Positions 1 to 64,000 of a stretch of 64,000 bases of DNA are shown in pieces. Position 1 is the first letter of the stretch; every line of letters starts with the position of its first letter. This DNA is from Candidatus Hydrogenedentota bacterium (GTDB lineage: Bacteria; Hydrogenedentota; Hydrogenedentia; Hydrogenedentales; JAEUWI01). Under the pieces are notes generated by a model that made no database searches, had not been told where the DNA came from, and saw nothing but the letters and a program-made list of their open reading frames with translations. Location of the stretch: assembly GCA_019637335.1 (NCBI GenBank), contig JAHBVV010000004.1, forward strand, positions 80,471 through 144,470. Reading direction: 5' to 3'. The translations under genes were made by a program, and so were the position numbers.

Positions 1-799
1 CAACGAAGCCAAGGAACTGGCGGGGTGCGCGCAACACCGCGCCGATGGAGGGGCTCACGCCGGGTTTGGCGTAGTCGATCAGGTAGAGCTGGATCACGAG
101 CAGGCCGGCGGCGATCCAGAGCAGGCTGTAGATGATACGCGCCTCGCGGGCGATTCCCGGGCGCAGAAGAACGAGCGGCGCGAGCGCGATCCAGGCGAGG
201 AGCCCGTTCGCGAAGGAGAAAGACGCGACAACGACAGCGAATATGGACGCCGCAAAGCGCAGCGGGGTGAGCTGCGGGCCGGAGAGCAGGAGCGCGGCGA
301 ACACGACGGCGGCGACGTTCAGAAAGACGTGAATCTGCCAGCCCCAGATCCAGTTTTCCATTTGCGCCCAGGAATAGACGAGGAAGGCGAATAGCGGAAT
401 CAACCACCAGGGCCGTTCGCCCGGTGGGAAGGGGAGCCACGCCGCGCGCGCGAGCAGCAGCAGGGTGGCGGTGGCCAGCAGGACATTGGCGGCGAGCTCC
501 CAGGCCACATTCCAACCGCTCAGCGATGCGAGGGCATACATGACCAGGCGCGGAAAGACGGAACGATGCTCGTTGTGTTGCGCCCAGAAATCGGCGAGGC
601 CCACGCCCTCGCCCGCGGCCTTTTCGAGGAACAGGGCGAAGTGCCAGGCGTCCCAATAGGGGAAGTAGAGGCCGTAGTGGTAGAGCTTGTAGAGGAGCGC
701 CAGGGCGGGCAATGCGGCGAGGCCCAGGCACACGGCTATCATCGTGCGGCTCCCGCCGCGGCGGGCCGTGTCGGAGCCTTCCCGGGATTCACCGGTCAT
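1..799 (-). CDS. integral membrane protein with many TM helices, N-terminal ~266 aa only (start at ATG 797-799; the C-terminal part of the gene runs past the window edge). Possibly a membrane glycosyltransferase (ArnT/PMT-like).
   Basis: Manual minus-strand translation from ATG 797-799 is stop-free and strongly hydrophobic (MTGESREG...MIAVCLGLAALPALALLYKLYHYGLYFPYWDAWHFALFLEKAAGEG...WGWQIHVFLNVAAVVFAALLL...). It is absent from the ORF track because there is no stop codon inside the window. Confidence 0.45.
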   Translation of the reverse strand, partial: MTGESREGSDTARRGGSRTMIAVCLGLAALPALALLYKLYHYGLYFPYWDAWHFALFLEKAAGEGVGLADFWAQHNEHRSVFPRLVMYALASLSGWNVAWELAANVLLATATLLLLARAAWLPFPPGERPWWLIPLFAFLVYSWAQMENWIWGWQIHVFLNVAAVVFAALLLSGPQLTPLRFAASIFAVVVASFSFANGLLAWIALAPLVLLRPGIAREARIIYSLLWIAAGLLVIQLYLIDYAKPGVSPSIGAVLRAPRQFLGFV

Positions 800-806
800 C
801 GCGCGA

Positions 807-1490
807 TTAGTCCGACGTCTTTTCAAAGATGAACAGGTGTTGCGTGGGCAGGAATTCGTGGCGCTTGAGGAGCCGGAACCCGGCGGGCTCCCACTCCCGG
901 AGGACCTGTTCCACCGACATGCGGTGGTCGCGCTTGATGTGGGCGGCGGATTCGCCGAGGAGCCGGTACTCCACCAGCGCAACGCGCCCGCCGGGCTTCA
1001 GGGCGGCGCGCATTTTCTCCAGCATGGCGACGGGCTCCTGGAATTCGTGGTAGGCGTCCACGAGGAGAATCCAGTCGATGGCGCCCTCCGGCAGTTTCGG
1101 ATCGTCGGGGTCGCCGAGAATGATCTCGACATTGGTGACGCCTTCCTTCCGGCAATTCTCCGCGAGGATCGCGTTCATTTCCGGCTGGATGTCGACCCCG
1201 TAGGCCGTGCCCCCAGGAAGGACGGCGCGCGCGAGACGGCGGGTGAAATAGCCGGAACCGGACCCGATGTCGGCCACTTTATCGCCCGGCTGGAGGCGCA
1301 TGGCGGCGATAACGCGATCGGGCTGCTCGATGGCTTCGCGATCGTCGCGTTCGAGCCAGTCGGCGCCGAGGTAGCTCATGACCTGCGCGGGTATGCGAAG
1401 GTGCCCGTGTTCATCGCCGGGGCTACGGGTATCCTGGGCGGTGGCGAGGAGGGCCAAGGCAATGGTGGCAATGAAGAGGACGCTTCTCAT
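807..1490 (-). CDS. class I SAM-dependent methyltransferase with N-terminal signal peptide
   Basis: ORF 807..1601(-). Internal Met MRSVLFIATIALALLATAQD looks like a signal peptide. Motif I of the SAM-binding fold is DIGSGSGYFT, with the acidic motif VDIQPEM after it. The long + strand ORF 744..1652 is its antisense shadow. Confidence 0.8.
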   Translation of the reverse strand: MRSVLFIATIALALLATAQDTRSPGDEHGHLRIPAQVMSYLGADWLERDDREAIEQPDRVIAAMRLQPGDKVADIGSGSGYFTRRLARAVLPGGTAYGVDIQPEMNAILAENCRKEGVTNVEIILGDPDDPKLPEGAIDWILLVDAYHEFQEPVAMLEKMRAALKPGGRVALVEYRLLGESAAHIKRDHRMSVEQVLREWEPAGFRLLKRHEFLPTQHLFIFEKTSD

Positions 1491-1680
1491 GGTGCAGGCT
1501 CCTGTGATCGCGATGAAGCCGCCATTGTGGGCAACGAGTGGGGAGATTGCAAGTGGCACAAAGGATATCAAGCCATCCAAGAACCCACCTCCGCGTTTCA
1601 CCGTCTACTTTTCGCTCTCAGCTGCATTGTATCGGTGAGCGGGATGAATTGAGATTGTCCCATTCTCGGGACTCCCCTAA

Positions 1681-1974
1681 CTACAATCGATCCAGCCAGT
1701 AGCTTGGACGGCGGCTTTGATGCGCGACAGCAAGAACTTGGAGGCGGGAAGCTGTTCGTCGGTAGATTATCGAGAAAGGAAACCTTTTCATCGCCACCCG
1801 CCGTATATCAGGTTCTATCTCTATCGGATACAAATCAGGTGAACGGGTCACGATCTCCATTGCGCCTTCAAACTCGTCCAGAAAGGCCAAACCGATACCG
1901 GGTCTCCGAAACTCGTAGAAGGCGATGGCTTCCAAATACTCAAGCTCCGCAGCGGTATGGAACTCATAACTCAT
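1681..1974 (-). CDS. parE: type II toxin, ParE/RelE family
   Basis: 97 aa. Motifs FSIIYRR...LQVLAVAHQSRRPSYW are typical of ParE plasmid-stabilisation toxins. Overlaps the upstream antitoxin gene by 4 bp. Confidence 0.8.
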   Translation of the reverse strand: MSYEFHTAAELEYLEAIAFYEFRRPGIGLAFLDEFEGAMEIVTRSPDLYPIEIEPDIRRVAMKRFPFSIIYRRTASRLQVLAVAHQSRRPSYWLDRL

Positions 1975-2195
1975 CGCAAAAGGGACCGCGCCTTGCGCCT
2001 GACTTCCTCCGCCGGTACGGCTTGAACGGTCCCGTCATCGAGTTCTTGAGCGCGACGGCGCGCTTCGGCCAGCCAATCACCCAACACTTCGCCGGGAGCC
2101 GGAGAATCAAGACTGAGCAGCAGTTTCTGGGCCAACGCCGCACGCTCATCAGGCGTCAGATGGAGTGCTTCGACTTCAATTTGCTTTGCGTTCAT
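1971..2195 (-). CDS. antitoxin, putative addiction module component (TIGR02574-like)
   Basis: MNAKQIEVEALHLTPDERAALAQKLLLSLD...WLAEARRRAQELDDGTV...EEVRRKARSLL. ATG at 2193-2195 has an AAGGGA RBS 9 nt upstream. The track ORF begins earlier at a GTG. Confidence 0.7.
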   Translation of the reverse strand: MNAKQIEVEALHLTPDERAALAQKLLLSLDSPAPGEVLGDWLAEARRRAQELDDGTVQAVPAEEVRRKARSLLR

Positions 2196-2279
2196 GAGTG
2201 TAAGTCCCTTTGGCACATCCCGAATCACATCCACTCAATCTATGATATACCAAGCGGTACGAATCCCGCAGCCCCAAGT

Positions 2280-2453
2280 CTAGTCGGTCGCGCGCTGCCT
2301 CTTCGAATCCGCCGTCCGCGATTTCGGGCATTCGCCGCCGGCGCCGCAGCCGCAGCCCATGTTTTTGCCCTTCATCATGCGATACACGTAGCGGCCGAGG
2401 TACGCGACGGCGTAGAGGACGAACGCGGCGACGACGAGAGTCTGGAGGGCCAT
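2280..2453 (-). CDS. FeoB-associated Cys-rich membrane protein (small, 57 aa)
   Basis: Manual translation MALQTLVVAAFVLYAVAYLGRYVYRMMKGKNMGCGCGAGGECPKSRTADSKRQRATD: one TM helix followed by a CGCG...C motif. Start is 5 bp after the feoB stop. Below the 60-aa track cut-off. Confidence 0.6.
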   Translation of the reverse strand: MALQTLVVAAFVLYAVAYLGRYVYRMMKGKNMGCGCGAGGECPKSRTADSKRQRATD

Positions 2454-2457
2454 GGCG

Positions 2458-4656
2458 CTACCCTCCGAGGCCGGCCAAGGTGGCCAGTTGGTAGGTCACG
2501 AAAGCGCCCACATAGGCTATGGCCGTCATGTAGACGAACGTAAGCGCGGGCCAGCGCCATTGCCCGGTCTCGCGCTTGATGGTGGCGAGGGTGGCGGCGC
2601 ACTGGGCGCAGAGGGCGAAAAAGACCATGATGGACAGCGCGACGGCGATATTGAACAGCGGGCGGCCGTCGGGCCACGTGGCGCCGCGCAGGGTGGCCAC
2701 AAGTCCGGCGGACTCTTCATCTTCGTCCGCGCCGAGGTTGAACAGGGTGCCGAGGGTGGCCACGATGATCTCGCGCGCGGGGAAGCTCGCGATGGTGGCG
2801 GTGGCGATGCGCCAGTCCCAGCCGAGCGGCAGGAAAATGGGTTCGACCCAGTGCCCGGCGCGCCCGAGGATGCTGTTTTGCAGGTAGGCGCCGGCTTCCA
2901 GATTGCCGAGGTGGGCGAGCTGCTCGTCCAGCGCCTCCCCGCTGAGCCCGGAGGCCCGGACTTCGGCGCGCCGGGCGTCAAAGTCCTCGGCGATCGATGC
3001 GGAGCGCGGGAAGTAGGCCAGGGCCCAAACCAGGATGGTGACCGCGAAGATCAGTGTGCCCGCGCGGACGATAAATTCCTTGCCTTCGCGGTAGACCTTC
3101 TTGGCGACCGTGCCGGGCTGGGGCGCCTTGTACGACGGCATTTCGAGGATGAACGGGGGCTTTTCGCCCTTGAAGATGGTTTTCTTGAAGAGCCACGCCA
3201 TGGGCACTGCCACGCCGACGCCGACGCCGTACATCAGAAAAAGGACAAGCGCGGGCAGGGTAAAGAGGCCGCCGAGAATGGGGGTGTCGGGGAAAAACGC
3301 GCCGATCATGATGACGTAGACCGGGAGGCGGGCCGAGCAACTCATGAGCGGGGCGACGAGGATCGTGGTGAAGCGATCGCGGCGATCGTGGATGGTGCGG
3401 GTGGCCATGATGCCGGGGATCGCGCAGGCGAAACTCGATAGCATCGGGATGAAGGACTGGCCGCTGAGGCCGCACCAGCCGAGGAGCTTGTCCATGAGGA
3501 AGGCGGCGCGGGCCATGTAGCCGCAGTCTTCGAGCACCGCGATAAACAGGCTTAACAGGAGGATCTGTGGAAGGAAGATGAGCACGCTGCCGACGCCCGC
3601 GATGATCCCGTCCATTAACAGGCTCTGGAGCATCCCTTCGGGCAGGAAGCCGCCGGCCCATTCGCCGAGCGCGCCGAATGCGCCGTCGACCAGATCCATG
3701 ACGGGGCCCGCCCAGGAGTAGATCGACTGGAAGACGACGAGCATGATGCCCAGGAAGATGGCCGACCCGAAAAAGCGGTGGGTGAGGAAGTTATCGATGT
3801 GCTCGGAGCGGCTGCGGCGGCGCGTGGCGGGCCGGGTGAGCGAGGCGGCGAGGATGCCTTTGACCCAGGTGTACCGGGCCCGGGCCTCCTGGGCGGCCAG
3901 GCTGTTGCTCCCGTTGCACAACGCGGCCTGGCGGTATTCTTCGAGCGTTGCGCGGAAACCGCTCCCGAGCTGGCGGAGCAGGCGTTTCTCGGCGTAGCCG
4001 CCCTGATCGATCAGGATGCGGCTGACTTCCGGCGCGGGGACCGCGCGGCCGAGGCGGCCCTTCTGCTCCTGCAACACGGCGGAAAGCGCCTCGACGGCCC
4101 GCACCTGGGATTCGGGAACGACGCAGAGGTCGCAGGGGGCCTTGAGGTCGCCCTGATACAGGGCGAGGATCGCCTTGCGCAATTCGTCGATCCCCTGGCG
4201 CTTGTGCGCGCAAATGGGTACGACGGGCGCGCCGATCGCCTTGGAGAAGGCGTCAAAGTTAATTTCGAAGCCCCGCCGTTTGGCGATGTCCATCATGTTG
4301 AGGGCGACGATGAAGGGCTTGTTCAACTCGACGATCTGGGAGAGGAAATAGAGGTTGCGCTCGAGGTTCGAGGCGTCCAGCACTATGACGATCCCGTCGA
4401 TGGGGTTTTCATCTTTCCGCTGGCCGAGAAGCACGTCGGCGACGATGATTTCGTCGGGCGAGCGCGCGGCGAGGCTGTAGGCGCCGGGGAGATCGGCCAG
4501 TTCGACCTTGATCTCGCCGAGATGAATCGTGCCGTGGGTTCGGCTGACGGTGACGCCGGCGTAGTTGCCGGTCGTTTGAGAAAGGCCGGTGAGCGCGTTG
4601 AAAACGGCGGTCTTCCCCACGTTCGGGTTGCCGACCAGGGCCAATGTGGTGGGCAT
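2458..4656 (-). CDS. feoB: ferrous iron transport protein B
   Basis: 732 aa. N-terminal G-protein domain (LVGNPNVGKTAVFNALTG ... DLPGAYSL) followed by a large polytopic membrane domain. Confidence 0.95.
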   Translation of the reverse strand: MPTTLALVGNPNVGKTAVFNALTGLSQTTGNYAGVTVSRTHGTIHLGEIKVELADLPGAYSLAARSPDEIIVADVLLGQRKDENPIDGIVIVLDASNLERNLYFLSQIVELNKPFIVALNMMDIAKRRGFEINFDAFSKAIGAPVVPICAHKRQGIDELRKAILALYQGDLKAPCDLCVVPESQVRAVEALSAVLQEQKGRLGRAVPAPEVSRILIDQGGYAEKRLLRQLGSGFRATLEEYRQAALCNGSNSLAAQEARARYTWVKGILAASLTRPATRRRSRSEHIDNFLTHRFFGSAIFLGIMLVVFQSIYSWAGPVMDLVDGAFGALGEWAGGFLPEGMLQSLLMDGIIAGVGSVLIFLPQILLLSLFIAVLEDCGYMARAAFLMDKLLGWCGLSGQSFIPMLSSFACAIPGIMATRTIHDRRDRFTTILVAPLMSCSARLPVYVIMIGAFFPDTPILGGLFTLPALVLFLMYGVGVGVAVPMAWLFKKTIFKGEKPPFILEMPSYKAPQPGTVAKKVYREGKEFIVRAGTLIFAVTILVWALAYFPRSASIAEDFDARRAEVRASGLSGEALDEQLAHLGNLEAGAYLQNSILGRAGHWVEPIFLPLGWDWRIATATIASFPAREIIVATLGTLFNLGADEDEESAGLVATLRGATWPDGRPLFNIAVALSIMVFFALCAQCAATLATIKRETGQWRWPALTFVYMTAIAYVGAFVTYQLATLAGLGG

Positions 4657-4883
4657 TACTTACTTTCGAGTTGTACCAGCGCCGCCTCGGACTTGCGAAG
4701 CGTAAGGTGAAAACCCCGGACAAAGATCTCCATCGGATCGCCCAGGGGCGCATAGCGGAGCACTTCCACCTCGGCGCCGTCGGAGACGCCCATCTCAAGC
4801 AGGCGCTGCTGCGTGTCCCCCAGGCCCCGCAGGCCGGCCACCACGCCGGATTCTTTCGGCTTTAACTGATCAAGTGTCTGCAT
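4656..4883 (-). CDS. feoA: ferrous iron transport protein A
   Basis: 75 aa SH3-like FeoA (LDQLKPKESGVVAGLRG...GVSDGAEVEVLRYAPLGDPMEI). Start/stop overlap with feoB. Confidence 0.85.
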   Translation of the reverse strand: MQTLDQLKPKESGVVAGLRGLGDTQQRLLEMGVSDGAEVEVLRYAPLGDPMEIFVRGFHLTLRKSEAALVQLESK

Positions 4884-4968
4884 TTCCCATCACCTCGGCC
4901 GCCGGAACGCGCGCCGCGCGCCCGGGCCGCCGTACTGTTGGCGCGCGCCGGAGGAACCACAATCGGGG

Positions 4969-5559
4969 TCAGGCCGAACCGACCGACCCCGTTTCCACCA
5001 GGCACTCGCCGGAATCCCCGCAAATGGGGCACTCGGACTGGCCGTGCGGGCCGCAGCCGCCGTCGTAGGACTGCATGCGCTCGCGCACCTTCACGGCAAG
5101 CTCTTCTTCACTCAAGAGATACTTCATGAGCCAGAGCAGGCGCTGGCCCGTCTCCATGCTCATGAGATGTTCCATCTTACAGGCGTCACCCAGCGCGGTA
5201 TCCTTTTCCACGCGGAGCACCCGCTCGAAAAACTTCGAGAGAATGACGTAATTGTGCTCCACGAGATTGGCGATGCGCTCGCCCTCTTCGGTGAGGAGCA
5301 GGAATCGGTTGTGATCTTCGCCGACCCACCCGCGCTTCTTCAGCTGCGCCAGGGCCATGCTTGCGGCCCCGCGGGAAACCTCAAGGGTCTCCGCAACGTC
5401 CGTCGCGCGGGCGTATCCATACTCGGTTCGCAGGCTGTCGATCGCCATCAGGTAGTGCGCCATCGAGTGGGACAGCGGGTTGTTTTCGAATTCGCGCCAA
5501 TGGCTAGCGTCGTTCATTTCTTTTCCCATGTCGACGTGCTCCTTGTTCAGCAAGGCCAA
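4969..5559 (-). CDS. DtxR/MntR-family metal-dependent transcriptional regulator with extra Cys-rich C-terminus
   Basis: HTH, metal-binding and dimerisation segments (MAHYLMAIDSLR..., ATDVAETLEVSRGAASMALAQLKKRGWV). C-terminal CGPHGQSECPICGDSGEC. Sits upstream of feoAB on the same strand. Alternative start MGKEMND at 5529. Confidence 0.8.
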   Translation of the reverse strand: MALLNKEHVDMGKEMNDASHWREFENNPLSHSMAHYLMAIDSLRTEYGYARATDVAETLEVSRGAASMALAQLKKRGWVGEDHNRFLLLTEEGERIANLVEHNYVILSKFFERVLRVEKDTALGDACKMEHLMSMETGQRLLWLMKYLLSEEELAVKVRERMQSYDGGCGPHGQSECPICGDSGECLVETGSVGSA

Positions 5560-5694
5560 CTTTCATCGCAGGGCCATTCTACCACGCTCAGCGGGGTAAT
5601 CCAACAATCGATCGGTCCGCCGGTCAGATTGCAGGGGCGGCTGAGCGCGGCTCAGCGACCCGGGAGATCGCTTGCCACAAGGAGAGCTTGTAAT

Positions 5695-5735
5695 CAGAGT
5701 TTACCATGCGATTTGCGCACAAGTCAACAGTTCAG
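5695..5735 (-). promoter_or_regulatory. putative sigma70-type promoter for the dtxR-feoAB operon
   Basis: Minus strand reads TTGACT-N18-TAAACT (revcomp of 5690-5735), upstream of the regulator gene. Confidence 0.3.
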
Positions 5736-5792
5736 GATACTAAGCATCGGACTCGCCCGCATTGAGCGCCGCGATTCCCGCATCGAACGACG

Positions 5793-6617
5793 TCACGCGA
5801 CCGGCGGGCGCTCGAGGGTCAGTCCCCCATACCCCACCACCCGGCTGGAATCGCCGCTTGCCCGCCCGCTGGTCCGGTAATCCCACAAATGCCGATCGGT
5901 TGCCCGGGCCAGGTTGGCGGCCCGGAGCGCCGTGAGGACGGCGGCGGCCCCACACATGGAGCAGGCCTGATCGCGGAAGCCCCGGCGCAGGTATTCTGGA
6001 TCGCCGGCAACGACACGCCCCAGGGATTCCCGGTCGATTACATTGGCTTCGGATTCGGAGAGAAAGTGAGACAGATCGGTGGAGGCGACCACCAAGTCGC
6101 CTGGATCGAGATGCCGGGCGAGAAACGCGGCGAGTTCCTCGTTGGAATCTTCCAGCCCCCCGCCGAGCAGGACGGGCACGATGGAGAAACCGGGGCCGAG
6201 CACATGCTGGAGGAAGGGCAACTCCACTTCGAGCGCATGTTCGGGATCGTGGGCGTCGGCCCGATGCGTGCCGAAGGCGCCGACGAGGCGATCCGCGAAG
6301 GCCTCGTCAATCGGAACGGCGCCGAGCGGCGTCTCCCACTGTCCGCGGTTCGCAATCGAAAGGCCGGGGAAACGGAAGTAGTGGGAAGGCCCGAGGATGA
6401 CAACGCGGCGCGGGCGCATGCCGAGGAGGCGGCGGAAGGCGTGGCCCGCGGTCGCCCCGGAGTAGGGATAGCCGGCGTGGGGCGCGATCACGGCCATCAC
6501 GCGGTCCGGTTGCGGGGCAACGTCCGCGTCGCCGACGTAGCGCTGCACCGTGTCGTGAAGGACGTCGGGCGCGCCGGGATAGAAGCGCCCGGCGACGGCG
6601 GGGCGGCGTGTTTGCAT
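5793..6617 (-). CDS. MEMO1-family protein (AmmeMemoRadiSam system protein B-like)
   Basis: Start MQTRRPAVAGRFYPGAP with GGAG RBS. Motifs VIAPHAGYPYSG and GPSHY are typical of Memo-like proteins. The track ORF is extended upstream by 76 spurious codons. Confidence 0.8.
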   Translation of the reverse strand: MQTRRPAVAGRFYPGAPDVLHDTVQRYVGDADVAPQPDRVMAVIAPHAGYPYSGATAGHAFRRLLGMRPRRVVILGPSHYFRFPGLSIANRGQWETPLGAVPIDEAFADRLVGAFGTHRADAHDPEHALEVELPFLQHVLGPGFSIVPVLLGGGLEDSNEELAAFLARHLDPGDLVVASTDLSHFLSESEANVIDRESLGRVVAGDPEYLRRGFRDQACSMCGAAAVLTALRAANLARATDRHLWDYRTSGRASGDSSRVVGYGGLTLERPPVA

Positions 6618-6783
6618 GGGTAATCTCCTGGTGCTTCTCCTCGTTTCAGTGTACACCGTTGACCTGAAAACCGGTAGTCCGGCGGCGAAAAATGGCGCGG
6701 CGCATTGAATCCGGCGGCGGCATCCCGGTATGCTCCCGACGAGTTCCCCCCTCTCCCCGGCGGCCAACCATAGGAAAAAGCCC

Positions 6784-7551
6784 ATGCTGACGGTCTTGTC
6801 CTGGAATGTGAACGGCATGCGGGCCGTGGTGAAAAACGGCTTCATGGACTGGTTTAAACAAGCGCAGCCCGACGTCCTGTGCCTTCAGGAGTCGCGCGCG
6901 CTGCCGGCGGATCTGGAGGAGGAGGTGTTGCGCCCCGCGGGCTACACGAGCTACTTCAATCCGGCGGAAAAGAAAGGCTACAGCGGTACGGCGGCCTATG
7001 TCCGCGAGGGGCTTACGGTGCATGCGGCGGGGCCGGCGGGGATCCCGCGCTTTGACGCGGAGGGCCGGATTCAGGTGCTGGAGCTGGATGAATTCACGAT
7101 CTTGAACGGATACTGGCCCAACAGCCAGGCGGAGCGGGCCCGTCTCGACTACAAGCTCGATTATTGCAAGACGATTACCCGTCTGGCGAATAAACTGGTG
7201 AAAGAGGGGCGGAACGTGGTGCTGTGCGGGGACATGAACATCGCGCACACGGCGATTGATCTGGCGCGCCCGAAGGACAATGAGAACAACGCCGGCTACT
7301 ACATTGAAGAGCGCGAGGCGATGACCCGGATTCTCAAACTCGGCTACGCCGACACCTTCCGCCACTTCCACCCGGAGCCGGGGCAATACAGCTGGTGGTC
7401 CTACCGGGCCCGGGCGCGCGAGAAAAACATCGGCTGGAGAATTGACTACCACCTGGTTAACCAGGCGTTCCTACCCCGGATCCAGAGCGCATTTATCCTG
7501 CAGGACGTGATGGGATCCGACCACTGTCCCGTAGGCATTACCATCGCCTGA
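6784..7551 (+). CDS. xth: exodeoxyribonuclease III
   Basis: MLTVLSWNVNGMRA...LCLQE...GYWPNSQ...WSYRARAREKNIGWRIDY...SDHCPV: ExoIII/AP-endonuclease family motifs. Confidence 0.9.
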   Translation: MLTVLSWNVNGMRAVVKNGFMDWFKQAQPDVLCLQESRALPADLEEEVLRPAGYTSYFNPAEKKGYSGTAAYVREGLTVHAAGPAGIPRFDAEGRIQVLELDEFTILNGYWPNSQAERARLDYKLDYCKTITRLANKLVKEGRNVVLCGDMNIAHTAIDLARPKDNENNAGYYIEEREAMTRILKLGYADTFRHFHPEPGQYSWWSYRARAREKNIGWRIDYHLVNQAFLPRIQSAFILQDVMGSDHCPVGITIA

Positions 7552-7572
7552 CGGCGCCGAAGGAGAAGACGG

Positions 7573-8169
7573 ATGACCTCGCCCGTAACCACCAAACGCG
7601 GTGACCGCGGCACGACCATGACGCTGGGCGACCAGCGCCTCCCCAAGTCCCACCCGATTCTGGAGGCTACCGGGCGCGTGGACGCGTTGCGCGCGCGAAC
7701 CGCGCTATTGCGGCTCCGGATCCTGGAGCGCGGCGACGCATCACAGAAGGAAGTGGCCGAGCCCCTTTTCTGGCTGCTTCACTGCTACTTTCTGATCGGG
7801 ACCGCGGTGAACGACCCGGAATGCGTGCACCCGGAATACCGCCGGGGCGACTTGGACGGCGGACACCTCGCCCACCTGGAGGCGATCCAGACGGCGCTGG
7901 AGGCCCGAATCACCCTGCCGCGCTCGTTCATCGTGTCGGCCTCCAACGAAATCGCGGCCGAGGCGGACATCACGGCCACCGTGGCGCGGGACCTCGAGCG
8001 ATCACTGGTCGCGCTGACGGAAGCGGTACCCGCTTTTGACGCCGAACTCATCCTGGCGTTCGTGAACCGCCTGAGCGACTTCTTCTACATCGTGGCGCGC
8101 TACCTCGAACAGGGCGCGCACATCCCGGTGGACTACGGCGTGCTCGATGCGCCGCCCGAGGTTTCCTGA
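7573..8169 (+). CDS. cob(I)yrinic acid a,c-diamide / ATP:cob(I)alamin adenosyltransferase, PduO type
   Basis: TKRGDRGTT N-terminal motif and overall PduO/MMAB-like helical sequence. GGAGAAG RBS before the ATG. Confidence 0.8.
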   Translation: MTSPVTTKRGDRGTTMTLGDQRLPKSHPILEATGRVDALRARTALLRLRILERGDASQKEVAEPLFWLLHCYFLIGTAVNDPECVHPEYRRGDLDGGHLAHLEAIQTALEARITLPRSFIVSASNEIAAEADITATVARDLERSLVALTEAVPAFDAELILAFVNRLSDFFYIVARYLEQGAHIPVDYGVLDAPPEVS

Positions 8170-8214
8170 CGGGCGCGGTTTCGGTATTGCCGATGCATTC
8201 CATGCGCTATGACG

Positions 8215-8395
8215 CGGGCCTTCAGCCCTCCATGCCTGGCGAATCCCTAATCCTGGGCCTTCGGCCCAGGCTGGCATGAAGCAGGCCTTCGGCCCTGAAT
8301 ACCATTTCTTCGGCGCCGAAGGTGCGGATCAAATCCGCCTGGGCCGGAGGCCCACAGGTCGAATGTCCACAATTTCAGCCAGGGCTGAAGGCACG
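8215..8395. repeat. cluster of short GC-rich hairpins forming a larger imperfect palindrome (REP-like)
   Basis: cctgggccttcggcccagg, aggccttcggccct and cttcggcgccgaag hairpins. Outer arms ggccttcagccct...agggctgaagg are inverted. Confidence 0.4.
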
Positions 8396-8469
8396 TATCA
8401 TCTCGGGTTTCCGGCGATCTGCATATGGGGGCTGTCGGTTTACTTAACTTGCCCTACACTATAGAAGGA

Positions 8470-9045
8470 ATGAGCAGGTCCGTCATCCCCGCGAACGCGG
8501 GGATCCAGCGACGCGAACGCACAAACCTCCGAATTCCACTGGATTCCCGCTTTCGCGGGAATGACGCCATAGGGCGTTAGCACAAAACTGTAGGAAATGC
8601 GCTCACCGCACACGTTAAATCGACAGCCCCGGACGCGGGGATCCAGCAACGCGAACGCACAAACCTCCGAATTTCGCTGGATTCCCGCGTTCGCGGGAAT
8701 GACGCTGTAGGGCGTTAGCACAAAATTGTAGGAAATGCGCTCACCGCACACGTTAAACCGACAGCCCCGGACGCGGGGATCCAGCAACGCGATCGCACAA
8801 ACCTCCGAATTCCGCTGGATTCCCGCGTTCGCGGGAATGACGCTGTAGGGCGTTAGCACAAAATTGTAGGTTTTGAGGCATCCGCACCAGTTAAACCGAC
8901 AGCCCCGGACGCGGGGATCCAGCAACGCGATCGCACAAACCTCCGAATTCCGCTGGATTCCCGTGTTCGCGGGAATGACGCTGTAGGGCGTTAGCACAAA
9001 ATTGTAGGTTTTGAAGCATCCGCACCAGCCAAACCGACAGCCCCT
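8470..9045. repeat. tandem repeat, ~137-bp unit x ~4.2 copies, each with a GTCATTCCCGCGAA(A/C)GCGGGAATCCAG-type hairpin
   Basis: Near-identical units start at ~8494, 8631, 8768 and 8905. The 222-aa ORF 8440..9108(-) with its reiterated YSVIPANAGIQRNSEVCA is only a translation of this array. Confidence 0.85.
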
Positions 9046-9344
9046 ATGGCGGGAATGCCATACTTCCCTGTAGTCCGCGGGCCGTACGGCCAGAACTGAA
9101 CCCAACATGACCCGGTCGCCGGGGCCTGTGCGCGCGGGCGGGGATTAGAGGCCGCGAATGAAATAGCGGATGTGGTTGCGCAGGATCTTCAGGTAGCTGA
9201 TGCTGTTGTACATGGGGTCTTCTCCCGGCCCGGCGGGCCTTATTCATTGAGGTATGCGTTACGTATCGTGTTAGCCGGAGGGCCCTCCGCCCGCGCCGGT
9301 CTGTTCGGCCCGGGCGGAGGCCTCCGTGTGATCGGCAATCTGTA

Positions 9345-10544
9345 TCATGGCCTTCGGGGCCGAAGCGACTGGACGCCGGCGGAACCGAGCGAGCGCCCGG
9401 TGCACAGCGACTGAAAGCCATACCGGCTCCGCACCGCGTCGGCCTGTTCCAACACCCGCTCCCAGTTTCCCGCGCTCACCCCGCCAAACAGCGGTAGCTG
9501 GTGCTGGTTGTAATGCAGTAAATCCAGCCCCACCCCCACCAGGCGAATCCGGTCCCGCCGCGCCCGCGCCGCCGGCGCCAGCTCCCGCAACGCCGCCATC
9601 ACGTGCTGATCGATAGCCGTGGGCTCGGGAAGCGTCCGCGCGAAGGTGCGCGTCTCGAAGCTGCTGTACCGCACTTTCAGGGTTACGCGGCGGGTTTCCA
9701 GCCCCTCCTCGCGAAGCGTGTACATGCAGCGCTCCGCCAGGTAGGCCAGGGTGCGCTCCACCGGCTCCCACCCCGACACATCCTCCGGAAATGTGGTCTC
9801 ACGGCTGATGGATTTCGGGGCGCGGTCCACCTCCACCTCCGAAACGGAGTGGCCGCGCGCCCGGCGTTGCAGGTTGATGGCGGTCTGGATGCCGAAGGCG
9901 CGCTCCAGAACCGCCGTATCCCAGGCGGCCAGCTCCCCCAGCGTGCGTATGCCCAGGCGGGATAACACCTCGCAGGTGCGCGGACCCGCGCCCGGCAACT
10001 TCCGCACGGCCAGCGGAGCCAGAAACGCGGCCTCCCCGCCCGCCTCGACGCGGATATAGCCGTCGGGCTTGCCCTCGTCGGACGCAATCTTGGACACCAG
10101 CTTGTTCGGTGATATGGCGACCGTGCACGGGAGCCCGGTGCGCTCGCGAATCCGGGTCTTGATGAAGTGCGCCACGGCGTCATCGCCCCCAAACAGCCGG
10201 AGAGAACCGGTAACGTCAAGGTAGGCTTCGTCGATGGAGGCCATCTGGACGCGCGGCGTGACTTCCTCCAACACGGCGCGCACCTGTCCCGAGACGGCGC
10301 GGTACAAGGCGTGGTTCCCCCGCATGAACACGCCCTGGGGGCAGCGCTTCCGGGCTTCCGAAAGGGACATCGCGGAGCGGACGCCGAACTGGCGGGCTTC
10401 GTAGGAGGCGGTCGACACCACGCCCCGCCGGTCCTCCCAGGCGCCGCCGATGATGAGGGGGCGTCCCGCCAGGGACGGGTCGCGCACAACTTCGACGGCG
10501 GCGAAGAAGGCGTCCATGTCGATATGGAGTATACGTCGTGTCAT
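9345..10544 (-). CDS. dinB: DNA polymerase IV (Y-family)
   Basis: MTRRILHIDMDAFFAAVE...SIDEAYLDVTG...: canonical DinB motifs. Start chosen at MTRR; the track ORF adds 74 upstream codons. Confidence 0.9.
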   Translation of the reverse strand: MTRRILHIDMDAFFAAVEVVRDPSLAGRPLIIGGAWEDRRGVVSTASYEARQFGVRSAMSLSEARKRCPQGVFMRGNHALYRAVSGQVRAVLEEVTPRVQMASIDEAYLDVTGSLRLFGGDDAVAHFIKTRIRERTGLPCTVAISPNKLVSKIASDEGKPDGYIRVEAGGEAAFLAPLAVRKLPGAGPRTCEVLSRLGIRTLGELAAWDTAVLERAFGIQTAINLQRRARGHSVSEVEVDRAPKSISRETTFPEDVSGWEPVERTLAYLAERCMYTLREEGLETRRVTLKVRYSSFETRTFARTLPEPTAIDQHVMAALRELAPAARARRDRIRLVGVGLDLLHYNQHQLPLFGGVSAGNWERVLEQADAVRSRYGFQSLCTGRSLGSAGVQSLRPRRP

Positions 10545-11001
10545 CTCAGTCGATTTCATCCAGGAAACACTGAACACATAATCACTGAAAATAAGTACAG
10601 TGAAATTGTAGCGCAATTTGCGGAGCGTGTCAACCCCCCTGTTTTGCGCCCCGTAGCGGCCCCGTACCGCCGCGGGTCCAACTTGGCGCTGGCTTGGATA
10701 CCGGTTTGTAGGAGCGGCGCTCGATCCTACCGATTCGTAGGATGGCGGGCGGGGACGCGCAATCACTATTCACACCTTTTCGGGCGGCGCCGACGCCTTT
10801 CGGTGAAAAATCCCCCCGAATTTCGGCCCCGCGCCAGGCCGCATCGGGTGCGCGGACGAAGATGCCCGCGAATGGCATAAAGCTTGCGCTTGGAGCCGTG
10901 TGCCGGGCGGCGGCGGACTTTCCGGAGGCGGTTTTCGGGTTCGCGATGAATAACATTAGACCCCGAACTCGTTAAGCCGATAAATACTTTACAATTAAAA
11001 C

Positions 11002-11017
11002 TGGCACACCGATTGCT
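11002..11017 (+). promoter_or_regulatory. sigma-54 (-24/-12) promoter upstream of amtB-glnK
   Basis: ctGGCACaccgaTTGCt is a perfect TGGCAC-N5-TTGC match, ~80 bp before the amtB start. Confidence 0.6.
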
Positions 11018-11094
11018 AAATCCAGGCGCCGGCGCGTGGCCGGCGGAAACTAAGCCTTTCCAGCTTGGTCCTGGACGGAATGAAAGGAGTACAA

Positions 11095-12483
11095 ATGGGC
11101 ATGGGTAAATTGAAGCACCTGTTGTTGTTTGCCGCGCTGGCGGTGGCCGTGTTCGGCCCGATGCCGGCGCTGATGGCGCAGGAAGAAGCGGTGGCGGTCG
11201 CCGAGGAGATTGCCGGCCCCACGGCCGAGGATGTTCAGACGAACCTGAACATCATCTGGACCTGCGTGGCGGCGTTCCTGGTGTTCTTCATGCAGGCCGG
11301 GTTCGCGATGGTGGAGACCGGCTTCACGCGGGCCAAGAACGTGGTCAATATCATCATGAAGAACATGATGGACTTCTCCATCGGGTCGCTCGCGTTCTTC
11401 ATGATAGGTTTCGGGATCATGTTCGGCGCGAACCCGTCCGGGTGGTTTGGCACGTCGGACTTCTTCCTGGGCGGCGTGGAGTACGGCGACGGCCACGACG
11501 CGCAGTGGCCGTTTACCTTCCTGATCTTTCAGACCGTGTTCGCGGCGACGGCGGCGACGATTGTTTCCGGCGCGATGGCGGAGCGGACGAAGTTCAAGAG
11601 CTACCTGGTGTACAGCGTGCTGATCACCGCGTTCGTGTACCCGGTTTTCGGGAGCTGGGCGTGGAACAGCCTGTATGCATCGGACAGCGCCGGCTGGCTG
11701 GAAGGGCTGGGCTTCCTGGACTTCGCCGGTTCGACGGTGGTGCACTCGGTGGGCGGCTGGCTGGCGCTTGCGGGCGCGATTGTGCTTGGCCCCCGCATCG
11801 GCAAGTATGGCCCCGACGGCAAGGCGCGTGCGATCCCGGGGCACAACATGGCGCTGGGCGCGCTGGGCGTGTTCATCCTGTGGCTCGGCTGGTTCGGGTT
11901 TAATCCGGGCAGCACGACGACGGGCGACGGCATGGTGGGTTACATCGCGGTAACCACGAACCTGGCGGCGGCGGCGGGCGCGGTGGGCGCCATGGTCACC
12001 GCGTGGATTGTGCTGAAGAAGCCGGAAGGTTCGATGACGCTCAACGGCGCGCTGGCCGGTCTGGTTTCGATAACCGCGCCGTGCGACGGGGTCAGCCCGC
12101 TGGCCTCGGTGGCGATTGGCTTCATCGGCGGCGTGATCGTGGTGTTGAGCATCCTGCTGCTGGACAAAAAGCTCAAGATAGACGATCCGGTGGGCTGCAT
12201 CAGCGTGCACGGCGTCTGCGGCGCCTGGGGCACCCTGGCGGCGGGGCTCTGGAATCTGGAGTCGGGCCTGTTTTACGGCCACGGCGCGGCGCAGCTCGGC
12301 GTGCAGGCGATCGGCGTCGTGGCGGGGTTTGTGTGGGCCTTCGGCGCGGGCCTCGTGCTCTTCCTGGCGATCAAGTACACGGTCGGCATCCGGGTGAGCG
12401 AGGAAGAGGAGCTGGCGGGCCTGGACGTGGGCGAGCACGGCATGGAGGCCTACTCCGGCTTCCAGATTTTCAGCAACCAGTAA
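11095..12483 (+). CDS. amtB: ammonium transporter
   Basis: Amt family throughout, with signal peptide [30 protein letters not shown] 6 nt before ATG 11095. Confidence 0.9.
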
Positions 12484-12526
12484 GCCGCCGCGCTCCCATC
12501 ACGTAACCAGACAAGGAAATCGAACG

Positions 12527-12868
12527 ATGAAACTGATTACCGCGTATATACAGCCCGAGAAGCTCAACAACGTCAAACAGGCGCTTTACGAGTCCGGTAT
12601 CACGAAGATGTCCGTCACCAATTCGCTCGGGTGCGGCCAGCAGGGCGGCTACCACGAGTCGTACCGCGGCGTGGATATCGAAGTGAACCTGTTGAAGAAG
12701 ATCCGCCTGGAAATCGCGGTCAACGAGGACTTCGTGAAGCCCACGATCGACGCGATCATCAAGGGGGCCAAGTCGGGCAAGATTGGTGATGGAAAGATCT
12801 TCATCACCCCGCTCGACGAATGTGTCCGAATCCGAACCGGCGAGACGGGCATGGCGGCCATCGGCTAG
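12527..12868 (+). CDS. glnK: nitrogen regulatory protein P-II
   Basis: [20 protein letters not shown]...[23 protein letters not shown]. 112 aa, directly after amtB. Confidence 0.9.
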
Positions 12869-12966
12869 CGCCCTCCACAACGGCTCTCCAAGGGAGCGTC
12901 CCCCAGGCGCTCCCCCCATTGCCCAGGGGCGGTCTCCTTACGGAGGCCGCCCCGCGGGCATATCGG

Positions 12967-13008
12967 GCGGGCGGTGTCCTTCCCCACCGCCCGCCGCGTT
13001 TTTTTGTA
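12967..13008 (+). terminator. rho-independent terminator after glnK
   Basis: ggcgggcggtg-tccttcccc-caccgcccgcc followed by gcgttttttt. Confidence 0.7.
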
Positions 13009-13059
13009 ACACGTTAGCGGTCTGAAGTGCGGAGCAGTTTGTGTTTTTACTAATTGAGC

Positions 13060-13480
13060 CAGTGTGCATGGCGGGCCGCCGGCGCGATCTGCCGGCGGGC
13101 CGCCGGCGCTCCATAGGTGTTATTGCGCCGGTGGCGCAATCTGCCGGCGGGCCGCCGGCGCTCCTTAGGTGTATTGCGCCGGTGACGCAATCTGCCGACG
13201 GGCCGCCGGCGCTCCATAGCTTTATTGCGCCGGTGGCGCAATCTGCCGGCGCGCCGGCGGCGCTCCATAGCTTTATTGCGCCGGTGGCGCAATCTGCCGG
13301 CGGGCCGGCGGCGCTCCATAGGTGTATTGCGCCGGTGGCGCAATCTGCCGGCGCGCCGGCGGCGCTCCATAGGTGTATTGCGCCGGTGGCGCAATCTGCC
13401 GGCGGGCCGCCGGCGCTCCATAGCTTTATTGCGCCGGTGGCGCAATCTGCCGGCGGGCCGCCGGCGCTCCATAGTCCTTA
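13060..13480. repeat. REP/BIME-like tandem array, ~51-bp unit x ~8-9, two palindromes per unit
   Basis: Unit ...ggcgctccatagNtttattgcgccggtggcgcaatctgccggcgggccgcc... Contains hairpins ttgcgcc-ggt-ggcgcaa and gccggcg-ggc-cgccggc. ORFs 13041..13571(+) and 13050..13472(-) are translations of the array. Confidence 0.8.
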
Positions 13481-13539
13481 TTCCGCAAGTCGCTCTGGAT
13501 TGGCCACGCTACGTCGTTCGGCTGAAGTGATACGTTTTT

Positions 13540-14373
13540 TTATCGGCGATTTCGGAACTGGCCGGGCGTGACGCCGGAGAACTTCTTGAAGGCCATGGCG
13601 AAAGCGAACTGGTTGCTGTAGCCCACGAGGTCGGCGATGACGCCGATGGGCACATCGTGCATGATCAGGAGTTCCTGGGCGCGCTCCATCCGGAGCCGGG
13701 TGACCATTTTCATGGGCGATGTGTTCTGGGTTTCCCGCACGAGCCGGTGGAAGTGCGATGTTGAGAGCCCCATTTCGTGGGCCAGGCTCTCGACGGTCCA
13801 GGGCCGCTTCAGATCTTTGCTGACCTTGTCCCAGGTGTGGTTGAGCAGGTTCTGCAGGTCCGTGTCCGCCTCTTCGTCGTGCGCGCCCAGCTCGCGGTGG
13901 ATGTACAGGGCGATCAGCTCGATGTAGAGCGCCGCCGCCTTTTGCGCGGTGGGGCCGCGGCCGCGCGATTCGCGCAGGAAATCCACGGTAAGGCGTTCAA
14001 GCGGCGGCGTCATCACGGTCTTTCGAACCGTCACGGGCCGGGCATGAAGATGCCGCCAGCGTTCCGTGTCGGGCAGGTGAAACCAGATGAAGCGCCAGCG
14101 ATCGGTCCGGGGTTGGTATCCGAACGGCGCGCCCGCCTGCACGATCAGGAGTTGTTCGCGGGCAATCTCCCACTCACGGCTCGCGTTGTACACCTCGCCC
14201 TCCCCCTCAAGGGAATAGAGCAGCAGATGGAATCGCGGCGAACGGCGCTCCAGATGGTAGCCCGTGAAGGCTTCGGTTATGCCCGCTTCGGCGATGTCGG
14301 CCGCCCCTTCTCCGCTGGCCGACTTCGCGCGCCACGGAAAGAAGTGCTCCTGGCAGCGGGGCGACCACTGCAT
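13540..14373 (-). CDS. AraC-family transcriptional regulator
   Basis: C-terminal AraC HTH (TWTVESLAHEMGLSTSHFHRLVRETQNTSPMKMVTRLRMERAQELL...GYSNQFAFAMAFKKFSGVTPGQFR). Cupin-like N-terminal half. Confidence 0.8.
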   Translation of the reverse strand: MQWSPRCQEHFFPWRAKSASGEGAADIAEAGITEAFTGYHLERRSPRFHLLLYSLEGEGEVYNASREWEIAREQLLIVQAGAPFGYQPRTDRWRFIWFHLPDTERWRHLHARPVTVRKTVMTPPLERLTVDFLRESRGRGPTAQKAAALYIELIALYIHRELGAHDEEADTDLQNLLNHTWDKVSKDLKRPWTVESLAHEMGLSTSHFHRLVRETQNTSPMKMVTRLRMERAQELLIMHDVPIGVIADLVGYSNQFAFAMAFKKFSGVTPGQFRNRR

Positions 14374-14795
14374 GATATCACCGATGGCGCGGGGTCTGGG
14401 CGGTGGAGTCACGGCTGTTGCTCCCGGTTTCTAAGGGTGTGTCCCAGGGGATAAAACGTCATGGTTTCTTGCATTCCTGCCGAAATTGGAACAGTCGGGT
14501 CGCCGGGGCGCTCGCCATCTGCAACGTTCTGGCATTTATTGATTTGCGCCTCGATTGGCCATCCAGAACGGGGTGTCAGTGGCCGGTCTCGATGGTAGTT
14601 TTACAAATATACAAAGTAGCTCTGCCAATTGCAAGGATCCGTAGTGGAGCGTAGATTAAGGAAGTATTATGAATGCGTGTCCGGGCTGTTTCGAATTGGT
14701 CACGGAATTCCGGATACGCAATAATTGGAGACGCGTTGGAAACGCAGTGGCGGCGCGCCTCGAACCGGAATACGTAAGGGAAAGGAAAGAGAGTC

Positions 14796-15803
14796 ATGAG
14801 GAGAAAAGGTTTTACGCTTATTGAATTGCTGGTGGTCATCGCCATCATCGGCATTCTGGCGGCCATCCTGTTGCCGGCCCTGGCGCGCGCGCGCGAGGCC
14901 GCACGGCGGGCCAGTTGCCAGAACAACCTCAAGCAGTGGGGCCTGGTGCTCAAGATGTACGCCAACGAGTCCCAGGGGGAAAAGTGGCCGGATATCGACT
15001 ACTGGAGCATCAAGGATGCGAGCTTCATTGCGAGCCTCGCGCCGAACTTCACCGTGTGGCCGATGGGCCAGGGCCCGCGCGGGATCGCGATTTATCCGGA
15101 TTACCTGACGGATCTGAACATCAATAAGTGCCCGAGCTCCGGGAATCGCACGGGCTGGGCCGGCTGGACCCTCCCCTATCCCGAGGGCGAATCGGCGGAA
15201 CACTGCCACGAGGAGAACAGCTGGTTTCTCACGGTGGTGGACGACGCCACGGGCGAAGTCGGCACTGTCGACTGGGGTAACCCCAACAGCCCCTGCAACA
15301 ACGGCCGCTACTTCGTGAACAACTACCCCGGCTACATGTACCTGTCCAAACTCTTCCGGCCCGAATGGTTCAACGACGCGAACAACTGCCTGTACATTCA
15401 CGACGTGCTTGACGACGATGTGCCGACGGTCACCCGAATCGGCAGCTGGATCGACAAGGACGCGCGGCTGACACTGCCGACGCCGCTGGCGGACGGCACA
15501 ACCAGCGTGACCGCGCTGCACCTCCGCGAAGGTGTTGAGCGCTTCATGATCACGGATATCAACAACCCCGGCGCCTCCGCCAAGGCCCAGAGCGAGGTTC
15601 CGGTCATGCTTGACCGCGCCGCGTCCAACAACAACGGGCGAATCAGCAGCGCCTCCTTCACGCACGTGCCGGGCGGCGCCAACATCCTGTACATGGACGG
15701 GCATGCCCGCTTTGTAAGATACCCGGCCACGCAGGCCAACGAATTCCCCCTCTCGGAGAATTTTGTTCGCTACGTAAGCGTGAACGTGGGCACGGCTGGC
15801 TGA
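14796..15803 (+). CDS. DUF1559 / H-X9-DG protein with prepilin-type N-terminal cleavage-methylation domain
   Basis: [47 protein letters not shown], then C-terminal DGHARFV. Family hallmark of Planctomycetota. Confidence 0.85.
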
Positions 15804-15824
15804 TACGCGGCAGGATCGCATTGC

Positions 15825-15875
15825 TTCCCGTATGGCGCGGGAGACCCTGGTTGGCAGGGTCTCCCGCGCGTTTTT
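15825..15875 (+). terminator. rho-independent terminator
   Basis: gcgcgggagaccctg-gttgg-cagggtctcccgcgc + T9. Confidence 0.75.
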
Positions 15876-15904
15876 TTTTGGGGTGAAGTTCTGATAGTGC
15901 CGCG

Positions 15905-16050
15905 TCCGGACTGTGGGGTAGCATTTTAGCGGTCTGACGTGCGAAACAGTATGTGTTATTACGAGTGGAGTTGGTGGGCATGGAGCGCCGGCAGGGCGCC
16001 CGCGCTCCATGGTTGAATCAGCCGGCGGGCCGCCGGCGCTCTCATTGGTC
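15905..16050. repeat. REP-like element: conserved 5' motif plus GC-rich hairpins, partial copy of the 13.0-kb and 47.5-kb family
   Basis: tagcattttagcggtctgacgtgcgaaacagtatgtgtt...ggcgggccgccggcgctc. Confidence 0.4.
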
Positions 16051-16270
16051 CGCGCTTCCTTTGTGATGCCGGGCTCGTTGGGAGATGCCGGCTCCCATTG
16101 CCGCGGACACGAATGTCCGCGATCCTTTGATTCACGCTCTCTTGTCCGAGACATGCTTTCACGCCGGGGGGCTTCATTCCGCCAATGTGTTACTTCCTGT
16201 TTATTGTTGGAACTGCTCCCCTTCTTTATGGGCGGTGTTGGGGCGCGGGGGCCCGGCCGACGATCCGGGG

Positions 16271-16299
16271 CTTGACAACGGGGGAGATAATCCCTATAA
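16271..16299 (+). promoter_or_regulatory. consensus sigma70 promoter with overlapping imperfect palindrome, candidate Rrf2 operator
   Basis: TTGACA-N17-TATAAT exactly. taattccgctaggaattta dyad between -10 and the ATG at 16321. Confidence 0.55.
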
Positions 16300-16320
16300 T
16301 TCCGCTAGGAATTTATTATT

Positions 16321-16794
16321 ATGTTTTCATCGCGCGCACGATACGGTTTGAAGGCCATGGCGGTGCTGGCGGCCCGGCACGCCGCCGACACCCTCGTGTC
16401 CGCGGACGAGATCGTGGCGACCGAGCACATTCCCGCCAAGTACCTGGAGAGCATTCTGACGGCGCTTCGCAAGCGGGGCCTGCTGGTCAGCCGCCGGGGC
16501 CCGGCCGGCGGCTACCGCCTGGCGCGCCCGCCCGAGGAGATATCGCTTGCGGACGTGGTTCGGACGCTGGATGGGGCCTTCGCCCCCACCACCTGCGCCC
16601 GCACCCGGAATCCGGTGTGCTGCGAGGGCTGCGACGACATGGCGTCGTGCTATATCCGGCCCTTCATGCGCCGGGTGCGCGACGAGATGGCCAAGGTGCT
16701 CGAAGGGCAGACGGTGGCGGATTTGTGCGCGTCGTATTGTTTGCCCGGCGACGAGTCCGATGCGGCGAAGGCGCGGCGCCGCCGGCCAAACTGA
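16321..16794 (+). CDS. Rrf2-family transcriptional regulator (IscR/CymR/NsrR-like)
   Basis: MFSSRARYGLKAMAVLA...ADEIVATEHIPAKYLESILTALRKRGLLVSRRGPAGGYRLARPPEEISLADVV. Confidence 0.85.
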   Translation: MFSSRARYGLKAMAVLAARHAADTLVSADEIVATEHIPAKYLESILTALRKRGLLVSRRGPAGGYRLARPPEEISLADVVRTLDGAFAPTTCARTRNPVCCEGCDDMASCYIRPFMRRVRDEMAKVLEGQTVADLCASYCLPGDESDAAKARRRRPN

Positions 16795-16836
16795 AGACCG
16801 AAACTGAACTGAGCAGGCAATGTGGAGAACGCGGGA

Positions 16837-18627
16837 ATGACATGGGAAGCGCTGTTAACGATCGGCGTGGTGGCCGGCGTGCTGGTCTCGTTGATACGCA
16901 ATGTGGCTTCGCCGGCGTTCATACTGTTGGCGGCCATCGGCGTAATCATGACCGCGCAGGCCTTGAGCGGGACGGATCGGCTGCCGGGGGCCGACGCGGC
17001 GGTGGCCGGCTTCGGGAACTCGGGCCTTATTACGGTGGGGCTGCTCTTCGTCGTGGTGGCGGGGCTCGTGCATACGGGCGCCCTGGACCGGTTTGCGAGC
17101 CCGCTGCTTGGGCAGCCGCGGACGGTTCGTGGGGCGCAGGCGCGATTGCTCCCGCTGGCATGCGGGCTGAGCGGCTTTTTGAATAATACGCCGCTGGTGG
17201 CGATGTTCATCCCCGTGGTGAAGGATTTGAGCAAGCGCACGCGCATTCCCGCCTCGAAACTGTTGCTTCCGCTTTCCTACGCGACGATATTCGGCGGGAC
17301 CTGCACGATCATCGGCACCAGCACGAACCTGGTGGTTAATGGATTGGTCTCGAAGACGCCCGGGCTGACGCCGCTGGGCTTCTTCGAGATTGCGTGGGTC
17401 GGCTTGCCGGTCGCGGTCGTGGGCCTGTTGTACGTGCTCCTCGTCTCCGACCGGCTCCTGCCCGGGCGGGATGCCGCGATCGATCTCGGCGAGGACCCTC
17501 GCCGCTACACTGCGGAAGTGCGGGTGGCGCCGGGCGGGCCGATGGTCGGCAAGTCCATCGAAAAGGCGGGCCTGCGCCACCTGCCCGGGCTGTTCCTGGC
17601 GGAAATTGAGCGCGGCGGCCGGATCCTCCCGGCCGTGGCGCCCAACGAAGTGCTCCAGGCGGACGATGGGCTCGTATTTGTCGGCGTCGTGGATTCGGTC
17701 ACGGATCTGCACCGCATGCCGGGCATCGTGCCCGCGACGAACCAGGTATTCAAATTGAAGGCGCCCCGCGAGCAGCGCTGCCTGGTGGAAGCGGTCGTTT
17801 CGCCCGCGTGCCCCCTGGTGGGCCGCAGTATCCGCGAGGGGCGCTTCCGCGACCGGTATGAGGCGGCGGTGCTGGCGGTGGGGCGCGGCGGCGACCGGCT
17901 GACCGGCAAACTGGGCGATATTGTGCTCCAGGCGGGCGACACGCTCCTGCTGGAGAGCCACGCCTCCTTTCCGGAGCGCTATGGAAACTCGCGGCACTTT
18001 TACCTCGTAAGCAGCATCGACAATTCGGCCCCACGCCGGCACGAACGGGCGTGGGTCGCGATCATCATCCTGGTTGCGATGATCGCGGCGGCGGCCAGCG
18101 GCGTGCTGACCATGCTCAACGCGGCGCTGCTGGCCGGCGGGCTCATGATGCTGGCGGGCTGCTGCACGGGCTCGGAAGCGCAGCGCGGCATCGAGTGGCC
18201 CGTCCTGATTGTCATCGGCGCGGCCCTGGGCCTGGGCGACGCGCTCGACCGGAGCGGCGCCGCGAGTTTTATTGCCGAAGGCCTCATCGGGCTGGCGGGC
18301 GGCAATCCCTGGCTGGTATTGCTTATCGTCGTGATCGTAACCTCGTTCTTCACGGAACTGATCACCAACAACGCGGCGGCGGTGCTGGTCTTTCCGATAT
18401 CGCTGTCCGCAGTGGAGGCGATGAACGTCAATCCCACGCCGTTTATCGTGGCGATTATGGTGGCCGCATCGGCCAGTTTCGCCACGCCCTTCGGCTACCA
18501 GACCAATCTCATGGTATACGGCCCGGGCGGCTACCGGTTTGCGGACTACCTGCGCATCGGCATCCCCCTCAATGTGCTGATGATGATTCTGGTCACCTTG
18601 CTGGCGCCGCTGGTCTGGGGATTTTGA
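16837..18627 (+). CDS. SLC13/DASS-family anion permease with two central TrkA-C domains
   Basis: N- and C-terminal transporter halves flank two TrkA-C-like segments (PGGPMVGKSIEKAGLRH..., SPACPLVGRSIREGRFRDRY...). Start MTWEALL. Confidence 0.8.
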   Translation: MTWEALLTIGVVAGVLVSLIRNVASPAFILLAAIGVIMTAQALSGTDRLPGADAAVAGFGNSGLITVGLLFVVVAGLVHTGALDRFASPLLGQPRTVRGAQARLLPLACGLSGFLNNTPLVAMFIPVVKDLSKRTRIPASKLLLPLSYATIFGGTCTIIGTSTNLVVNGLVSKTPGLTPLGFFEIAWVGLPVAVVGLLYVLLVSDRLLPGRDAAIDLGEDPRRYTAEVRVAPGGPMVGKSIEKAGLRHLPGLFLAEIERGGRILPAVAPNEVLQADDGLVFVGVVDSVTDLHRMPGIVPATNQVFKLKAPREQRCLVEAVVSPACPLVGRSIREGRFRDRYEAAVLAVGRGGDRLTGKLGDIVLQAGDTLLLESHASFPERYGNSRHFYLVSSIDNSAPRRHERAWVAIIILVAMIAAAASGVLTMLNAALLAGGLMMLAGCCTGSEAQRGIEWPVLIVIGAALGLGDALDRSGAASFIAEGLIGLAGGNPWLVLLIVVIVTSFFTELITNNAAAVLVFPISLSAVEAMNVNPTPFIVAIMVAASASFATPFGYQTNLMVYGPGGYRFADYLRIGIPLNVLMMILVTLLAPLVWGF

Positions 18628-18757
18628 GTTCCGCCGCCGGCTGGCGCCGCAGGGAAACCCGCGGGCCGCGCGGTGCGTCCAACATTGCGTTCCGCGACAC
18701 CAACCGTCATTATGGCACGGGCAATTCGGCAGCAAATGGCGACGCCAGGACCCCGAT

Positions 18758-19264
18758 ATGATTGAAAAGATCCTGAAAGAGCAGAAACGAATGAAGAAGA
18801 GACTGCGGGAGACCTATGTGTACCGCGTCTTCGGCGAAAAGCTCTTTCACAGCCGGCTCTGGGTGCATGATCAGCGCGCGATCGCGGGCGGGCTCGCGCT
18901 GGGGATGTTTATCGCTTTCACACCCACCATCCCCCTCCAAATGCTCCTTGCGGCGTGCGGCGCGCTCTACTTTCGCCTGAACCTCCCCATCGCGCTGGCC
19001 GCATGCTGGGTCACGAACCCGGTAACCATGGCGCCAATCTACATGACCGCATGGAAGGTCGGGCGCTATATCCTTGAGGAAGTGGCCTTTGTGGAGGATA
19101 CCTTCGATCTTTTTTCGCAGCGCACGCGTATTGGCAGCATTATACGCCACAGCGCGTACCTGTGGACCGGTTCCCTGATCCTGGCCACCTGTGTCGCCAC
19201 GCTCTCCTATATCGTCGCCCGGCTGGCCTGGGGTCTGGGAGAGCGGATCTTCGCGCGGCGCTGA
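18758..19264 (+). CDS. DUF2062 domain membrane protein
   Basis: WVHDQRAIAGGLALGMFIAFTP...LAACWVTNPVTMAPIY pattern. Confidence 0.65.
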   Translation: MIEKILKEQKRMKKRLRETYVYRVFGEKLFHSRLWVHDQRAIAGGLALGMFIAFTPTIPLQMLLAACGALYFRLNLPIALAACWVTNPVTMAPIYMTAWKVGRYILEEVAFVEDTFDLFSQRTRIGSIIRHSAYLWTGSLILATCVATLSYIVARLAWGLGERIFARR

Positions 19265-19341
19265 GCGATCGGATCGATCGCCGCTTGACGCCGCCGTGCG
19301 CGCGTATTAAGATTGCCGAAGGGGGCGCGGAGGTCCATGCC

Positions 19342-19590
19342 ATGTACTGGGCGCAAACGGATTCCTGGTATCTCGAACGGATTATCTGGCTGGTGGCGGG
19401 CAGCTTCACGCTGGCCGGCACGCTGCTGGCCTGGCTGGTCAGCCCGTGGTGGCTCCTGCTTACCGGGCTGGTCGGGGTGAACCTGCTGATATTCGCCTTT
19501 ACCGGCTTCTGCATCATGGCGAATATCCTTACGGCGCTCGGGGCCCGATCCCGCGTGCCCGGCGCGCCGTCACCGTTGGGTGAAGAATAG
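19342..19590 (+). CDS. DUF2892 (YgaP-like) small membrane protein
   Basis: Start MYWAQTDSWYLERIIWLVAG... with GGAGG RBS. Contains the FTGFCIMANILTALG motif. The track ORF 19162..19590 begins in an upstream overlap. Confidence 0.55.
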   Translation: MYWAQTDSWYLERIIWLVAGSFTLAGTLLAWLVSPWWLLLTGLVGVNLLIFAFTGFCIMANILTALGARSRVPGAPSPLGEE

Positions 19591-19752
19591 CGCGCGCCCG
19601 GGACCCGCGCGGCCCGGCGTTCATTCCAACGAATAGTTTTCGGGCTCGGGCGGTATATCCTCCATCCGGCGCGCTATGCTTTTACGGCGGCCCGTGCTAC
19701 ACTACCCCGAACGAGGAACGGGCCACCCCCGATGGCGGCCCTTGCAGGAGGA

Positions 19753-20586
19753 ATGACGCGCATGTTTGGAGCAATTGGACGCTGGTTTCGCGCGGTGGGC
19801 TATTTTTTGTCGGGCAATATCGACGCGTCGCGGCGTAATCTGGACACCAACCCCCATGTGATGCAGGCCCGCTACGACGACGTGGTGCGCGACAAGACCG
19901 CGCGCTTCCACCAGTACAAGCAGGCGGTCGCGGGCCTGATCGCGCAGCAGGAGGGCAAGATCCAGACCGCCAAGACGCTGACCGAAGAAATCCGCCGCCT
20001 CGATCAGCTTAAGGCGGGGGCCCTGGCGAAGGCGCGCAAAAAAGTGGAGGAGCTGAAGGCCCAGGGCGTCGCGCAGGAACAAATCAAGCTCAACGACGAG
20101 TATATGAAATGCCTCGCGGCCTACAACGACTTTACGTCCACGCTCGACGAGAAGAACAGGCACGTCGAGGATCTCGAAAAGGATATCGACGACTACGGCG
20201 CGCGCATCAAGGAGCACAAGCTCCAGATGCAGGGGCTCATGCGCGAAATCGAGAAGATTAAATCCGAATCGAAGGACGCCGTGGCCGATGTGATTTCCGC
20301 GCGCGAGGAAAAGGAGATCGCGGACGCCCTGGCCGGCCTCTCGCAGGATGGCAGCGACGCCGACCTTCAGGAACTGCGCAAGCTCCGCACCGAGGTCAAG
20401 GCGGAGGCCCGCATCTCCAAGGAACTGAGCGGAACCAACACGCGCGTGCTGGAGGAAGAGTTCCTGGCCTACGCGATGCAGTCGGAAAAGAGCGACGAGT
20501 TCGACGCCCTCATCGGGCTTGCGGGCGAGGCGGAACAGGCCGCCAGCGCGCCGGAGAAGGACGAGGCCGAGCGCCTGCCGGAATAA
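19753..20586 (+). CDS. PspA/IM30 (Vipp1) family protein, ESCRT-III superfamily
   Basis: Long coiled-coil protein. N-terminal MFGAIGRWFRAVGYFLSGNIDASRRNLDTNPHVMQARYDDVVRD matches the PspA N-terminus. Confidence 0.8.
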   Translation: MTRMFGAIGRWFRAVGYFLSGNIDASRRNLDTNPHVMQARYDDVVRDKTARFHQYKQAVAGLIAQQEGKIQTAKTLTEEIRRLDQLKAGALAKARKKVEELKAQGVAQEQIKLNDEYMKCLAAYNDFTSTLDEKNRHVEDLEKDIDDYGARIKEHKLQMQGLMREIEKIKSESKDAVADVISAREEKEIADALAGLSQDGSDADLQELRKLRTEVKAEARISKELSGTNTRVLEEEFLAYAMQSEKSDEFDALIGLAGEAEQAASAPEKDEAERLPE

Positions 20587-20607
20587 GGACCGCGAGGGGA
20601 GCTGACC

Positions 20608-22416
20608 ATGGACTCACCCGCCTACGGGTTCCTCCGCGAGGCCGGCCGGATAATCAATGCCGGCCAGTCGCGTTCCATCGCCCTGACGGGCAACATCTAC
20701 GACCTCTTTTGCCTTTCCGGCGACAGCCGCGGCGCCTATGTCCCCCTGATCGATTTCCTGATTGGCCACTGGTCCATCCCAAGCCACATCCTCCTCGTGT
20801 ATGAGGTGAATGGGCCAATCCGCTTCGTCCGCGAGGGCGATCAGGCCCGGCTCCGGGACGCCTGGCTTCAGTGGCGCACGGGGAAAACCGCCGACGACCT
20901 GGCGATCCAGCGCATGCTCGACCGGAGCCCCCCGATGGCGGCGGGCGAACGGGACTTCGATGTCCAGCTCCAGCAGGCGATCGGCCAGCCGTCCGTCGCG
21001 CTGGAACTGCTTCGCCAGCTTTGCCTCTGCTCGCGCAGCGAACTGAACGGCCAGCCGCTGCTCCGGCAGAACCTCATTGTGCTTATTGAAGGCGCGGACC
21101 TCATCCTGCCGGAAGGCGAAATCGCGCACCTCTCCGATCGCGATCGGCACCGCCTCAATATCTGCTATGACTGGTTCTCCGACCCCGGCTTCGTCAATGG
21201 CGGGGACGCCGCCGTGTTGATCGCCGAATCCCGCAGCCTCCTCAACCAGCGCATAGCGCGCCTCCCGCACCTCCTGGAGGTCACTGTTCCCGCTCCGGAT
21301 GAGGCCTGCCGGCTGCATTTTATCAATTGGTTTCGGAGCCAGCCCGCCACCGGCGGGCCCCTCGATCTCTGGAGTAGCCCCGAGGACCTGGCGACGGCTT
21401 CCGCCGGCCTCTCCACCCAGGCGCTGATGCAGCTCCTCAAGGGCGCCGCGCACCAGGCGGCCCCGCTCACCCGCGACGCCGTTATCGAGAAAGTCGGCGC
21501 CTACATCGAGATGCAGCTCGGCGAGGACATGGTGGAATTCAAGCGCCCGAGCCACACCCTGGACGACGTGGTGGGCTTTCGCAACCTCAAACGCTTCCTG
21601 CGCGACGAGCTCATGCCGCGCATCGCCGCCGGCGGGGACGACGCCCTGCCCGGCGCGGCGGTGGGCGGCGCCATCGGCAGCGGAAAGACCTTCATCTTCG
21701 AGGCCGTCGCGGCGGAACTCGACATGGTCGTCCTCGTGTTGAAGAACATCCGCAGCCAGTGGTACGGCCAGACCGATGTGCTCTTCGAACGCCTCCGGCG
21801 CGTGCTGGAGGCGCTCTCGAAGGTCCTGATCTTCGTGGACGAGGCCGACACCCAGTTCGGCGGCGTGGGGCCCGAGGAACATTCCACCGAGCGCCGCCTC
21901 ACGGGCAAGATCCAGGCCATGATGTCCGACACGCGCCTGCGCGGCCGCGTTACCTGGCTCCTCATGACCGCGCGCATTCATCTGCTCTCCCCCGACATCC
22001 GCCGGCCCGGGCGCGTCGGCGATCTGATCATCCCCGTCCTCGACCCCGACGGCGCGGACCGCGACGACTTCATCCGCTGGATGGTCCGGCCCGTCCTCGG
22101 GGAGGATTTGGATGAGAAGACCCTGGGCGCCTTGAAACTGGTCACCGCCGACTATTCCGCAGCCAGTTTCGCGGCGATCCGCGCGGAATTGAAGGCCCGC
22201 CACCGCCTCGGACCGCCCCTCACCCTTGACGGGGTGCTCGATGCCATCCACGACCAGCTCGCCCCGCCCATCGAGGAGACCCGCCGCTACCAGACCCTCC
22301 AGGCCCTCGTGAATTGCACCCGCCGCAGCCTGCTGCCGGATCCCGATGCCACCGCGGAAGATCGCGAGGCCTGGACGCGCGAGATCGCCGCACTCGAAGC
22401 GCGGGGGATACGGTAG
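20608..22416 (+). CDS. classic-clade AAA ATPase with large N-terminal domain
   Basis: LDDVVGFRNLKRF, Walker A GGAIGSGKTF, Walker B VLIFVDEAD, sensor-1 LLMTAR. Second region of homology DIRRPGRVGDLIIPVLDPD (compare RPGRFDRxIxVPLPD). 21 bp downstream of the pspA-like gene. Confidence 0.85.
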   Translation: MDSPAYGFLREAGRIINAGQSRSIALTGNIYDLFCLSGDSRGAYVPLIDFLIGHWSIPSHILLVYEVNGPIRFVREGDQARLRDAWLQWRTGKTADDLAIQRMLDRSPPMAAGERDFDVQLQQAIGQPSVALELLRQLCLCSRSELNGQPLLRQNLIVLIEGADLILPEGEIAHLSDRDRHRLNICYDWFSDPGFVNGGDAAVLIAESRSLLNQRIARLPHLLEVTVPAPDEACRLHFINWFRSQPATGGPLDLWSSPEDLATASAGLSTQALMQLLKGAAHQAAPLTRDAVIEKVGAYIEMQLGEDMVEFKRPSHTLDDVVGFRNLKRFLRDELMPRIAAGGDDALPGAAVGGAIGSGKTFIFEAVAAELDMVVLVLKNIRSQWYGQTDVLFERLRRVLEALSKVLIFVDEADTQFGGVGPEEHSTERRLTGKIQAMMSDTRLRGRVTWLLMTARIHLLSPDIRRPGRVGDLIIPVLDPDGADRDDFIRWMVRPVLGEDLDEKTLGALKLVTADYSAASFAAIRAELKARHRLGPPLTLDGVLDAIHDQLAPPIEETRRYQTLQALVNCTRRSLLPDPDATAEDREAWTREIAALEARGIR

Positions 22417-22619
22417 GGAATTAATCGATATAATGAGGCGGTGGCCCCGCGTGGCTCGACAAATCAGGATCATCCGGTTTGAAGGTACATCGGCAACGAT
22501 GACGACAGATATGAGTCGATTGCCCGGTTCTCATTTCCGGGCGGCGATCCTATGAGCGAATAGTAAGGTTCCCTGGAGCTTGTCTGTAGCGCAGACGGTA
22601 TACTCGGCAGCAGAACTGG

Positions 22620-22870
22620 ATGCCAACGCATTCTTTCGGCCCGAAGGGCCAACGCAGTTTTCAGCCCCGGGCAACGCCCGGGGTTTGAGCGGCGGGTTTG
22701 TTGTACGCCCTGAAAGGGCAGCACAGTTGAACTTCAGAAACGCTGGACTGGATCACCACTGCGCTGCCCTTTCAGGGCGGGGAAGGTGGTGTCCCCGTGC
22801 TCCCTGGGCGTTGCCCAGGGCTGGGAGCTGCACTGGCCCTTCGGGCCGAAAGACCAGTCGATACGATTTC
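22620..22870. repeat. ~250-bp imperfect palindrome: two ~100-bp inverted arms, each holding three small hairpins
   Basis: Arm A is ggcccgaagggcc...ccccgggcaacgcccgggg...gccctgaaagggcagcacagt. Arm B is its inverted complement at ~85% identity. Spacer is tgaacttcagaaacgctggactggatcacc. Confidence 0.6.
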
Positions 22871-23054
22871 ACCAACTGAGGCTCCAACCGGCATACATTG
22901 GCGGTTCCGGAAAATTCGGGCACGAAGAAACGCCTGTGAATAATCCCGTACGCTCAAACTGGATGCGCCATAGATTGTCGGTAGCGACGTCGCGTTGCAC
23001 GCGCCATAGAGGCCGCCGGAAAATCCATTGGCAGCGGAATATAAGGAAGCCGAA

Positions 23055-23258
23055 ATGAAACTGAAAGTTATCGTTCACGAAGCGGAGGAAGGCGGATTCT
23101 GGGCCGAAGTGCCCGCCATCCCCGGTTGCGCGACCCAGGGCGACACCCTGGACGAACTGATGGAAAACCTTCACGAGGCGATCGAAGGGTGTCTGTCCGT
23201 GGACCTTCAGGACATCGAAATGGCCACCACGGATAGAGTACTGGAGCTTACCGTTTGA
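23055..23258 (+). CDS. hicB: HicB-family antitoxin
   Basis: MKLKVIVHEAEEGGFWAEVPAIPGCATQGDTLDELMENLHEAIEGCL: UPF0150/HicB signature. Confidence 0.75.
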   Translation: MKLKVIVHEAEEGGFWAEVPAIPGCATQGDTLDELMENLHEAIEGCLSVDLQDIEMATTDRVLELTV

Positions 23259-23461
23259 AGCCCGTAAGCGGAAGGCAAGTGTGCCGGCTGCTGGAAGAGA
23301 GGGGATGGGTGCTCAAGCGAATCAACGGAAGTCACCATGTCTATGCGAAAGCAGGTGAGGTGGCCCGTATTTCCGTTCCGGTGCATGGCGGGAAGGCGCT
23401 GAAGTTGGGGCTGCAACGGCACATCATGAGAGTTGCCGCGATCGGCGAAGGCGATCTGTAG
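23255..23461 (+). CDS. hicA: HicA-family toxin (mRNA interferase)
   Basis: LEERGWVLKRINGSHHVYAKAGEVARISVPVHGGKALKLGLQRHIMRVA. 4-bp overlap with hicB. Confidence 0.75.
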   Translation: MKPVSGRQVCRLLEERGWVLKRINGSHHVYAKAGEVARISVPVHGGKALKLGLQRHIMRVAAIGEGDL

Positions 23462-23550
23462 CGGCGCCAGTTGGCGCATTTTTCGAATTTCGGCGTCGCC
23501 CCGCGGGATGCGAACGTCCCTTCGCGCCAGTCCTCACACCGGCTGTAAAG

Positions 23551-25569
23551 TCAATCCCAGTCTTCGTCAGGAGACAGCGCAAGACGGACTGAATCTCCGC
23601 CCGAAAACTCACTGGCCCACGCATCAACGCCCCGCACCGCACCCGCCACGAAAACCCCATGCTGTTCGCCCAGCGCAATGAAGTCCGCCTCGGTCCAGTC
23701 GGGCCGCCGCAACAGCGCGTAGAGCGCGTCGCGGTAGGGGTCCGGTTCCGCGTCGCGCGTAATCTCGGGGGCCGCCGGCGGCTTGCGCGCATACCAGATC
23801 CCGCGCGCGTTGTCCTTCGCGCCCGTCTTCTCCAGGGCCTGCATGGCGATGCCGAGCCGAGCCGCGAAGTCACGCGTCTCGCGCATTAACCCCGCCAGAA
23901 CCTCCTCCCGCACCGCGCGCGCGCCATCGGGGCCCGGATCGCCTTCGAGCTTCTCCAGCAGGGCGTCCAGGGCTGTCACCGGGATGCGGAAGGCCCGGTA
24001 CGCGCGGCGCAGCGCGAGGCGCTCTTCGTCGCGGATGCGGAAATTGGCCCCGGCAACCCCCACGAGGAATTTTCCGACTTCCGCGAGCTCGTCCTCCGAT
24101 AGGATCGCGCGCACGCGCCGCGTGAGGCTCGCCAGCTTCGGCGGATACTTCAGCAGCCGCTTCCGGAGCACGCCGAGCCGGTGCTTGTCGAAATCGTTGA
24201 AGTGATACAGCGAATTCACGATTTCCGAGACGTGCAGCACCTCAATGTGGTCCACTTCGCCGTCGGCCTCGGCCATGGCGGCGCCCAGCGCGAGCAGCAG
24301 CGCGCCCGCCAGGTACCAGGGCTCCCCCTCCGCGCAGGGCTGCTCGGGCAAACGCACCAGCGCCACACGCTCGCCGCCCTTCCACGGGCGCAGGAGCAGC
24401 CGCGGATTCGGCAGCGCCTCGAATCCCGCCGCGCCGGCCGCCGACACGATGCGCTCGCACACCGGAAGCGGCATTGGACCCTTGCCGGGTGTCGCCTGGC
24501 CCGCGAGCGCCGCCAGCTTCCGAACGGGAACCAGAATCCGCCCATCGCGGCTCAGATGCGCGTCCACCAGCGCGGTCCACGGCGAATCCGCCGCCTCGCC
24601 CGCGCACGCGCGCCAGATCGCCACGAGCGGCTCAAACTGCGCCTGCTCCGCCGCCACATCGGTCGACGTCACCGACCAGAGCTTGCTGAAATGCTCCCAG
24701 CTTTGCAGCGCCGGATTCACGGGGCGGTATTTCCACGTGTGGTTCTTTTCCGCGCGCTGGAGGCGCATCCCGGCGCCGAATTCCTCGGTGTAGGCCGCGG
24801 TAAAGCACGCCTCGAAGGCCTCGCGGTTCGCCCGGAACGCCTCGACATGCGGGCAGCGCAGGTCCTGCCGCGCGATCTCGAAGGCCAGCGGCGCGGGCAG
24901 CGGCTTCTTCCGCGCGTAGAGCCACGTGAGCGCCACGGAAATCGAATCGTTGTGCAGCGGGACCGCGCGCTTCACGAACAGGCGGTCAAACCACGCCGGC
25001 TTCAGCTTTTCGATGCCCTTCGTGGCGAAAAGGAAGGCCGCCAGCCGCGACGCGCAGCTGAAAAAGGACGCGTTTCCGTCGTAGTGCTTCAAGAGGCCCA
25101 TTAGCGCCCGGAGGATATCCTCGGGCTCGCCGCGATCAATGAGCGCATGGCGCTCCAGGCCGTAGAAGTACAAAAACGCGTAGTTGATGTCGCGCAGCGG
25201 CCCCCGGCGGCCGGAAGCGAGCCACTTCAGGTAGTTCGCGCGCTGCACGGGGGTCAGGTTCGCGTAGGTCGCCCAGTGCGGAAGCGCCGGCGCCCCGTCA
25301 AAATCCGGTTCGCCCACTGGAAGCGCTGTATCGATGCACGACGCCTCCTGTTCCACCGGCGCGCCATCGGATGAGTACAGCATCGGCCGCGCGATGGCAT
25401 ACCCCACGTGCGAGAAGTCCTCCTCCCGCCCATGCCACGCCAGCGCCTCACCGCCGCCGGGCGCCGAAGTCTCCTCCACCAGCGCCCACGGCACCGTCCA
25501 CCGCTCGTCCACATCATGGAGCGAAGGGGTGTGGGTTGGGGCCGGTTCTGGCGTTGGGGGCTCGGACAC
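23551..25569 (-). CDS. TerB-domain protein (putative TerB-N / TerB / TerB-C architecture), 672 aa
   Basis: Central segment AMAEADGEVDHIEVLHVSEIVNSLYHF resembles the TerB metal-binding helix. The conserved N-terminal block is ALPHWATYANLTPVQRANYLKWLASGRRGP...YAFLYFYGLERHALID. Domain assignment is from memory, not a search. Confidence 0.5.
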   Translation of the reverse strand: MSEPPTPEPAPTHTPSLHDVDERWTVPWALVEETSAPGGGEALAWHGREEDFSHVGYAIARPMLYSSDGAPVEQEASCIDTALPVGEPDFDGAPALPHWATYANLTPVQRANYLKWLASGRRGPLRDINYAFLYFYGLERHALIDRGEPEDILRALMGLLKHYDGNASFFSCASRLAAFLFATKGIEKLKPAWFDRLFVKRAVPLHNDSISVALTWLYARKKPLPAPLAFEIARQDLRCPHVEAFRANREAFEACFTAAYTEEFGAGMRLQRAEKNHTWKYRPVNPALQSWEHFSKLWSVTSTDVAAEQAQFEPLVAIWRACAGEAADSPWTALVDAHLSRDGRILVPVRKLAALAGQATPGKGPMPLPVCERIVSAAGAAGFEALPNPRLLLRPWKGGERVALVRLPEQPCAEGEPWYLAGALLLALGAAMAEADGEVDHIEVLHVSEIVNSLYHFNDFDKHRLGVLRKRLLKYPPKLASLTRRVRAILSEDELAEVGKFLVGVAGANFRIRDEERLALRRAYRAFRIPVTALDALLEKLEGDPGPDGARAVREEVLAGLMRETRDFAARLGIAMQALEKTGAKDNARGIWYARKPPAAPEITRDAEPDPYRDALYALLRRPDWTEADFIALGEQHGVFVAGAVRGVDAWASEFSGGDSVRLALSPDEDWD

Positions 25570-25770
25570 TCAATTCCCTTTCAAAGGGCCAAAAGGACGT
25601 AAAGGACCGAAGGGACCGAAGGGACCTGAAAACACCCTCTATTTGGGCCGTATTGCGTGGGCCCCCGGCAAAATGCCGCGCCCGTTCACCGGCCCTCAAT
25701 GATTCACTTCATCCAGGTCCCTTACGTCCCTTTAGTCCCTTAGGTCCCTGTCCTTTTTCAACTGCAACTG

Positions 25771-28700
25771 TCATTTGTCCTGGAGCTCATCCAACAACAC
25801 CTGATACCGCTCCAGGTTCTCGTCCATCAACGCCTTCAATCGCTTCATCTCCTCCGTCTGCTCGCGCGTCTCCTTGAAGATGGGCGCGAGCCAGCCCTGC
25901 ATCAGCTTGAACTGCTCGCTCATCACCCCGACGAGCGCGGCGGGCACTTTCGACACGACGTTCACGGTCGTCGGAACGGGCTCGTGCACGGGCGCGGCTT
26001 CCGTTGCCTCACGGGAGGCCGCCATCTGCGCCGCGCCGGATTTCATGGCGGCGGCGATAGATTCGAGGCCGTCGTTAATGCTGCCCAGCTGCACCAGCAC
26101 CTGGCCCACCGCCTGATCGTCGCCAAGCCCCTTCAGTTTCAGGTTCTTCGTGAAGGTCTTCTTGATGCTGGCCCAGCGCTCCGCCTCGGACTCGCTCAGC
26201 TGGCCCGTCAGCTCCTTGAACTTGAGCATGTTCGCCTCGGCTCCGCTCGTGAGCGTCTGTGAATCGCCCTCGTAGCTGCTGTTGATCAGCGTGCGCAGTT
26301 CGGCGTCGTTCAACAGATCCAGCACGCGCTCGGCGATGCGGTTCATGTTGCGGTAGGAACCCTGGAGCTTGAACGCGGGCTCCGTGCGGTAGTCCTCGTG
26401 GATGCCGGCGGACCGGATGTACTCCTTGTTCACCGTCAGCACGGTGTCCCGCACGAAGAGCAACTTCTTCATCACGTTCACCATGCTGTTGACTTCGTCC
26501 AGCGAGAAGCTGCCCTTCAGGTCGATGCCCTCGCGGCTGCCCGTCTGCGCCATGCGGATAATCGCGTAGACGTCGTCCTGGCTGCGCGCCGCGAGCTGGT
26601 TCAGCACCGGGTTCGAGGTCAGGCAGTTCTCCAGGTAACTCGTCTCGAAGTCGTCGGCGCTGTCGCCGATGATCTCGCCGAGGTTATACGTGTCGGCGCG
26701 GTTGGCCAGCATGTCGGGAATCTGAAACTTCTCGCCGCTTTCCGTGTAGGGGTTGCCCGCCATGACCACGGCCACTTTTTTGCCGCGCAGGTCGTAGGTG
26801 CGCGTCCGGCCCTTGTGCACGCCCTCGATCTTCCGCTGCGCGTCGCACAGGGAGATGAACTTCTGGAGGAACTCCGGATTACAGTGCTGGATGTCATCCA
26901 CATACAGCATCACGTTATCGCCCATTTCCAGCGCGAGGTTCAGCTTCGCCAGCTCCTCGCGCGCGGCGGCGTTCGTCGCTTCGGAGGGGTCGAGCGAGGT
27001 AACCTGGTGCCCGAGCGCGGGGCCGTTGATCTTCATGAAGATCAGGCCGAGACGGTTCGCGATGTATTCCATCAGCGTCGTCTTGCCGTAGCCCGGGGGC
27101 GAGATCAGCAGCAGCATGCCCGACCGGTCCGTGCGCTTCTGGTCGCCCGCCGCGCCGATCTGCTTGGCCAGGTTGTCGCCGATCAGCGGCAGGTAGACGT
27201 TGTCGATCAGCCGGTTCCGCACGAAGGACGTCAGGACGCGCGGCTTGAACTCGTCCAGCCGCAACGCGACGGCCTCGTCCTCCACGAGCTGCTTCTTCCG
27301 CGCGACATAGGCCTCGTAGCGCGGCACGGTCTCCTGCCGGTAGGCCGCCAGGCGGGCCATGAACGTATTGTAATTCAGCAGGTACTTCCCGCCCTCCAGG
27401 AGCGCGTGGCTGCCCGCCAGGCCCGACAGCTCCGCTGTCGAAGTGGCGTGGATGATGCGGCTGATGTCGTGGTCGCCCGTCAGGATCAACGCGGCGGTTT
27501 CATCGACATAATCCCGCTCCACCGCCACGCCCCGGCTCCGGACAAAGGCGCCCGCCCAGTCGCGGCAGAGGAGGAAGGCGCTGTTCGGGTTGGGCCGCGC
27601 CTCGTTCAGGGAGGCCTCGAAGCGCGCCGCAAAGTCGTTCTTTTTCAGGTGCATCAGGAAATCCTGATACAGCCGGTCCGCGTTTTCGCTGATGGCCGCG
27701 CCGCCGCCGCGCACCAGGATCTCGAACAGGTACCGCGCCGCCTCGCCCGCCCAGATCGGGTCGAAGGCCTCGGTTTCCGCCAGGTACGCATCAATCAGCC
27801 CGTGGAGTTCGGCCGTGTAATGGCGCTGCGCCTCCGCGTCGCCGAACAGTTCGCGGATGACGCCGAAGCCCTTCAAGGTGCTTGCTATTCGCGCTTTCGT
27901 CTCCTCTTCCCGGAACTGATGCCAGAACACCGACGCCAGCGCGCGGGCGATCGGGTGGAACGCGAGCAGCCCGATTGACGCCTCCATATCGAGCAGCGCG
28001 CGAAGGATCAGCGCCGCGTCGTGATCGTGCACGCCCTTTACATAGCCCTCGGAATACCGCGATCCCATGTATTTCTGGATGAAGGCCTGCAACGCCTCCG
28101 GGGACATCGCCCGGAGCTCCTCCAGCTCCATCCCGCCCGGCGCACGGGTCTCCTCCAGGATTAAGTAGGCCAGGTACTCGGCCCGGTATACCGAATCGTT
28201 CTCCGACATCACCTCCTGGGACCACAGATCGCGCGTGGCCAGGAACGCTTCGTCCCGGATCGGGTCGAAGTAGTTCGTTCCGGCCAGGTGGAAATACATC
28301 TCCCCATCGCGCATGACCGTGGTCAGCGCGAGGTCAAACGTATTGACCGTGAATTTGTGCGCGCCGAAGCGGATGACGTTCTCGCCCTCGGTGAACAGGT
28401 CCAGCCGGTCCTTGAGCTGGCGGACCGCGTCCTCGCCGATGGTCTTCAGCCGGCTTTGGACGTCATCCAGCTTGACGGTGTCTCCCAGATCCCGCAGCTC
28501 GTCGATGATGCCGCGCACCTTCTCGATCATGAGATCGGAGGCAAAGTACGCGTGTATCTCCTCGACTGCCTTGAAGGTCGCCACGCGGCTCTTGATACCG
28601 TTCAGGATACGGTCCGCCGCCTGCATGAGGGCCGTCGCGCGCTTGTTCTGGCGCTCCTGGAGCTGGATCTTCCGCGATTCAAACGCGTTGTACGCCTCCT

Positions 28701-30948
28701 CGCGCTTCTCCGTGAGTTGCATCACGAATTCGTCGAATTCGGCGAAGCGCCCTTCCAGCTCCTCGATCTGCACCATCACCCGCGTGAGGTACTCGTCGCA
28801 TTTCGGGATGGTGTCGCACAGGTCGATGTAGTTCGCCACGGCCTGATTCAGCAGCTTGATCTGCGAGTTGAACTCGGCGATCCCCTCGGAGCGCCCCAGG
28901 TCGCGGGTCTTGTTCTTCAAGTGCGACCGCGTCTTGTTCAGCGTGGCGAAAATTTCCGAAATTGCGTCGATAATCGCCGTGCGCTGGGTCGCGTCCTCAA
29001 TACGCAGGTTGCTCACGACGTCGATCAGCAATTCCAGGTCCGCCGCCTGCCGATCGATCTCTTCGCCGAGCGCGCGGGCGTCCGACACCTTCTGGAGCCC
29101 GTCGATCTTGCCGGCGTGACCCTGAACGGCTTTCTCGTAGGGCGCCAGCGACTCCGGGCGCAGCAGAAACTCGACGCAGCGCTGCCCGAGATCCTCCGCC
29201 AGCCCCGCCAGCCCCTCCTGAAGCGCCTCCACGGCGGGCAGGTCCATGTATTTCACATCGCGCAGGGCGATGATGCGCCCCCGGCACGCGCGCACGCCCG
29301 CGAGCGAGTCCACAAAGTCGTGGATACTCTCGAACAAACGCGCGCCCGCCGCTTTCGTGATTTCGTCGGCCTCGGCGGCGGCGGCGGCGAGCTGTTCTTT
29401 CGCGTTCCGCCGCGCGTTGGAGACCTTCTCGAATTCGCTGATCGCCGCCTGGCCGGCATCCCGGATGGCGCTAAGGTCGACCTTCAGATTGAAGGTTTCC
29501 TCGTTCCCGATCCAGTGGTACACGTCAAACATGACGCTGATTTTCTTGACGATATCGCCGTAGAGATTGGCGTAGCTATCCTCCTTGGCAATGAGATTCA
29601 GCACCTCGTTGCAGTCCGCCATGCCGCGGACAATATCCTTGTTGCCAATTTTGAACAGCATGGAGTCCGACTGCTCGGCAACGGGCAGGTCCGCGCTGCG
29701 GTAGGGCGTCTGCCAGATCTGCAGGGCGTGATTCCGCTGGGCTTCCGGCGCCGCCTTGAAATAGATCATCTCGCCGTTCTTGAAGATGGAGTATCCGTTG
29801 CAGGGAATCGGCGTGTCCACGGTCTGCGTGATCACGTTGTAGGAAAGCAGGACGTAGTCGCCCTTCTCCCGGTTGTAGAAGACGAACAGATAGTCCTCCC
29901 CGTTGCTGGAGGGGAGCCGCTTTTCGAAGAGCATGTCCCGGTAGCCGCCGCCGAAGGACTTCTGCTCGCCGGTCTGCAAAACGTACCCGTTGGCGTGGAT
30001 GATCCCGTGCTCCTCGGGAAGCAGCACGCAGGATTCCTGGATGGCGTCGATCCGGTAGACCTTCTGGTTCTTCTCGCAGAAGACCAGGTAGCGCCACGCA
30101 TTTTCCTGGTACGGCCGGATCTTGAGCAGGATCAGGTTCCCCACGATCGCGTAGAAGAACTCCGCATCGTCCAGCGTCTGGTCCTTGTCCTCCACCGGCT
30201 CCTGATAGATGCCGAGGCCGCTTTCGGTGTTGTTCTCCACCTTCACCGTCAGGTCGCCGCCCACGGTTTCGACGAACACCCGGTCTTCGATGGAGACGTG
30301 CGGGTGGCGCCCCTGGTAGTGCATGTCGCGGTGGGTGCGCTTCCACTCGAACTCGTGTTGCGGCGGAAAGCGGTACTCGTGATCGCTGCGGTTGTCCATA
30401 TACCGCAGCGCGTCGCCGTCCACGGCCCACTTGAAGACCTTCACGTCCGTGACGTTCTTCCCCACGCGGAACACCATGAACAGGTGCGGGCCGATGAAGG
30501 AGAACTTGGCGAAAACGGTGTTCTTGTAGTACTTGAACAGCTCCTGGAAGTCCCGCGCGAAGGTCTCGTCGCCGATCAGGTCGAGGGGCTCGCGAACGAG
30601 CGTGCGCCCGTCGAGCCGGTAGACCGAGAACACGTCCTCCAGCGCGATCTGCGACTTCAGGCCGATGTGCACGTTGTACCCGAAGATAAACCGGTCGCCG
30701 ATCGGCGCCATATCCCGCGGAATGCAGCTGTGATCGGTCGTAATGTGCTCGGTGGCGAGCAGCTTCGTCTCGATCGCGCCGAAAACGGCCTTCCGCGCGG
30801 CGTTGAGCTTTTCCAGCCGCTCCTGGAGCGCCTTCCCGCCTTTCGCGAGGCGGTTGCGTATGATTTCATACGCGCCCGCCTCCAGGCTGTCGCCGCCCGC
30901 TCCGTCGAGCGCGTCGGGGGCCGGAGCCATCTTTTCCACTTCAGCCAT
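25771..30948 (-). CDS. giant (1725 aa) multidomain protein: beta-rich N-terminus, ~500-aa coiled coil, MoxR/AAA_5-like ATPase domain
   Basis: Walker A LLLISPPGYGKTTLMEY (nt ~27076-27126), Walker B VMLYVDDIQH, sensor VVMAGNPY. Heptad-rich region LKVDLSAIRDAG...EELEGRFAEFDEF... Stop-free ORF with coherent codon usage. Confidence 0.85.
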   Translation of the reverse strand: MAEVEKMAPAPDALDGAGGDSLEAGAYEIIRNRLAKGGKALQERLEKLNAARKAVFGAIETKLLATEHITTDHSCIPRDMAPIGDRFIFGYNVHIGLKSQIALEDVFSVYRLDGRTLVREPLDLIGDETFARDFQELFKYYKNTVFAKFSFIGPHLFMVFRVGKNVTDVKVFKWAVDGDALRYMDNRSDHEYRFPPQHEFEWKRTHRDMHYQGRHPHVSIEDRVFVETVGGDLTVKVENNTESGLGIYQEPVEDKDQTLDDAEFFYAIVGNLILLKIRPYQENAWRYLVFCEKNQKVYRIDAIQESCVLLPEEHGIIHANGYVLQTGEQKSFGGGYRDMLFEKRLPSSNGEDYLFVFYNREKGDYVLLSYNVITQTVDTPIPCNGYSIFKNGEMIYFKAAPEAQRNHALQIWQTPYRSADLPVAEQSDSMLFKIGNKDIVRGMADCNEVLNLIAKEDSYANLYGDIVKKISVMFDVYHWIGNEETFNLKVDLSAIRDAGQAAISEFEKVSNARRNAKEQLAAAAAEADEITKAAGARLFESIHDFVDSLAGVRACRGRIIALRDVKYMDLPAVEALQEGLAGLAEDLGQRCVEFLLRPESLAPYEKAVQGHAGKIDGLQKVSDARALGEEIDRQAADLELLIDVVSNLRIEDATQRTAIIDAISEIFATLNKTRSHLKNKTRDLGRSEGIAEFNSQIKLLNQAVANYIDLCDTIPKCDEYLTRVMVQIEELEGRFAEFDEFVMQLTEKREEAYNAFESRKIQLQERQNKRATALMQAADRILNGIKSRVATFKAVEEIHAYFASDLMIEKVRGIIDELRDLGDTVKLDDVQSRLKTIGEDAVRQLKDRLDLFTEGENVIRFGAHKFTVNTFDLALTTVMRDGEMYFHLAGTNYFDPIRDEAFLATRDLWSQEVMSENDSVYRAEYLAYLILEETRAPGGMELEELRAMSPEALQAFIQKYMGSRYSEGYVKGVHDHDAALILRALLDMEASIGLLAFHPIARALASVFWHQFREEETKARIASTLKGFGVIRELFGDAEAQRHYTAELHGLIDAYLAETEAFDPIWAGEAARYLFEILVRGGGAAISENADRLYQDFLMHLKKNDFAARFEASLNEARPNPNSAFLLCRDWAGAFVRSRGVAVERDYVDETAALILTGDHDISRIIHATSTAELSGLAGSHALLEGGKYLLNYNTFMARLAAYRQETVPRYEAYVARKKQLVEDEAVALRLDEFKPRVLTSFVRNRLIDNVYLPLIGDNLAKQIGAAGDQKRTDRSGMLLLISPPGYGKTTLMEYIANRLGLIFMKINGPALGHQVTSLDPSEATNAAAREELAKLNLALEMGDNVMLYVDDIQHCNPEFLQKFISLCDAQRKIEGVHKGRTRTYDLRGKKVAVVMAGNPYTESGEKFQIPDMLANRADTYNLGEIIGDSADDFETSYLENCLTSNPVLNQLAARSQDDVYAIIRMAQTGSREGIDLKGSFSLDEVNSMVNVMKKLLFVRDTVLTVNKEYIRSAGIHEDYRTEPAFKLQGSYRNMNRIAERVLDLLNDAELRTLINSSYEGDSQTLTSGAEANMLKFKELTGQLSESEAERWASIKKTFTKNLKLKGLGDDQAVGQVLVQLGSINDGLESIAAAMKSGAAQMAASREATEAAPVHEPVPTTVNVVSKVPAALVGVMSEQFKLMQGWLAPIFKETREQTEEMKRLKALMDENLERYQVLLDELQDK

Positions 30949-30998
30949 GGGTGCATCTCCCTCGTGATTCCATCACGCGAACCTCGGGCCTGCGCCCA

Positions 30999-33008
30999 TC
31001 AGAGGATCTGGCTGAGTTTCTTCTTGCTGAAGCCGAACTGCTTCGCCAAGCCGGCGAGGATGTCGAACTCGCCCTCGTCGGCTTCGGATTCGGCAAGCCC
31101 GCGCATCTTGTTGAGCAGCGCCGCGACGGACAGGTTCTTCACGTCCTCGCTGCCGATGCCAAACTGCTGCGTGAACTGCTCCATCCGCGCCTTGAAATAG
31201 GCCGGATCGCCGTTGAAGAAGGTATTCTTCACGTCGGTCAACGCGCGGCTGTTGTCCACCAGGCGATCGACGGACTTCCCGTTGGTGATCGCGCTCGTGA
31301 TCTTGTCGAAGAACTGCGCCTCGCCGCCGACGATGTCGATCCGGGCGCTCTTGAGGGCCTCTCCCAGGATGGCCGCCTGCTGGCGCGCGATCTCTTCCTG
31401 CGCCGCGATAGCCGCCAGTTCGATGGCCTTCGTCTTTTCCAGGTTGAGCTTGAACTCCTCGTGCTCGCGGCCGACCTCGTTGAAGAGCTTCATCGCCTCG
31501 GCCTTGTCCGTGATGCCCTTGGCGTCGGCCTCGAACTTAAGCTGCATCACCTCGGCTTCCGCCTCGCCCTGCTTCTTCGTCGCCGCCGCGCGCGCTTCCA
31601 GGCCCCTCGCCTCGGCGACGGCCTTGCTCTCGATCACCGCCGCCTCCGCCAGGCCCGCCGCCGCCTGCTCCGCCGTCACGCCCTCGGCCAGCAGCTTCTT
31701 GCCCACCGCCTCGCGCTCGCTCGCGTCGCGCAGCGCCTCGGCCGAAATGACCTGCTCTTCCGCGCTGAACCGGGCCGCGTCGCGGCGCGCCTCGGCCGCC
31801 TTGATCTCCTTGACGAGGGCTTCCTGGGCATTCTGCTCGGCCGCCGTAATCGCGACTTTCTTGGCGCGTTCGGCGGTCGCGAATTCCTGCGTGTCCTTGA
31901 TGCGCTCCTGCTCCTCGACCACCGCCCGCTCGACGATCACCCGCTCGCGGATCACGTCCTGGATCGCCTTCTTCTCCACCTCGATGGCCTTGTCCTTCTC
32001 GATGGCCGCCAGCGCCACCACGCGCTCCCGTTCCGTCGCTTCGAGCATGCGGTCCTTCTCCACGCGCTCCTTCTCCACCTGGTCCGTGCGCTCCTTGTTG
32101 CGCAGCGCCACGATCACCTGCCGGTCCTTGTTCTCGTTCGCGATCGCCACCTCTTCCTCGGTGGTGATCCGCGCGCGCTCGGACTTCAGGCGCTCCTCTT
32201 CCTTGATTTTCGCGGCCTCGGCCTGCTCGCGCGCCTGCACGGACTCGATCTCGCGCAGCTGCTTCGCTTCCGCCTCCGCCTGCTGGCGCTCCAGCTCCAG
32301 GATCGCCTCCCGCGCCTCCACGTCCTGCTTCTTTATGATCTTTTCCTTGTCGCGCGTGATGCTGTTCGCCAGAATCTGCTGCTGCGCGGTCAGGTCCGTG
32401 ATCTTCTTGATGCCCTCGGAATCCAGGATGTTGTTCGGATCCAGCTGGTTCATCGGCGTCTGTTCGAGGTAGTCGATCGCCGCGTCGTCCAGCACGTACC
32501 CGTTCAGGTCCCGACCGATAATATTGAGGATCTCTTCCTTGAACTCCTCCCGCGACGTGTACAGCGCGATGAAATCAAACTTCTTGCCCACGGTCTTCAG
32601 CGCTTCGGAAAACTTCGCGTCGAACAGCTCCTCCAGCTTCGACTCCTCCGACGCGCGCGCCGCGCCGATGGACTGCGCCACCTTGAGCACGTCTTCCTCG
32701 TTGTTGTTGACGCGCACGAAGAACGCCACCTTGATGTCCGCGCGGACGTTGTCCTGGCAGACCAGGCCTTGCGCGCCGTGCCGGAAGATCTCGATGCGCC
32801 GCACGGAGATGTCCATGACCTCATGCTGGCGTATCAGCGGCAATACGATTGCCTTCGAGAAATGCACCGAGGGCTTGCTGCCGCCGGTGATAATGAGCGC
32901 CGTGCCCTGTTCGACCTTCCGCCAGCATTTGATCACCATCACCATAATGGCGACCGCAATGACGCCCACGAAGAGCGCCACTATCCCAATGAGTCCCTGC
33001 ATTTTCAA
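30999..33008 (-). CDS. flotillin / SPFH (band-7) domain protein, YqiK/FloT-like
   Basis: N-terminal TM, then SPFH core (KCWRKVEQGTALIITGG...DISVRRIEIFRHGAQGLVCQDNVRADIKVAFFVRV). Long EA-rich coiled coil and flotillin C-terminal region. Confidence 0.85.
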   Translation of the reverse strand: MKMQGLIGIVALFVGVIAVAIMVMVIKCWRKVEQGTALIITGGSKPSVHFSKAIVLPLIRQHEVMDISVRRIEIFRHGAQGLVCQDNVRADIKVAFFVRVNNNEEDVLKVAQSIGAARASEESKLEELFDAKFSEALKTVGKKFDFIALYTSREEFKEEILNIIGRDLNGYVLDDAAIDYLEQTPMNQLDPNNILDSEGIKKITDLTAQQQILANSITRDKEKIIKKQDVEAREAILELERQQAEAEAKQLREIESVQAREQAEAAKIKEEERLKSERARITTEEEVAIANENKDRQVIVALRNKERTDQVEKERVEKDRMLEATERERVVALAAIEKDKAIEVEKKAIQDVIRERVIVERAVVEEQERIKDTQEFATAERAKKVAITAAEQNAQEALVKEIKAAEARRDAARFSAEEQVISAEALRDASEREAVGKKLLAEGVTAEQAAAGLAEAAVIESKAVAEARGLEARAAATKKQGEAEAEVMQLKFEADAKGITDKAEAMKLFNEVGREHEEFKLNLEKTKAIELAAIAAQEEIARQQAAILGEALKSARIDIVGGEAQFFDKITSAITNGKSVDRLVDNSRALTDVKNTFFNGDPAYFKARMEQFTQQFGIGSEDVKNLSVAALLNKMRGLAESEADEGEFDILAGLAKQFGFSKKKLSQIL

Positions 33009-33081
33009 ACCCTCCAGTATCGATCCGTTGGTGAGTAGTTGTTGTCAATCCGGGGCCGGAGCCCGCCGCCGTCGCGATGCC

Positions 33082-33732
33082 CTATACCGCGTCTGGCTCC
33101 GTCTTATTCACGCTTCCTTCAAAGGGAGCGATAATGTACGTTCCATCTTCCTCCCGCGCGACCACCACCGCCTCGTCTCCTTTACGCATGGTGACGCCTT
33201 CGCGGGTCTTCACGTTGAGCAGCAGCGGGGCCCCCTTCATCGGCAATTCCGCCTGCCCGCGCTTCGGCGTGGCCTCCAGCGAGGCCACCACGCACAATTG
33301 CCCGATAATCTGAACCGAATCGCCCGACTCGTCGAACAAGTTTTTGAGCAACGGCACGAACGGCTTCAGCGAAAACCTGGTGAGCACCAGCCCGGCCAGG
33401 AAAATCGGCACAAAAAGCACCGCCGCCAGCAACAGGCTCGCGTTGCCCGTGTAGTAATTGGTGAGAATCGACAGGCACCACATGGAGACGCTCAGCACGG
33501 AAACCACCAGGGTGACCGGCACATCGGCGGCGTACACGAACCGCATCACGGCCCCCAGGCCGAGGCAACCGCTGCCGTCGGCGTCCACGTCGCCATCCCC
33601 CAGATCGAAATCCAGCAGATCGGCCCCGATCGCGCCCGCGATGTAAGTCAGCCAGTACAACCCGCAGAGACCAAACAGGATGGTGTACGGCAAATTTACC
33701 GGCCGGATGGCCTCTTGAAGCACCTCAATCAT
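33082..33732 (-). CDS. YqiJ-like inner membrane protein (DUF1449, NfeD-like partner of flotillin)
   Basis: Start MIEVLQEAIRP. Polytopic membrane N-terminus plus C-terminal soluble beta-rich domain. Sits upstream of the flotillin gene as in E. coli yqiJK. Confidence 0.6.
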   Translation of the reverse strand: MIEVLQEAIRPVNLPYTILFGLCGLYWLTYIAGAIGADLLDFDLGDGDVDADGSGCLGLGAVMRFVYAADVPVTLVVSVLSVSMWCLSILTNYYTGNASLLLAAVLFVPIFLAGLVLTRFSLKPFVPLLKNLFDESGDSVQIIGQLCVVASLEATPKRGQAELPMKGAPLLLNVKTREGVTMRKGDEAVVVAREEDGTYIIAPFEGSVNKTEPDAV

Positions 33733-33856
33733 GCCCTGCACTCCCAAGATACGCAGTCCCGAATACCTGAGGGACGCCATAGTGGCACGACAACACGCCA
33801 CCGGTCAACAGGTGCGCACGTGTTCCCGTGCAGGGAGTACCGTATTGCCCCTGAGT

Positions 33857-34051
33857 TTATTCGATCGCGATGACTTCCAAGGATTCGGCCAGCGCGCTGT
33901 CCGAGGGCGCGAAGGCGCACTGCGTCATGGGACAAGTGGCCCGACCGGCGGTGTGATTGTCCATAAACCACCGGTGGGCGGCGTCGTGGTGAAGGTGAGT
34001 AGGCCTGGCAAGCGCCAGCAGAACGTTCACGTCGAGCAGGGCGACGCTCAA
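33857..34051 (-). pseudogene. vapC: truncated VapC (PIN-domain toxin), N-terminal 64 aa only
   Basis: MSVALLDVNVLLALARPTHLHHDAAHRWF is a PIN N-terminus. The ORF stops after 64 aa where an intact VapC needs ~130. The next gene starts ~55 bp later. Confidence 0.5.
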
Positions 34052-34278
34052 TCCTCTTCCTCGACCCGATGCATGTCCTCAATCGAAATGGGACGCGCCC
34101 CCGGGGCCACCCGGAACATGGGAAACCCCGTTTCGGGCCGCCGGTCAAATTCGGTCGTGGACGCAAGCCCCTGCCGCGCCAGATCGGTAAGAACCCGGCC
34201 AAGAGACACGGACCTTGCCCGCGCGAGTTCGCGCGCTACTTCCAGCAAGTCGTCATCTATAGTTACCGTGGTCTTCAT
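34048..34278 (-). CDS. vapB: VapB-family antitoxin
   Basis: MKTTVTIDDDLLEVARELARARSVSLGRVL. ATGA overlap with the vapC remnant. Confidence 0.65.
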   Translation of the reverse strand: MKTTVTIDDDLLEVARELARARSVSLGRVLTDLARQGLASTTEFDRRPETGFPMFRVAPGARPISIEDMHRVEEED

Positions 34279-34600
34279 AGTTGTAACACTTTAGCCGTAT
34301 GAAATGGCGCCAGCCCATTCTTGTCATGCCGCGATACTACGACGAGAGCGCGCAAGGCTGGGAGCGCAGGCGTCCCCGCCTGCAATGCACCAGAGGTGCA
34401 TGGCGTGTTGGCAATATCGGCACATTTGATCGGGGAGACGATCATACCCGAACTACCGCTGTTTAACAGATTCGCGCCTCCGGCGCGTTGCGGGCGGGCC
34501 GCCCGCGCTCCCATTCGTCCGCACTTCCGTTGCGGCGCAGGATTGTGTCGTCGAGGAATCAAGCCAGCTTCATTCCGCTAGAAGATTACTCATAGTTCAA
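34265..34600 (+). repeat. ~330-bp ORF-less repeated element, copy 1 (second copy at 46905-47240)
   Basis: ~90% identical to 46905-47240 in the same orientation. Begins ttgtaacactttagccgtatgaaat. Track ORFs on both strands inside it are not conserved as proteins between the copies. Confidence 0.7.
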
Positions 34601-34749
34601 CTTTCCCACAGCCTCTCCGGGGTTGTCAAGATGCCCTGGGGCTTCCGCCGCCCGGCTTCGGCCTCCGTTGCGCCCCTTTTCCGGCTGCTCCCGATGCGGT
34701 ACTATATGCCGTGAAAATGCACCGTTCCGCACCCATAGGAAATGAAATC

Positions 34750-37593
34750 ATGCTCCATCGCCGCGCCTTATGCTCGCCCACTTCAGCCCTCGCGCTTCTC
34801 GCCATGCTTGTTTCCACAGCCGCCGCCACTCTCACCCCCGAGCGCCTTCGCTGCGAGTACCTGGAGAATCCCCTCGGCATCGACGTCGCCGTCCCGCGCC
34901 TCTCCTGGATCGTCACCTCCGGCGAACGCGGACAGCGCCAGACCGCCTGGCAGATTCAGGCGGCCTCCACCCCGGAAAAACTTGCCGCGGGCGATGCCGA
35001 TCGCTGGGACTCCGGCAAGGTGGAGAGCGACGAAACCCTCCACATCCCCTACGGCGGCGCGCCGCTGCATTCCCGCGCGCAGGTCTTCTGGCGTGTCCGC
35101 GCGTGGGACATGAACGGCGCCCAGGGCGAATGGAGCGCTCCCGCCGCGTGGTCCATGGGCCTGCTGGACAAGGCCGAATGGACGGCGGCGTGGATCAGCT
35201 TCAAGGACGACACGCCCTTCGATGCGTCGCAGGAGAAGATGGTCCTGCCGCCCGCGCGCTATTACCGCAAGGACTTCGCCGCGCCGAAGGAGATAAAGCG
35301 CGCCACCATCTATGCCACGGCGCTCGGGATCTACGAATTCTCCCTGAACGGCGAACGCATCACCGACCAGCTATTCGCGCCCGGCTGGCCGGACTACCAC
35401 CAGCGCGCCTACTACCACACCTACGACGTCACAACCCGCCTCCAGCAGGGCGACAACACCTGGGGCGCCATCCTCGCGGACGGCTGGTACAGCGGCTACC
35501 TGGGCTACGGCCTCCTTGTGGGCTACGGCCCCAACAAATCCGGCCGCGCCTTCTACGGCAAGACCCCCGCCTTCCAGGCGCAGCTCGAAATCGAGTATGC
35601 CGACGGCTCGAAGGAGATCGTCATCACCGATCCCACTTGGAAAACCGCTACGGGACCGATCCTGATCGCGGACATGCAGATGGGCGAGACCCACGACGCG
35701 CGCCTGGAAATGCCCGGCTGGGATGCGCCGGGCTTCGACGACGCCGCCTGGAAATCCGCCATCCACGCCGAGGACAACGGCAGCATCCGGGTCCCCTATT
35801 GGGATCAGGGCGGCGGCAAAACCGTCGAGCTCGGTTTCCAGGAGCCGCCGGTCTACCAGTCCCACCCCGGCGTTCCCATCCGCCCGATCGAACGGATCGC
35901 CGCGAAATCCATCAACGAGATCGAATCCGGCGTCTACATCGTCGACTTGGGCCAGAACATCTCCGGCGTGGTCGAATTGAAGGTCAAGGGTCCCTCCGGG
36001 ACGCGCGTCCAACTGCGCCACGGCGAAATGCTCCATCAGGACGGCACGCTCATGACCGAAAACCTCCGCAAGGCCCTGGCCACGGACGTCTATATCCTCA
36101 AGGGCGACCCGGACGGCGAAACCTGGCGGCCCCGTTTCACCTTCCACGGCTTCCAGTTCGTCGAGGTGACCGGCCTGCCCGAAGCGCCCACGCCCGACAC
36201 CGTCACCGGCGTGGTCATCCATTCTGACACCCCGCTCCGCAGCCAGTTCGCCTGCTCCGACGACATGGTCAACCAGCTCTTCAGCAATATCGTGTGGACC
36301 CAGCGCGCCAACTTCCTCGAACTGCCCACGGACTGCCCCCAGCGCGACGAACGCCTCGGCTGGACCGGCGACGCCCAGATCTACGCCCGCACCGCCACGA
36401 TCAACGCGGATGTGGGCGCCTTCTTCACCAAGTGGATCCAGGACCTCGAAGAGGCCCAGAAGCCCAACGGCGCGTACCCCGAGTACGCGCCCCACCCCAT
36501 GAACCACGGCCGCGACGGCATCTCCTGGGGAACCGGCTGGATGGACGCAGGCGTCATCGTGCCCTACGCCGTCTACCAGGCCTACGGCGACACCCGCGTC
36601 ATCGAGCGCCACTACGACGCCATGGCCCGCTTCATGGAATTCCGCCGGAGCCTCGCGCCCGACTTCCAGGGCGTCTTCACCGGCAACGACTGGGGCGACT
36701 GGCTCTCCCTCAGCAAGACCCCCATCGAATACATCGATGCGTGCTACTTCTACTACACCGCCAGCCGCATGGCCGAAATGGCCGACGCCATCGGCAAGAC
36801 GGAAAACGCCGCGAAATATCGCGACTGGATGAGACAAATTCAGGCCCGCTTCGTCAAGAACTACCTGAACGACGACGCCAGCCTGGCCGTGCGGACCCAG
36901 ACCGCCTACGCCGTCGCCCTCAACGTGGGCATCCTCCCCGAGGGCCAGCGCGGGGCCGCCGGCGACCGCCTCGCCGCACTCATCGCCGAAGAAAACCACG
37001 CCATGAGCACCGGCTTCATCGGCACCCATCCCCTCCTCCCCGCCCTCACCGACACCGGCCACCACGACCTCGCCGTCCGCCTCCTCCAGAACCGAAAATA
37101 TCCCTCCTGGGGCTTCCCCGTCGTCAACGGCGCAACCACCGTGTGGGAGCGCTGGAACAGCTACACCATCGAGGGCGGCTTCGTCGCCGGCATGAACTCC
37201 TTCAGCCACTACGCCTTCGGCGCCGTCTGCGAATGGATGTTCACCGACCTCGCCGGCATCGACACCGACGGCCCAAGCTACAAACACATCATCCTCCGCC
37301 CCGGCATCCCGAGTGCGGGGAGCAATCCGGATTTCGCCCCGATTGAATGGGTCGAAGCCGAGTATGACTCGATTCGAGGGAAGATTAAGGTGGCGTGGAA
37401 GAAGACGGAGTCGGGATTGGAATGCAACGTGACGATACCCGCGAATACGACGGCGACATTGGAGCTGCCTGTCGGCGAGGGTGCGGTGGTGACCGAGGGT
37501 GGGAGGGCGTTGGCGGAGGCGGGGATTGCGGTGGAAAGTGATGGGAAGATGAGGCTGGCGGCGGGAAGTTATCAAATTGTACAGTCGAATTGA
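34750..37593 (+). CDS. alpha-L-rhamnosidase (GH78), secreted
   Basis: Signal peptide MLHRRALCSPTSALALLAMLVSTAAA. GH78 N-terminal domain LRCEYLENPLGIDVAVPRLSW..., six-hairpin catalytic region and C-terminal beta-sandwich. Confidence 0.85.
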   Translation: MLHRRALCSPTSALALLAMLVSTAAATLTPERLRCEYLENPLGIDVAVPRLSWIVTSGERGQRQTAWQIQAASTPEKLAAGDADRWDSGKVESDETLHIPYGGAPLHSRAQVFWRVRAWDMNGAQGEWSAPAAWSMGLLDKAEWTAAWISFKDDTPFDASQEKMVLPPARYYRKDFAAPKEIKRATIYATALGIYEFSLNGERITDQLFAPGWPDYHQRAYYHTYDVTTRLQQGDNTWGAILADGWYSGYLGYGLLVGYGPNKSGRAFYGKTPAFQAQLEIEYADGSKEIVITDPTWKTATGPILIADMQMGETHDARLEMPGWDAPGFDDAAWKSAIHAEDNGSIRVPYWDQGGGKTVELGFQEPPVYQSHPGVPIRPIERIAAKSINEIESGVYIVDLGQNISGVVELKVKGPSGTRVQLRHGEMLHQDGTLMTENLRKALATDVYILKGDPDGETWRPRFTFHGFQFVEVTGLPEAPTPDTVTGVVIHSDTPLRSQFACSDDMVNQLFSNIVWTQRANFLELPTDCPQRDERLGWTGDAQIYARTATINADVGAFFTKWIQDLEEAQKPNGAYPEYAPHPMNHGRDGISWGTGWMDAGVIVPYAVYQAYGDTRVIERHYDAMARFMEFRRSLAPDFQGVFTGNDWGDWLSLSKTPIEYIDACYFYYTASRMAEMADAIGKTENAAKYRDWMRQIQARFVKNYLNDDASLAVRTQTAYAVALNVGILPEGQRGAAGDRLAALIAEENHAMSTGFIGTHPLLPALTDTGHHDLAVRLLQNRKYPSWGFPVVNGATTVWERWNSYTIEGGFVAGMNSFSHYAFGAVCEWMFTDLAGIDTDGPSYKHIILRPGIPSAGSNPDFAPIEWVEAEYDSIRGKIKVAWKKTESGLECNVTIPANTTATLELPVGEGAVVTEGGRALAEAGIAVESDGKMRLAAGSYQIVQSN

Positions 37594-37674
37594 TCGTATC
37601 GAGAAGGCTTCACCCTAACGTATACGTTCCTTGCACAGTGGAGACTACTTGGTCGCATCTCAGAGGGAGGCTAT

Positions 37675-38366
37675 TAGTGAGAACTGAAGGAAAACTGAAT
37701 CACCAACCTCAGGAGGCGATTGTGGGGAGCCTGCGCGGGCAGCAGAGGGCACTCTACGAGGCCTTCACGGATCGTGACCGTCGATTGGCCAGAATCTATC
37801 TGGGCAGCCTTCAGATACTCGACTCCGAAAACTGCAATAGACTCGCTCTCGCAGCGCATGGCATTCGCGAGCTACTGACGGAGCTGCCTCAACACTTCAA
37901 GGTAGACCTAAAAGCGTATAAACAGAATCTTGGGAGCAAAGTTCGGGAACTTGAGGATGCTTGGGCAACGGTCTCGTCCAAGAGCAACTGCATAGAATCA
38001 TGTAAGTGGTCGGGTGAGATTGATGGACCTCTTTCAAAATTCCTGACACAGATGCACACTTTCATTGATTGGGTAAGAGTACATATGCCCCGACGCAAGG
38101 ACGAAGCCGCAGAGACGCTATTCGCATTAGACCCTGCTCGAGGTCGACTACCGAAGGACATAGAAAGAATCCATGTGGACCTTTGGTTCAAGTTGCGCGA
38201 CTACTTCGTCGGCATTGCCCATCATGGCGGTGACCCTTCCTGGGATGAGTTTTCCCAATATCTAGACGAACTCGAACGATTCCTGCTTGACAGGCTATCG
38301 CCCCGAACGTTTAGTGATATGGACGAAATCGATTCGCTCATAGCGCACGGTGAATCAAATGATTAA
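37675..38366 (+). CDS. hypothetical protein, possible HEPN-like (R-x5-H) motif, encoded in low-GC island
   Basis: GGGAGG RBS with GTG start 6 nt later (the track ORF starts at an earlier TTG). NRLALAAHGIRELL contains an Rx5H arrangement. Local GC is clearly lower than surroundings. Confidence 0.45.
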
Positions 38367-41250
38367 CCAAGCCACTATCGATAGAGCTGTCGACCTTATC
38401 GGCAAGGGCTATAGTCAATACGATTATTTCTTTTCAAATTTATCCTCACCGGAGTGGATTCTTCCGCTTCGAGAAAAGGGCTTTTTCTCCAACCCACTTT
38501 CAACAATCCGAAGAGACGGGAGCGAATACTGGCTTCGTTGGCCGGAGTCTCGGTACTTGGCACGAATAGCCGCATCAGGACCCCAAGAAGTTCTTACCGC
38601 CTTCCAAGGAATTCCAAAAACGGACAACCCATTCATTCACGCAGACATCGTAGAAGCAGCCCTCAAGATCCCAGCAGATATGGCTGCACCGTTGACAAGA
38701 ATAGAATGTGAGTGGTTGAAGACGCAAAGCTACCTAGGCACATTTGCTGAGGATTATGGAGCTTTGATTTCCCATCTTGCGAAAGGTGGTGAGGTCACGC
38801 AGGCGTTAGAGTTTGCACAGGTATTGCTCGATATTATACCGGATCCAAGATTTGTAGATGCCGATGTGAACTCTGATGCTGATGCCGACGCCGAGTTTGG
38901 AATTCCCTCCTCCCCGCGCCCCAAGCCGAGGCTTCGAGATTGGTACGAAAAAGTGCTAGGGACCAATGTGCCGGACTTGGTGGCAGTGGCAGGTATCGAT
39001 TCTGTGAGGCTGTTTTCCAACCTCCTGGCGAAGGCAATAAGGCTTTCACACAGAGATCCGAGCTCTCTCCAGCCGAACGACCATTTGGACTTTCAATTGC
39101 CGAATCTGGAGGAGCTCGATGAAGTATCCAGAGGAGACACCAGGGTTCTACTCGCGAAGACCTTGCTTCAAGTAGTCGAGCAGGCTGTGTCCCAAAACCT
39201 AAACAATCTTGCAAAGGTACTAGAGATTCTAGATTCCAACAATTGGAATATCTTCACTCGCATTGCTCTGTATACATTGACAAGAGTAACCGAATCAGTT
39301 CCTGCTCTCTGCAGAAGATACGTACTCGATCCAAAGTTATTCCAAAATGGTGGGATTGAGAGCGAATACTTCAACCTTTTGCAAGGCTCTCTTGCATCGA
39401 TGTCTAAAGACGAGCGCAATACTCTTTTTCGCTGGATTCAGAACGGCCCGCCCGACTTGCCGGCCTATATGTCGGACGGTCAGGAGGAGAAAGAAAGATA
39501 TGTCAAATCTTGGAAGTGTCGCCGCTATCACGTCTGCCGAGAACATATTTTTGGAGAATACGAAGTTGAGTACAGTCGACTCCTCGAAGAAGTAGGCTCG
39601 GAAGGTACCGCTACCTTTCAGAGGCCACCGAAGATTTGCCATACATGGTTCGGACCACTTGGCCCTTGCACGCCCGAAGAGCTTGGTGAGCGCACTGACG
39701 CGGAAATCATTCAATATATATCCACGTGGATACCGAAGAGCAATTTGATGGAGCCTACTATAGAGGGGTTGGCTCGTACGCTCAGAACCGCTGTCGAACG
39801 CGATGGTCAGAGATTTTCGCAGATGGCCGAACAATTAATTGAGCTCGATCCGACCTATGTTCGGGCGTTATTTGGAGGACTTGAAAATGCCATCAAGAAA
39901 GCGTCCTACATCACTTGGGGAGCAGTACTGAAACTGGCTCAGTGGGTTGTGGAGAAGCATGGAGACGAACCTGATACGGACGACTATACTGGAGATCGTG
40001 ACCCCGGGTGGAGTTGGACTCGAAAGCGCATTGCGTCACTGCTTGAGACTGGGCTCAACCCATGCGAGTCGGAGATACCGTTCGAGCATCGCCAGGATGT
40101 TTGGGTTGTTCTAGAGACACTCTGTGAAGACTCTGACCCAACGCCCGAGTACGAAGCAGAATATGGGGGAACGAATATGGGGCCAATAAATCTATCCCTC
40201 AACGTCGTCCGAGGCCGGGCAATCAGCGCCGCCATTGGTTATGCGTTGTGGGTCAAACGGCATCGTCTGGCCGGCCTAGAAGAGGACGGAGCCGCCGTCA
40301 GCTGGGTTGAGCAGATACCAGAGGTGTTTTCCGTCTTGGAATGTCACCTGGACCCCAAAAAGGACCCCTCACCCGCGATACGCTCAAACTATGGGCAGTA
40401 TATTCCGCAACTCATTTGGCTAGATGAGGGGTGGACAAGAGCTAATGTATCGAACATCTTTGGGATCAGCAGAAGAACTACTCTCGAGGAAAGCGCATGG
40501 AGTGCCTTCATGTATTTCTGCCAACCAAGCACTAAATTACTCGGTGTACTCGCACCAGTCTATCGATACGCGGTCGAGCATCTGGCCCCATCACCTGATG
40601 AGAACGCTGACGGCTTCGACCAGGGCGCAAGACTTGGGCAGCACCTAATCACCTACTACGTATGGGGAATACTGGAGAACGCCAATATCGAGGGCATGCT
40701 GTCTCAATTTTTCAAGAATGCAGAAGACCGGCTAAGAAGCGAAGCCATTGACTATGCAGGCGAATTCTCTAACGGGTGCCCGGAGGACGAACTGCCCAAA
40801 TTGAAAAGTCGTCTCATGCATCTTTGGCGTGACAGACGAAAGATTATTGACGATGCTCCTGATGTTGACAAGTACAAAGAGGAAATCTCCGCATTTGGAT
40901 CTTGGTTCGTTTCCGATGCATTTGAAGAAGACTGGGCATTGGATCAACTGGTTTGGGCCTTGCAGTCCTCAAAGAAAGTTCGTTCCGCTCACCTAGTTGT
41001 GAAGAGGCTTTCCAATTGCTCGGATCAAGACTTACCTGCGGCACTGATTTGCTTGAAATCAATGATGGAAGGAGATGAGCAGGGGTGGGAAATCTCCAGC
41101 TGGCGAAAAGATGTAAAGCGCTTGTTGCGGAAGTGTCTTGATAGCGAGTCTCAAGACTTGTCAGCGCGAGCCGAGAACGTCATTCACTGGTTGGGTGCTC
41201 GAGGCTTGTCGGAATATCGAAGTCTTCTTACCAAAGCAGACTCGCCATAG
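38350..41250 (+). CDS. large (966 aa) hypothetical protein, no recognisable motifs, low-GC island
   Basis: Stop-free ORF overlapping the upstream gene by 17 bp. Mostly helical composition. No P-loop or nuclease motif recognised by eye. Confidence 0.6.
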   Translation: MNQMINQATIDRAVDLIGKGYSQYDYFFSNLSSPEWILPLREKGFFSNPLSTIRRDGSEYWLRWPESRYLARIAASGPQEVLTAFQGIPKTDNPFIHADIVEAALKIPADMAAPLTRIECEWLKTQSYLGTFAEDYGALISHLAKGGEVTQALEFAQVLLDIIPDPRFVDADVNSDADADAEFGIPSSPRPKPRLRDWYEKVLGTNVPDLVAVAGIDSVRLFSNLLAKAIRLSHRDPSSLQPNDHLDFQLPNLEELDEVSRGDTRVLLAKTLLQVVEQAVSQNLNNLAKVLEILDSNNWNIFTRIALYTLTRVTESVPALCRRYVLDPKLFQNGGIESEYFNLLQGSLASMSKDERNTLFRWIQNGPPDLPAYMSDGQEEKERYVKSWKCRRYHVCREHIFGEYEVEYSRLLEEVGSEGTATFQRPPKICHTWFGPLGPCTPEELGERTDAEIIQYISTWIPKSNLMEPTIEGLARTLRTAVERDGQRFSQMAEQLIELDPTYVRALFGGLENAIKKASYITWGAVLKLAQWVVEKHGDEPDTDDYTGDRDPGWSWTRKRIASLLETGLNPCESEIPFEHRQDVWVVLETLCEDSDPTPEYEAEYGGTNMGPINLSLNVVRGRAISAAIGYALWVKRHRLAGLEEDGAAVSWVEQIPEVFSVLECHLDPKKDPSPAIRSNYGQYIPQLIWLDEGWTRANVSNIFGISRRTTLEESAWSAFMYFCQPSTKLLGVLAPVYRYAVEHLAPSPDENADGFDQGARLGQHLITYYVWGILENANIEGMLSQFFKNAEDRLRSEAIDYAGEFSNGCPEDELPKLKSRLMHLWRDRRKIIDDAPDVDKYKEEISAFGSWFVSDAFEEDWALDQLVWALQSSKKVRSAHLVVKRLSNCSDQDLPAALICLKSMMEGDEQGWEISSWRKDVKRLLRKCLDSESQDLSARAENVIHWLGARGLSEYRSLLTKADSP

Positions 41251-41259
41251 CGAATCGTC

Positions 41260-42360
41260 ACCCGTTCCCAAGCTCTGTTTCGAAGCCTATGTCGCCCCTC
41301 CGGGACTTATGTGGCGGGGATGGGCCTTGATCCCAGGACTTGCTTCGCTGCGCCCTGGGCTACGATATGCCGCCACTTCGTGGCTAAGAAATGTTATTCA
41401 CTCATTCCCAGGCTCCGCTTGGGAGTGCAGTTCCCGAAGCTCCGCTTCGAAGGGCCGTAACGCGTCTGTGTCGCCCCTCCGGGACTTATGGGGCGGGGAT
41501 GGGTCTTGATCCCAGGACTTGCTTCGCTGCGCCCTGGGCTACGATATGCCGCCACTTCGTGGCTAAACCGGCGCTCGACGTCCAGTTGCTGGTGAGTGGT
41601 CGAGAGATTACGCTCTGGCCTACAGCACGCCCTGATGGGAGCCGTACCCCCAACCGAACGGCCAGCGCAGGAATCCGCGCCGAGGGGTCGCATTGCGGAA
41701 ACCATGCGCTGCCCACACGCCCATCCCCCATGGAGGCCAACGCAAGAATCAGTCGCGAGGCAGCGCCATATACACTCGTTCCCAGGCTCCGCTTGGGAAT
41801 GCAGTCCCCCAAGCTCTGCTTCGGAGGGCCGCAACGCGCCTATGTCGCCCCTCCGGGACTTATGGGGTGGGGATGGGCCTTGATCCCAGGACTTGCTTCG
41901 CTGCGCCCTGGGCTACGTTATGCCGCCACTTCGTGGCTAAGAGATGGTCGTGGCGGGGCACCCACAAGCCTTTGCGGCGAAGCCGCAGAGCTTGAGGGTG
42001 GCACCCTCGGGCTGCCGATGGTGATTGCGGTCGGGGTTGCGCTCGAGAACCGGGTTTATGATGTGAGGCTTGGATTCTGCTGGCGACTCCGGTGGGGAAA
42101 TACCCCTTGAACCTGGCTGTGCGACATTCCGCGCGATCGTACGCCACGGTCGACGGGGCCTGGGTGCATCAGGGCTATCGATCGGGGTACGTCCCTTCGC
42201 GCCTTCCCCCGCTCTGCTTAGAAACGCGGACCCCGAAGGGTCGCAATGCGGAAACCATACTCGGCCCACACCCCGTCACCCAAGGGGGCCAACGCAAGAA
42301 TCAGTCGCGAGGCGGCGCCATATCGTAGCCCAGTGGCGAGCGTAGCGAGTCCTGGGTCAC
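41260..42360. repeat. REP array, ~95-bp unit (cgcccctccgggacttatggggcggggatgggccttgatcccaggacttgcttcgctgcgccctgggctacgNtatgccgccacttcgtggct) in both orientations, plus a second ~150-bp repeat
   Basis: Units at ~41281, 41468, 41841, and inverted partial ones at 41390 and 42300-42360. The gcattgcggaaaccat...ggccaacgcaagaatcagtcgcgaggc segment is repeated at 41690 and 42240. Confidence 0.75.
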
Positions 42361-42414
42361 CCGCGCACAGCGCCTAAGAAAGTCCCAACGGGGCGGCATA
42401 GGCCCCGCGTCCGT

Positions 42415-42867
42415 TCAGTCCCAGATGTACTGCGGATCGTATTCCACCTCGTGGGCTTTCAAGAATCCCAGGTACTCCGCCTTAAACGTGTATTTGGCGT
42501 GATGGACCTCCTGGTTCTGGACGTATCGATAAACGGTTTCCTTCTGGCTCGCACTCACGGTGAAGGCGCCGTAGCCCGCCTGCCACGCGAAATCGGAGAG
42601 CGCCGGCCAGGTGCGGTGAATCCAGCCGGAGCTGTTGGATTTGATTTCGGACAGTACGTTCTTGAGTGCGTGGTTCTGGCTCAATTTCACCAGAAGGTGA
42701 ACGTGGTCTTCGGTGCCGTTGATGATGAGGGGGATGCCGTCCACGCCCTGCACCGCGCCCGCGAGGTAGCGGTGCACGTCCCCGCGCAGATTGGGCGTAA
42801 GAAATCGTACGCGGCCCTTGGTAGAAAAGACAAGGTGGTAGATGAGATTGCAGTGTGTCTGTGACAT
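42415..42867 (-). CDS. REP-associated tyrosine transposase (RAYT), IS200/IS605 Y1 family
   Basis: LIYHLVFSTKGRVRFL, HVHLLV (HxH) and the C-terminal Y in VYRYVQNQ. Flanked by REPs on both sides in both orientations. Confidence 0.85.
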   Translation of the reverse strand: MSQTHCNLIYHLVFSTKGRVRFLTPNLRGDVHRYLAGAVQGVDGIPLIINGTEDHVHLLVKLSQNHALKNVLSEIKSNSSGWIHRTWPALSDFAWQAGYGAFTVSASQKETVYRYVQNQEVHHAKYTFKAEYLGFLKAHEVEYDPQYIWD

Positions 42868-42924
42868 GGTGGCCTCCCGTGATGTGCGCCATTGCAGTAT
42901 AGTGTTGTTTTTGGAGTTTACCGA

Positions 42925-43100
42925 TGGGAGGAGGCGTGAATCCAGAACGCGCCTATGTCGCCCCTCCGGGACTTATGGGGCGGGGATGGGCCTTGATCCC
43001 AGGACTTGCTTCGCTGCGCCCTGGGCTACGTTATGCCGCCACTTCGTGGCTAGGAAATGCTATTCGATGGCCCAGTGGCGAGCGAAGCGAGTCCCCTCCC
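42925..43100. repeat. REP copy plus inverted partial copy on the right flank of the RAYT
   Basis: Same 95-bp unit at 42955-43050, then an inverted fragment cccagtggcgagcgaagcgagtcc. Confidence 0.6.
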
Positions 43101-43211
43101 CCTCGCCACAAACTTGTGCGCCGGCCCCGCGCTGTTAAACAATATCCCTGACACGCCGCAATGCGCGCGCCGCCCGAATCAATGCGCCGCGCCTTCTACG
43201 AAGGAATCCCC

Positions 43212-44153
43212 ATGCGAATTGCCCTGACACTCGCCGCGCTCCTCCTGGCGCTCGCCCCACGCGCGGAGGCCGCCGAGGGCCCAAAGATTGTGAAGCTGGG
43301 GACGATTGACGTGGACCTGGTGGAGACGACGCCGGTGGTGTTTAACGGGCGGGTGTACCGGTACGAGTATGTTCGGGAGCGGTACAAGCCCAACACGACG
43401 GGCGATTCGTATTCACGTTTCGTCGACCATGTCACGGGCGAGGCGACGCCGGCCTTTGCGGGGGGCTATCACCTGGGGAGCGCGTTTGTGGATGGCGACA
43501 CGGCGATTGTGACGGCGGTGGATATCTGGGATGGCGAGAAGGTCGAGGTGTTCGTGTCGAAGGACCTGGAGACCTGGGAGCAGTGGACCGCGCTGGACCT
43601 GCCGGGGTACGGGATTTTCAATACGTCGCTTTGCAGGGACCCGGAGGGCTACCTGCTGATGTTTGAGGTGGGCAAACCCGAGGAAGTGGCGGGGGTGCGG
43701 TTCACGGCGCGGTTTGCGCGGTCGAAGGACCTCCGCACGTGGGAATTGACGCCGCCGGAGTGCACCTATTCCAAAGACCGGTACACGGCGCCGCATTGCC
43801 TGCGCTACCGGGACGGGTACTATTACAACTTCTACCTCGAGTCGATGCGGGGCGGCTACGCGCAGAGCGTGGTGCGTTCGCGGGACCTCATAAACTGGGA
43901 GCGTACGCCGGCGCATCCGTTCCTGATGTGGGGCGACGAGGACAAGCGGATTGCGAACCCGAATTTGACGCCGGAACAACGGGCGGAGATCGCGTTGGCG
44001 GAGAACCGGAACAACTCGGATTTCGACTATTGCGAGTTTGAGGGCAAGCTGATTGTCAACTACTCGTGGGGGAATCAGCGGGGATTGGAGTTTCTGGCGG
44101 AGGCCCGGTTTGACGGGACGGAGGCGGAGTTTCTGGCGGCGCTGTTTCCTTGA
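43212..44153 (+). CDS. secreted hypothetical protein, possibly a beta-propeller glycoside-hydrolase-like fold
   Basis: Signal peptide MRIALTLAALLLALAPRAEA. Beta-rich, with repeated D/W-containing blades. Family not confidently recognised. Confidence 0.5.
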   Translation: MRIALTLAALLLALAPRAEAAEGPKIVKLGTIDVDLVETTPVVFNGRVYRYEYVRERYKPNTTGDSYSRFVDHVTGEATPAFAGGYHLGSAFVDGDTAIVTAVDIWDGEKVEVFVSKDLETWEQWTALDLPGYGIFNTSLCRDPEGYLLMFEVGKPEEVAGVRFTARFARSKDLRTWELTPPECTYSKDRYTAPHCLRYRDGYYYNFYLESMRGGYAQSVVRSRDLINWERTPAHPFLMWGDEDKRIANPNLTPEQRAEIALAENRNNSDFDYCEFEGKLIVNYSWGNQRGLEFLAEARFDGTEAEFLAALFP

Positions 44154-44161
44154 TGGGGTTG

Positions 44162-44250
44162 GGGGAATGGCAGGGACTGCAGGGACATCAGGGACTGCAG
44201 GGACGGCAGGGACGGCAGGGACTGCAGGGACGGCAGGGACTACAGGGACG
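44162..44250. repeat. 9-bp microsatellite (R-GCAGGGAC)n, ~10 units
   Basis: ggcagggactgcagggacatcagggactgcagggacggcagggac..., immediately after the stop at 44153. Confidence 0.8.
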
Positions 44251-44443
44251 GCTGACGCTTTTCACGGGTACAGCCGTTCATGGCGCTTCGTGTCACCCGT
44301 TAATGATGAAATACCGCTGCTGACTGTTGGCGCTCTTCTGGAGTCTCGCACGCTCAAGCCTTCGCGGCGGAGCCGCGGAGCTTGAACGTGGCACCCATGG
44401 CTCCCTTTGAAATTTCGGAGCAGGCACGCGGGAGCCCGTCCCC

Positions 44444-44815
44444 TCAGCCGTAGCGGCGCTCTGTGCGGAGTTCTTCCTCGATCGGGCGCACTTCAATCGT
44501 GCCGAGTTGGGCCGAGGGCCATTTTTCGGCGATCTTGAGGGCTTCGTCGAAATCGGCGGCTTCGATGAGGAAGAAGCCGCCGATCTGTTCCTTGGTTTCG
44601 GCGAAGGGGCCGTCGGTGATGGCGGTTTTGCCGTCGCGCACGCGGACGGTGGCGGCGGTCGTGGCGCTCTGGAGCGGGTGCGCGGTGATGAGGCGCTGGT
44701 TGTCGAGCAGGAACTGGACGTAATCAAGGGTCTGCTGGCGGAGGGCCTGCCAGTCCTCCGGGGGCATGTCGTGGAACAGGGCTTCCTCTTCGTAGGCGAT
44801 ACACATGAATTTCAT
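44444..44815 (-). CDS. YciI-like (DGPF domain) protein
   Basis: DGPFAETKEQIGGFFLIEAADFDEALKIA. Confidence 0.7.
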   Translation of the reverse strand: MKFMCIAYEEEALFHDMPPEDWQALRQQTLDYVQFLLDNQRLITAHPLQSATTAATVRVRDGKTAITDGPFAETKEQIGGFFLIEAADFDEALKIAEKWPSAQLGTIEVRPIEEELRTERRYG

Positions 44816-44877
44816 CATTCGGCTCCCTTGCGCTGCCCGCGCTGCTTACCCCGCATATTCTACCTGAATGCGGGGCG

Positions 44878-45321
44878 CTATGCCTCCCGGGCAAAGACCG
44901 CCTGGTTCGTGTACGGGTCGAAGGGCACGGAGCCGTGTTCGTGGACGATTACCCAGGCATTGCCGCGGCGCTCGAAGATGGCGGTGGCGCGGAGAAGGGT
45001 CTGGGCGGCGGGGTGATCGACGGGCAGGTCGACAAAGCGCCAGAGCCAGTGCGCGGCGGCCATGCCGGGGCCGGCGAAGACGCGCAGGTCTTCGGAGACA
45101 ATCCGGAATCCTTCGGGCATGTGCGGGAAGCACTGCTCCCAGCCCTGGCGGAGGATTTCTCGGCCCCGCGCGACAAAGGGCGGGATGGCGTCAAAATAGA
45201 CGAGGTCATCGGCGTAGAAATTCAGGATGGCGTCAACATCCCGGGAGGCAATGGCGCGGTCGCGCTCCTGGATGATCGTGCGGACTTCTGCTTCGGTGGT
45301 GGTTTCGGCGGTGGTGGACAT
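44878..45321 (-). CDS. SnoaL-like / NTF2-like domain protein
   Basis: VRTIIQERDRAIASRDVDAILNFYADDLVYFD... is a ketosteroid-isomerase-like pattern. Confidence 0.65.
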   Translation of the reverse strand: MSTTAETTTEAEVRTIIQERDRAIASRDVDAILNFYADDLVYFDAIPPFVARGREILRQGWEQCFPHMPEGFRIVSEDLRVFAGPGMAAAHWLWRFVDLPVDHPAAQTLLRATAIFERRGNAWVIVHEHGSVPFDPYTNQAVFAREA

Positions 45322-45589
45322 GGGAAGGCTCCTTTGTGAATATCATTTCCTATCTTGTTATATCGACGAACGGGGCCTTCAAGACAGGACATAACGGGGG
45401 GAGGGCGGTGTGACCCCGGCCGGGACGCACCTCCGCGATCGGGTTTTTGTCGTTGGCGGGGGGCTGGTTGGACGGTGGGTATGGCGCCCGGGGTGTGGCG
45501 GGTGTGCGCGGATACCCTCCCCTGGGTGTGCGTGATCGCGTGACTCGGAGGCCGGCGGCGCGAGGGCCTGTTGCGCTGTTGCTTCGCTA

Positions 45590-46768
45590 TTATTCCGCGT
45601 CGAGCCAGTCGACTCCGATTACCGTGTGCGCGATGGTGTTGCCGGCGTTGCTCTTGCGGGTGTAGGAGAGGTGCAGCATGCCGTCACGGGCCTGGATCAT
45701 GGACGGATATTCAAAGGACTGTGCGTCGCCGTCCGCTTGTTCGACGAGGCGCGTCCTCGCCCAGGTTGCGCCTTCGTCGTCGGAGACTTTGAGGACGAGC
45801 CGGTCGCGCCCTTCTTCGAGGTCGTTGCAGAGCATGAGCCAGCGGCCATCGTGAAGCGCAATCACCTGCAGGCTGGAGCTGGGGTTGGGGATGTCGATAT
45901 CCATTGCGGGCGTCCAGGTCAGACCGTTGTCGTTCGAGGTCGAAATCTGCACGCGTTGCGGGGCGTTGCCCTCGTCGCGGAACCAGGCGACCAATTCGCC
46001 GCTCTTGCGCCGCGCGATGGTGGGCTGGGTGGGGCCATAGCCGACGATGGGCGCGCTGGCATGCCAGGTTTCGCCGAGGTCGTCGGTGTAGCCGACAAGC
46101 GAGAGGTTGAAGCCGTCGGAATAGAGCGGCAGCAGTATCCGCCCGTCCGGCAGGACGGTGGGGTGGTTGCGCGTCATCCAGCCTTTCTGGCGTTTCATCT
46201 TGTCCTTGGCGGCCTCCACCAGGTATTCCTCGTAGGGCAGCGCATACTCCGCCCAGCAACCCTCCACGGCGCCGAGTTCGTCGAAGCCACGTTTGATCGC
46301 GTCGGGGAAGCCATCGCCCGGCTTCAGAATGATGACATCCTGCCAGGACCAGTTTGGCGCGCCCTCGCCCTGGTAGTCCTCGGCCCGGCGGTATTTCAGC
46401 AGGCAATGCTGCCAGCCATTCGCCACGACCGGGACCCAGAAGAGCCACAGACGCTCCCGGGCGTCAACGAAGAGCACCGGGTTGCAGTCGGGCAGGTCCT
46501 GTGTGTCGGCCATGAGGAAGACGGGGCTCCAGGCGTCGGCGCCGGCTTTTTTCCGCGCGCCCTGAATCACCACATCGTTCGCGGTGCGCTCGCCGGTTCC
46601 GTGGAACCAGGCGACGAGCAGATCGCCATTCGGACACTCCACGATGCTACTGCTGTGGACATGCTTCTCTTGCGGCGGAAAGATGTTGTGAACCTCAAAG
46701 ACCGGCGCTGCGAAGGCGCTTGCGGACAGGCACAGCGCACCCGTCAGCAGTTGGTGTAGAGCATTCAT
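45590..46768 (-). CDS. secreted BNR-repeat / sialidase-like glycosidase
   Basis: Signal peptide MNALHQLLTGALCLSASAFA. BNR-like motifs (SNDNGLTW, SDDEGATW, TDDLGETW). Confidence 0.7.
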   Translation of the reverse strand: MNALHQLLTGALCLSASAFAAPVFEVHNIFPPQEKHVHSSSIVECPNGDLLVAWFHGTGERTANDVVIQGARKKAGADAWSPVFLMADTQDLPDCNPVLFVDARERLWLFWVPVVANGWQHCLLKYRRAEDYQGEGAPNWSWQDVIILKPGDGFPDAIKRGFDELGAVEGCWAEYALPYEEYLVEAAKDKMKRQKGWMTRNHPTVLPDGRILLPLYSDGFNLSLVGYTDDLGETWHASAPIVGYGPTQPTIARRKSGELVAWFRDEGNAPQRVQISTSNDNGLTWTPAMDIDIPNPSSSLQVIALHDGRWLMLCNDLEEGRDRLVLKVSDDEGATWARTRLVEQADGDAQSFEYPSMIQARDGMLHLSYTRKSNAGNTIAHTVIGVDWLDAE

Positions 46769-46904
46769 GATTTCGATCCCCAGTATGTTATGGTTTCCCA
46801 CCAATCTGACGGCAGCATATCCGAATTCGCCCGTGGCCGGCAAGCCGGTTGATTGCCAGGGCAATCGCATTTAGACTTCCAATTTCAGCCGAGCGCCCTA
46901 TGAA

Positions 46905-47240
46905 GCACCTTCAAAGTTAGGTAACACTTTAGCCGTATGAAATAGCGCCAGCCCATTCTTGTCATGCCGCGACACTACGACGAGAGCGCGCAAGGCTGGG
47001 AGCGCAGGCGTCCCCGCCTGCAATGCACCGGAGGTGCATGGCGCGTTTGCAATATCGGCACACTTGATCGGCGAGAGAATTGGAGCCGGACTACCGCTGA
47101 TTAGCAGACTCGCGCCTCCGGCGCGTTGCGGGCGGGCCGCCCGCGCTCCCATTCGTCCGCACTTCCGTTGCGGCGCGGGATTGTATCGTCGAGGAATCAA
47201 GCCAGCTTCATTCCGCTAAAGAATTACTCTGTTAAAAAGG
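46905..47240 (+). repeat. ~330-bp ORF-less repeated element, copy 2
   Basis: See 34265-34600. Confidence 0.7.
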
Positions 47241-47454
47241 GCGCGTGTTGGAGCGCTGGCATTTCGCCTGCGGCGAATCCCTGACCTTGCCGGCACAGAT
47301 GCCGGCGCTCCAAAACGCTCACTATCGTTGATTCAAGGTTCCGAATCGACTCAAGTTTACGCCCATATACCGAAATCGAGTTGAAATGCGATTGCCCTGG
47401 GTTGATTGCGGTGCGCCCGGCGTCTCCGCCGCGCGCGGGGCGCCCCACTTTTCT

Positions 47455-47660
47455 TGTAACACTTTAGCGGTCTGAAGTGCGGAACAGTATGTGTTCTTAC
47501 TAATGGAGCCGGCGCTCTCTAGCTGAATTGCGCCTGCGGCGCAATCTGCCGGCGCTCTGCAGTTGTATTGCGCCTGCGGCGCAATGCCGGCGGGCCGCCG
47601 GCGCTCCATAGTTGCAAGTCGCTTTGGATTGGCCACCGTACTTCGTTCGGCTAAAGTGAT
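47455..47660. repeat. REP-like element of the 13.0-kb family: conserved 5' motif, ttgcgcc-tgc-ggcgcaa hairpins, conserved 3' tail
   Basis: ttgtaacactttagcggtctgaagtgcggaacagtatgtgtt ... aagtcgctttggattggccaccgtacttcgttcggctaaagtgatac. Compare 13000-13560. Confidence 0.6.
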
Positions 47661-47838
47661 ACCTTTTCTTGAATTCCCGCGCCGGAATTGCCTGATTTGC
47701 CCGGCATGCGTTCCTGTCCGACATAAGTGGGAAAGAACGAAAATATTCGTGGCAATTCCGGGCGTCGCATGCTAAACTTAATCCGTGTGGCGAGGATGAG
47801 ATTTTGAGGGCTTGGGGTAGCGGCGCGGAGGAAGCAGC

Positions 47839-48495
47839 ATGCGTTGGGCAATCTTTATCATACCGGTGTTTTCGTTTTCGGGCTGTTTTGTTGATCTGTT
47901 GATGACCTCGGCGATCACCTCGGACATGGCGGCCAACAATACCGCCGAGATCATGGAGACCATGGGCGAGGCCCAGAAGGATCTGGACATCGCGCTCCTG
48001 CGCAACGCGATCCAGGCGTATCAGGCCGAGAATGGGGCCTATCCGCGCGATTTGCAGCAACTCGTTCCGAACCATCTCGCCGCTGTACCGCTGCTGCCCG
48101 ACGGCCGCCCCTACGGGTACAATCCCGTTACGGGCCAGGTCTTCGAGAATGCGGACGGCCCCGCCCCCGCCGACTACCTGCTGATGGAATCGATTAACGC
48201 GGCGATTTACAACTATGGGACGCGAACCGGGTTCTATCCGGCGTCGCTCGACGAACTTTATCCCAATTTTCTGCCCACACCGCCACGGACGGCGAGCGGC
48301 CTCCAGTTCCTGTACGACAACCAGACGGGCCGGGTGACCCATCCGGACGCCGGTCGAGAGCAGGCCCACATTGCCGCTGACGACGAACGCGCGCGTACGC
48401 CCGTTTCCGCCGTGAACGCCGTCGGCGCGCTCGATCCGGGCGATCTGAAGAACTCCGACAGCCTCAACCGGGCCCTGGACCGCATTGGCTACTAG
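47839..48495 (+). CDS. putative lipoprotein with two GspG-C-terminal-like (pseudopilin-fold) repeats
   Basis: N-terminus ...FSFSGC. Repeated IQAYQAENGAYPRDLQQLVP... and NYGTRTGFYPASLDELYPNFLP... resemble T2SS pseudopilin globular domains. Confidence 0.45.
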   Translation: MRWAIFIIPVFSFSGCFVDLLMTSAITSDMAANNTAEIMETMGEAQKDLDIALLRNAIQAYQAENGAYPRDLQQLVPNHLAAVPLLPDGRPYGYNPVTGQVFENADGPAPADYLLMESINAAIYNYGTRTGFYPASLDELYPNFLPTPPRTASGLQFLYDNQTGRVTHPDAGREQAHIAADDERARTPVSAVNAVGALDPGDLKNSDSLNRALDRIGY

Positions 48496-48873
48496 GCGGT
48501 CGCCCGGAACGGCCTTTCTTGACGCTTCGGGTCACCCATTAAGGATGAAAATGGACGGGCGCTTCGCCGCCTGGCGGGCGGGGACGCCCACCACGGCGCG
48601 TCTTCGACCTGCGCTCCCAGCCTTTGACGATCCCTTGGGAGAGATGCTGTAATCTGGCTTGTATGAGGCCGTTGCGGAGATGCCGAGGTGTTTTTTCGGA
48701 GCAGGCCCGGCCGGATACGCGCCCTACCATACGGAAAGAAACGGCTCCAGGATTGGCGATTTCTGTAGCTCCTTTTTGCCTTGCCGGGGCAAAATTTGAC
48801 TTTTCCGTGCTGATTTTCCTACGATCTCGTACGTTCGAGTCGAAATCAGTTCCTTTTCCCGGAAAGTCCCCGC

Positions 48874-50421
48874 ATGAGCACCGCCGCGCCCAAGATCCGC
48901 AACGAAATCTCCGAACTCGCCCTTCTCTTCGATATCAGCCGTATCCTCGACCGCAGCATGGACTTGCGGGATGAGCTGGGCCCCGTATTGAAGGCGATCA
49001 CCGAGCACACCGGTATGTTGCGCGGCACGATCACGCTCGTGAATCGGGAAACGGGCGAATTGTTTATCGAAGCGGCCCACGGGCTCTCGGGCGATGAGTT
49101 GGAGCGGGGCCGCTACAAGCCCGGCGAAGGCGTGGTGGGCAAGGCCGTGAAGACGGGGCGCCCGGTGGTGGTCCCCCGCATTGCGGAGGAGCCGCTTTTC
49201 CTGAACCGAACCCGCTCGCGGGAGGATGAACGGGACAATGTCTCGCACATCTGCGTGCCGATCCGGATGGAGACCCAGGTAATCGGCGCACTGAGCGCGG
49301 ACCGGCCCTTCACGGACGACGAATCCCTCGACGAGGACGTTCGGCTCATGTCGATTATCGCTTCGATGATCGCGCAGGCGGTCCGGCTCCGGCAGGAACA
49401 CCAGGACGAGCGGAAGCGTCTTTTGGAGGAGAACTCGCGGCTGCAGAGCGAGCTCCAGGAGCGCTTCCGGCCGGCCAACATTATCGGACGTTCGGGCGCG
49501 ATGCAGGACGTGTTTGATCTGATTGCCCAGGTGGCGAAGAGCGACGCGACCGTGCTCATTCGCGGCGAGAGCGGTGTGGGCAAGGAGCTGGTGGCGCACG
49601 CCATCCACTACAACAGCCAGCGCGCCGCGAAGCCCTTTATCCGGGTGAATTGCGCGGCGCTTCCGGAATCGGTCATCGAAAGCGAGCTCTTCGGCCATGA
49701 AAAAGGCGCGTTTACGGGCGCCACCCAGCAGCGCCGCGGGCGTTTCGAGCTCGCGAGCGGCGGCACCATATTCCTCGACGAAATCGGGGATCTTTCGCCG
49801 CAGACGCAGGTTCGGCTGCTTCGCATTCTTCAGGAGCGCGAGTTTGAGCGGGTGGGCGGCCAGGAAACGCTGCGGGTGGATGTCCGCGTTCTGGCGGCGA
49901 CGAACCGCGATCTCGAATTGATGATAAAGTCGAATGGGTTCCGGCAGGATCTGTACTACCGCCTCAACGTTTTTCCGATCCACATCCCCCCGCTGCGGGA
50001 GCGGCGCACGGATATCCTGGAACTCGCCAATTTCTTTGTGGAGAAGTACAGCAAGGCCAACCATAAGTATGTGCGCCGGATATCCACACCGGCCATTGAT
50101 ATGCTGATGAGCTACCACTGGCCCGGCAATGTGCGGGAACTCGAAAACTGCGTCGAGCGCGCTGTGCTCCTCACGAACGACGACGTTGTTCACGGCCACC
50201 ACCTCCCTCCCACCCTCCAGACGGCCGAGGCGTCGAACACCCCCATGAAGGGCACCCTGGAAGAGTGCCTGGAACGGGTCGAGCGCGAGATGATCATCGA
50301 GTCTCTCAAGCACTCCAAGGGAAACAAGGCCAAGGCGGCCCGGGATTTGGGTATCACGGAGCGGCTCATGGGACTGCGCGTCGCCAAATACGGCGTCGAC
50401 ACGCGCCAATACCGGAACTGA
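48874..50421 (+). CDS. sigma-54-dependent transcriptional activator with N-terminal GAF domain (NifA-like), Fis-type HTH
   Basis: GAF region, then AAA+ sigma54-interaction domain ([46 protein letters not shown]). C-terminal [19 protein letters not shown]. Confidence 0.9.
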
Positions 50422-50593
50422 CCCGGGGCGGACTGGCATGGCCATCTGGGAAGGCGGCCCTGGCGGGCGCGTTGTGGATGCGTGGCGCGCCGGCCCTTAT
50501 TTTGGGTCCGGGATATAGTTGATGATCCGTGGAATGCCGCGGAGGCCACCACAACATCTGGTACTTTTATTCATTTTCCCTTTTTAGAACACT

Positions 50594-50622
50594 TGACAAG
50601 GGCGTTTGAGTCTAGTAAACTG
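50594..50622 (+). promoter_or_regulatory. putative sigma70 promoter in AT-richer stretch
   Basis: TTGACA-N17-TAAACT. Confidence 0.3.
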
Positions 50623-50701
50623 TTTACAAAACTGCTAGCTTTATGGTTAATCGCGCCCAGGCTAGCGCAAATCTCGGTAACAAGCCTTGGAGGCCAGATT
50701 C

Positions 50702-50896
50702 GTGAAACACCTGACCCGCATGTCCAAGACGCAGCCGGTTCGTGCCGACGCCGTACAGGATTTCATTTGCTTCACTGCCCAGGGGATTAACGCATTCCTT
50801 TCCATTATTGGTGGTTTGCTGCCCTTCACCACGTTCATCGAGCAGAAATGCGCGATTCCCGTCCCCAATGATCCGGGGTCCGGGCCTGGAAACTGA
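50702..50896 (+). CDS. small hypothetical protein (~64 aa), hydrophobic core
   Basis: GGAGG RBS 8 nt before GTG. ...AVQDFICFTAQGINAFLSIIGGLLPFTTFIEQKCAIPVPND. Uncertain. Confidence 0.25.
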   Translation: MKHLTRMSKTQPVRADAVQDFICFTAQGINAFLSIIGGLLPFTTFIEQKCAIPVPNDPGSGPGN

Positions 50897-51135
50897 TCCG
50901 GCGCTGCCGGCGCCAGAGGCGCCGCCCGCCCCGTTTCATTACTGTATGAAACCGCTGGCTGGAATCGCCGCATCCGGGAAGCTGCGGCGGCGAGCCGAAT
51001 CGCACAGCCGCCAGCGTGGCCTGTTTTTGGTATAGTGTACTAGTGATTGAGGAGCGCCCGCAGCTCGCGTGAGCCCGTTTCCAGACTTCACAACATACCG
51101 CGTTGCGACGAGATCGCCGTGAAGAGGTGGCTGAA

Positions 51136-51762
51136 ATGCTTAGACAATCTGCACGTAGAATCCTTCTGTGCGGCGTGATCGCCGGTCTGGCCCTCGCGCT
51201 CAGCGGCTGTCCCCTGGCAGGCGGGGGCCCCGCGTTCATTCGTGACCGGGCGCTCGATTCCGCAATTCGCGCGGCGCTCGGCAAGCCGCTGGGCATTCTC
51301 TCCCAGGCGGACCTGCTCAACGTGACGGAGCTCAACGCGGCGGGCCTCAACATCCAGACGCTGGATGGCATTGAGGGGTGCAGGAACCTTACGGTGCTCG
51401 ACTTGCGATCGAACAGCGTCGTGTCGATCACGCCTCTGGAGAACCTCATCAATCTTCGCGTGCTTGACCTCGGCAACAACCGGGTCAAGCAGATCAGCGC
51501 GATCTCCGGGCTCTTCCTGCTGGAAGAGTTGACCCTGTCGGGGCCAAACATGGATATCGTGGACTGGTCCCCCCTGACCGCGAACGCGGCCAACGGCGGG
51601 CTGGGGGCGGGCGATACCGTCATATTGCCGGTGAACACGACCCTGGATTCCCAGGGGCAAGTGCTCGACTACTGGGAGCAGGACTATCTCACCCTCATCA
51701 ATCTGGGTGTAAACGTGCTCTTTGATGACATGCGGACGGAGACCGGCGCTCCGGGCGCGTGA
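51136..51762 (+). CDS. leucine-rich-repeat lipoprotein
   Basis: Lipobox LALSGC. LRR units LxxLDLxxNxVxxIxPL x ~5. Confidence 0.75.
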   Translation: MLRQSARRILLCGVIAGLALALSGCPLAGGGPAFIRDRALDSAIRAALGKPLGILSQADLLNVTELNAAGLNIQTLDGIEGCRNLTVLDLRSNSVVSITPLENLINLRVLDLGNNRVKQISAISGLFLLEELTLSGPNMDIVDWSPLTANAANGGLGAGDTVILPVNTTLDSQGQVLDYWEQDYLTLINLGVNVLFDDMRTETGAPGA

Positions 51763-51855
51763 CGGATCTCGCACGACATTTCTAATTCCGGTGGCGCGGC
51801 CCCGCACCCTCGCAAGGGGAGCAAGAGAACAAACGCTTTTATTGAGGTAGGCACA

Positions 51856-54800
51856 ATGGCTGGATGGAAATCGCGTGTTGGGAAGCTGGCGCTGGTCCTG
51901 GCTGCAACCTTGGTCGCGGGATGCCCGCTGGAGCTTTCGCCCAGCCTGAGCGCGACGCCTGGCGCCATTGATTTCGGGGCGGAACAGACGGCCAGCAATA
52001 TTTCCCTGCGAAATCTTGGCGGCGGTACGCTTGAATGGACTGCGCAGACGGTGACGCGCGCCAATGTCGACGCGCCGTGGACACCGGGCGACATCCCCTG
52101 GCTCACGCTGAGCGCCACGAGCGGGTCTATCGGCACGGCCAACCAGAACCTCACGCTTACGGCGTCGCGGCAGGGCCTCAGTTCCGGCCTCTACACCAAC
52201 ACCGGCGTGGAGATTACGAGCAATGGCGGCACGGTAACGGTGCCGGTGTCGATAACGGTGCAGTCGGCGCTTCGCGTGTCCCCATCCACGGTATCGCTTT
52301 CGGCGACCGACACGTCGGCGGCCTTCACCATCCAAAACAACGGAAACGCGCCGCTGAACTGGAGCCTGGCGTACCTCCCGGATCCCGAGGATCCGGAGAC
52401 CATCATCGCGTTTCCCCCGGGCTTCACGGTCAGCCCGGGTACGGGCACGACCCAGGCATCGTCCAGCACGCCGGTCACCTTGACTTTTCCGGCGGGCCGT
52501 CAAAGCTTTGGGGTTCTGGTCAACTCGAATTCCGGATCCGAACGGGTTACCTTCCGCATCGGCGCGGGGCTCACCGGGTTTCTTATCAGCCCCTCGACAC
52601 TGCGGGTGTCGAATGCGGGCGCCAGCGCGCCATCGCAGCCGGCGTCGATACTGACGATCGAAAACACGGGCAGCACCCCGATCAACTGGACCATCCGCCT
52701 GGCCGATCGCCTTGACAGCGGCGCCACGCCGCCGCTGGCCGCCACGCCGATCGTTGGAAGCACCGCCGTTGGCGCGGCAAGTGAGGTTTCGGTCCGTATC
52801 ACGGCGCCAGGCAGCGTAATTCAGGGCGACGGCCGCTACGAACTCATCGTACGTTCCGGCGAAGCGTTCCACTCGGTTCCGATTGTCATCGACGTGCTTC
52901 CCCTTCCCCAGATTGTCTTGTCGCGCCCGCCGGACAGGCAGGTACTCCAACCGCCGGTTGTACGGGCCACCCTGCTTGATTTCGGAATTGAGTCGATCCA
53001 GCAGCAGTTCTGGGTCGTCAATACGGGAAGCGTGGACTCGGAGCTCTTTTTCGAAGTCACGCACGATGATCGGGATGCGGCGCGCCCGCTGATAGCTTCG
53101 GTTTCGCCGCTTCGCGGCAATACCAATGGCCCGGACCAGGATTTCTTCCTGCCCGATCAGCAGTCGTACACCGACGGCGTGCCGGTCACGGTCACGATTG
53201 ATCGCAGCGCCCTGGTGGAGGATGTCGAAACGCGGACGATTACGGTGCGGGCCTTTGATCGCAGCTTCAGCAACCGCGTCTCCACGGTGGAGCCGGTGAC
53301 CATTCAGGTGCGCGTTGAGAAGCAACCCTTCGTCATCACCGGGGCCCTGAACCGCAGCCGCCCGCCGAACCTGCTGCGATTCGTATTCAGCAACCGCGAT
53401 GATCTGGGGCGGATCGTGCCGCTTCAAACCCGGGCCGACCGGGACCGGCTTGCCTACGATATTTTCGAGGACGAGATCCCGCTGGATCTGAACGAAACGA
53501 GCCAGTTCCTGACTTTTGACTACCGCGGGAACGTCGTGCTCATGCTGGACTACACCGGGAGCATGTACCGCGCTGGAACCACCGGCGAAAACGCACTGCG
53601 GAATGGCGAGGCGGTGGAACTCATGCGGGAGGCGGCGCGGGCCTTCATCGATGACCTGCCCCCGAATTTCCAGCTTCAGTTGATGTACTTCAGCGATCGC
53701 ACCCGGGAAGACCGGGTTATTCAGCCGTTCACCCGCGATCGCCAGCGCCTGCGCGACGCCCTGGACCGGTTCACGCTCTCCCCCGCCCTGTTCGGCGTGT
53801 CGGACATCTACGACGCGCTCGGGGAGGCCATGCGGGACCTGGCCGAGGAGGATCCGGCCGGGGTGCTGCCTTTTGACGACGCGGACGTGCGGGCGGTGGT
53901 GTTTATCACCGACGGTGAAGACAACGTATCCGGCCTGAGCCTGAGCGACGTGCAGAGCCGCGCGGAAGAAACGCGCACGCGCCTCTTTCCGGTCACCTAC
54001 AGCCCGAACGGCGATCCGGTGAATATCGGCGATATGCTGGAACTGTCGAGCGCGTCGGGCGGCTATTTGTACAGCGTCTCCACGGTTGCCGATCTTCGGA
54101 ATGCCCTGGGGACCCGGAGCAATATGCGCCTGTTGCCCCAATCGGGGACCTTTAACGGGCGCGCGGGATTCCTTATCGAGAATTTCAGCCCGCAGGCGAT
54201 TTTCTATGAAGTCACCCGGGACGGATCCTCGCCGTGGCTCGGCGCGATCACGGAACCCACCGGCGTCGTGGCTGGCAACGCTTCGAAGCAGATTACCGTC
54301 GCCCTGAATCCGGGCGACGCCGATCCCGGCACACTACTTCAGGGTGCGCTCCGTGTGACCGCCGGCAACGGCAACGGCACGGTGGCGGTCCAGTTCCGCG
54401 CGGGAGCGAACAATTCTGTCTCGAACGTCGCGACCGCGGTTCGGGATGAGCCGGGTACGATCTGGGAGGAATTCAACAACCAGTCGGTCGTCACGTATAT
54501 GACGCCGAAGGAGGCGCCCTTCGCGTATTTGCTCTCCGGCCGCTACCGCCTTGACGACGGGCGCCTGATAGAGGGCGCGTTTGAGCGGGACGGTACGTTC
54601 TTCATAGGCGATCCGATCGCGGGGCAGGTTTCCCTGCGCACCGCCGGTATTTTCGAAGATCTCACGACGGTGGACCCGGAGCAGCGTTACCGCGCCGAAG
54701 TGTATGTATACGCGGACTACGTTCCGCGAAACGTGACGGCGTTCTCGTTCCGTTTCCACCTGGTGGCGCCCGACGATATCCCCGCCGAGAGCGCCGCCCT

Positions 54801-55659
54801 GCTGGACGGCATTCGGATGCAGGTGGCGCTGGCGGCGGACGGCATCCTTGCGGACGATAACGTGGGGACCGCGGACTGGCGCCTGATCTCCGATGGTGAA
54901 GGCCGTTACCGGATCATCACGGATGAGGAAAACTCGCTGCCCATTGGCTCTTTCGGCAATCTCCTCAAGCTGACGTTCACGAATCTCGGTGATTTCGTGA
55001 GTTCCTTCGGGAATGGCGCGCGCCAGCCGGAATTCCAGGTCGCGATGCGCATGGACAACCAGATCTACGTCTCCCCCGCGTCGGAGCGCCAGCCGTCCGG
55101 CACGAAGTTCTTCCTCTATCCCGGAGGCCTGGCGAACGCGAACCGGCGCCTGTCGGTGGAGTTCAACCGCCCGGATATTGCGGCTCCCGCCGAGGAACTC
55201 GGTTTTCTCAGTGGCATCGAGGGCTTCGATCCGGAATCCGCCTTCGCCTTCGATATCGACGAGGACTCCTTCCCCGATTTCAACGATCCGTTCCCCTTTG
55301 ACGATCAGCGTCCGGGCACCCCGATCCTCCCCAATCCGTTCGAGATCGCCGGCAATGTGAACACCTTCACGTTGACCGTGCGAAACACGACGCTTGACCG
55401 CTTCAACTGGGCCGTGAACGCCGCGACGCTGCCGGCGTGGCTGCCTGCTTCGCAAATCCGGTATGGCGAGGCCATGGGCCTGGTCCCGCGCAGCACCTTG
55501 CTACCGGGCGAATCCGAGACGGTCCATTTTGTGGTGGATCGGAGCGGACAGACGCCGGGAACGACCGAGACGGCCCTGGTTGAATTCGATTTGAGCAGTA
55601 GCGAATACACGTTCTTCGTGCCAGAAAGCATACCGATCACGCTGATCACGAACCCGTAG
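51856..55659 (+). CDS. giant surface lipoprotein (1267 aa): tandem Ig-like beta-sandwich repeats flanking a vWA domain
   Basis: Lipobox LVAGCP. Repeats of the form L-FG....L-I-N-G-G-L-W......WL..S..SG. vWA/MIDAS at VVLMLDYTGSM...VVFITDGEDN. Confidence 0.85.
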   Translation: MAGWKSRVGKLALVLAATLVAGCPLELSPSLSATPGAIDFGAEQTASNISLRNLGGGTLEWTAQTVTRANVDAPWTPGDIPWLTLSATSGSIGTANQNLTLTASRQGLSSGLYTNTGVEITSNGGTVTVPVSITVQSALRVSPSTVSLSATDTSAAFTIQNNGNAPLNWSLAYLPDPEDPETIIAFPPGFTVSPGTGTTQASSSTPVTLTFPAGRQSFGVLVNSNSGSERVTFRIGAGLTGFLISPSTLRVSNAGASAPSQPASILTIENTGSTPINWTIRLADRLDSGATPPLAATPIVGSTAVGAASEVSVRITAPGSVIQGDGRYELIVRSGEAFHSVPIVIDVLPLPQIVLSRPPDRQVLQPPVVRATLLDFGIESIQQQFWVVNTGSVDSELFFEVTHDDRDAARPLIASVSPLRGNTNGPDQDFFLPDQQSYTDGVPVTVTIDRSALVEDVETRTITVRAFDRSFSNRVSTVEPVTIQVRVEKQPFVITGALNRSRPPNLLRFVFSNRDDLGRIVPLQTRADRDRLAYDIFEDEIPLDLNETSQFLTFDYRGNVVLMLDYTGSMYRAGTTGENALRNGEAVELMREAARAFIDDLPPNFQLQLMYFSDRTREDRVIQPFTRDRQRLRDALDRFTLSPALFGVSDIYDALGEAMRDLAEEDPAGVLPFDDADVRAVVFITDGEDNVSGLSLSDVQSRAEETRTRLFPVTYSPNGDPVNIGDMLELSSASGGYLYSVSTVADLRNALGTRSNMRLLPQSGTFNGRAGFLIENFSPQAIFYEVTRDGSSPWLGAITEPTGVVAGNASKQITVALNPGDADPGTLLQGALRVTAGNGNGTVAVQFRAGANNSVSNVATAVRDEPGTIWEEFNNQSVVTYMTPKEAPFAYLLSGRYRLDDGRLIEGAFERDGTFFIGDPIAGQVSLRTAGIFEDLTTVDPEQRYRAEVYVYADYVPRNVTAFSFRFHLVAPDDIPAESAALLDGIRMQVALAADGILADDNVGTADWRLISDGEGRYRIITDEENSLPIGSFGNLLKLTFTNLGDFVSSFGNGARQPEFQVAMRMDNQIYVSPASERQPSGTKFFLYPGGLANANRRLSVEFNRPDIAAPAEELGFLSGIEGFDPESAFAFDIDEDSFPDFNDPFPFDDQRPGTPILPNPFEIAGNVNTFTLTVRNTTLDRFNWAVNAATLPAWLPASQIRYGEAMGLVPRSTLLPGESETVHFVVDRSGQTPGTTETALVEFDLSSSEYTFFVPESIPITLITNP

Positions 55660-55724
55660 ACGGAGTACAGAGAGAAGGTATGGTGGCGACACGAATGAGT
55701 CAATACGAAGATAAGGAGTTCGGG

Positions 55725-58700
55725 ATGCTACGCCCACTGCGCTGCACAGTCTTGTTCGGCCTGGTTCTGGCCGCGATTGCCCTTTCGGGTTGCCCCACGG
55801 CGCTGGAGCCGGGCCTCTCCGTATCTCCGCTCGCTCTGAATTTCGGCGTGAACGAAGACTCCAAGACCCTGCGCATCCGCAATACGGGCGGGGGCGTTCT
55901 CACCTGGACCGCCGAGGTAACCGGCGAAGCGCCCTGGCTTACCCTGGAGTCCGTTGCCGGAGCGAAGCAGGCACAGATGGTGGAGGGCGAATCCACGACC
56001 GAGGTCGATACGATCGCGCTGAACGTAAACCGCGCGTTGCTGGCCCAGTCCACTTCCCGGACCGCCACCGTTACCGTAACCTCCAATGCGGGAACCCAGA
56101 CCGTGAGCGTGAGCGTTGCGGCCGCAGGGCCCGCGCAACTGAATGTCTCTCCCACCGCCCTCTCCTTCGGGTCGGCGACCACGTCCATGCAGGTCACCAT
56201 TGGGAATACGGGGTCCGAGGCGCTTTCGTGGTCCCTCGCGATTCCGGCCGACGCGCCCTGGCTTGCCGCTTCGCGTACCCAGAACAGCAATGTTTCGGCG
56301 GGAAGCTCGGACTCCGTTGAATTCACGGTTAATCGCGCCGGTCTCCCCGGGGGCAATTACACCACGCAGGTGCCGGTTACCTCCAACGGCGGCGATGCCG
56401 AAATCACGGTGACCATGTCCGTGCCGCCGCTGGTCGTATCCACCAGCAGCATTGAATTTGGCGCGCTTGCCGCGCCTTCGAGCCGAAGCTTCACCATTTC
56501 AAATCCCTCCGACACCGCCGTCAGCGTCCAGATTTCTTCCGCCCCGGCGTCGGGATCGCCTTCCTGGTTTTCCGTCGCGAATGTGGTCACTTCGATCGAG
56601 CCCCTGGCGACCGTTTCCCTGGATGTGCTGGCCAGCCCGGCGGGCCTCGACCCGGGTGACTATTCGGGCACGATAACGGTCACGTCCGCTTCCCAGGGCT
56701 TCAGCGCCACGATCGCGGTCAGCATGGATGTGGCGGGGTTCGCAATTTCACCGAACACGGTCGATTTTGGATCCATTACGGCGACCCGTCAGAGCAGTTT
56801 TGTCATAGAGAACCTGACCTCCGATCCCCTTCCCTTCGAGATTACTGTGCCGGCGGGCAATCCCTGGCTGAGTGTTTCGCCGACGAACGGGAACGTTTCG
56901 ACGTTGCGTACGATCCAGCTTACGGCGAATCCGAATGCGGTGGATCCTGGGAATTACACCGCCGAGGTTGAAGTGGTGCTTGGCGCGGCCGGTAGCGGGC
57001 TGCGCGAGACGGTAACCGTGTCGATGAGCCGCCCCGAGCCGGCCCGGCTGGAAGCCTCTCCGCGAAACATCGTTTTTGGAACCAGCCTGATCGAACGCCG
57101 CGTCGCCATCTGGAACGTTGGCATCGGCACGGTGGACTGGCGGATCAATTCGAGCGGCTTTCCGGCCTGGTTGTCCCTCTCACCCACGGACGGCGGCGGC
57201 GTTGCAAGCGGCAGCGTAACCGGCGATGAAACGGATGAAGTCGTTCTTCGCATTGATCGCTCGCGGGCTCCCGAGGGCGTATTCGAATTGCAGCACAGCT
57301 TTACGATTACGGCGTCCCGCGATGCCTCCAATACCGTTACCGTAAACCTGACCGCGGCCATCGCGCAGAGCCCGGTTTTTGTATTGCAGTCCGATGACAT
57401 CGATGATCGGGGCATCCCCACGCTTGCCGTGCCCGCCACGGTTGATACGCGGACCTTCGTGATCCGGAACGAGGGCAACGGTACACTCGCGTGGAGCTTT
57501 GGGACGTTGCCGAGCTGGATCGCGTCGCTGAACCCATCGCAGGGCAGCCTTGAGCCGAACGTGCAGCAGACGGTGACGCTGCGGGTAAACCGCACGGGAC
57601 TTTCCACCCCGGGGGTGCAGACATTTCTCGAGATCACCACCAACGATCCCGATCGCCCCCGGGCCCTGCTGGATGTTTCCGTTTCGGTTGCTCCCGTTAT
57701 CGTTATTGGCGCGCGCCCCGGTTCCATCGGCTTCCAGGAGGATGAGAACGCAAAAATACTCGAGATCTACAACGACGGGGATCCGGGCACCATCTTGAAC
57801 TACCAGGTCGTTTCCAACAAGGAGTGGCTTGCGGTTTCGCCCGCCACGGGCAGCAGTCAAGGCACGGCCTCGGCGTTGAAGGATTTCCAGCCGCACAGCG
57901 TGTCCGTCGATCGCTCGCGCCTGGACGGGGAGAGCGCTTCGGGCCGCCTCATAATTTCGGCCTTCCTGATCCAGAATGGTGTTGCTGTGCCGAATCCGAA
58001 CGTGGCCACGCTGGAGATCCCGGTTACGGTGGAAGCCGCCGGGCTCACCATTGAATCGGCCCTCCCCTCGACCCGCGTGCCTTCGTTGCTGCGCAACGTG
58101 CTGATGCTTCGCAATGTGCGATCGGAGATAATCCCGCTCCCCGAGAGCCGCCTGAACGATGTCGGGGCGCTGTTCCGGATTTCGGAGAACGAAGTTCCCC
58201 TGGAGCTGACGGAAACCAACCAGTTCCTCAAGAAGCGTTTCACCGCGAACTTGCTGGTGCTGCTTGATTTCTCGGGCAGTATGCGGGCATCCGCCGAGGC
58301 GGTCCTTGCGGACGGCCAGCTCGGCGATCCCGCAAGCCTTACCGAGGACGCGCTCAAGACCCTGTATCTTCAGGCGATACCTCAACTGCTCGACGAGCTT
58401 CCGGCCCACTTCCGTGTCGGTCTGGGTGTTTTTAACGATCACGCCATTCCCGAGTCCGGCGTGGTGCGGATGATCAACCCGGCGGACGGCGAACCCGCGT
58501 TCACGCGCGACAAGGCCATTCTTCAGAGCCGCCTGGCTTCAGTCAATGTGCAGGACAACGGGGCCACGGACCTGATCCCCGCTGTTATTGCGGGCACGGA
58601 CATTGTTGTCGCCCAGGATGCGAACGAGAACTTGATTCCGTTTGACGATGCGCACGTCAAGGGGATCATCATGGTTACCGACGGGCGCGACACCAGCCTG

Positions 58701-60299
58701 GGGCGCGTCACCGACGCGGCGAACTACGCCATTGAGCGCCGCGTGCGCCTGTTCATCGTCGGCTGGGGCGCGCAGGTCAACACGGACCCGATCATCCGTC
58801 TGGCGACGAGTACCGGCGGCCACTACTACTCCACGCGTTCGCGCGCCACGGGCGCGCAGGATCCGTTTGGGGTACCGATCCGGATTCCGCTCGTCTCGGA
58901 ATTGCAGGACTGGTGCGCGCTCGACGCGGGCGATGTCTGCGATCAGTCGCTTCCCAATGATCTGGCGAACCAGGTCGTCCTGAATTATTCGTCGCTCAAC
59001 CGCGAGCCCAGCGTGCTCGTGAAAGCGAACCTTACCTTCAACGACCCCAACGACCAGAATTCGCCGTGCCTTCCGGAGCAGGGGGAGATCAGCGCCGGCG
59101 TGTCCTATCCGCAGCAGGATTTCTCCACCATACAGGGCGATAATCGCGCGGGCCAGATAGCCCTGGAGACCGAAGGCATCTCCGGCGGGCAGGCGGTGGT
59201 GGTTGTGCGCGCGGACTATATCCCGCGGAACATTACCCGGCTTTCGTTCAATATCAGCGTGTCCAGCCTGGAGTCCCCCACGCTGTCGGTCGCCCGGGCC
59301 CCGCAAACAGCCGGTGGCCTCATCTCCAATTGGGACACCGGCGGCGCTCCGCCCACCTATACCTTCAGTTCGCCGGATGGCGCCCCACTCCGTTTCTCGG
59401 ACTACGGGGACCTGCTGTACATCACCGTATCGAACGTGACCCAGGCGTTTACGCTGAACTTCGAAGTAGTCGAACCCGTTTATTCGGCGTCGAACTTCGA
59501 GACCAAGTACTTCACGCATCCCGATAGCATCCTGGTGAGCGGCGGCGCGTTTCTGGCGAATTCGTTCCCGGCTCCCTATTTCGATTCCCGTCCCGCGCCC
59601 CAGGACACGGACGCGAGCTTCATCATTCCGCTGGACGACGCGACGGATCGGGTCGAGATCGATGTCTACAATCTCGGCGGGTCGCATGTGCCGCCCGGCG
59701 CCGCGCCGCACCCTATAACCGGGGAGTTCAGCTGCGACGGGATCGTGAATATCGGGCTGTGCTGGCGGGCGGCGATCGGTTCCGATTCCACCTTCCTGAG
59801 TTTCGTGGAAAACACGCCGGAGGAAGGTTTTGTTACCTCAACGTTCACCCCGTCGACCATGTTTATCGATGTTGATCGTTCCGTGTTGCCGCCCGGTCCA
59901 CGGCGGGGCCGGATATTTGTAACGTACAATTTTGGTTCCGTAAATGTCTCCGGGGTTCTCAACCCGATTATCATTGACTATGATGTTCAGCGCCCCGCGA
60001 TCGAACTTGACGAGACCTTCATCAACTTCGGGTTTACGCCCGATTCGCAGGATTTCGGGATAACAAATGTGGGCCAGAGCACGTTGGTCTGGCGGGTGAA
60101 TACCGGCGCCTTCCCGGCGTGGCTCGAGCTCAGCGATACATCCGGCAACGCCGGCCCCGGCCAGACGTCGTTTACGACCATTCATATCATCCGCGAGAAC
60201 CTCCCCGAGGGCGAGCAGGAGTTTGATATCGTGTTCACGGCTGACTTCGCCACGCCGGCCACGCTGACTGTGGCGGCGGAGGGCCTGCCGGCCCCCTGA
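55725..60299 (+). CDS. giant surface lipoprotein (~1525 aa), paralog of the upstream gene: Ig-like repeats plus vWA domain
   Basis: Lipobox ALSGCP. Same repeat signature. vWA at LLVLLDFSGSM...IIMVTDGRDTS. AAGGAG RBS before ATG 55725. Confidence 0.85.
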   Translation: MLRPLRCTVLFGLVLAAIALSGCPTALEPGLSVSPLALNFGVNEDSKTLRIRNTGGGVLTWTAEVTGEAPWLTLESVAGAKQAQMVEGESTTEVDTIALNVNRALLAQSTSRTATVTVTSNAGTQTVSVSVAAAGPAQLNVSPTALSFGSATTSMQVTIGNTGSEALSWSLAIPADAPWLAASRTQNSNVSAGSSDSVEFTVNRAGLPGGNYTTQVPVTSNGGDAEITVTMSVPPLVVSTSSIEFGALAAPSSRSFTISNPSDTAVSVQISSAPASGSPSWFSVANVVTSIEPLATVSLDVLASPAGLDPGDYSGTITVTSASQGFSATIAVSMDVAGFAISPNTVDFGSITATRQSSFVIENLTSDPLPFEITVPAGNPWLSVSPTNGNVSTLRTIQLTANPNAVDPGNYTAEVEVVLGAAGSGLRETVTVSMSRPEPARLEASPRNIVFGTSLIERRVAIWNVGIGTVDWRINSSGFPAWLSLSPTDGGGVASGSVTGDETDEVVLRIDRSRAPEGVFELQHSFTITASRDASNTVTVNLTAAIAQSPVFVLQSDDIDDRGIPTLAVPATVDTRTFVIRNEGNGTLAWSFGTLPSWIASLNPSQGSLEPNVQQTVTLRVNRTGLSTPGVQTFLEITTNDPDRPRALLDVSVSVAPVIVIGARPGSIGFQEDENAKILEIYNDGDPGTILNYQVVSNKEWLAVSPATGSSQGTASALKDFQPHSVSVDRSRLDGESASGRLIISAFLIQNGVAVPNPNVATLEIPVTVEAAGLTIESALPSTRVPSLLRNVLMLRNVRSEIIPLPESRLNDVGALFRISENEVPLELTETNQFLKKRFTANLLVLLDFSGSMRASAEAVLADGQLGDPASLTEDALKTLYLQAIPQLLDELPAHFRVGLGVFNDHAIPESGVVRMINPADGEPAFTRDKAILQSRLASVNVQDNGATDLIPAVIAGTDIVVAQDANENLIPFDDAHVKGIIMVTDGRDTSLGRVTDAANYAIERRVRLFIVGWGAQVNTDPIIRLATSTGGHYYSTRSRATGAQDPFGVPIRIPLVSELQDWCALDAGDVCDQSLPNDLANQVVLNYSSLNREPSVLVKANLTFNDPNDQNSPCLPEQGEISAGVSYPQQDFSTIQGDNRAGQIALETEGISGGQAVVVVRADYIPRNITRLSFNISVSSLESPTLSVARAPQTAGGLISNWDTGGAPPTYTFSSPDGAPLRFSDYGDLLYITVSNVTQAFTLNFEVVEPVYSASNFETKYFTHPDSILVSGGAFLANSFPAPYFDSRPAPQDTDASFIIPLDDATDRVEIDVYNLGGSHVPPGAAPHPITGEFSCDGIVNIGLCWRAAIGSDSTFLSFVENTPEEGFVTSTFTPSTMFIDVDRSVLPPGPRRGRIFVTYNFGSVNVSGVLNPIIIDYDVQRPAIELDETFINFGFTPDSQDFGITNVGQSTLVWRVNTGAFPAWLELSDTSGNAGPGQTSFTTIHIIRENLPEGEQEFDIVFTADFATPATLTVAAEGLPAP

Positions 60300-60445
60300 C
60301 GGACAAGCCCCTGATTAATTCCCGGGCCCGCGCCCGCCCCCTGTGGTGTGGCGCGGGCTCTTCGCTTGCCTGCCCGGGGGATTTCTGCGGTATAATGGGC
60401 GAAACAGGCTTCCACTACCTGTAATCCATCCTGCAAGGAATGTTG

Positions 60446-60679
60446 ATGAGCACCGTTCTTCTGAATGCCGTGGTTGCGATCCTGGCCCTCGTATTGATTT
60501 TCGGGGTCTGGATTGGGATCCACCTGCTCGCCCGCCACCGGATGGGTGCGCGCCAGATCGGCTGCCGCGGCCCCGTCACGGACGACTTCGGGAACGAGGT
60601 TTGCTGCCGGTCGGGCGAGCCGTGCGCGAAGGACGATTCCTGCGAAAGCGAGGCCGCCGGCTCCGCCGATTCGCGGTAA
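60446..60679 (+). CDS. small membrane protein with Cys-rich C-terminal tail
   Basis: MSTVLLNAVVAILALVLIFGVWIGIHLLA... then CRGPVTDDFGNEVCCRSGEPCAKDDSCESE. Confidence 0.45.
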   Translation: MSTVLLNAVVAILALVLIFGVWIGIHLLARHRMGARQIGCRGPVTDDFGNEVCCRSGEPCAKDDSCESEAAGSADSR

Positions 60680-60790
60680 GACCGTGCTTTTCATCGGGGG
60701 TTGCGAAATACCGCCGAGTTGATATAATACGTCCCCGCACAGGTCCGGCCCGCGCTGTGTCCGGGCAATGTTTAGAAAGGATTGGCTCCG

Positions 60791-61126
60791 ATGCCGTTAA
60801 AGTACTTCTGTCCGAAATGTGAGAAGCGGTTCGTCGATTGGGGCGCTGAAAAGCTTGGCTTCAAATGCCCCGATTGCCCGGGCGAAACGTTGTATCGCGT
60901 GGGCACATTGCCGGAGGGAGAGTCCGCCGCGCCCTCGCTTTCGAAGAGCGCCGCGAAGCGGAAGGCGAAGCCCCGGGTTAAGGTGGCGGTTGAAGAGGGA
61001 GCGTTCGAGGCGGAATTCGCCAGCGGCATCGACGATGATACGGAAGCGATCGTGGACGATGTCGATATCGATGAAGATGGCGATTCGGATGTGCTGGGGG
61101 ATAGTCTGGCGATTGACGACGACTGA
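60791..61126 (+). CDS. zinc-ribbon protein with long acidic C-terminal tail
   Basis: CPKCEKRF...CPDCPG (two CxxC), then a D/E-rich tail. Confidence 0.55.
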   Translation: MPLKYFCPKCEKRFVDWGAEKLGFKCPDCPGETLYRVGTLPEGESAAPSLSKSAAKRKAKPRVKVAVEEGAFEAEFASGIDDDTEAIVDDVDIDEDGDSDVLGDSLAIDDD

Positions 61127-61267
61127 TTGGGAATACGGGTCGATCGCGCCTCCCCCTGGCGGACATTCCAATCGCTTTGAGGCGAATCGGGGATGCATTT
61201 CCACACCCGCCGATTCAGTGTTTTCCGGTTGCGATGGGCCAACGCGGTCCACGTGATGGCGTACTGG

Positions 61268-62000
61268 CTATTCCCGCGACGGGAGTGGCTGTGACGAACC
61301 GCGATCCGGGCTTTGGGAGGTTTCCGGACCCGGCGCGGTGTCATCCAGTTCCTCCGCGATGGAAATTCGGACCAGGTCGGATTCGAAGGTGCATTCGAGC
61401 CATGAGGCCTGACTGGCCAGATGCACGCGGAGGAAATCCTCAAACGAAGCGTTGGCGGGCAGCGTCCACCGGCCGATGCGCCGTTCCATCGGCTGCTCCT
61501 CCACCTCGGGTTCGATTTTCACGGCAACCCCGCAGAGCGTTCCCGCGAGGCGTATTACGTTGACAATGTCCTGCCGTTCGAAAACACGCTCTTCCTCGGC
61601 CAGGGGCGCCGAGATCCGCTCAACGAACTCCGGGGTCATCCGGATCGCCGCCAGCACGTCGGGCTCCGAAGAAACGGCCTGTGAATCCGGGGGTGCGGCG
61701 GCGGCGTGCACCACGGTATGTCCGCCTTGTGCGACGCGGACGACCTGGCCACGTGGAATCAGCAGGGGTTCAATGCCCGGAACGATTTCCAGCACCAGGT
61801 GAATTGGCGTGCTGCGCAGCAGTCGAACCCCGTCCAGCGCGTGGCCAGACTTGAGTACAATCCGGTCGCCGGTGGGCCGCTGGGCCGCCGTGTCACTGGC
61901 AGGGACGGCGCCGAGGCCGGACGCAGCGGCAACCTGCCCCTGGCCGCCGCCCGTTGCCGCGCATACGCTGGCCATAAGAATGTAGGGTACCCAGCATTGC
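61268..62000 (-). CDS. hypothetical protein; start uncertain, the upstream part of the track ORF is probably not coding
   Basis: Coherent region from ...MASVCAATGGGQG... onward. GGAGG RBS before a TTG/ATG near 62000. Confidence 0.35.
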
Positions 62001-62146
62001 AAGCGATGAACCTCCGCGCCACCACGTAATTGTACGGTCCAATACGGGATACCGTCAAACGCCGCGGGCGGCCTGGTTTGCCTGATGGGGTTCCGGGCAG
62101 TACAATGGGCGGGGTTGTCTCTCCACCGCCGGAAACCGAGGATTCC

Positions 62147-62539
62147 ATGTCCACCGTATTGATCGCCACCATCGACTCCCTGCTCTACGAGGTCCTCTCG
62201 TCTGAAATCAGCGGCGAGGGCCACACCGTGATTTGGGCCGCGGATGGCAAGGATGCGTATGACATGACGCTTTCGCAACATCCGGACCTGGTGTTTACGG
62301 AAGAGGAACTTCCCATTTTCAGTGGCTACGAGCTTGCCGAAATGTTGCAGGGCGACCCCGAGGTTCCTTCCGCGCTTCCGGTGTACCTACTGTCCAATGA
62401 GGCTCCCGAGCCGCACCGGTTCACGCGCGCCGGATTCAAGGGGCGTTTCCCCAGGGAACACGGCTATTTCGAGTTGCGCGAGCTGCTGGCCGCGGAACTT
62501 CGCCAGCCTCTTGTCTGGGAGGGGGACGGCGGTTTCTGA
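62147..62539 (+). CDS. receiver-like (CheY-fold) domain protein, atypical
   Basis: MSTVLIATIDSLLYEVL...DLVFTEEELPIFSGYELAEML has the receiver fold, but Glu sits where the phospho-accepting Asp is expected. Confidence 0.55.
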   Translation: MSTVLIATIDSLLYEVLSSEISGEGHTVIWAADGKDAYDMTLSQHPDLVFTEEELPIFSGYELAEMLQGDPEVPSALPVYLLSNEAPEPHRFTRAGFKGRFPREHGYFELRELLAAELRQPLVWEGDGGF

Positions 62540-62619
62540 GCCCTGCTCCGGCGGGTTTTCAGCCCCTTATCCGCTCCGGCGCCCACCGGGCGATCCATGG
62601 CTTCACCTTAGCCCGATTC

Positions 62620-64000
62620 TCAACGGCGCGGCCCGAAATTGCGCGTAACCACAGCCCTTCCGGACAACAGGAGCCCCATCTGGCGCCGCTGTTCGCGCAC
62701 CGCCGCGCGCTGGTGTCCGGCATCCCCGTCAGCTTCGACGGGAGGCAGAACTCCCGGGTTCACGTGATCGGGCGGCGTGAAGTCACCGGCGTGCGCCCCG
62801 ATCCAGTACGCCCGAAGGTAGGCCAAATCCTCCAACCCATCGGCCAATTCAAACAGCGCCTCCCCCGGCGCCAGTCCTCCCGGCGCGCAGGAAATCAGTG
62901 CCGGCGCGCCGCCGGGCTCGGCGATGGGGCCGAGGATGCCCGTAAAGCCCCGCACCCAGCAGAGCCACGGAAGCACCCGCGGGGCCAGATCGCCCTCCCC
63001 CCGCCAGGGCGCGCCGGAAAAACGCAGGTCGACCCAGGGGGACACCGGCGGGGCGGGCTGTTTCTCGGTCTCCCGCCCATCCTGGTTGAGGAGGACTTCC
63101 GCAACGGAGACTTCCCGCTCCGCCCCGTCAAAGACGAGGCGCAGCCCGATACAGTCCCGCGCGTAGCGGAACACGCCATGACGAATCGGCTGCCCGGCCT
63201 CGGAGAGCGTCAGCCTGTTCTCCCAGCGGACCGTGGCTGCGCTAAAGGTCCCGGGGTGGTAGGCGGTCTCCACACGGGGCGGGGGGCCGGGCGCGTCACC
63301 TTGCCAGATAATTGCGAGGCGCTCCAGGCGCGTTGGGTCGCGGAACTGGACTTCGAGCCAGGGGGGCTCCTCCCCCGCTCCGCCGCCGCGCCAGGGACTC
63401 AATTCGCATTGGTCAAAGGCATCCGCGGGCCGGGTCTCGTACGTGCCGGTGGGGTCCTGGGTTCCGGCGGACCCGGCGATGGTCTCGAAATCGGGCTGGT
63501 GGTAGCGGAGGATGGACCAGCCCTCGCGAAGCTGGGTGATGGCCGATGGCGCGATACCGGGCGGCAGGGCCCAGATGTCGGTGTAGCGTTCGAAAAACGG
63601 ATGGGGCGGCGCGGCGAGCAATCGGGTGTAGCGGCCGTCGGCCCGGCGAACACGCGCGTTTGCGCTGCGCACGTCCTGCCAGGCGTCTCGCGGCGGGAGC
63701 GCGGCGGGCAACAGGAGGGTTTCCCCGCTCCAGCCGGCCTGGCCGAGTGCGCCCATGAGGCTGAACAAGAGCAGTTGCAGGGGGTCCTGGGGCGAATCCA
63801 GCACGGGGGACGGCCAGTTGCGCAGGAGATCGCCCGCCTGCCCGCCCAGTTCAATCGCCGGTACGCCATTCAGGGCCGAAACGTGTCCGAGATGGGTTTT
63901 GATCGCGCCGATATTGGCGTAATCGTAGAATTGAGCGGCGGGCGGTTCCGGTTCCGGCCATACCTGAAACCCGGCGCGCGCCTCCGCCAGCGCGGCGTAT
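62620..64000 (-). CDS. hypothetical protein, stop at 62620; the frame stays open to the window edge, so the start may lie beyond 64000
   Basis: The track starts it at GTG 63804, but the in-frame upstream sequence has no stop up to position 64000. Confidence 0.5.
   Translation of the reverse strand, partial: YAALAEARAGFQVWPEPEPPAAQFYDYANIGAIKTHLGHVSALNGVPAIELGGQAGDLLRNWPSPVLDSPQDPLQLLLFSLMGALGQAGWSGETLLLPAALPPRDAWQDVRSANARVRRADGRYTRLLAAPPHPFFERYTDIWALPPGIAPSAITQLREGWSILRYHQPDFETIAGSAGTQDPTGTYETRPADAFDQCELSPWRGGGAGEEPPWLEVQFRDPTRLERLAIIWQGDAPGPPPRVETAYHPGTFSAATVRWENRLTLSEAGQPIRHGVFRYARDCIGLRLVFDGAEREVSVAEVLLNQDGRETEKQPAPPVSPWVDLRFSGAPWRGEGDLAPRVLPWLCWVRGFTGILGPIAEPGGAPALISCAPGGLAPGEALFELADGLEDLAYLRAYWIGAHAGDFTPPDHVNPGVLPPVEADGDAGHQRAAVREQRRQMGLLLSGRAVVTRNFGPRR

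Follow-up and report, generated by a model that had tools for sequence, protein, structure and literature searches.

A split sensor-effector gene pair of the Dsr1/Avs7 type, probably an anti-phage system, in a low-GC island of a Hydrogenedentota genome

A compositionally foreign island in the 64,000-nucleotide stretch of DNA analysed here (the window) carries two overlapping genes, ORF-A and ORF-B. The island is probably an anti-phage system of two genes, gained by horizontal transfer and based on the scaffold of the Dsr1/Avs7 sensor, in which ORF-B would be the receptor and ORF-A the effector; we put the probability of this reading at roughly 0.7. The locus is a split, effector-swapped variant of the Dsr1/Avs7 type, and both the sensor family and a fused form of it are already known. 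Dsr1 is defence-associated sirtuin 1 (Gao et al. 2020; Garb et al. 2021/2022; Lee et al. 2026), and Avs7 is a STAND NTPase whose sensor recognises the major capsid protein. The sensors of Avs7 and Dsr1 are homologous (Lee et al. 2026), and the major capsid protein triggers both SeAvs7 and EcDsr1 (Lee et al., Nature 2026). The features of the locus are collected in Table 1.

Table 1. Features of the island and its surroundings (positions in the window)
Feature	Position	Strand	Remarks
Compositionally foreign island	37594..41250	.	Rhamnosidase stop to ORF-B stop; GC, tetranucleotide, GC3
Shine-Dalgarno-like GGGAGG	37664..37669	+	7 nt before ORF-A GTG; read from sequence
ORF-A, 229 aa	37677..38366	+	All-alpha predicted effector module, HEPN-like, weakly pP_pnuc_1-like
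Motif 1, R55-x5-H61-x2-R64-E65	37839..37871	+	AGA 37839-41, CAT 37857-59, CGC 37866-68, GAG 37869-71
Motif 2, H182-H183 (CAT CAT)	38220..38225	+	Alignments of effector domains
ORF-A/ORF-B overlap, 8 nt, ATGATTAA	38359..38366	+	ORF-A stop over ORF-B start
ORF-B	38359..41250	+	Predicted Dsr1/Avs7-type alpha-solenoid sensor without enzymatic domain
Dsr1-aligned segment of ORF-B	38944..40911	+	aa 199-854 (966-aa numbering), profile positions 509-1121 of 1227
Y1_Tnp/RAYT gene	42415-42867	-	Neighbour on ORF-B side

The GC content of the island is 0.504, against 0.633 in the rest of the window, and is the minimum among 242 sliding windows of equal length (mean 0.624, sd 0.027). Its tetranucleotide distance of 0.466 is the maximum in the window (mean 0.199, sd 0.056). 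Along the sequence, the GC content falls from 0.63-0.66 before position 37250 to 0.47-0.55 across 37500-41250, and is at least 0.62 from 41250 onwards. The GC3 values are 0.535 for ORF-A and 0.52 for ORF-B, compared with 0.865 for the rhamnosidase gene, 0.775 for the RAYT gene and 0.825 for the gene that follows. The low-GC island and the foreign composition proposed in the initial annotation are thus both borne out, as sliding GC, GC3 and tetranucleotide measures all deviate from the rest of the window, and the two overlapping genes lie on the same strand as it described.

The upstream neighbour of ORF-A is an alpha-L-rhamnosidase gene, and copies of a REP-like repeat begin directly past the ORF-B stop codon. 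The nearby RAYT gene and REP copies had been taken as evidence of mobility and defence, an argument that is not supported, as no link between them and the gene pair was found. Neither an integrase near the island nor direct repeats flanking and bounding it were found in the window, which contains no tRNA gene along its 64 kb. PADLOC recognised no other defence genes near the pair, and there is no recognisable defence island here.

Although the mechanically called ORF-A frame opens at TTG 37590, translation probably begins at the GTG codon at 37677, judged from the sequence, which agrees with GenBank entry MBX3177134.1. ORF-B encodes 966 aa if translated from GTG 38350 and 963 aa from ATG 38359 (MBX3177135.1). 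The junction of the two genes is consistent with translational coupling. An identical 8-nt overlap occurs in 21 of 51 split homologous loci, where it is the commonest layout, and the genes overlap to some extent in 46 of these loci.

The composition of the island has not been ameliorated, and a scan for promoters and terminators gave nothing convincing, with no sigma-70-like promoter upstream of the pair. Some homologous loci are disrupted: a Legionella plasmid copy by an IS3 insertion, and four others (L023, L053, L072 and L082) by a sensor match that is broken across frames or interrupted. These observations would suit a transferred element that is in decay and has no present function. However, both ORFs in the window are intact and full length against their family profiles (coverage 99-100%), the conserved motif residues are all present and the coupled overlap is kept, which makes decay very improbable.

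ORF-B matches the PADLOC Dsr1 profile PDLC04166 with E=8.3e-40, and its relatives span positions ~293-1215 of the Dsr1 profile, that is, the entire part following the SIR2 domain. The ORF-B family profile matches canonical SIR2-Dsr1 proteins at E values of 1e-10 to 2e-8, and hhalign aligns the family with one canonical SIR2-Dsr1 over 537 columns (E=1.8e-4). These profile comparisons show ORF-B to be homologous to everything in Dsr1 outside the SIR2 domain. With the NCBIfam Dsr1 model ORF-B scores 11 bits, where the cut-off is 1400. The identity of ORF-B to the nearest SIR2-linked sensors is ~25-30%, and its similarity to canonical Dsr1 is far lower, suggesting that the trigger of ORF-B may not be a capsid protein. 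The AF2 model of ORF-B is an all-helical solenoid (pLDDT 87.4, pTM 0.65). A Foldseek search of a PDB set without Dsr1 or Avs7 structures returned only generic solenoids of the HEAT/ARM type, with Avs4 giving the top TM-score. Sequence and profile searches of the PDB gave no meaningful match for either protein, and no ORF-B homologue was found in the phage genomes searched.

The sensor family is large, with about 9,000-9,100 cluster representatives at 50% identity matching an ORF-B-type profile. The description of the 966-aa protein as an orphan therefore has to be abandoned in the face of ~9,100 matching representatives. A reading of it as a rare orphan, arising from the 13 matches of a word-indexed search, was rejected after an exhaustive search returned thousands.

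Pfam, PADLOC and NCBIfam detect no SIR2 domain in ORF-A or ORF-B, and hence NAD+ depletion is not expected from the pair. Dsr1 further differs in being one polypeptide, whereas here a small helical effector is encoded by a separate overlapping gene. The split arrangement of SIR2 and sensor does occur inside the ORF-B family: among 80 species-level loci drawn from relatives of the window locus, 51 have a split HEPN-like gene and sensor, 22 are fused, five have a split SIR2 gene and sensor and two are of other types. In this sample the HEPN-like domain thus lies directly upstream of the sensor, or is fused to it, in 73 of 80 loci, while a separate SIR2 gene holds the position of ORF-A in five. 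Among relatives of the window locus, therefore, the sensor is found with a small helical effector far more commonly than with a sirtuin.

The ORF-A profile matches the N-termini of the sensor fusions P0071, P0132 and P0131 at E values of 1e-53 to 1e-86 (1.8e-86 for the fused domain of P0071). Every ORF-A homologue examined has an overlapping ORF-B homologue downstream, and in five contigs found through ORF-A homologues a sensor homologue follows as the partner, its gene being complete in four of them. In Haloferax, a plasmid-encoded protein consists of an AAA_16 NTPase followed by a full ORF-B-type sensor (E=9e-84). Gene fusions and effector swaps, which fall at the same place, show ORF-A in the position taken by SIR2 in Dsr1 and by the N-terminal effectors in Avs7. 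A homologous sensor with interchangeable SIR2, HEPN-like or AAA_16 NTPase modules is what characterises the Avs7/Dsr1 superfamily. The repeats of the sensors in this superfamily form a sharply bent structure with two lobes (Lee et al. 2026). The likeness to the Avs7 sensor is drawn through the Dsr1 link of Lee et al. and the Haloferax fusion rather than from an Avs7 sequence. The pair differs from Avs7 in that neither protein has an NTPase domain, so that any oligomerisation would be nucleotide-independent.

All homologues are annotated as hypothetical, and this, together with the lack of adjoining defence genes in the window, would be compatible with a selfish or addiction-type module, or with another cellular role for which the solenoid scaffold is merely shared with Dsr1. 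Such a non-immune function is improbable, if somewhat less so than decay, given that the homology to the Dsr1 sensor is strong and extends over the full length, and that SIR2 and a STAND NTPase are swapped onto the same sensor. The homologues are moreover distributed patchily across domains, in many bacterial phyla, CPR bacteria and archaea, and their neighbourhoods contain integrases, transposases, PIN toxins, CHAT and HNH genes and methyltransferases. The search for homologous pairs suggested earlier thus found the pair to be conserved, with homologues in mobile or defence contexts. Of the original proposal of an undescribed defence cassette, the defence part is supported, as the genes form a pair of anti-phage type with a Dsr1-type sensor, conserved or fused across phyla. 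The claim that it had not been described is not supported: Lee et al. 2026 already present this family of sensors, together with a HEPN-like variant in fused form.

That variant is a fused "HEPN-like RNase" homologue from Streptomyces sp. NBC_00271, shown as a model (Lee et al., Nature 2026). It was compared through a Streptomyces NBC_00212 plasmid homologue; the NBC_00212 protein carries an effector domain of the fused subtype, called here A2-type (E=9e-50), followed by the sensor (E=1e-137). The published protein and the window pair share the sensor, and their effectors are members of one superfamily. In the published protein the short A2-type domain and the sensor form one fused polypeptide, whereas the window has the longer A1-type domain in a separate gene. 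The A1 and A2 domains are collinear in alignment and have motifs in common.

The stretch NRLALAAHGIRELL is present in ORF-A and contains the R55-x5-H61 arrangement that the initial annotation had reported. Its label "HEPN-like" is weakly supported: five of 26 A1-type relatives have K, H, S or Y in place of R55, and the A2-type domain lacks this arginine. This lack of conservation led us to reject the canonical HEPN R-x5-H motif as the active site. The effector family has no conserved R-x4-6-H motif of the HEPN kind; what is conserved is H-x2-R-E and a distal histidine. H61, R64 and E65 are invariant across the 26-sequence ORF-A alignment, and H-x2-R-[ED] is common to the A1-type and A2-type domains. 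In the joint A1/A2 alignment the H61 position is a tyrosine in two sequences, one of which (P0128) also has the glutamate changed to aspartate. H182 is kept in all aligned effector domains, and motif 2 corresponds to A-H-R in the fused subtype.

The AF2 model of ORF-A consists of nine helices (pLDDT 89.6). Foldseek gave no significant match to the PDB; the weak fold matches are mixed with generic helical bundles, and the best natural ones are HEPN RNases, enzymes that work as dimers. ORF-A differs from the HEPN RNase toxins RnlA and LsoA, to which it has no detectable sequence similarity and no Foldseek match; it is paired with a sensor and not with an antitoxin, and the R-x4-6-H motif is not conserved in its family.

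A sub-threshold match to PF18165 (pP_pnuc_1, a predicted pPIWI-associating nuclease) is the sole result of the Pfam, NCBIfam and PADLOC searches with ORF-A. The similarity lies in a helix with the pattern A-A-H-G-x-R-E, found in 20 of 26 members, which corresponds to profile positions 6-42 of 133, or one third of the profile. All family scores are below the gathering threshold of 26.3 bits, with 13.1 bits for ORF-A and 24.5 for its best relative, P0032. The neighbours of ORF-A are the Dsr1-type sensor, the rhamnosidase gene and the RAYT gene, and none is an Argonaute or PIWI gene; no PIWI match was found among the listed genes of the five contigs with ORF-A homologues. A pAgo-associated system was rejected, as the PIWI neighbour is absent and the PF18165 match is below threshold. 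Literature searches yielded nothing useful on pP_pnuc_1/PF18165 and nothing on DUF4020.

The same two-gene defence system might operate with an ORF-A that is not a nuclease. ORF-A could be an adaptor or another kind of effector: a binder of a host factor, a toxin acting on membranes or metabolism, or a regulator of the sensor. The weak fold matches amid generic bundles, the missing canonical HEPN motif and the tyrosine in place of H61 in two homologues would agree with this. There is also a parallel in SeAvs7, which recruits EF-Tu as a structural component. However, ORF-A holds the exact SIR2 position, as in the five SIR2 loci and in Dsr1, the conserved His, Arg, Glu and His have the look of catalytic residues, HEPN RNases are the best natural fold matches, and Lee et al. 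independently labelled the fused domain HEPN-like. A non-nuclease ORF-A is accordingly unlikely, though the least unlikely of the alternatives considered here.

Under the preferred reading of an anti-phage pair, ORF-B would act as the receptor, an alpha-solenoid of roughly 960 aa, and ORF-A as the effector, translated from the overlapping and probably translationally coupled frame. The likeliest docking site for ORF-A is the N-terminal region of ORF-B, which is conserved (Y23-R69, around WPESRYLAR); the conserved C-terminal helix of ORF-A (E200-D219) is a candidate for the contact. By analogy with EcDsr1 and SeAvs7, for which the major capsid protein provides the precedent, the ligand of the sensor is probably a structural phage protein that is conserved. 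Binding of the trigger would relieve autoinhibition, cause oligomerisation, or both. Oligomerisation would gather the ORF-A modules and switch on a nuclease, most likely an RNase of the HEPN kind, with H61, R64, E65 and H182 as putative nuclease residues. The nuclease would then stop phage replication or host growth. The logic, a sensor governing an N-terminal effector, is likely the same as in Dsr1. More tentatively, and with the odds somewhat against it, the split pair may represent a widespread form of immunity that senses capsid or other structural proteins, the in-trans effector of which is a new H-x2-R-E...H nuclease family distantly tied to HEPN and pP_pnuc_1.

The advance is incremental and brings no new principle, because effector swapping was to be expected and the fused form had already been noted. 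Dsr1 and Avs7 are large repeat sensors that detect conserved phage proteins and are linked to interchangeable killing domains. The Dsr1-type sensor is very often paired with a small helical effector, usually encoded by a separate overlapping gene. Defence-finder models now miss the pair or see a partial Dsr1 match only, and could be extended. Through the pair, an activity could be assigned to many related proteins, a large family now called "hypothetical", and the control that a sensor exerts on an in-trans effector could be revealed. If the effector does represent a new nuclease family, a toolkit of SIR2 and pP_pnuc_1-like modules would be common to Argonaute-based and Dsr1/Avs7-based immunity.

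The island between 37594 and 41250 has a GC content of 0.504, as against 0.633 for the remainder of the window, and this is the lowest value among 242 sliding windows of the same length (mean 0.624, s.d. 0.027). The borders are abrupt, with GC at 0.63-0.66 as far as about 37250, 0.47-0.55 in 37500-41250, and at least 0.62 from 41250 onwards. The tetranucleotide distance of the island (0.466) is the largest in the window (mean 0.199). GC at third codon positions is 0.535 in ORF-A, the putative effector gene, and 0.52 in ORF-B, the sensor gene, compared with 0.865 in the rhamnosidase gene, 0.775 in the RAYT gene and 0.825 in the downstream gene. The composition of the island is foreign, as the initial annotation had proposed.

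The island, which belongs to a MAG (Candidatus Hydrogenedentes/Hydrogenedentota), contains two genes on the same strand. They were correctly described earlier as overlapping: the overlap is 8 nt, ATGATTAA, an arrangement that fits translational coupling. The rhamnosidase stop and the ORF-A start are separated by 83 nt, in which no sigma-70-like promoter was found. The cassette may be transcribed by read-through from the rhamnosidase gene or from a non-canonical promoter.

Features of the island and of other parts of the window
Feature	Position	Strand	Remarks
Rhamnosidase-ORF-A spacer	37594-37676		
GGGAGG	37664-37669		upstream of most likely ORF-A start
ORF-A	GTG 37677 (most likely start) to 38366	+	229 aa, identical to GenBank MBX3177134.1
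ORF-B	ATG 38359 (963 aa, MBX3177135.1) or GTG 38350 (966 aa) to 41250	+	
REP-like unit cluster	41216-43053		surrounds RAYT gene
REP-like direct copies (four)	41216-41387, 41395-41566, 41769-41940, 42882-43053		each up to 172 nt
REP-like inverted arm	42303-42356		54 nt
RAYT (Y1_Tnp)	42415-42867	-	150 aa, Pfam E=1e-22
DUF3686 protein	25771-30948	-	1725 aa; DUF3686 ("ATPase involved in DNA repair", E=1.7e-187), DUF7902, AAA domain
Large ORF adjoining DUF3686 gene	30999-33008	-	no Pfam match
Large ORF adjoining DUF3686 gene	32524-33873	+	no Pfam match

The island is flanked on one side by a five-domain alpha-L-rhamnosidase and on the other by the REP-like repeats, the first of which adjoins the ORF-B stop, followed by the RAYT gene. 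The RAYT/REP locus, previously taken as part of a defence signature, appears to be an incidental neighbour. There are no tRNA genes in the window, and PADLOC gave no convincing match for the genes neighbouring the island. The DUF3686 protein had only a weak LmuB-like PADLOC match (9e-5); its region may represent an uncharacterised giant ATPase system.

ORF-B has no match in Pfam. Nevertheless, it is not the orphan it had been thought to be. Residues 199-854 align with positions 509-1121 of the 1227-position PADLOC Dsr1 model PDLC04166 (E=8.3e-40), and members of the ORF-B family span this profile from about 293-307 to about 1115-1215, covering all that follows the SIR2 domain. Conversely, the canonical SIR2-bearing Dsr1 proteins P0181 and P0182 give E-values of 1e-10 and 2e-8 against the profile of the ORF-B family, and hhalign aligned 537 columns between the family and one of them. 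These matches identify ORF-B as a homologue of the Dsr1 sensor. The number of homologues found depends on the search. A word-indexed search found 13, as if the protein were rare, and a profile 122. With an exhaustive HMM search the number rose to 9,139 cluster representatives (E≤1e-3), or 4,535 with the limit set at E≤1e-30, the top 150 matches all being full length and above 950 bits. The AF2 model of ORF-B (pLDDT 87.4) is helical throughout. Its fold matches in the PDB are only generic HEAT/ARM solenoids, the highest TM-score being that of Avs4 in the phage-portal-bound state.

The sensor is also found joined to an NTPase. Locus L093 of Haloferax gibbonsii plasmid pHG3 (NZ_CP011950.1, 91742-95836) encodes a 1364-aa "AAA family ATPase" in which AAA_16 is joined to a full-length sensor of the ORF-B type (E=9e-84). 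The arrangement, from an archaeon, resembles that of Avs7, and no effector domain is evident in it. A gene for a 486-aa "ATP-binding protein" follows and overlaps the ATPase gene. The fusion agrees with the published report that the Avs7 sensor is common to Dsr1 and to other proteins lacking the STAND NTPase.

ORF-A is tied to ORF-B, in the effector position, by four independent lines of evidence. In each of five contigs found through three ORF-A homologues, an overlapping ORF directly follows the homologue; it is complete in four (944-958 aa), and the three of these compared directly are all ORF-B homologues (1e-127 to 1e-163). ORF-A homologues likewise precede the ORF-B homologues P0008 and P0007. 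The ORF-A profile matches the N-termini of longer ORF-B homologues (P0071, 1.8e-86; P0132, 3e-68; P0131, 1e-53; more weakly P0121, P0122, P0128 and P0178). A shorter variant of the domain (A2-type, ORF-A being A1-type) is fused to the sensor in P0002, P0004, P0005, P0012, P0013 and others. The two types are collinear in hhalign, motif against motif (E=0.0057), and P0178, P0179 and P0180 match both profiles. At L004 and L005 the effector is swapped: the sensor P0009 is preceded by a gene for a 320-aa SIR2_2 protein. ORF-A and ORF-B are thus functionally linked, and the position of ORF-A is equivalent to that of SIR2.

A survey of 80 loci related to that of the window, each from a distinct GTDB species and together spanning many bacterial phyla, CPR bacteria and archaea, bore out the pairing. 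A HEPN-like gene is followed by a separate sensor gene in 51 loci and the HEPN-like domain is fused to the sensor in 22; five have separate SIR2 and sensor genes and two another arrangement. Of the 51 split loci, 46 have an effector gene that runs past the sensor start, most commonly by 8 nt (21 loci) and often with ATGATTAA as in the window. A further 143 representatives comprise 90 sensor-only proteins, 48 A2-type fusions and five A1-type fusions. In two Actinomycetota MAGs (L057:1988-6808 and L069:1985-6802) the sensor shares one continuous frame, lacking a HEPN-like or SIR2 module, with a DUF255/Thioredox_DsbH (YyaL-like) protein of about 665 aa (Pfam E=1.3e-43); the explanation may be a real fusion, loss of a stop codon or a different partner. 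The metagenomic representative P0211 (1307 aa) carries an additional N-terminal HTH_3 (aa 116-168, E=2.9e-10) before the effector and sensor, which suggests a built-in transcriptional regulator. The sensor gene appears disrupted on 68-kb Legionella pneumophila plasmids (H2, H3, H6), with an IS3 transposase inside the sensor match; the match is split across reading frames in L023, L053 and L072, and extends over 4.1 kb in L082, suggesting an insertion. These disruptions point to frequent inactivation.

In an alignment of ORF-A with its close relatives (26 sequences), A60, H61, R64, E65, W96, F129, R140, P159, F177, H182, L203, P209 and T211 are invariant. The core [AS]-H-x2-R-[ED], with a later [AT]-H, persists in a wider alignment that also takes in A2-type domains and further effector domains, split or fused. 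In two sequences of this wider alignment, L001:5321-6004 (partner of P0008; AAYCLRE) and the N-terminus of P0128 (AAYSLRD), Tyr replaces the otherwise invariant His61. The His of A-H-x2-R-E may be non-catalytic, or these copies may be inactive. The R-x5-H motif noted initially is present as R55-x5-H61, but is not the defining motif of the family, because five of the 26 relatives carry K, H, S or Y in place of R55 and nothing corresponds to it in the A2-type domain. The Pfam family pP_pnuc_1 ("predicted pPIWI-associating nuclease") was matched by 20 of the 26, always below the gathering threshold and over profile positions 6-42 only. HI0074, Csx1-Crn2 and Roquin also figure in the comparison of effector kinds. 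RnlA reportedly uses two residues of a single helix, R255 and E258, together with R318-x4-H323, and works as a dimer of the canonical HEPN type; ORF-A might plausibly be activated in an analogous way, through proximity brought about by the sensor. ORF-A is therefore called a HEPN-like predicted nuclease. The "HEPN" label is tentative, and the chance that the activity is specifically that of an RNase is put at slightly under even.

The docking site of ORF-A would be the conserved N-terminal part of ORF-B, where WPESRYLAR, the strongest motif of the family, lies. The solenoid would bind a phage structural protein, for which the precedent is the major capsid protein, reported as the trigger of SeAvs7 and EcDsr1 (Lee et al., Nature 2026). 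Binding would cause a conformational change or oligomerisation, switching on ORF-A, which would then degrade RNA, possibly DNA, and abort the infection.

Strictly speaking, the locus is not Dsr1: SIR2 is lacking, there are two genes, and the NCBIfam score is far under the cut-off. Its place is in the Dsr1/Avs7 sensor superfamily. Lee et al. (Nature 2026; preprint January 2026) describe this sensor in combination with effectors of the NADase, nuclease and kinase types. The homologue on the Streptomyces NBC_00212 plasmid is exactly an A2-type domain plus sensor. The fused form is thus on record already, as a modelled protein in Lee et al. No description was found of the split A1-type form, which is the majority among samples drawn from relatives of the window locus; "two-gene" and "separate gene" do not occur in the main text of Lee et al., and ORF-A is not represented among the PADLOC v2 models. 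The initial observation holds, and its reading as an undescribed defence cassette is supported in part: the two genes are linked, but the sensor and the fused form were already known. Almost certainly, the cassette is a predicted defence module gained by horizontal transfer. It is related to a known system, from which it differs in its split genes and swapped effector, and does not represent an undescribed kind.
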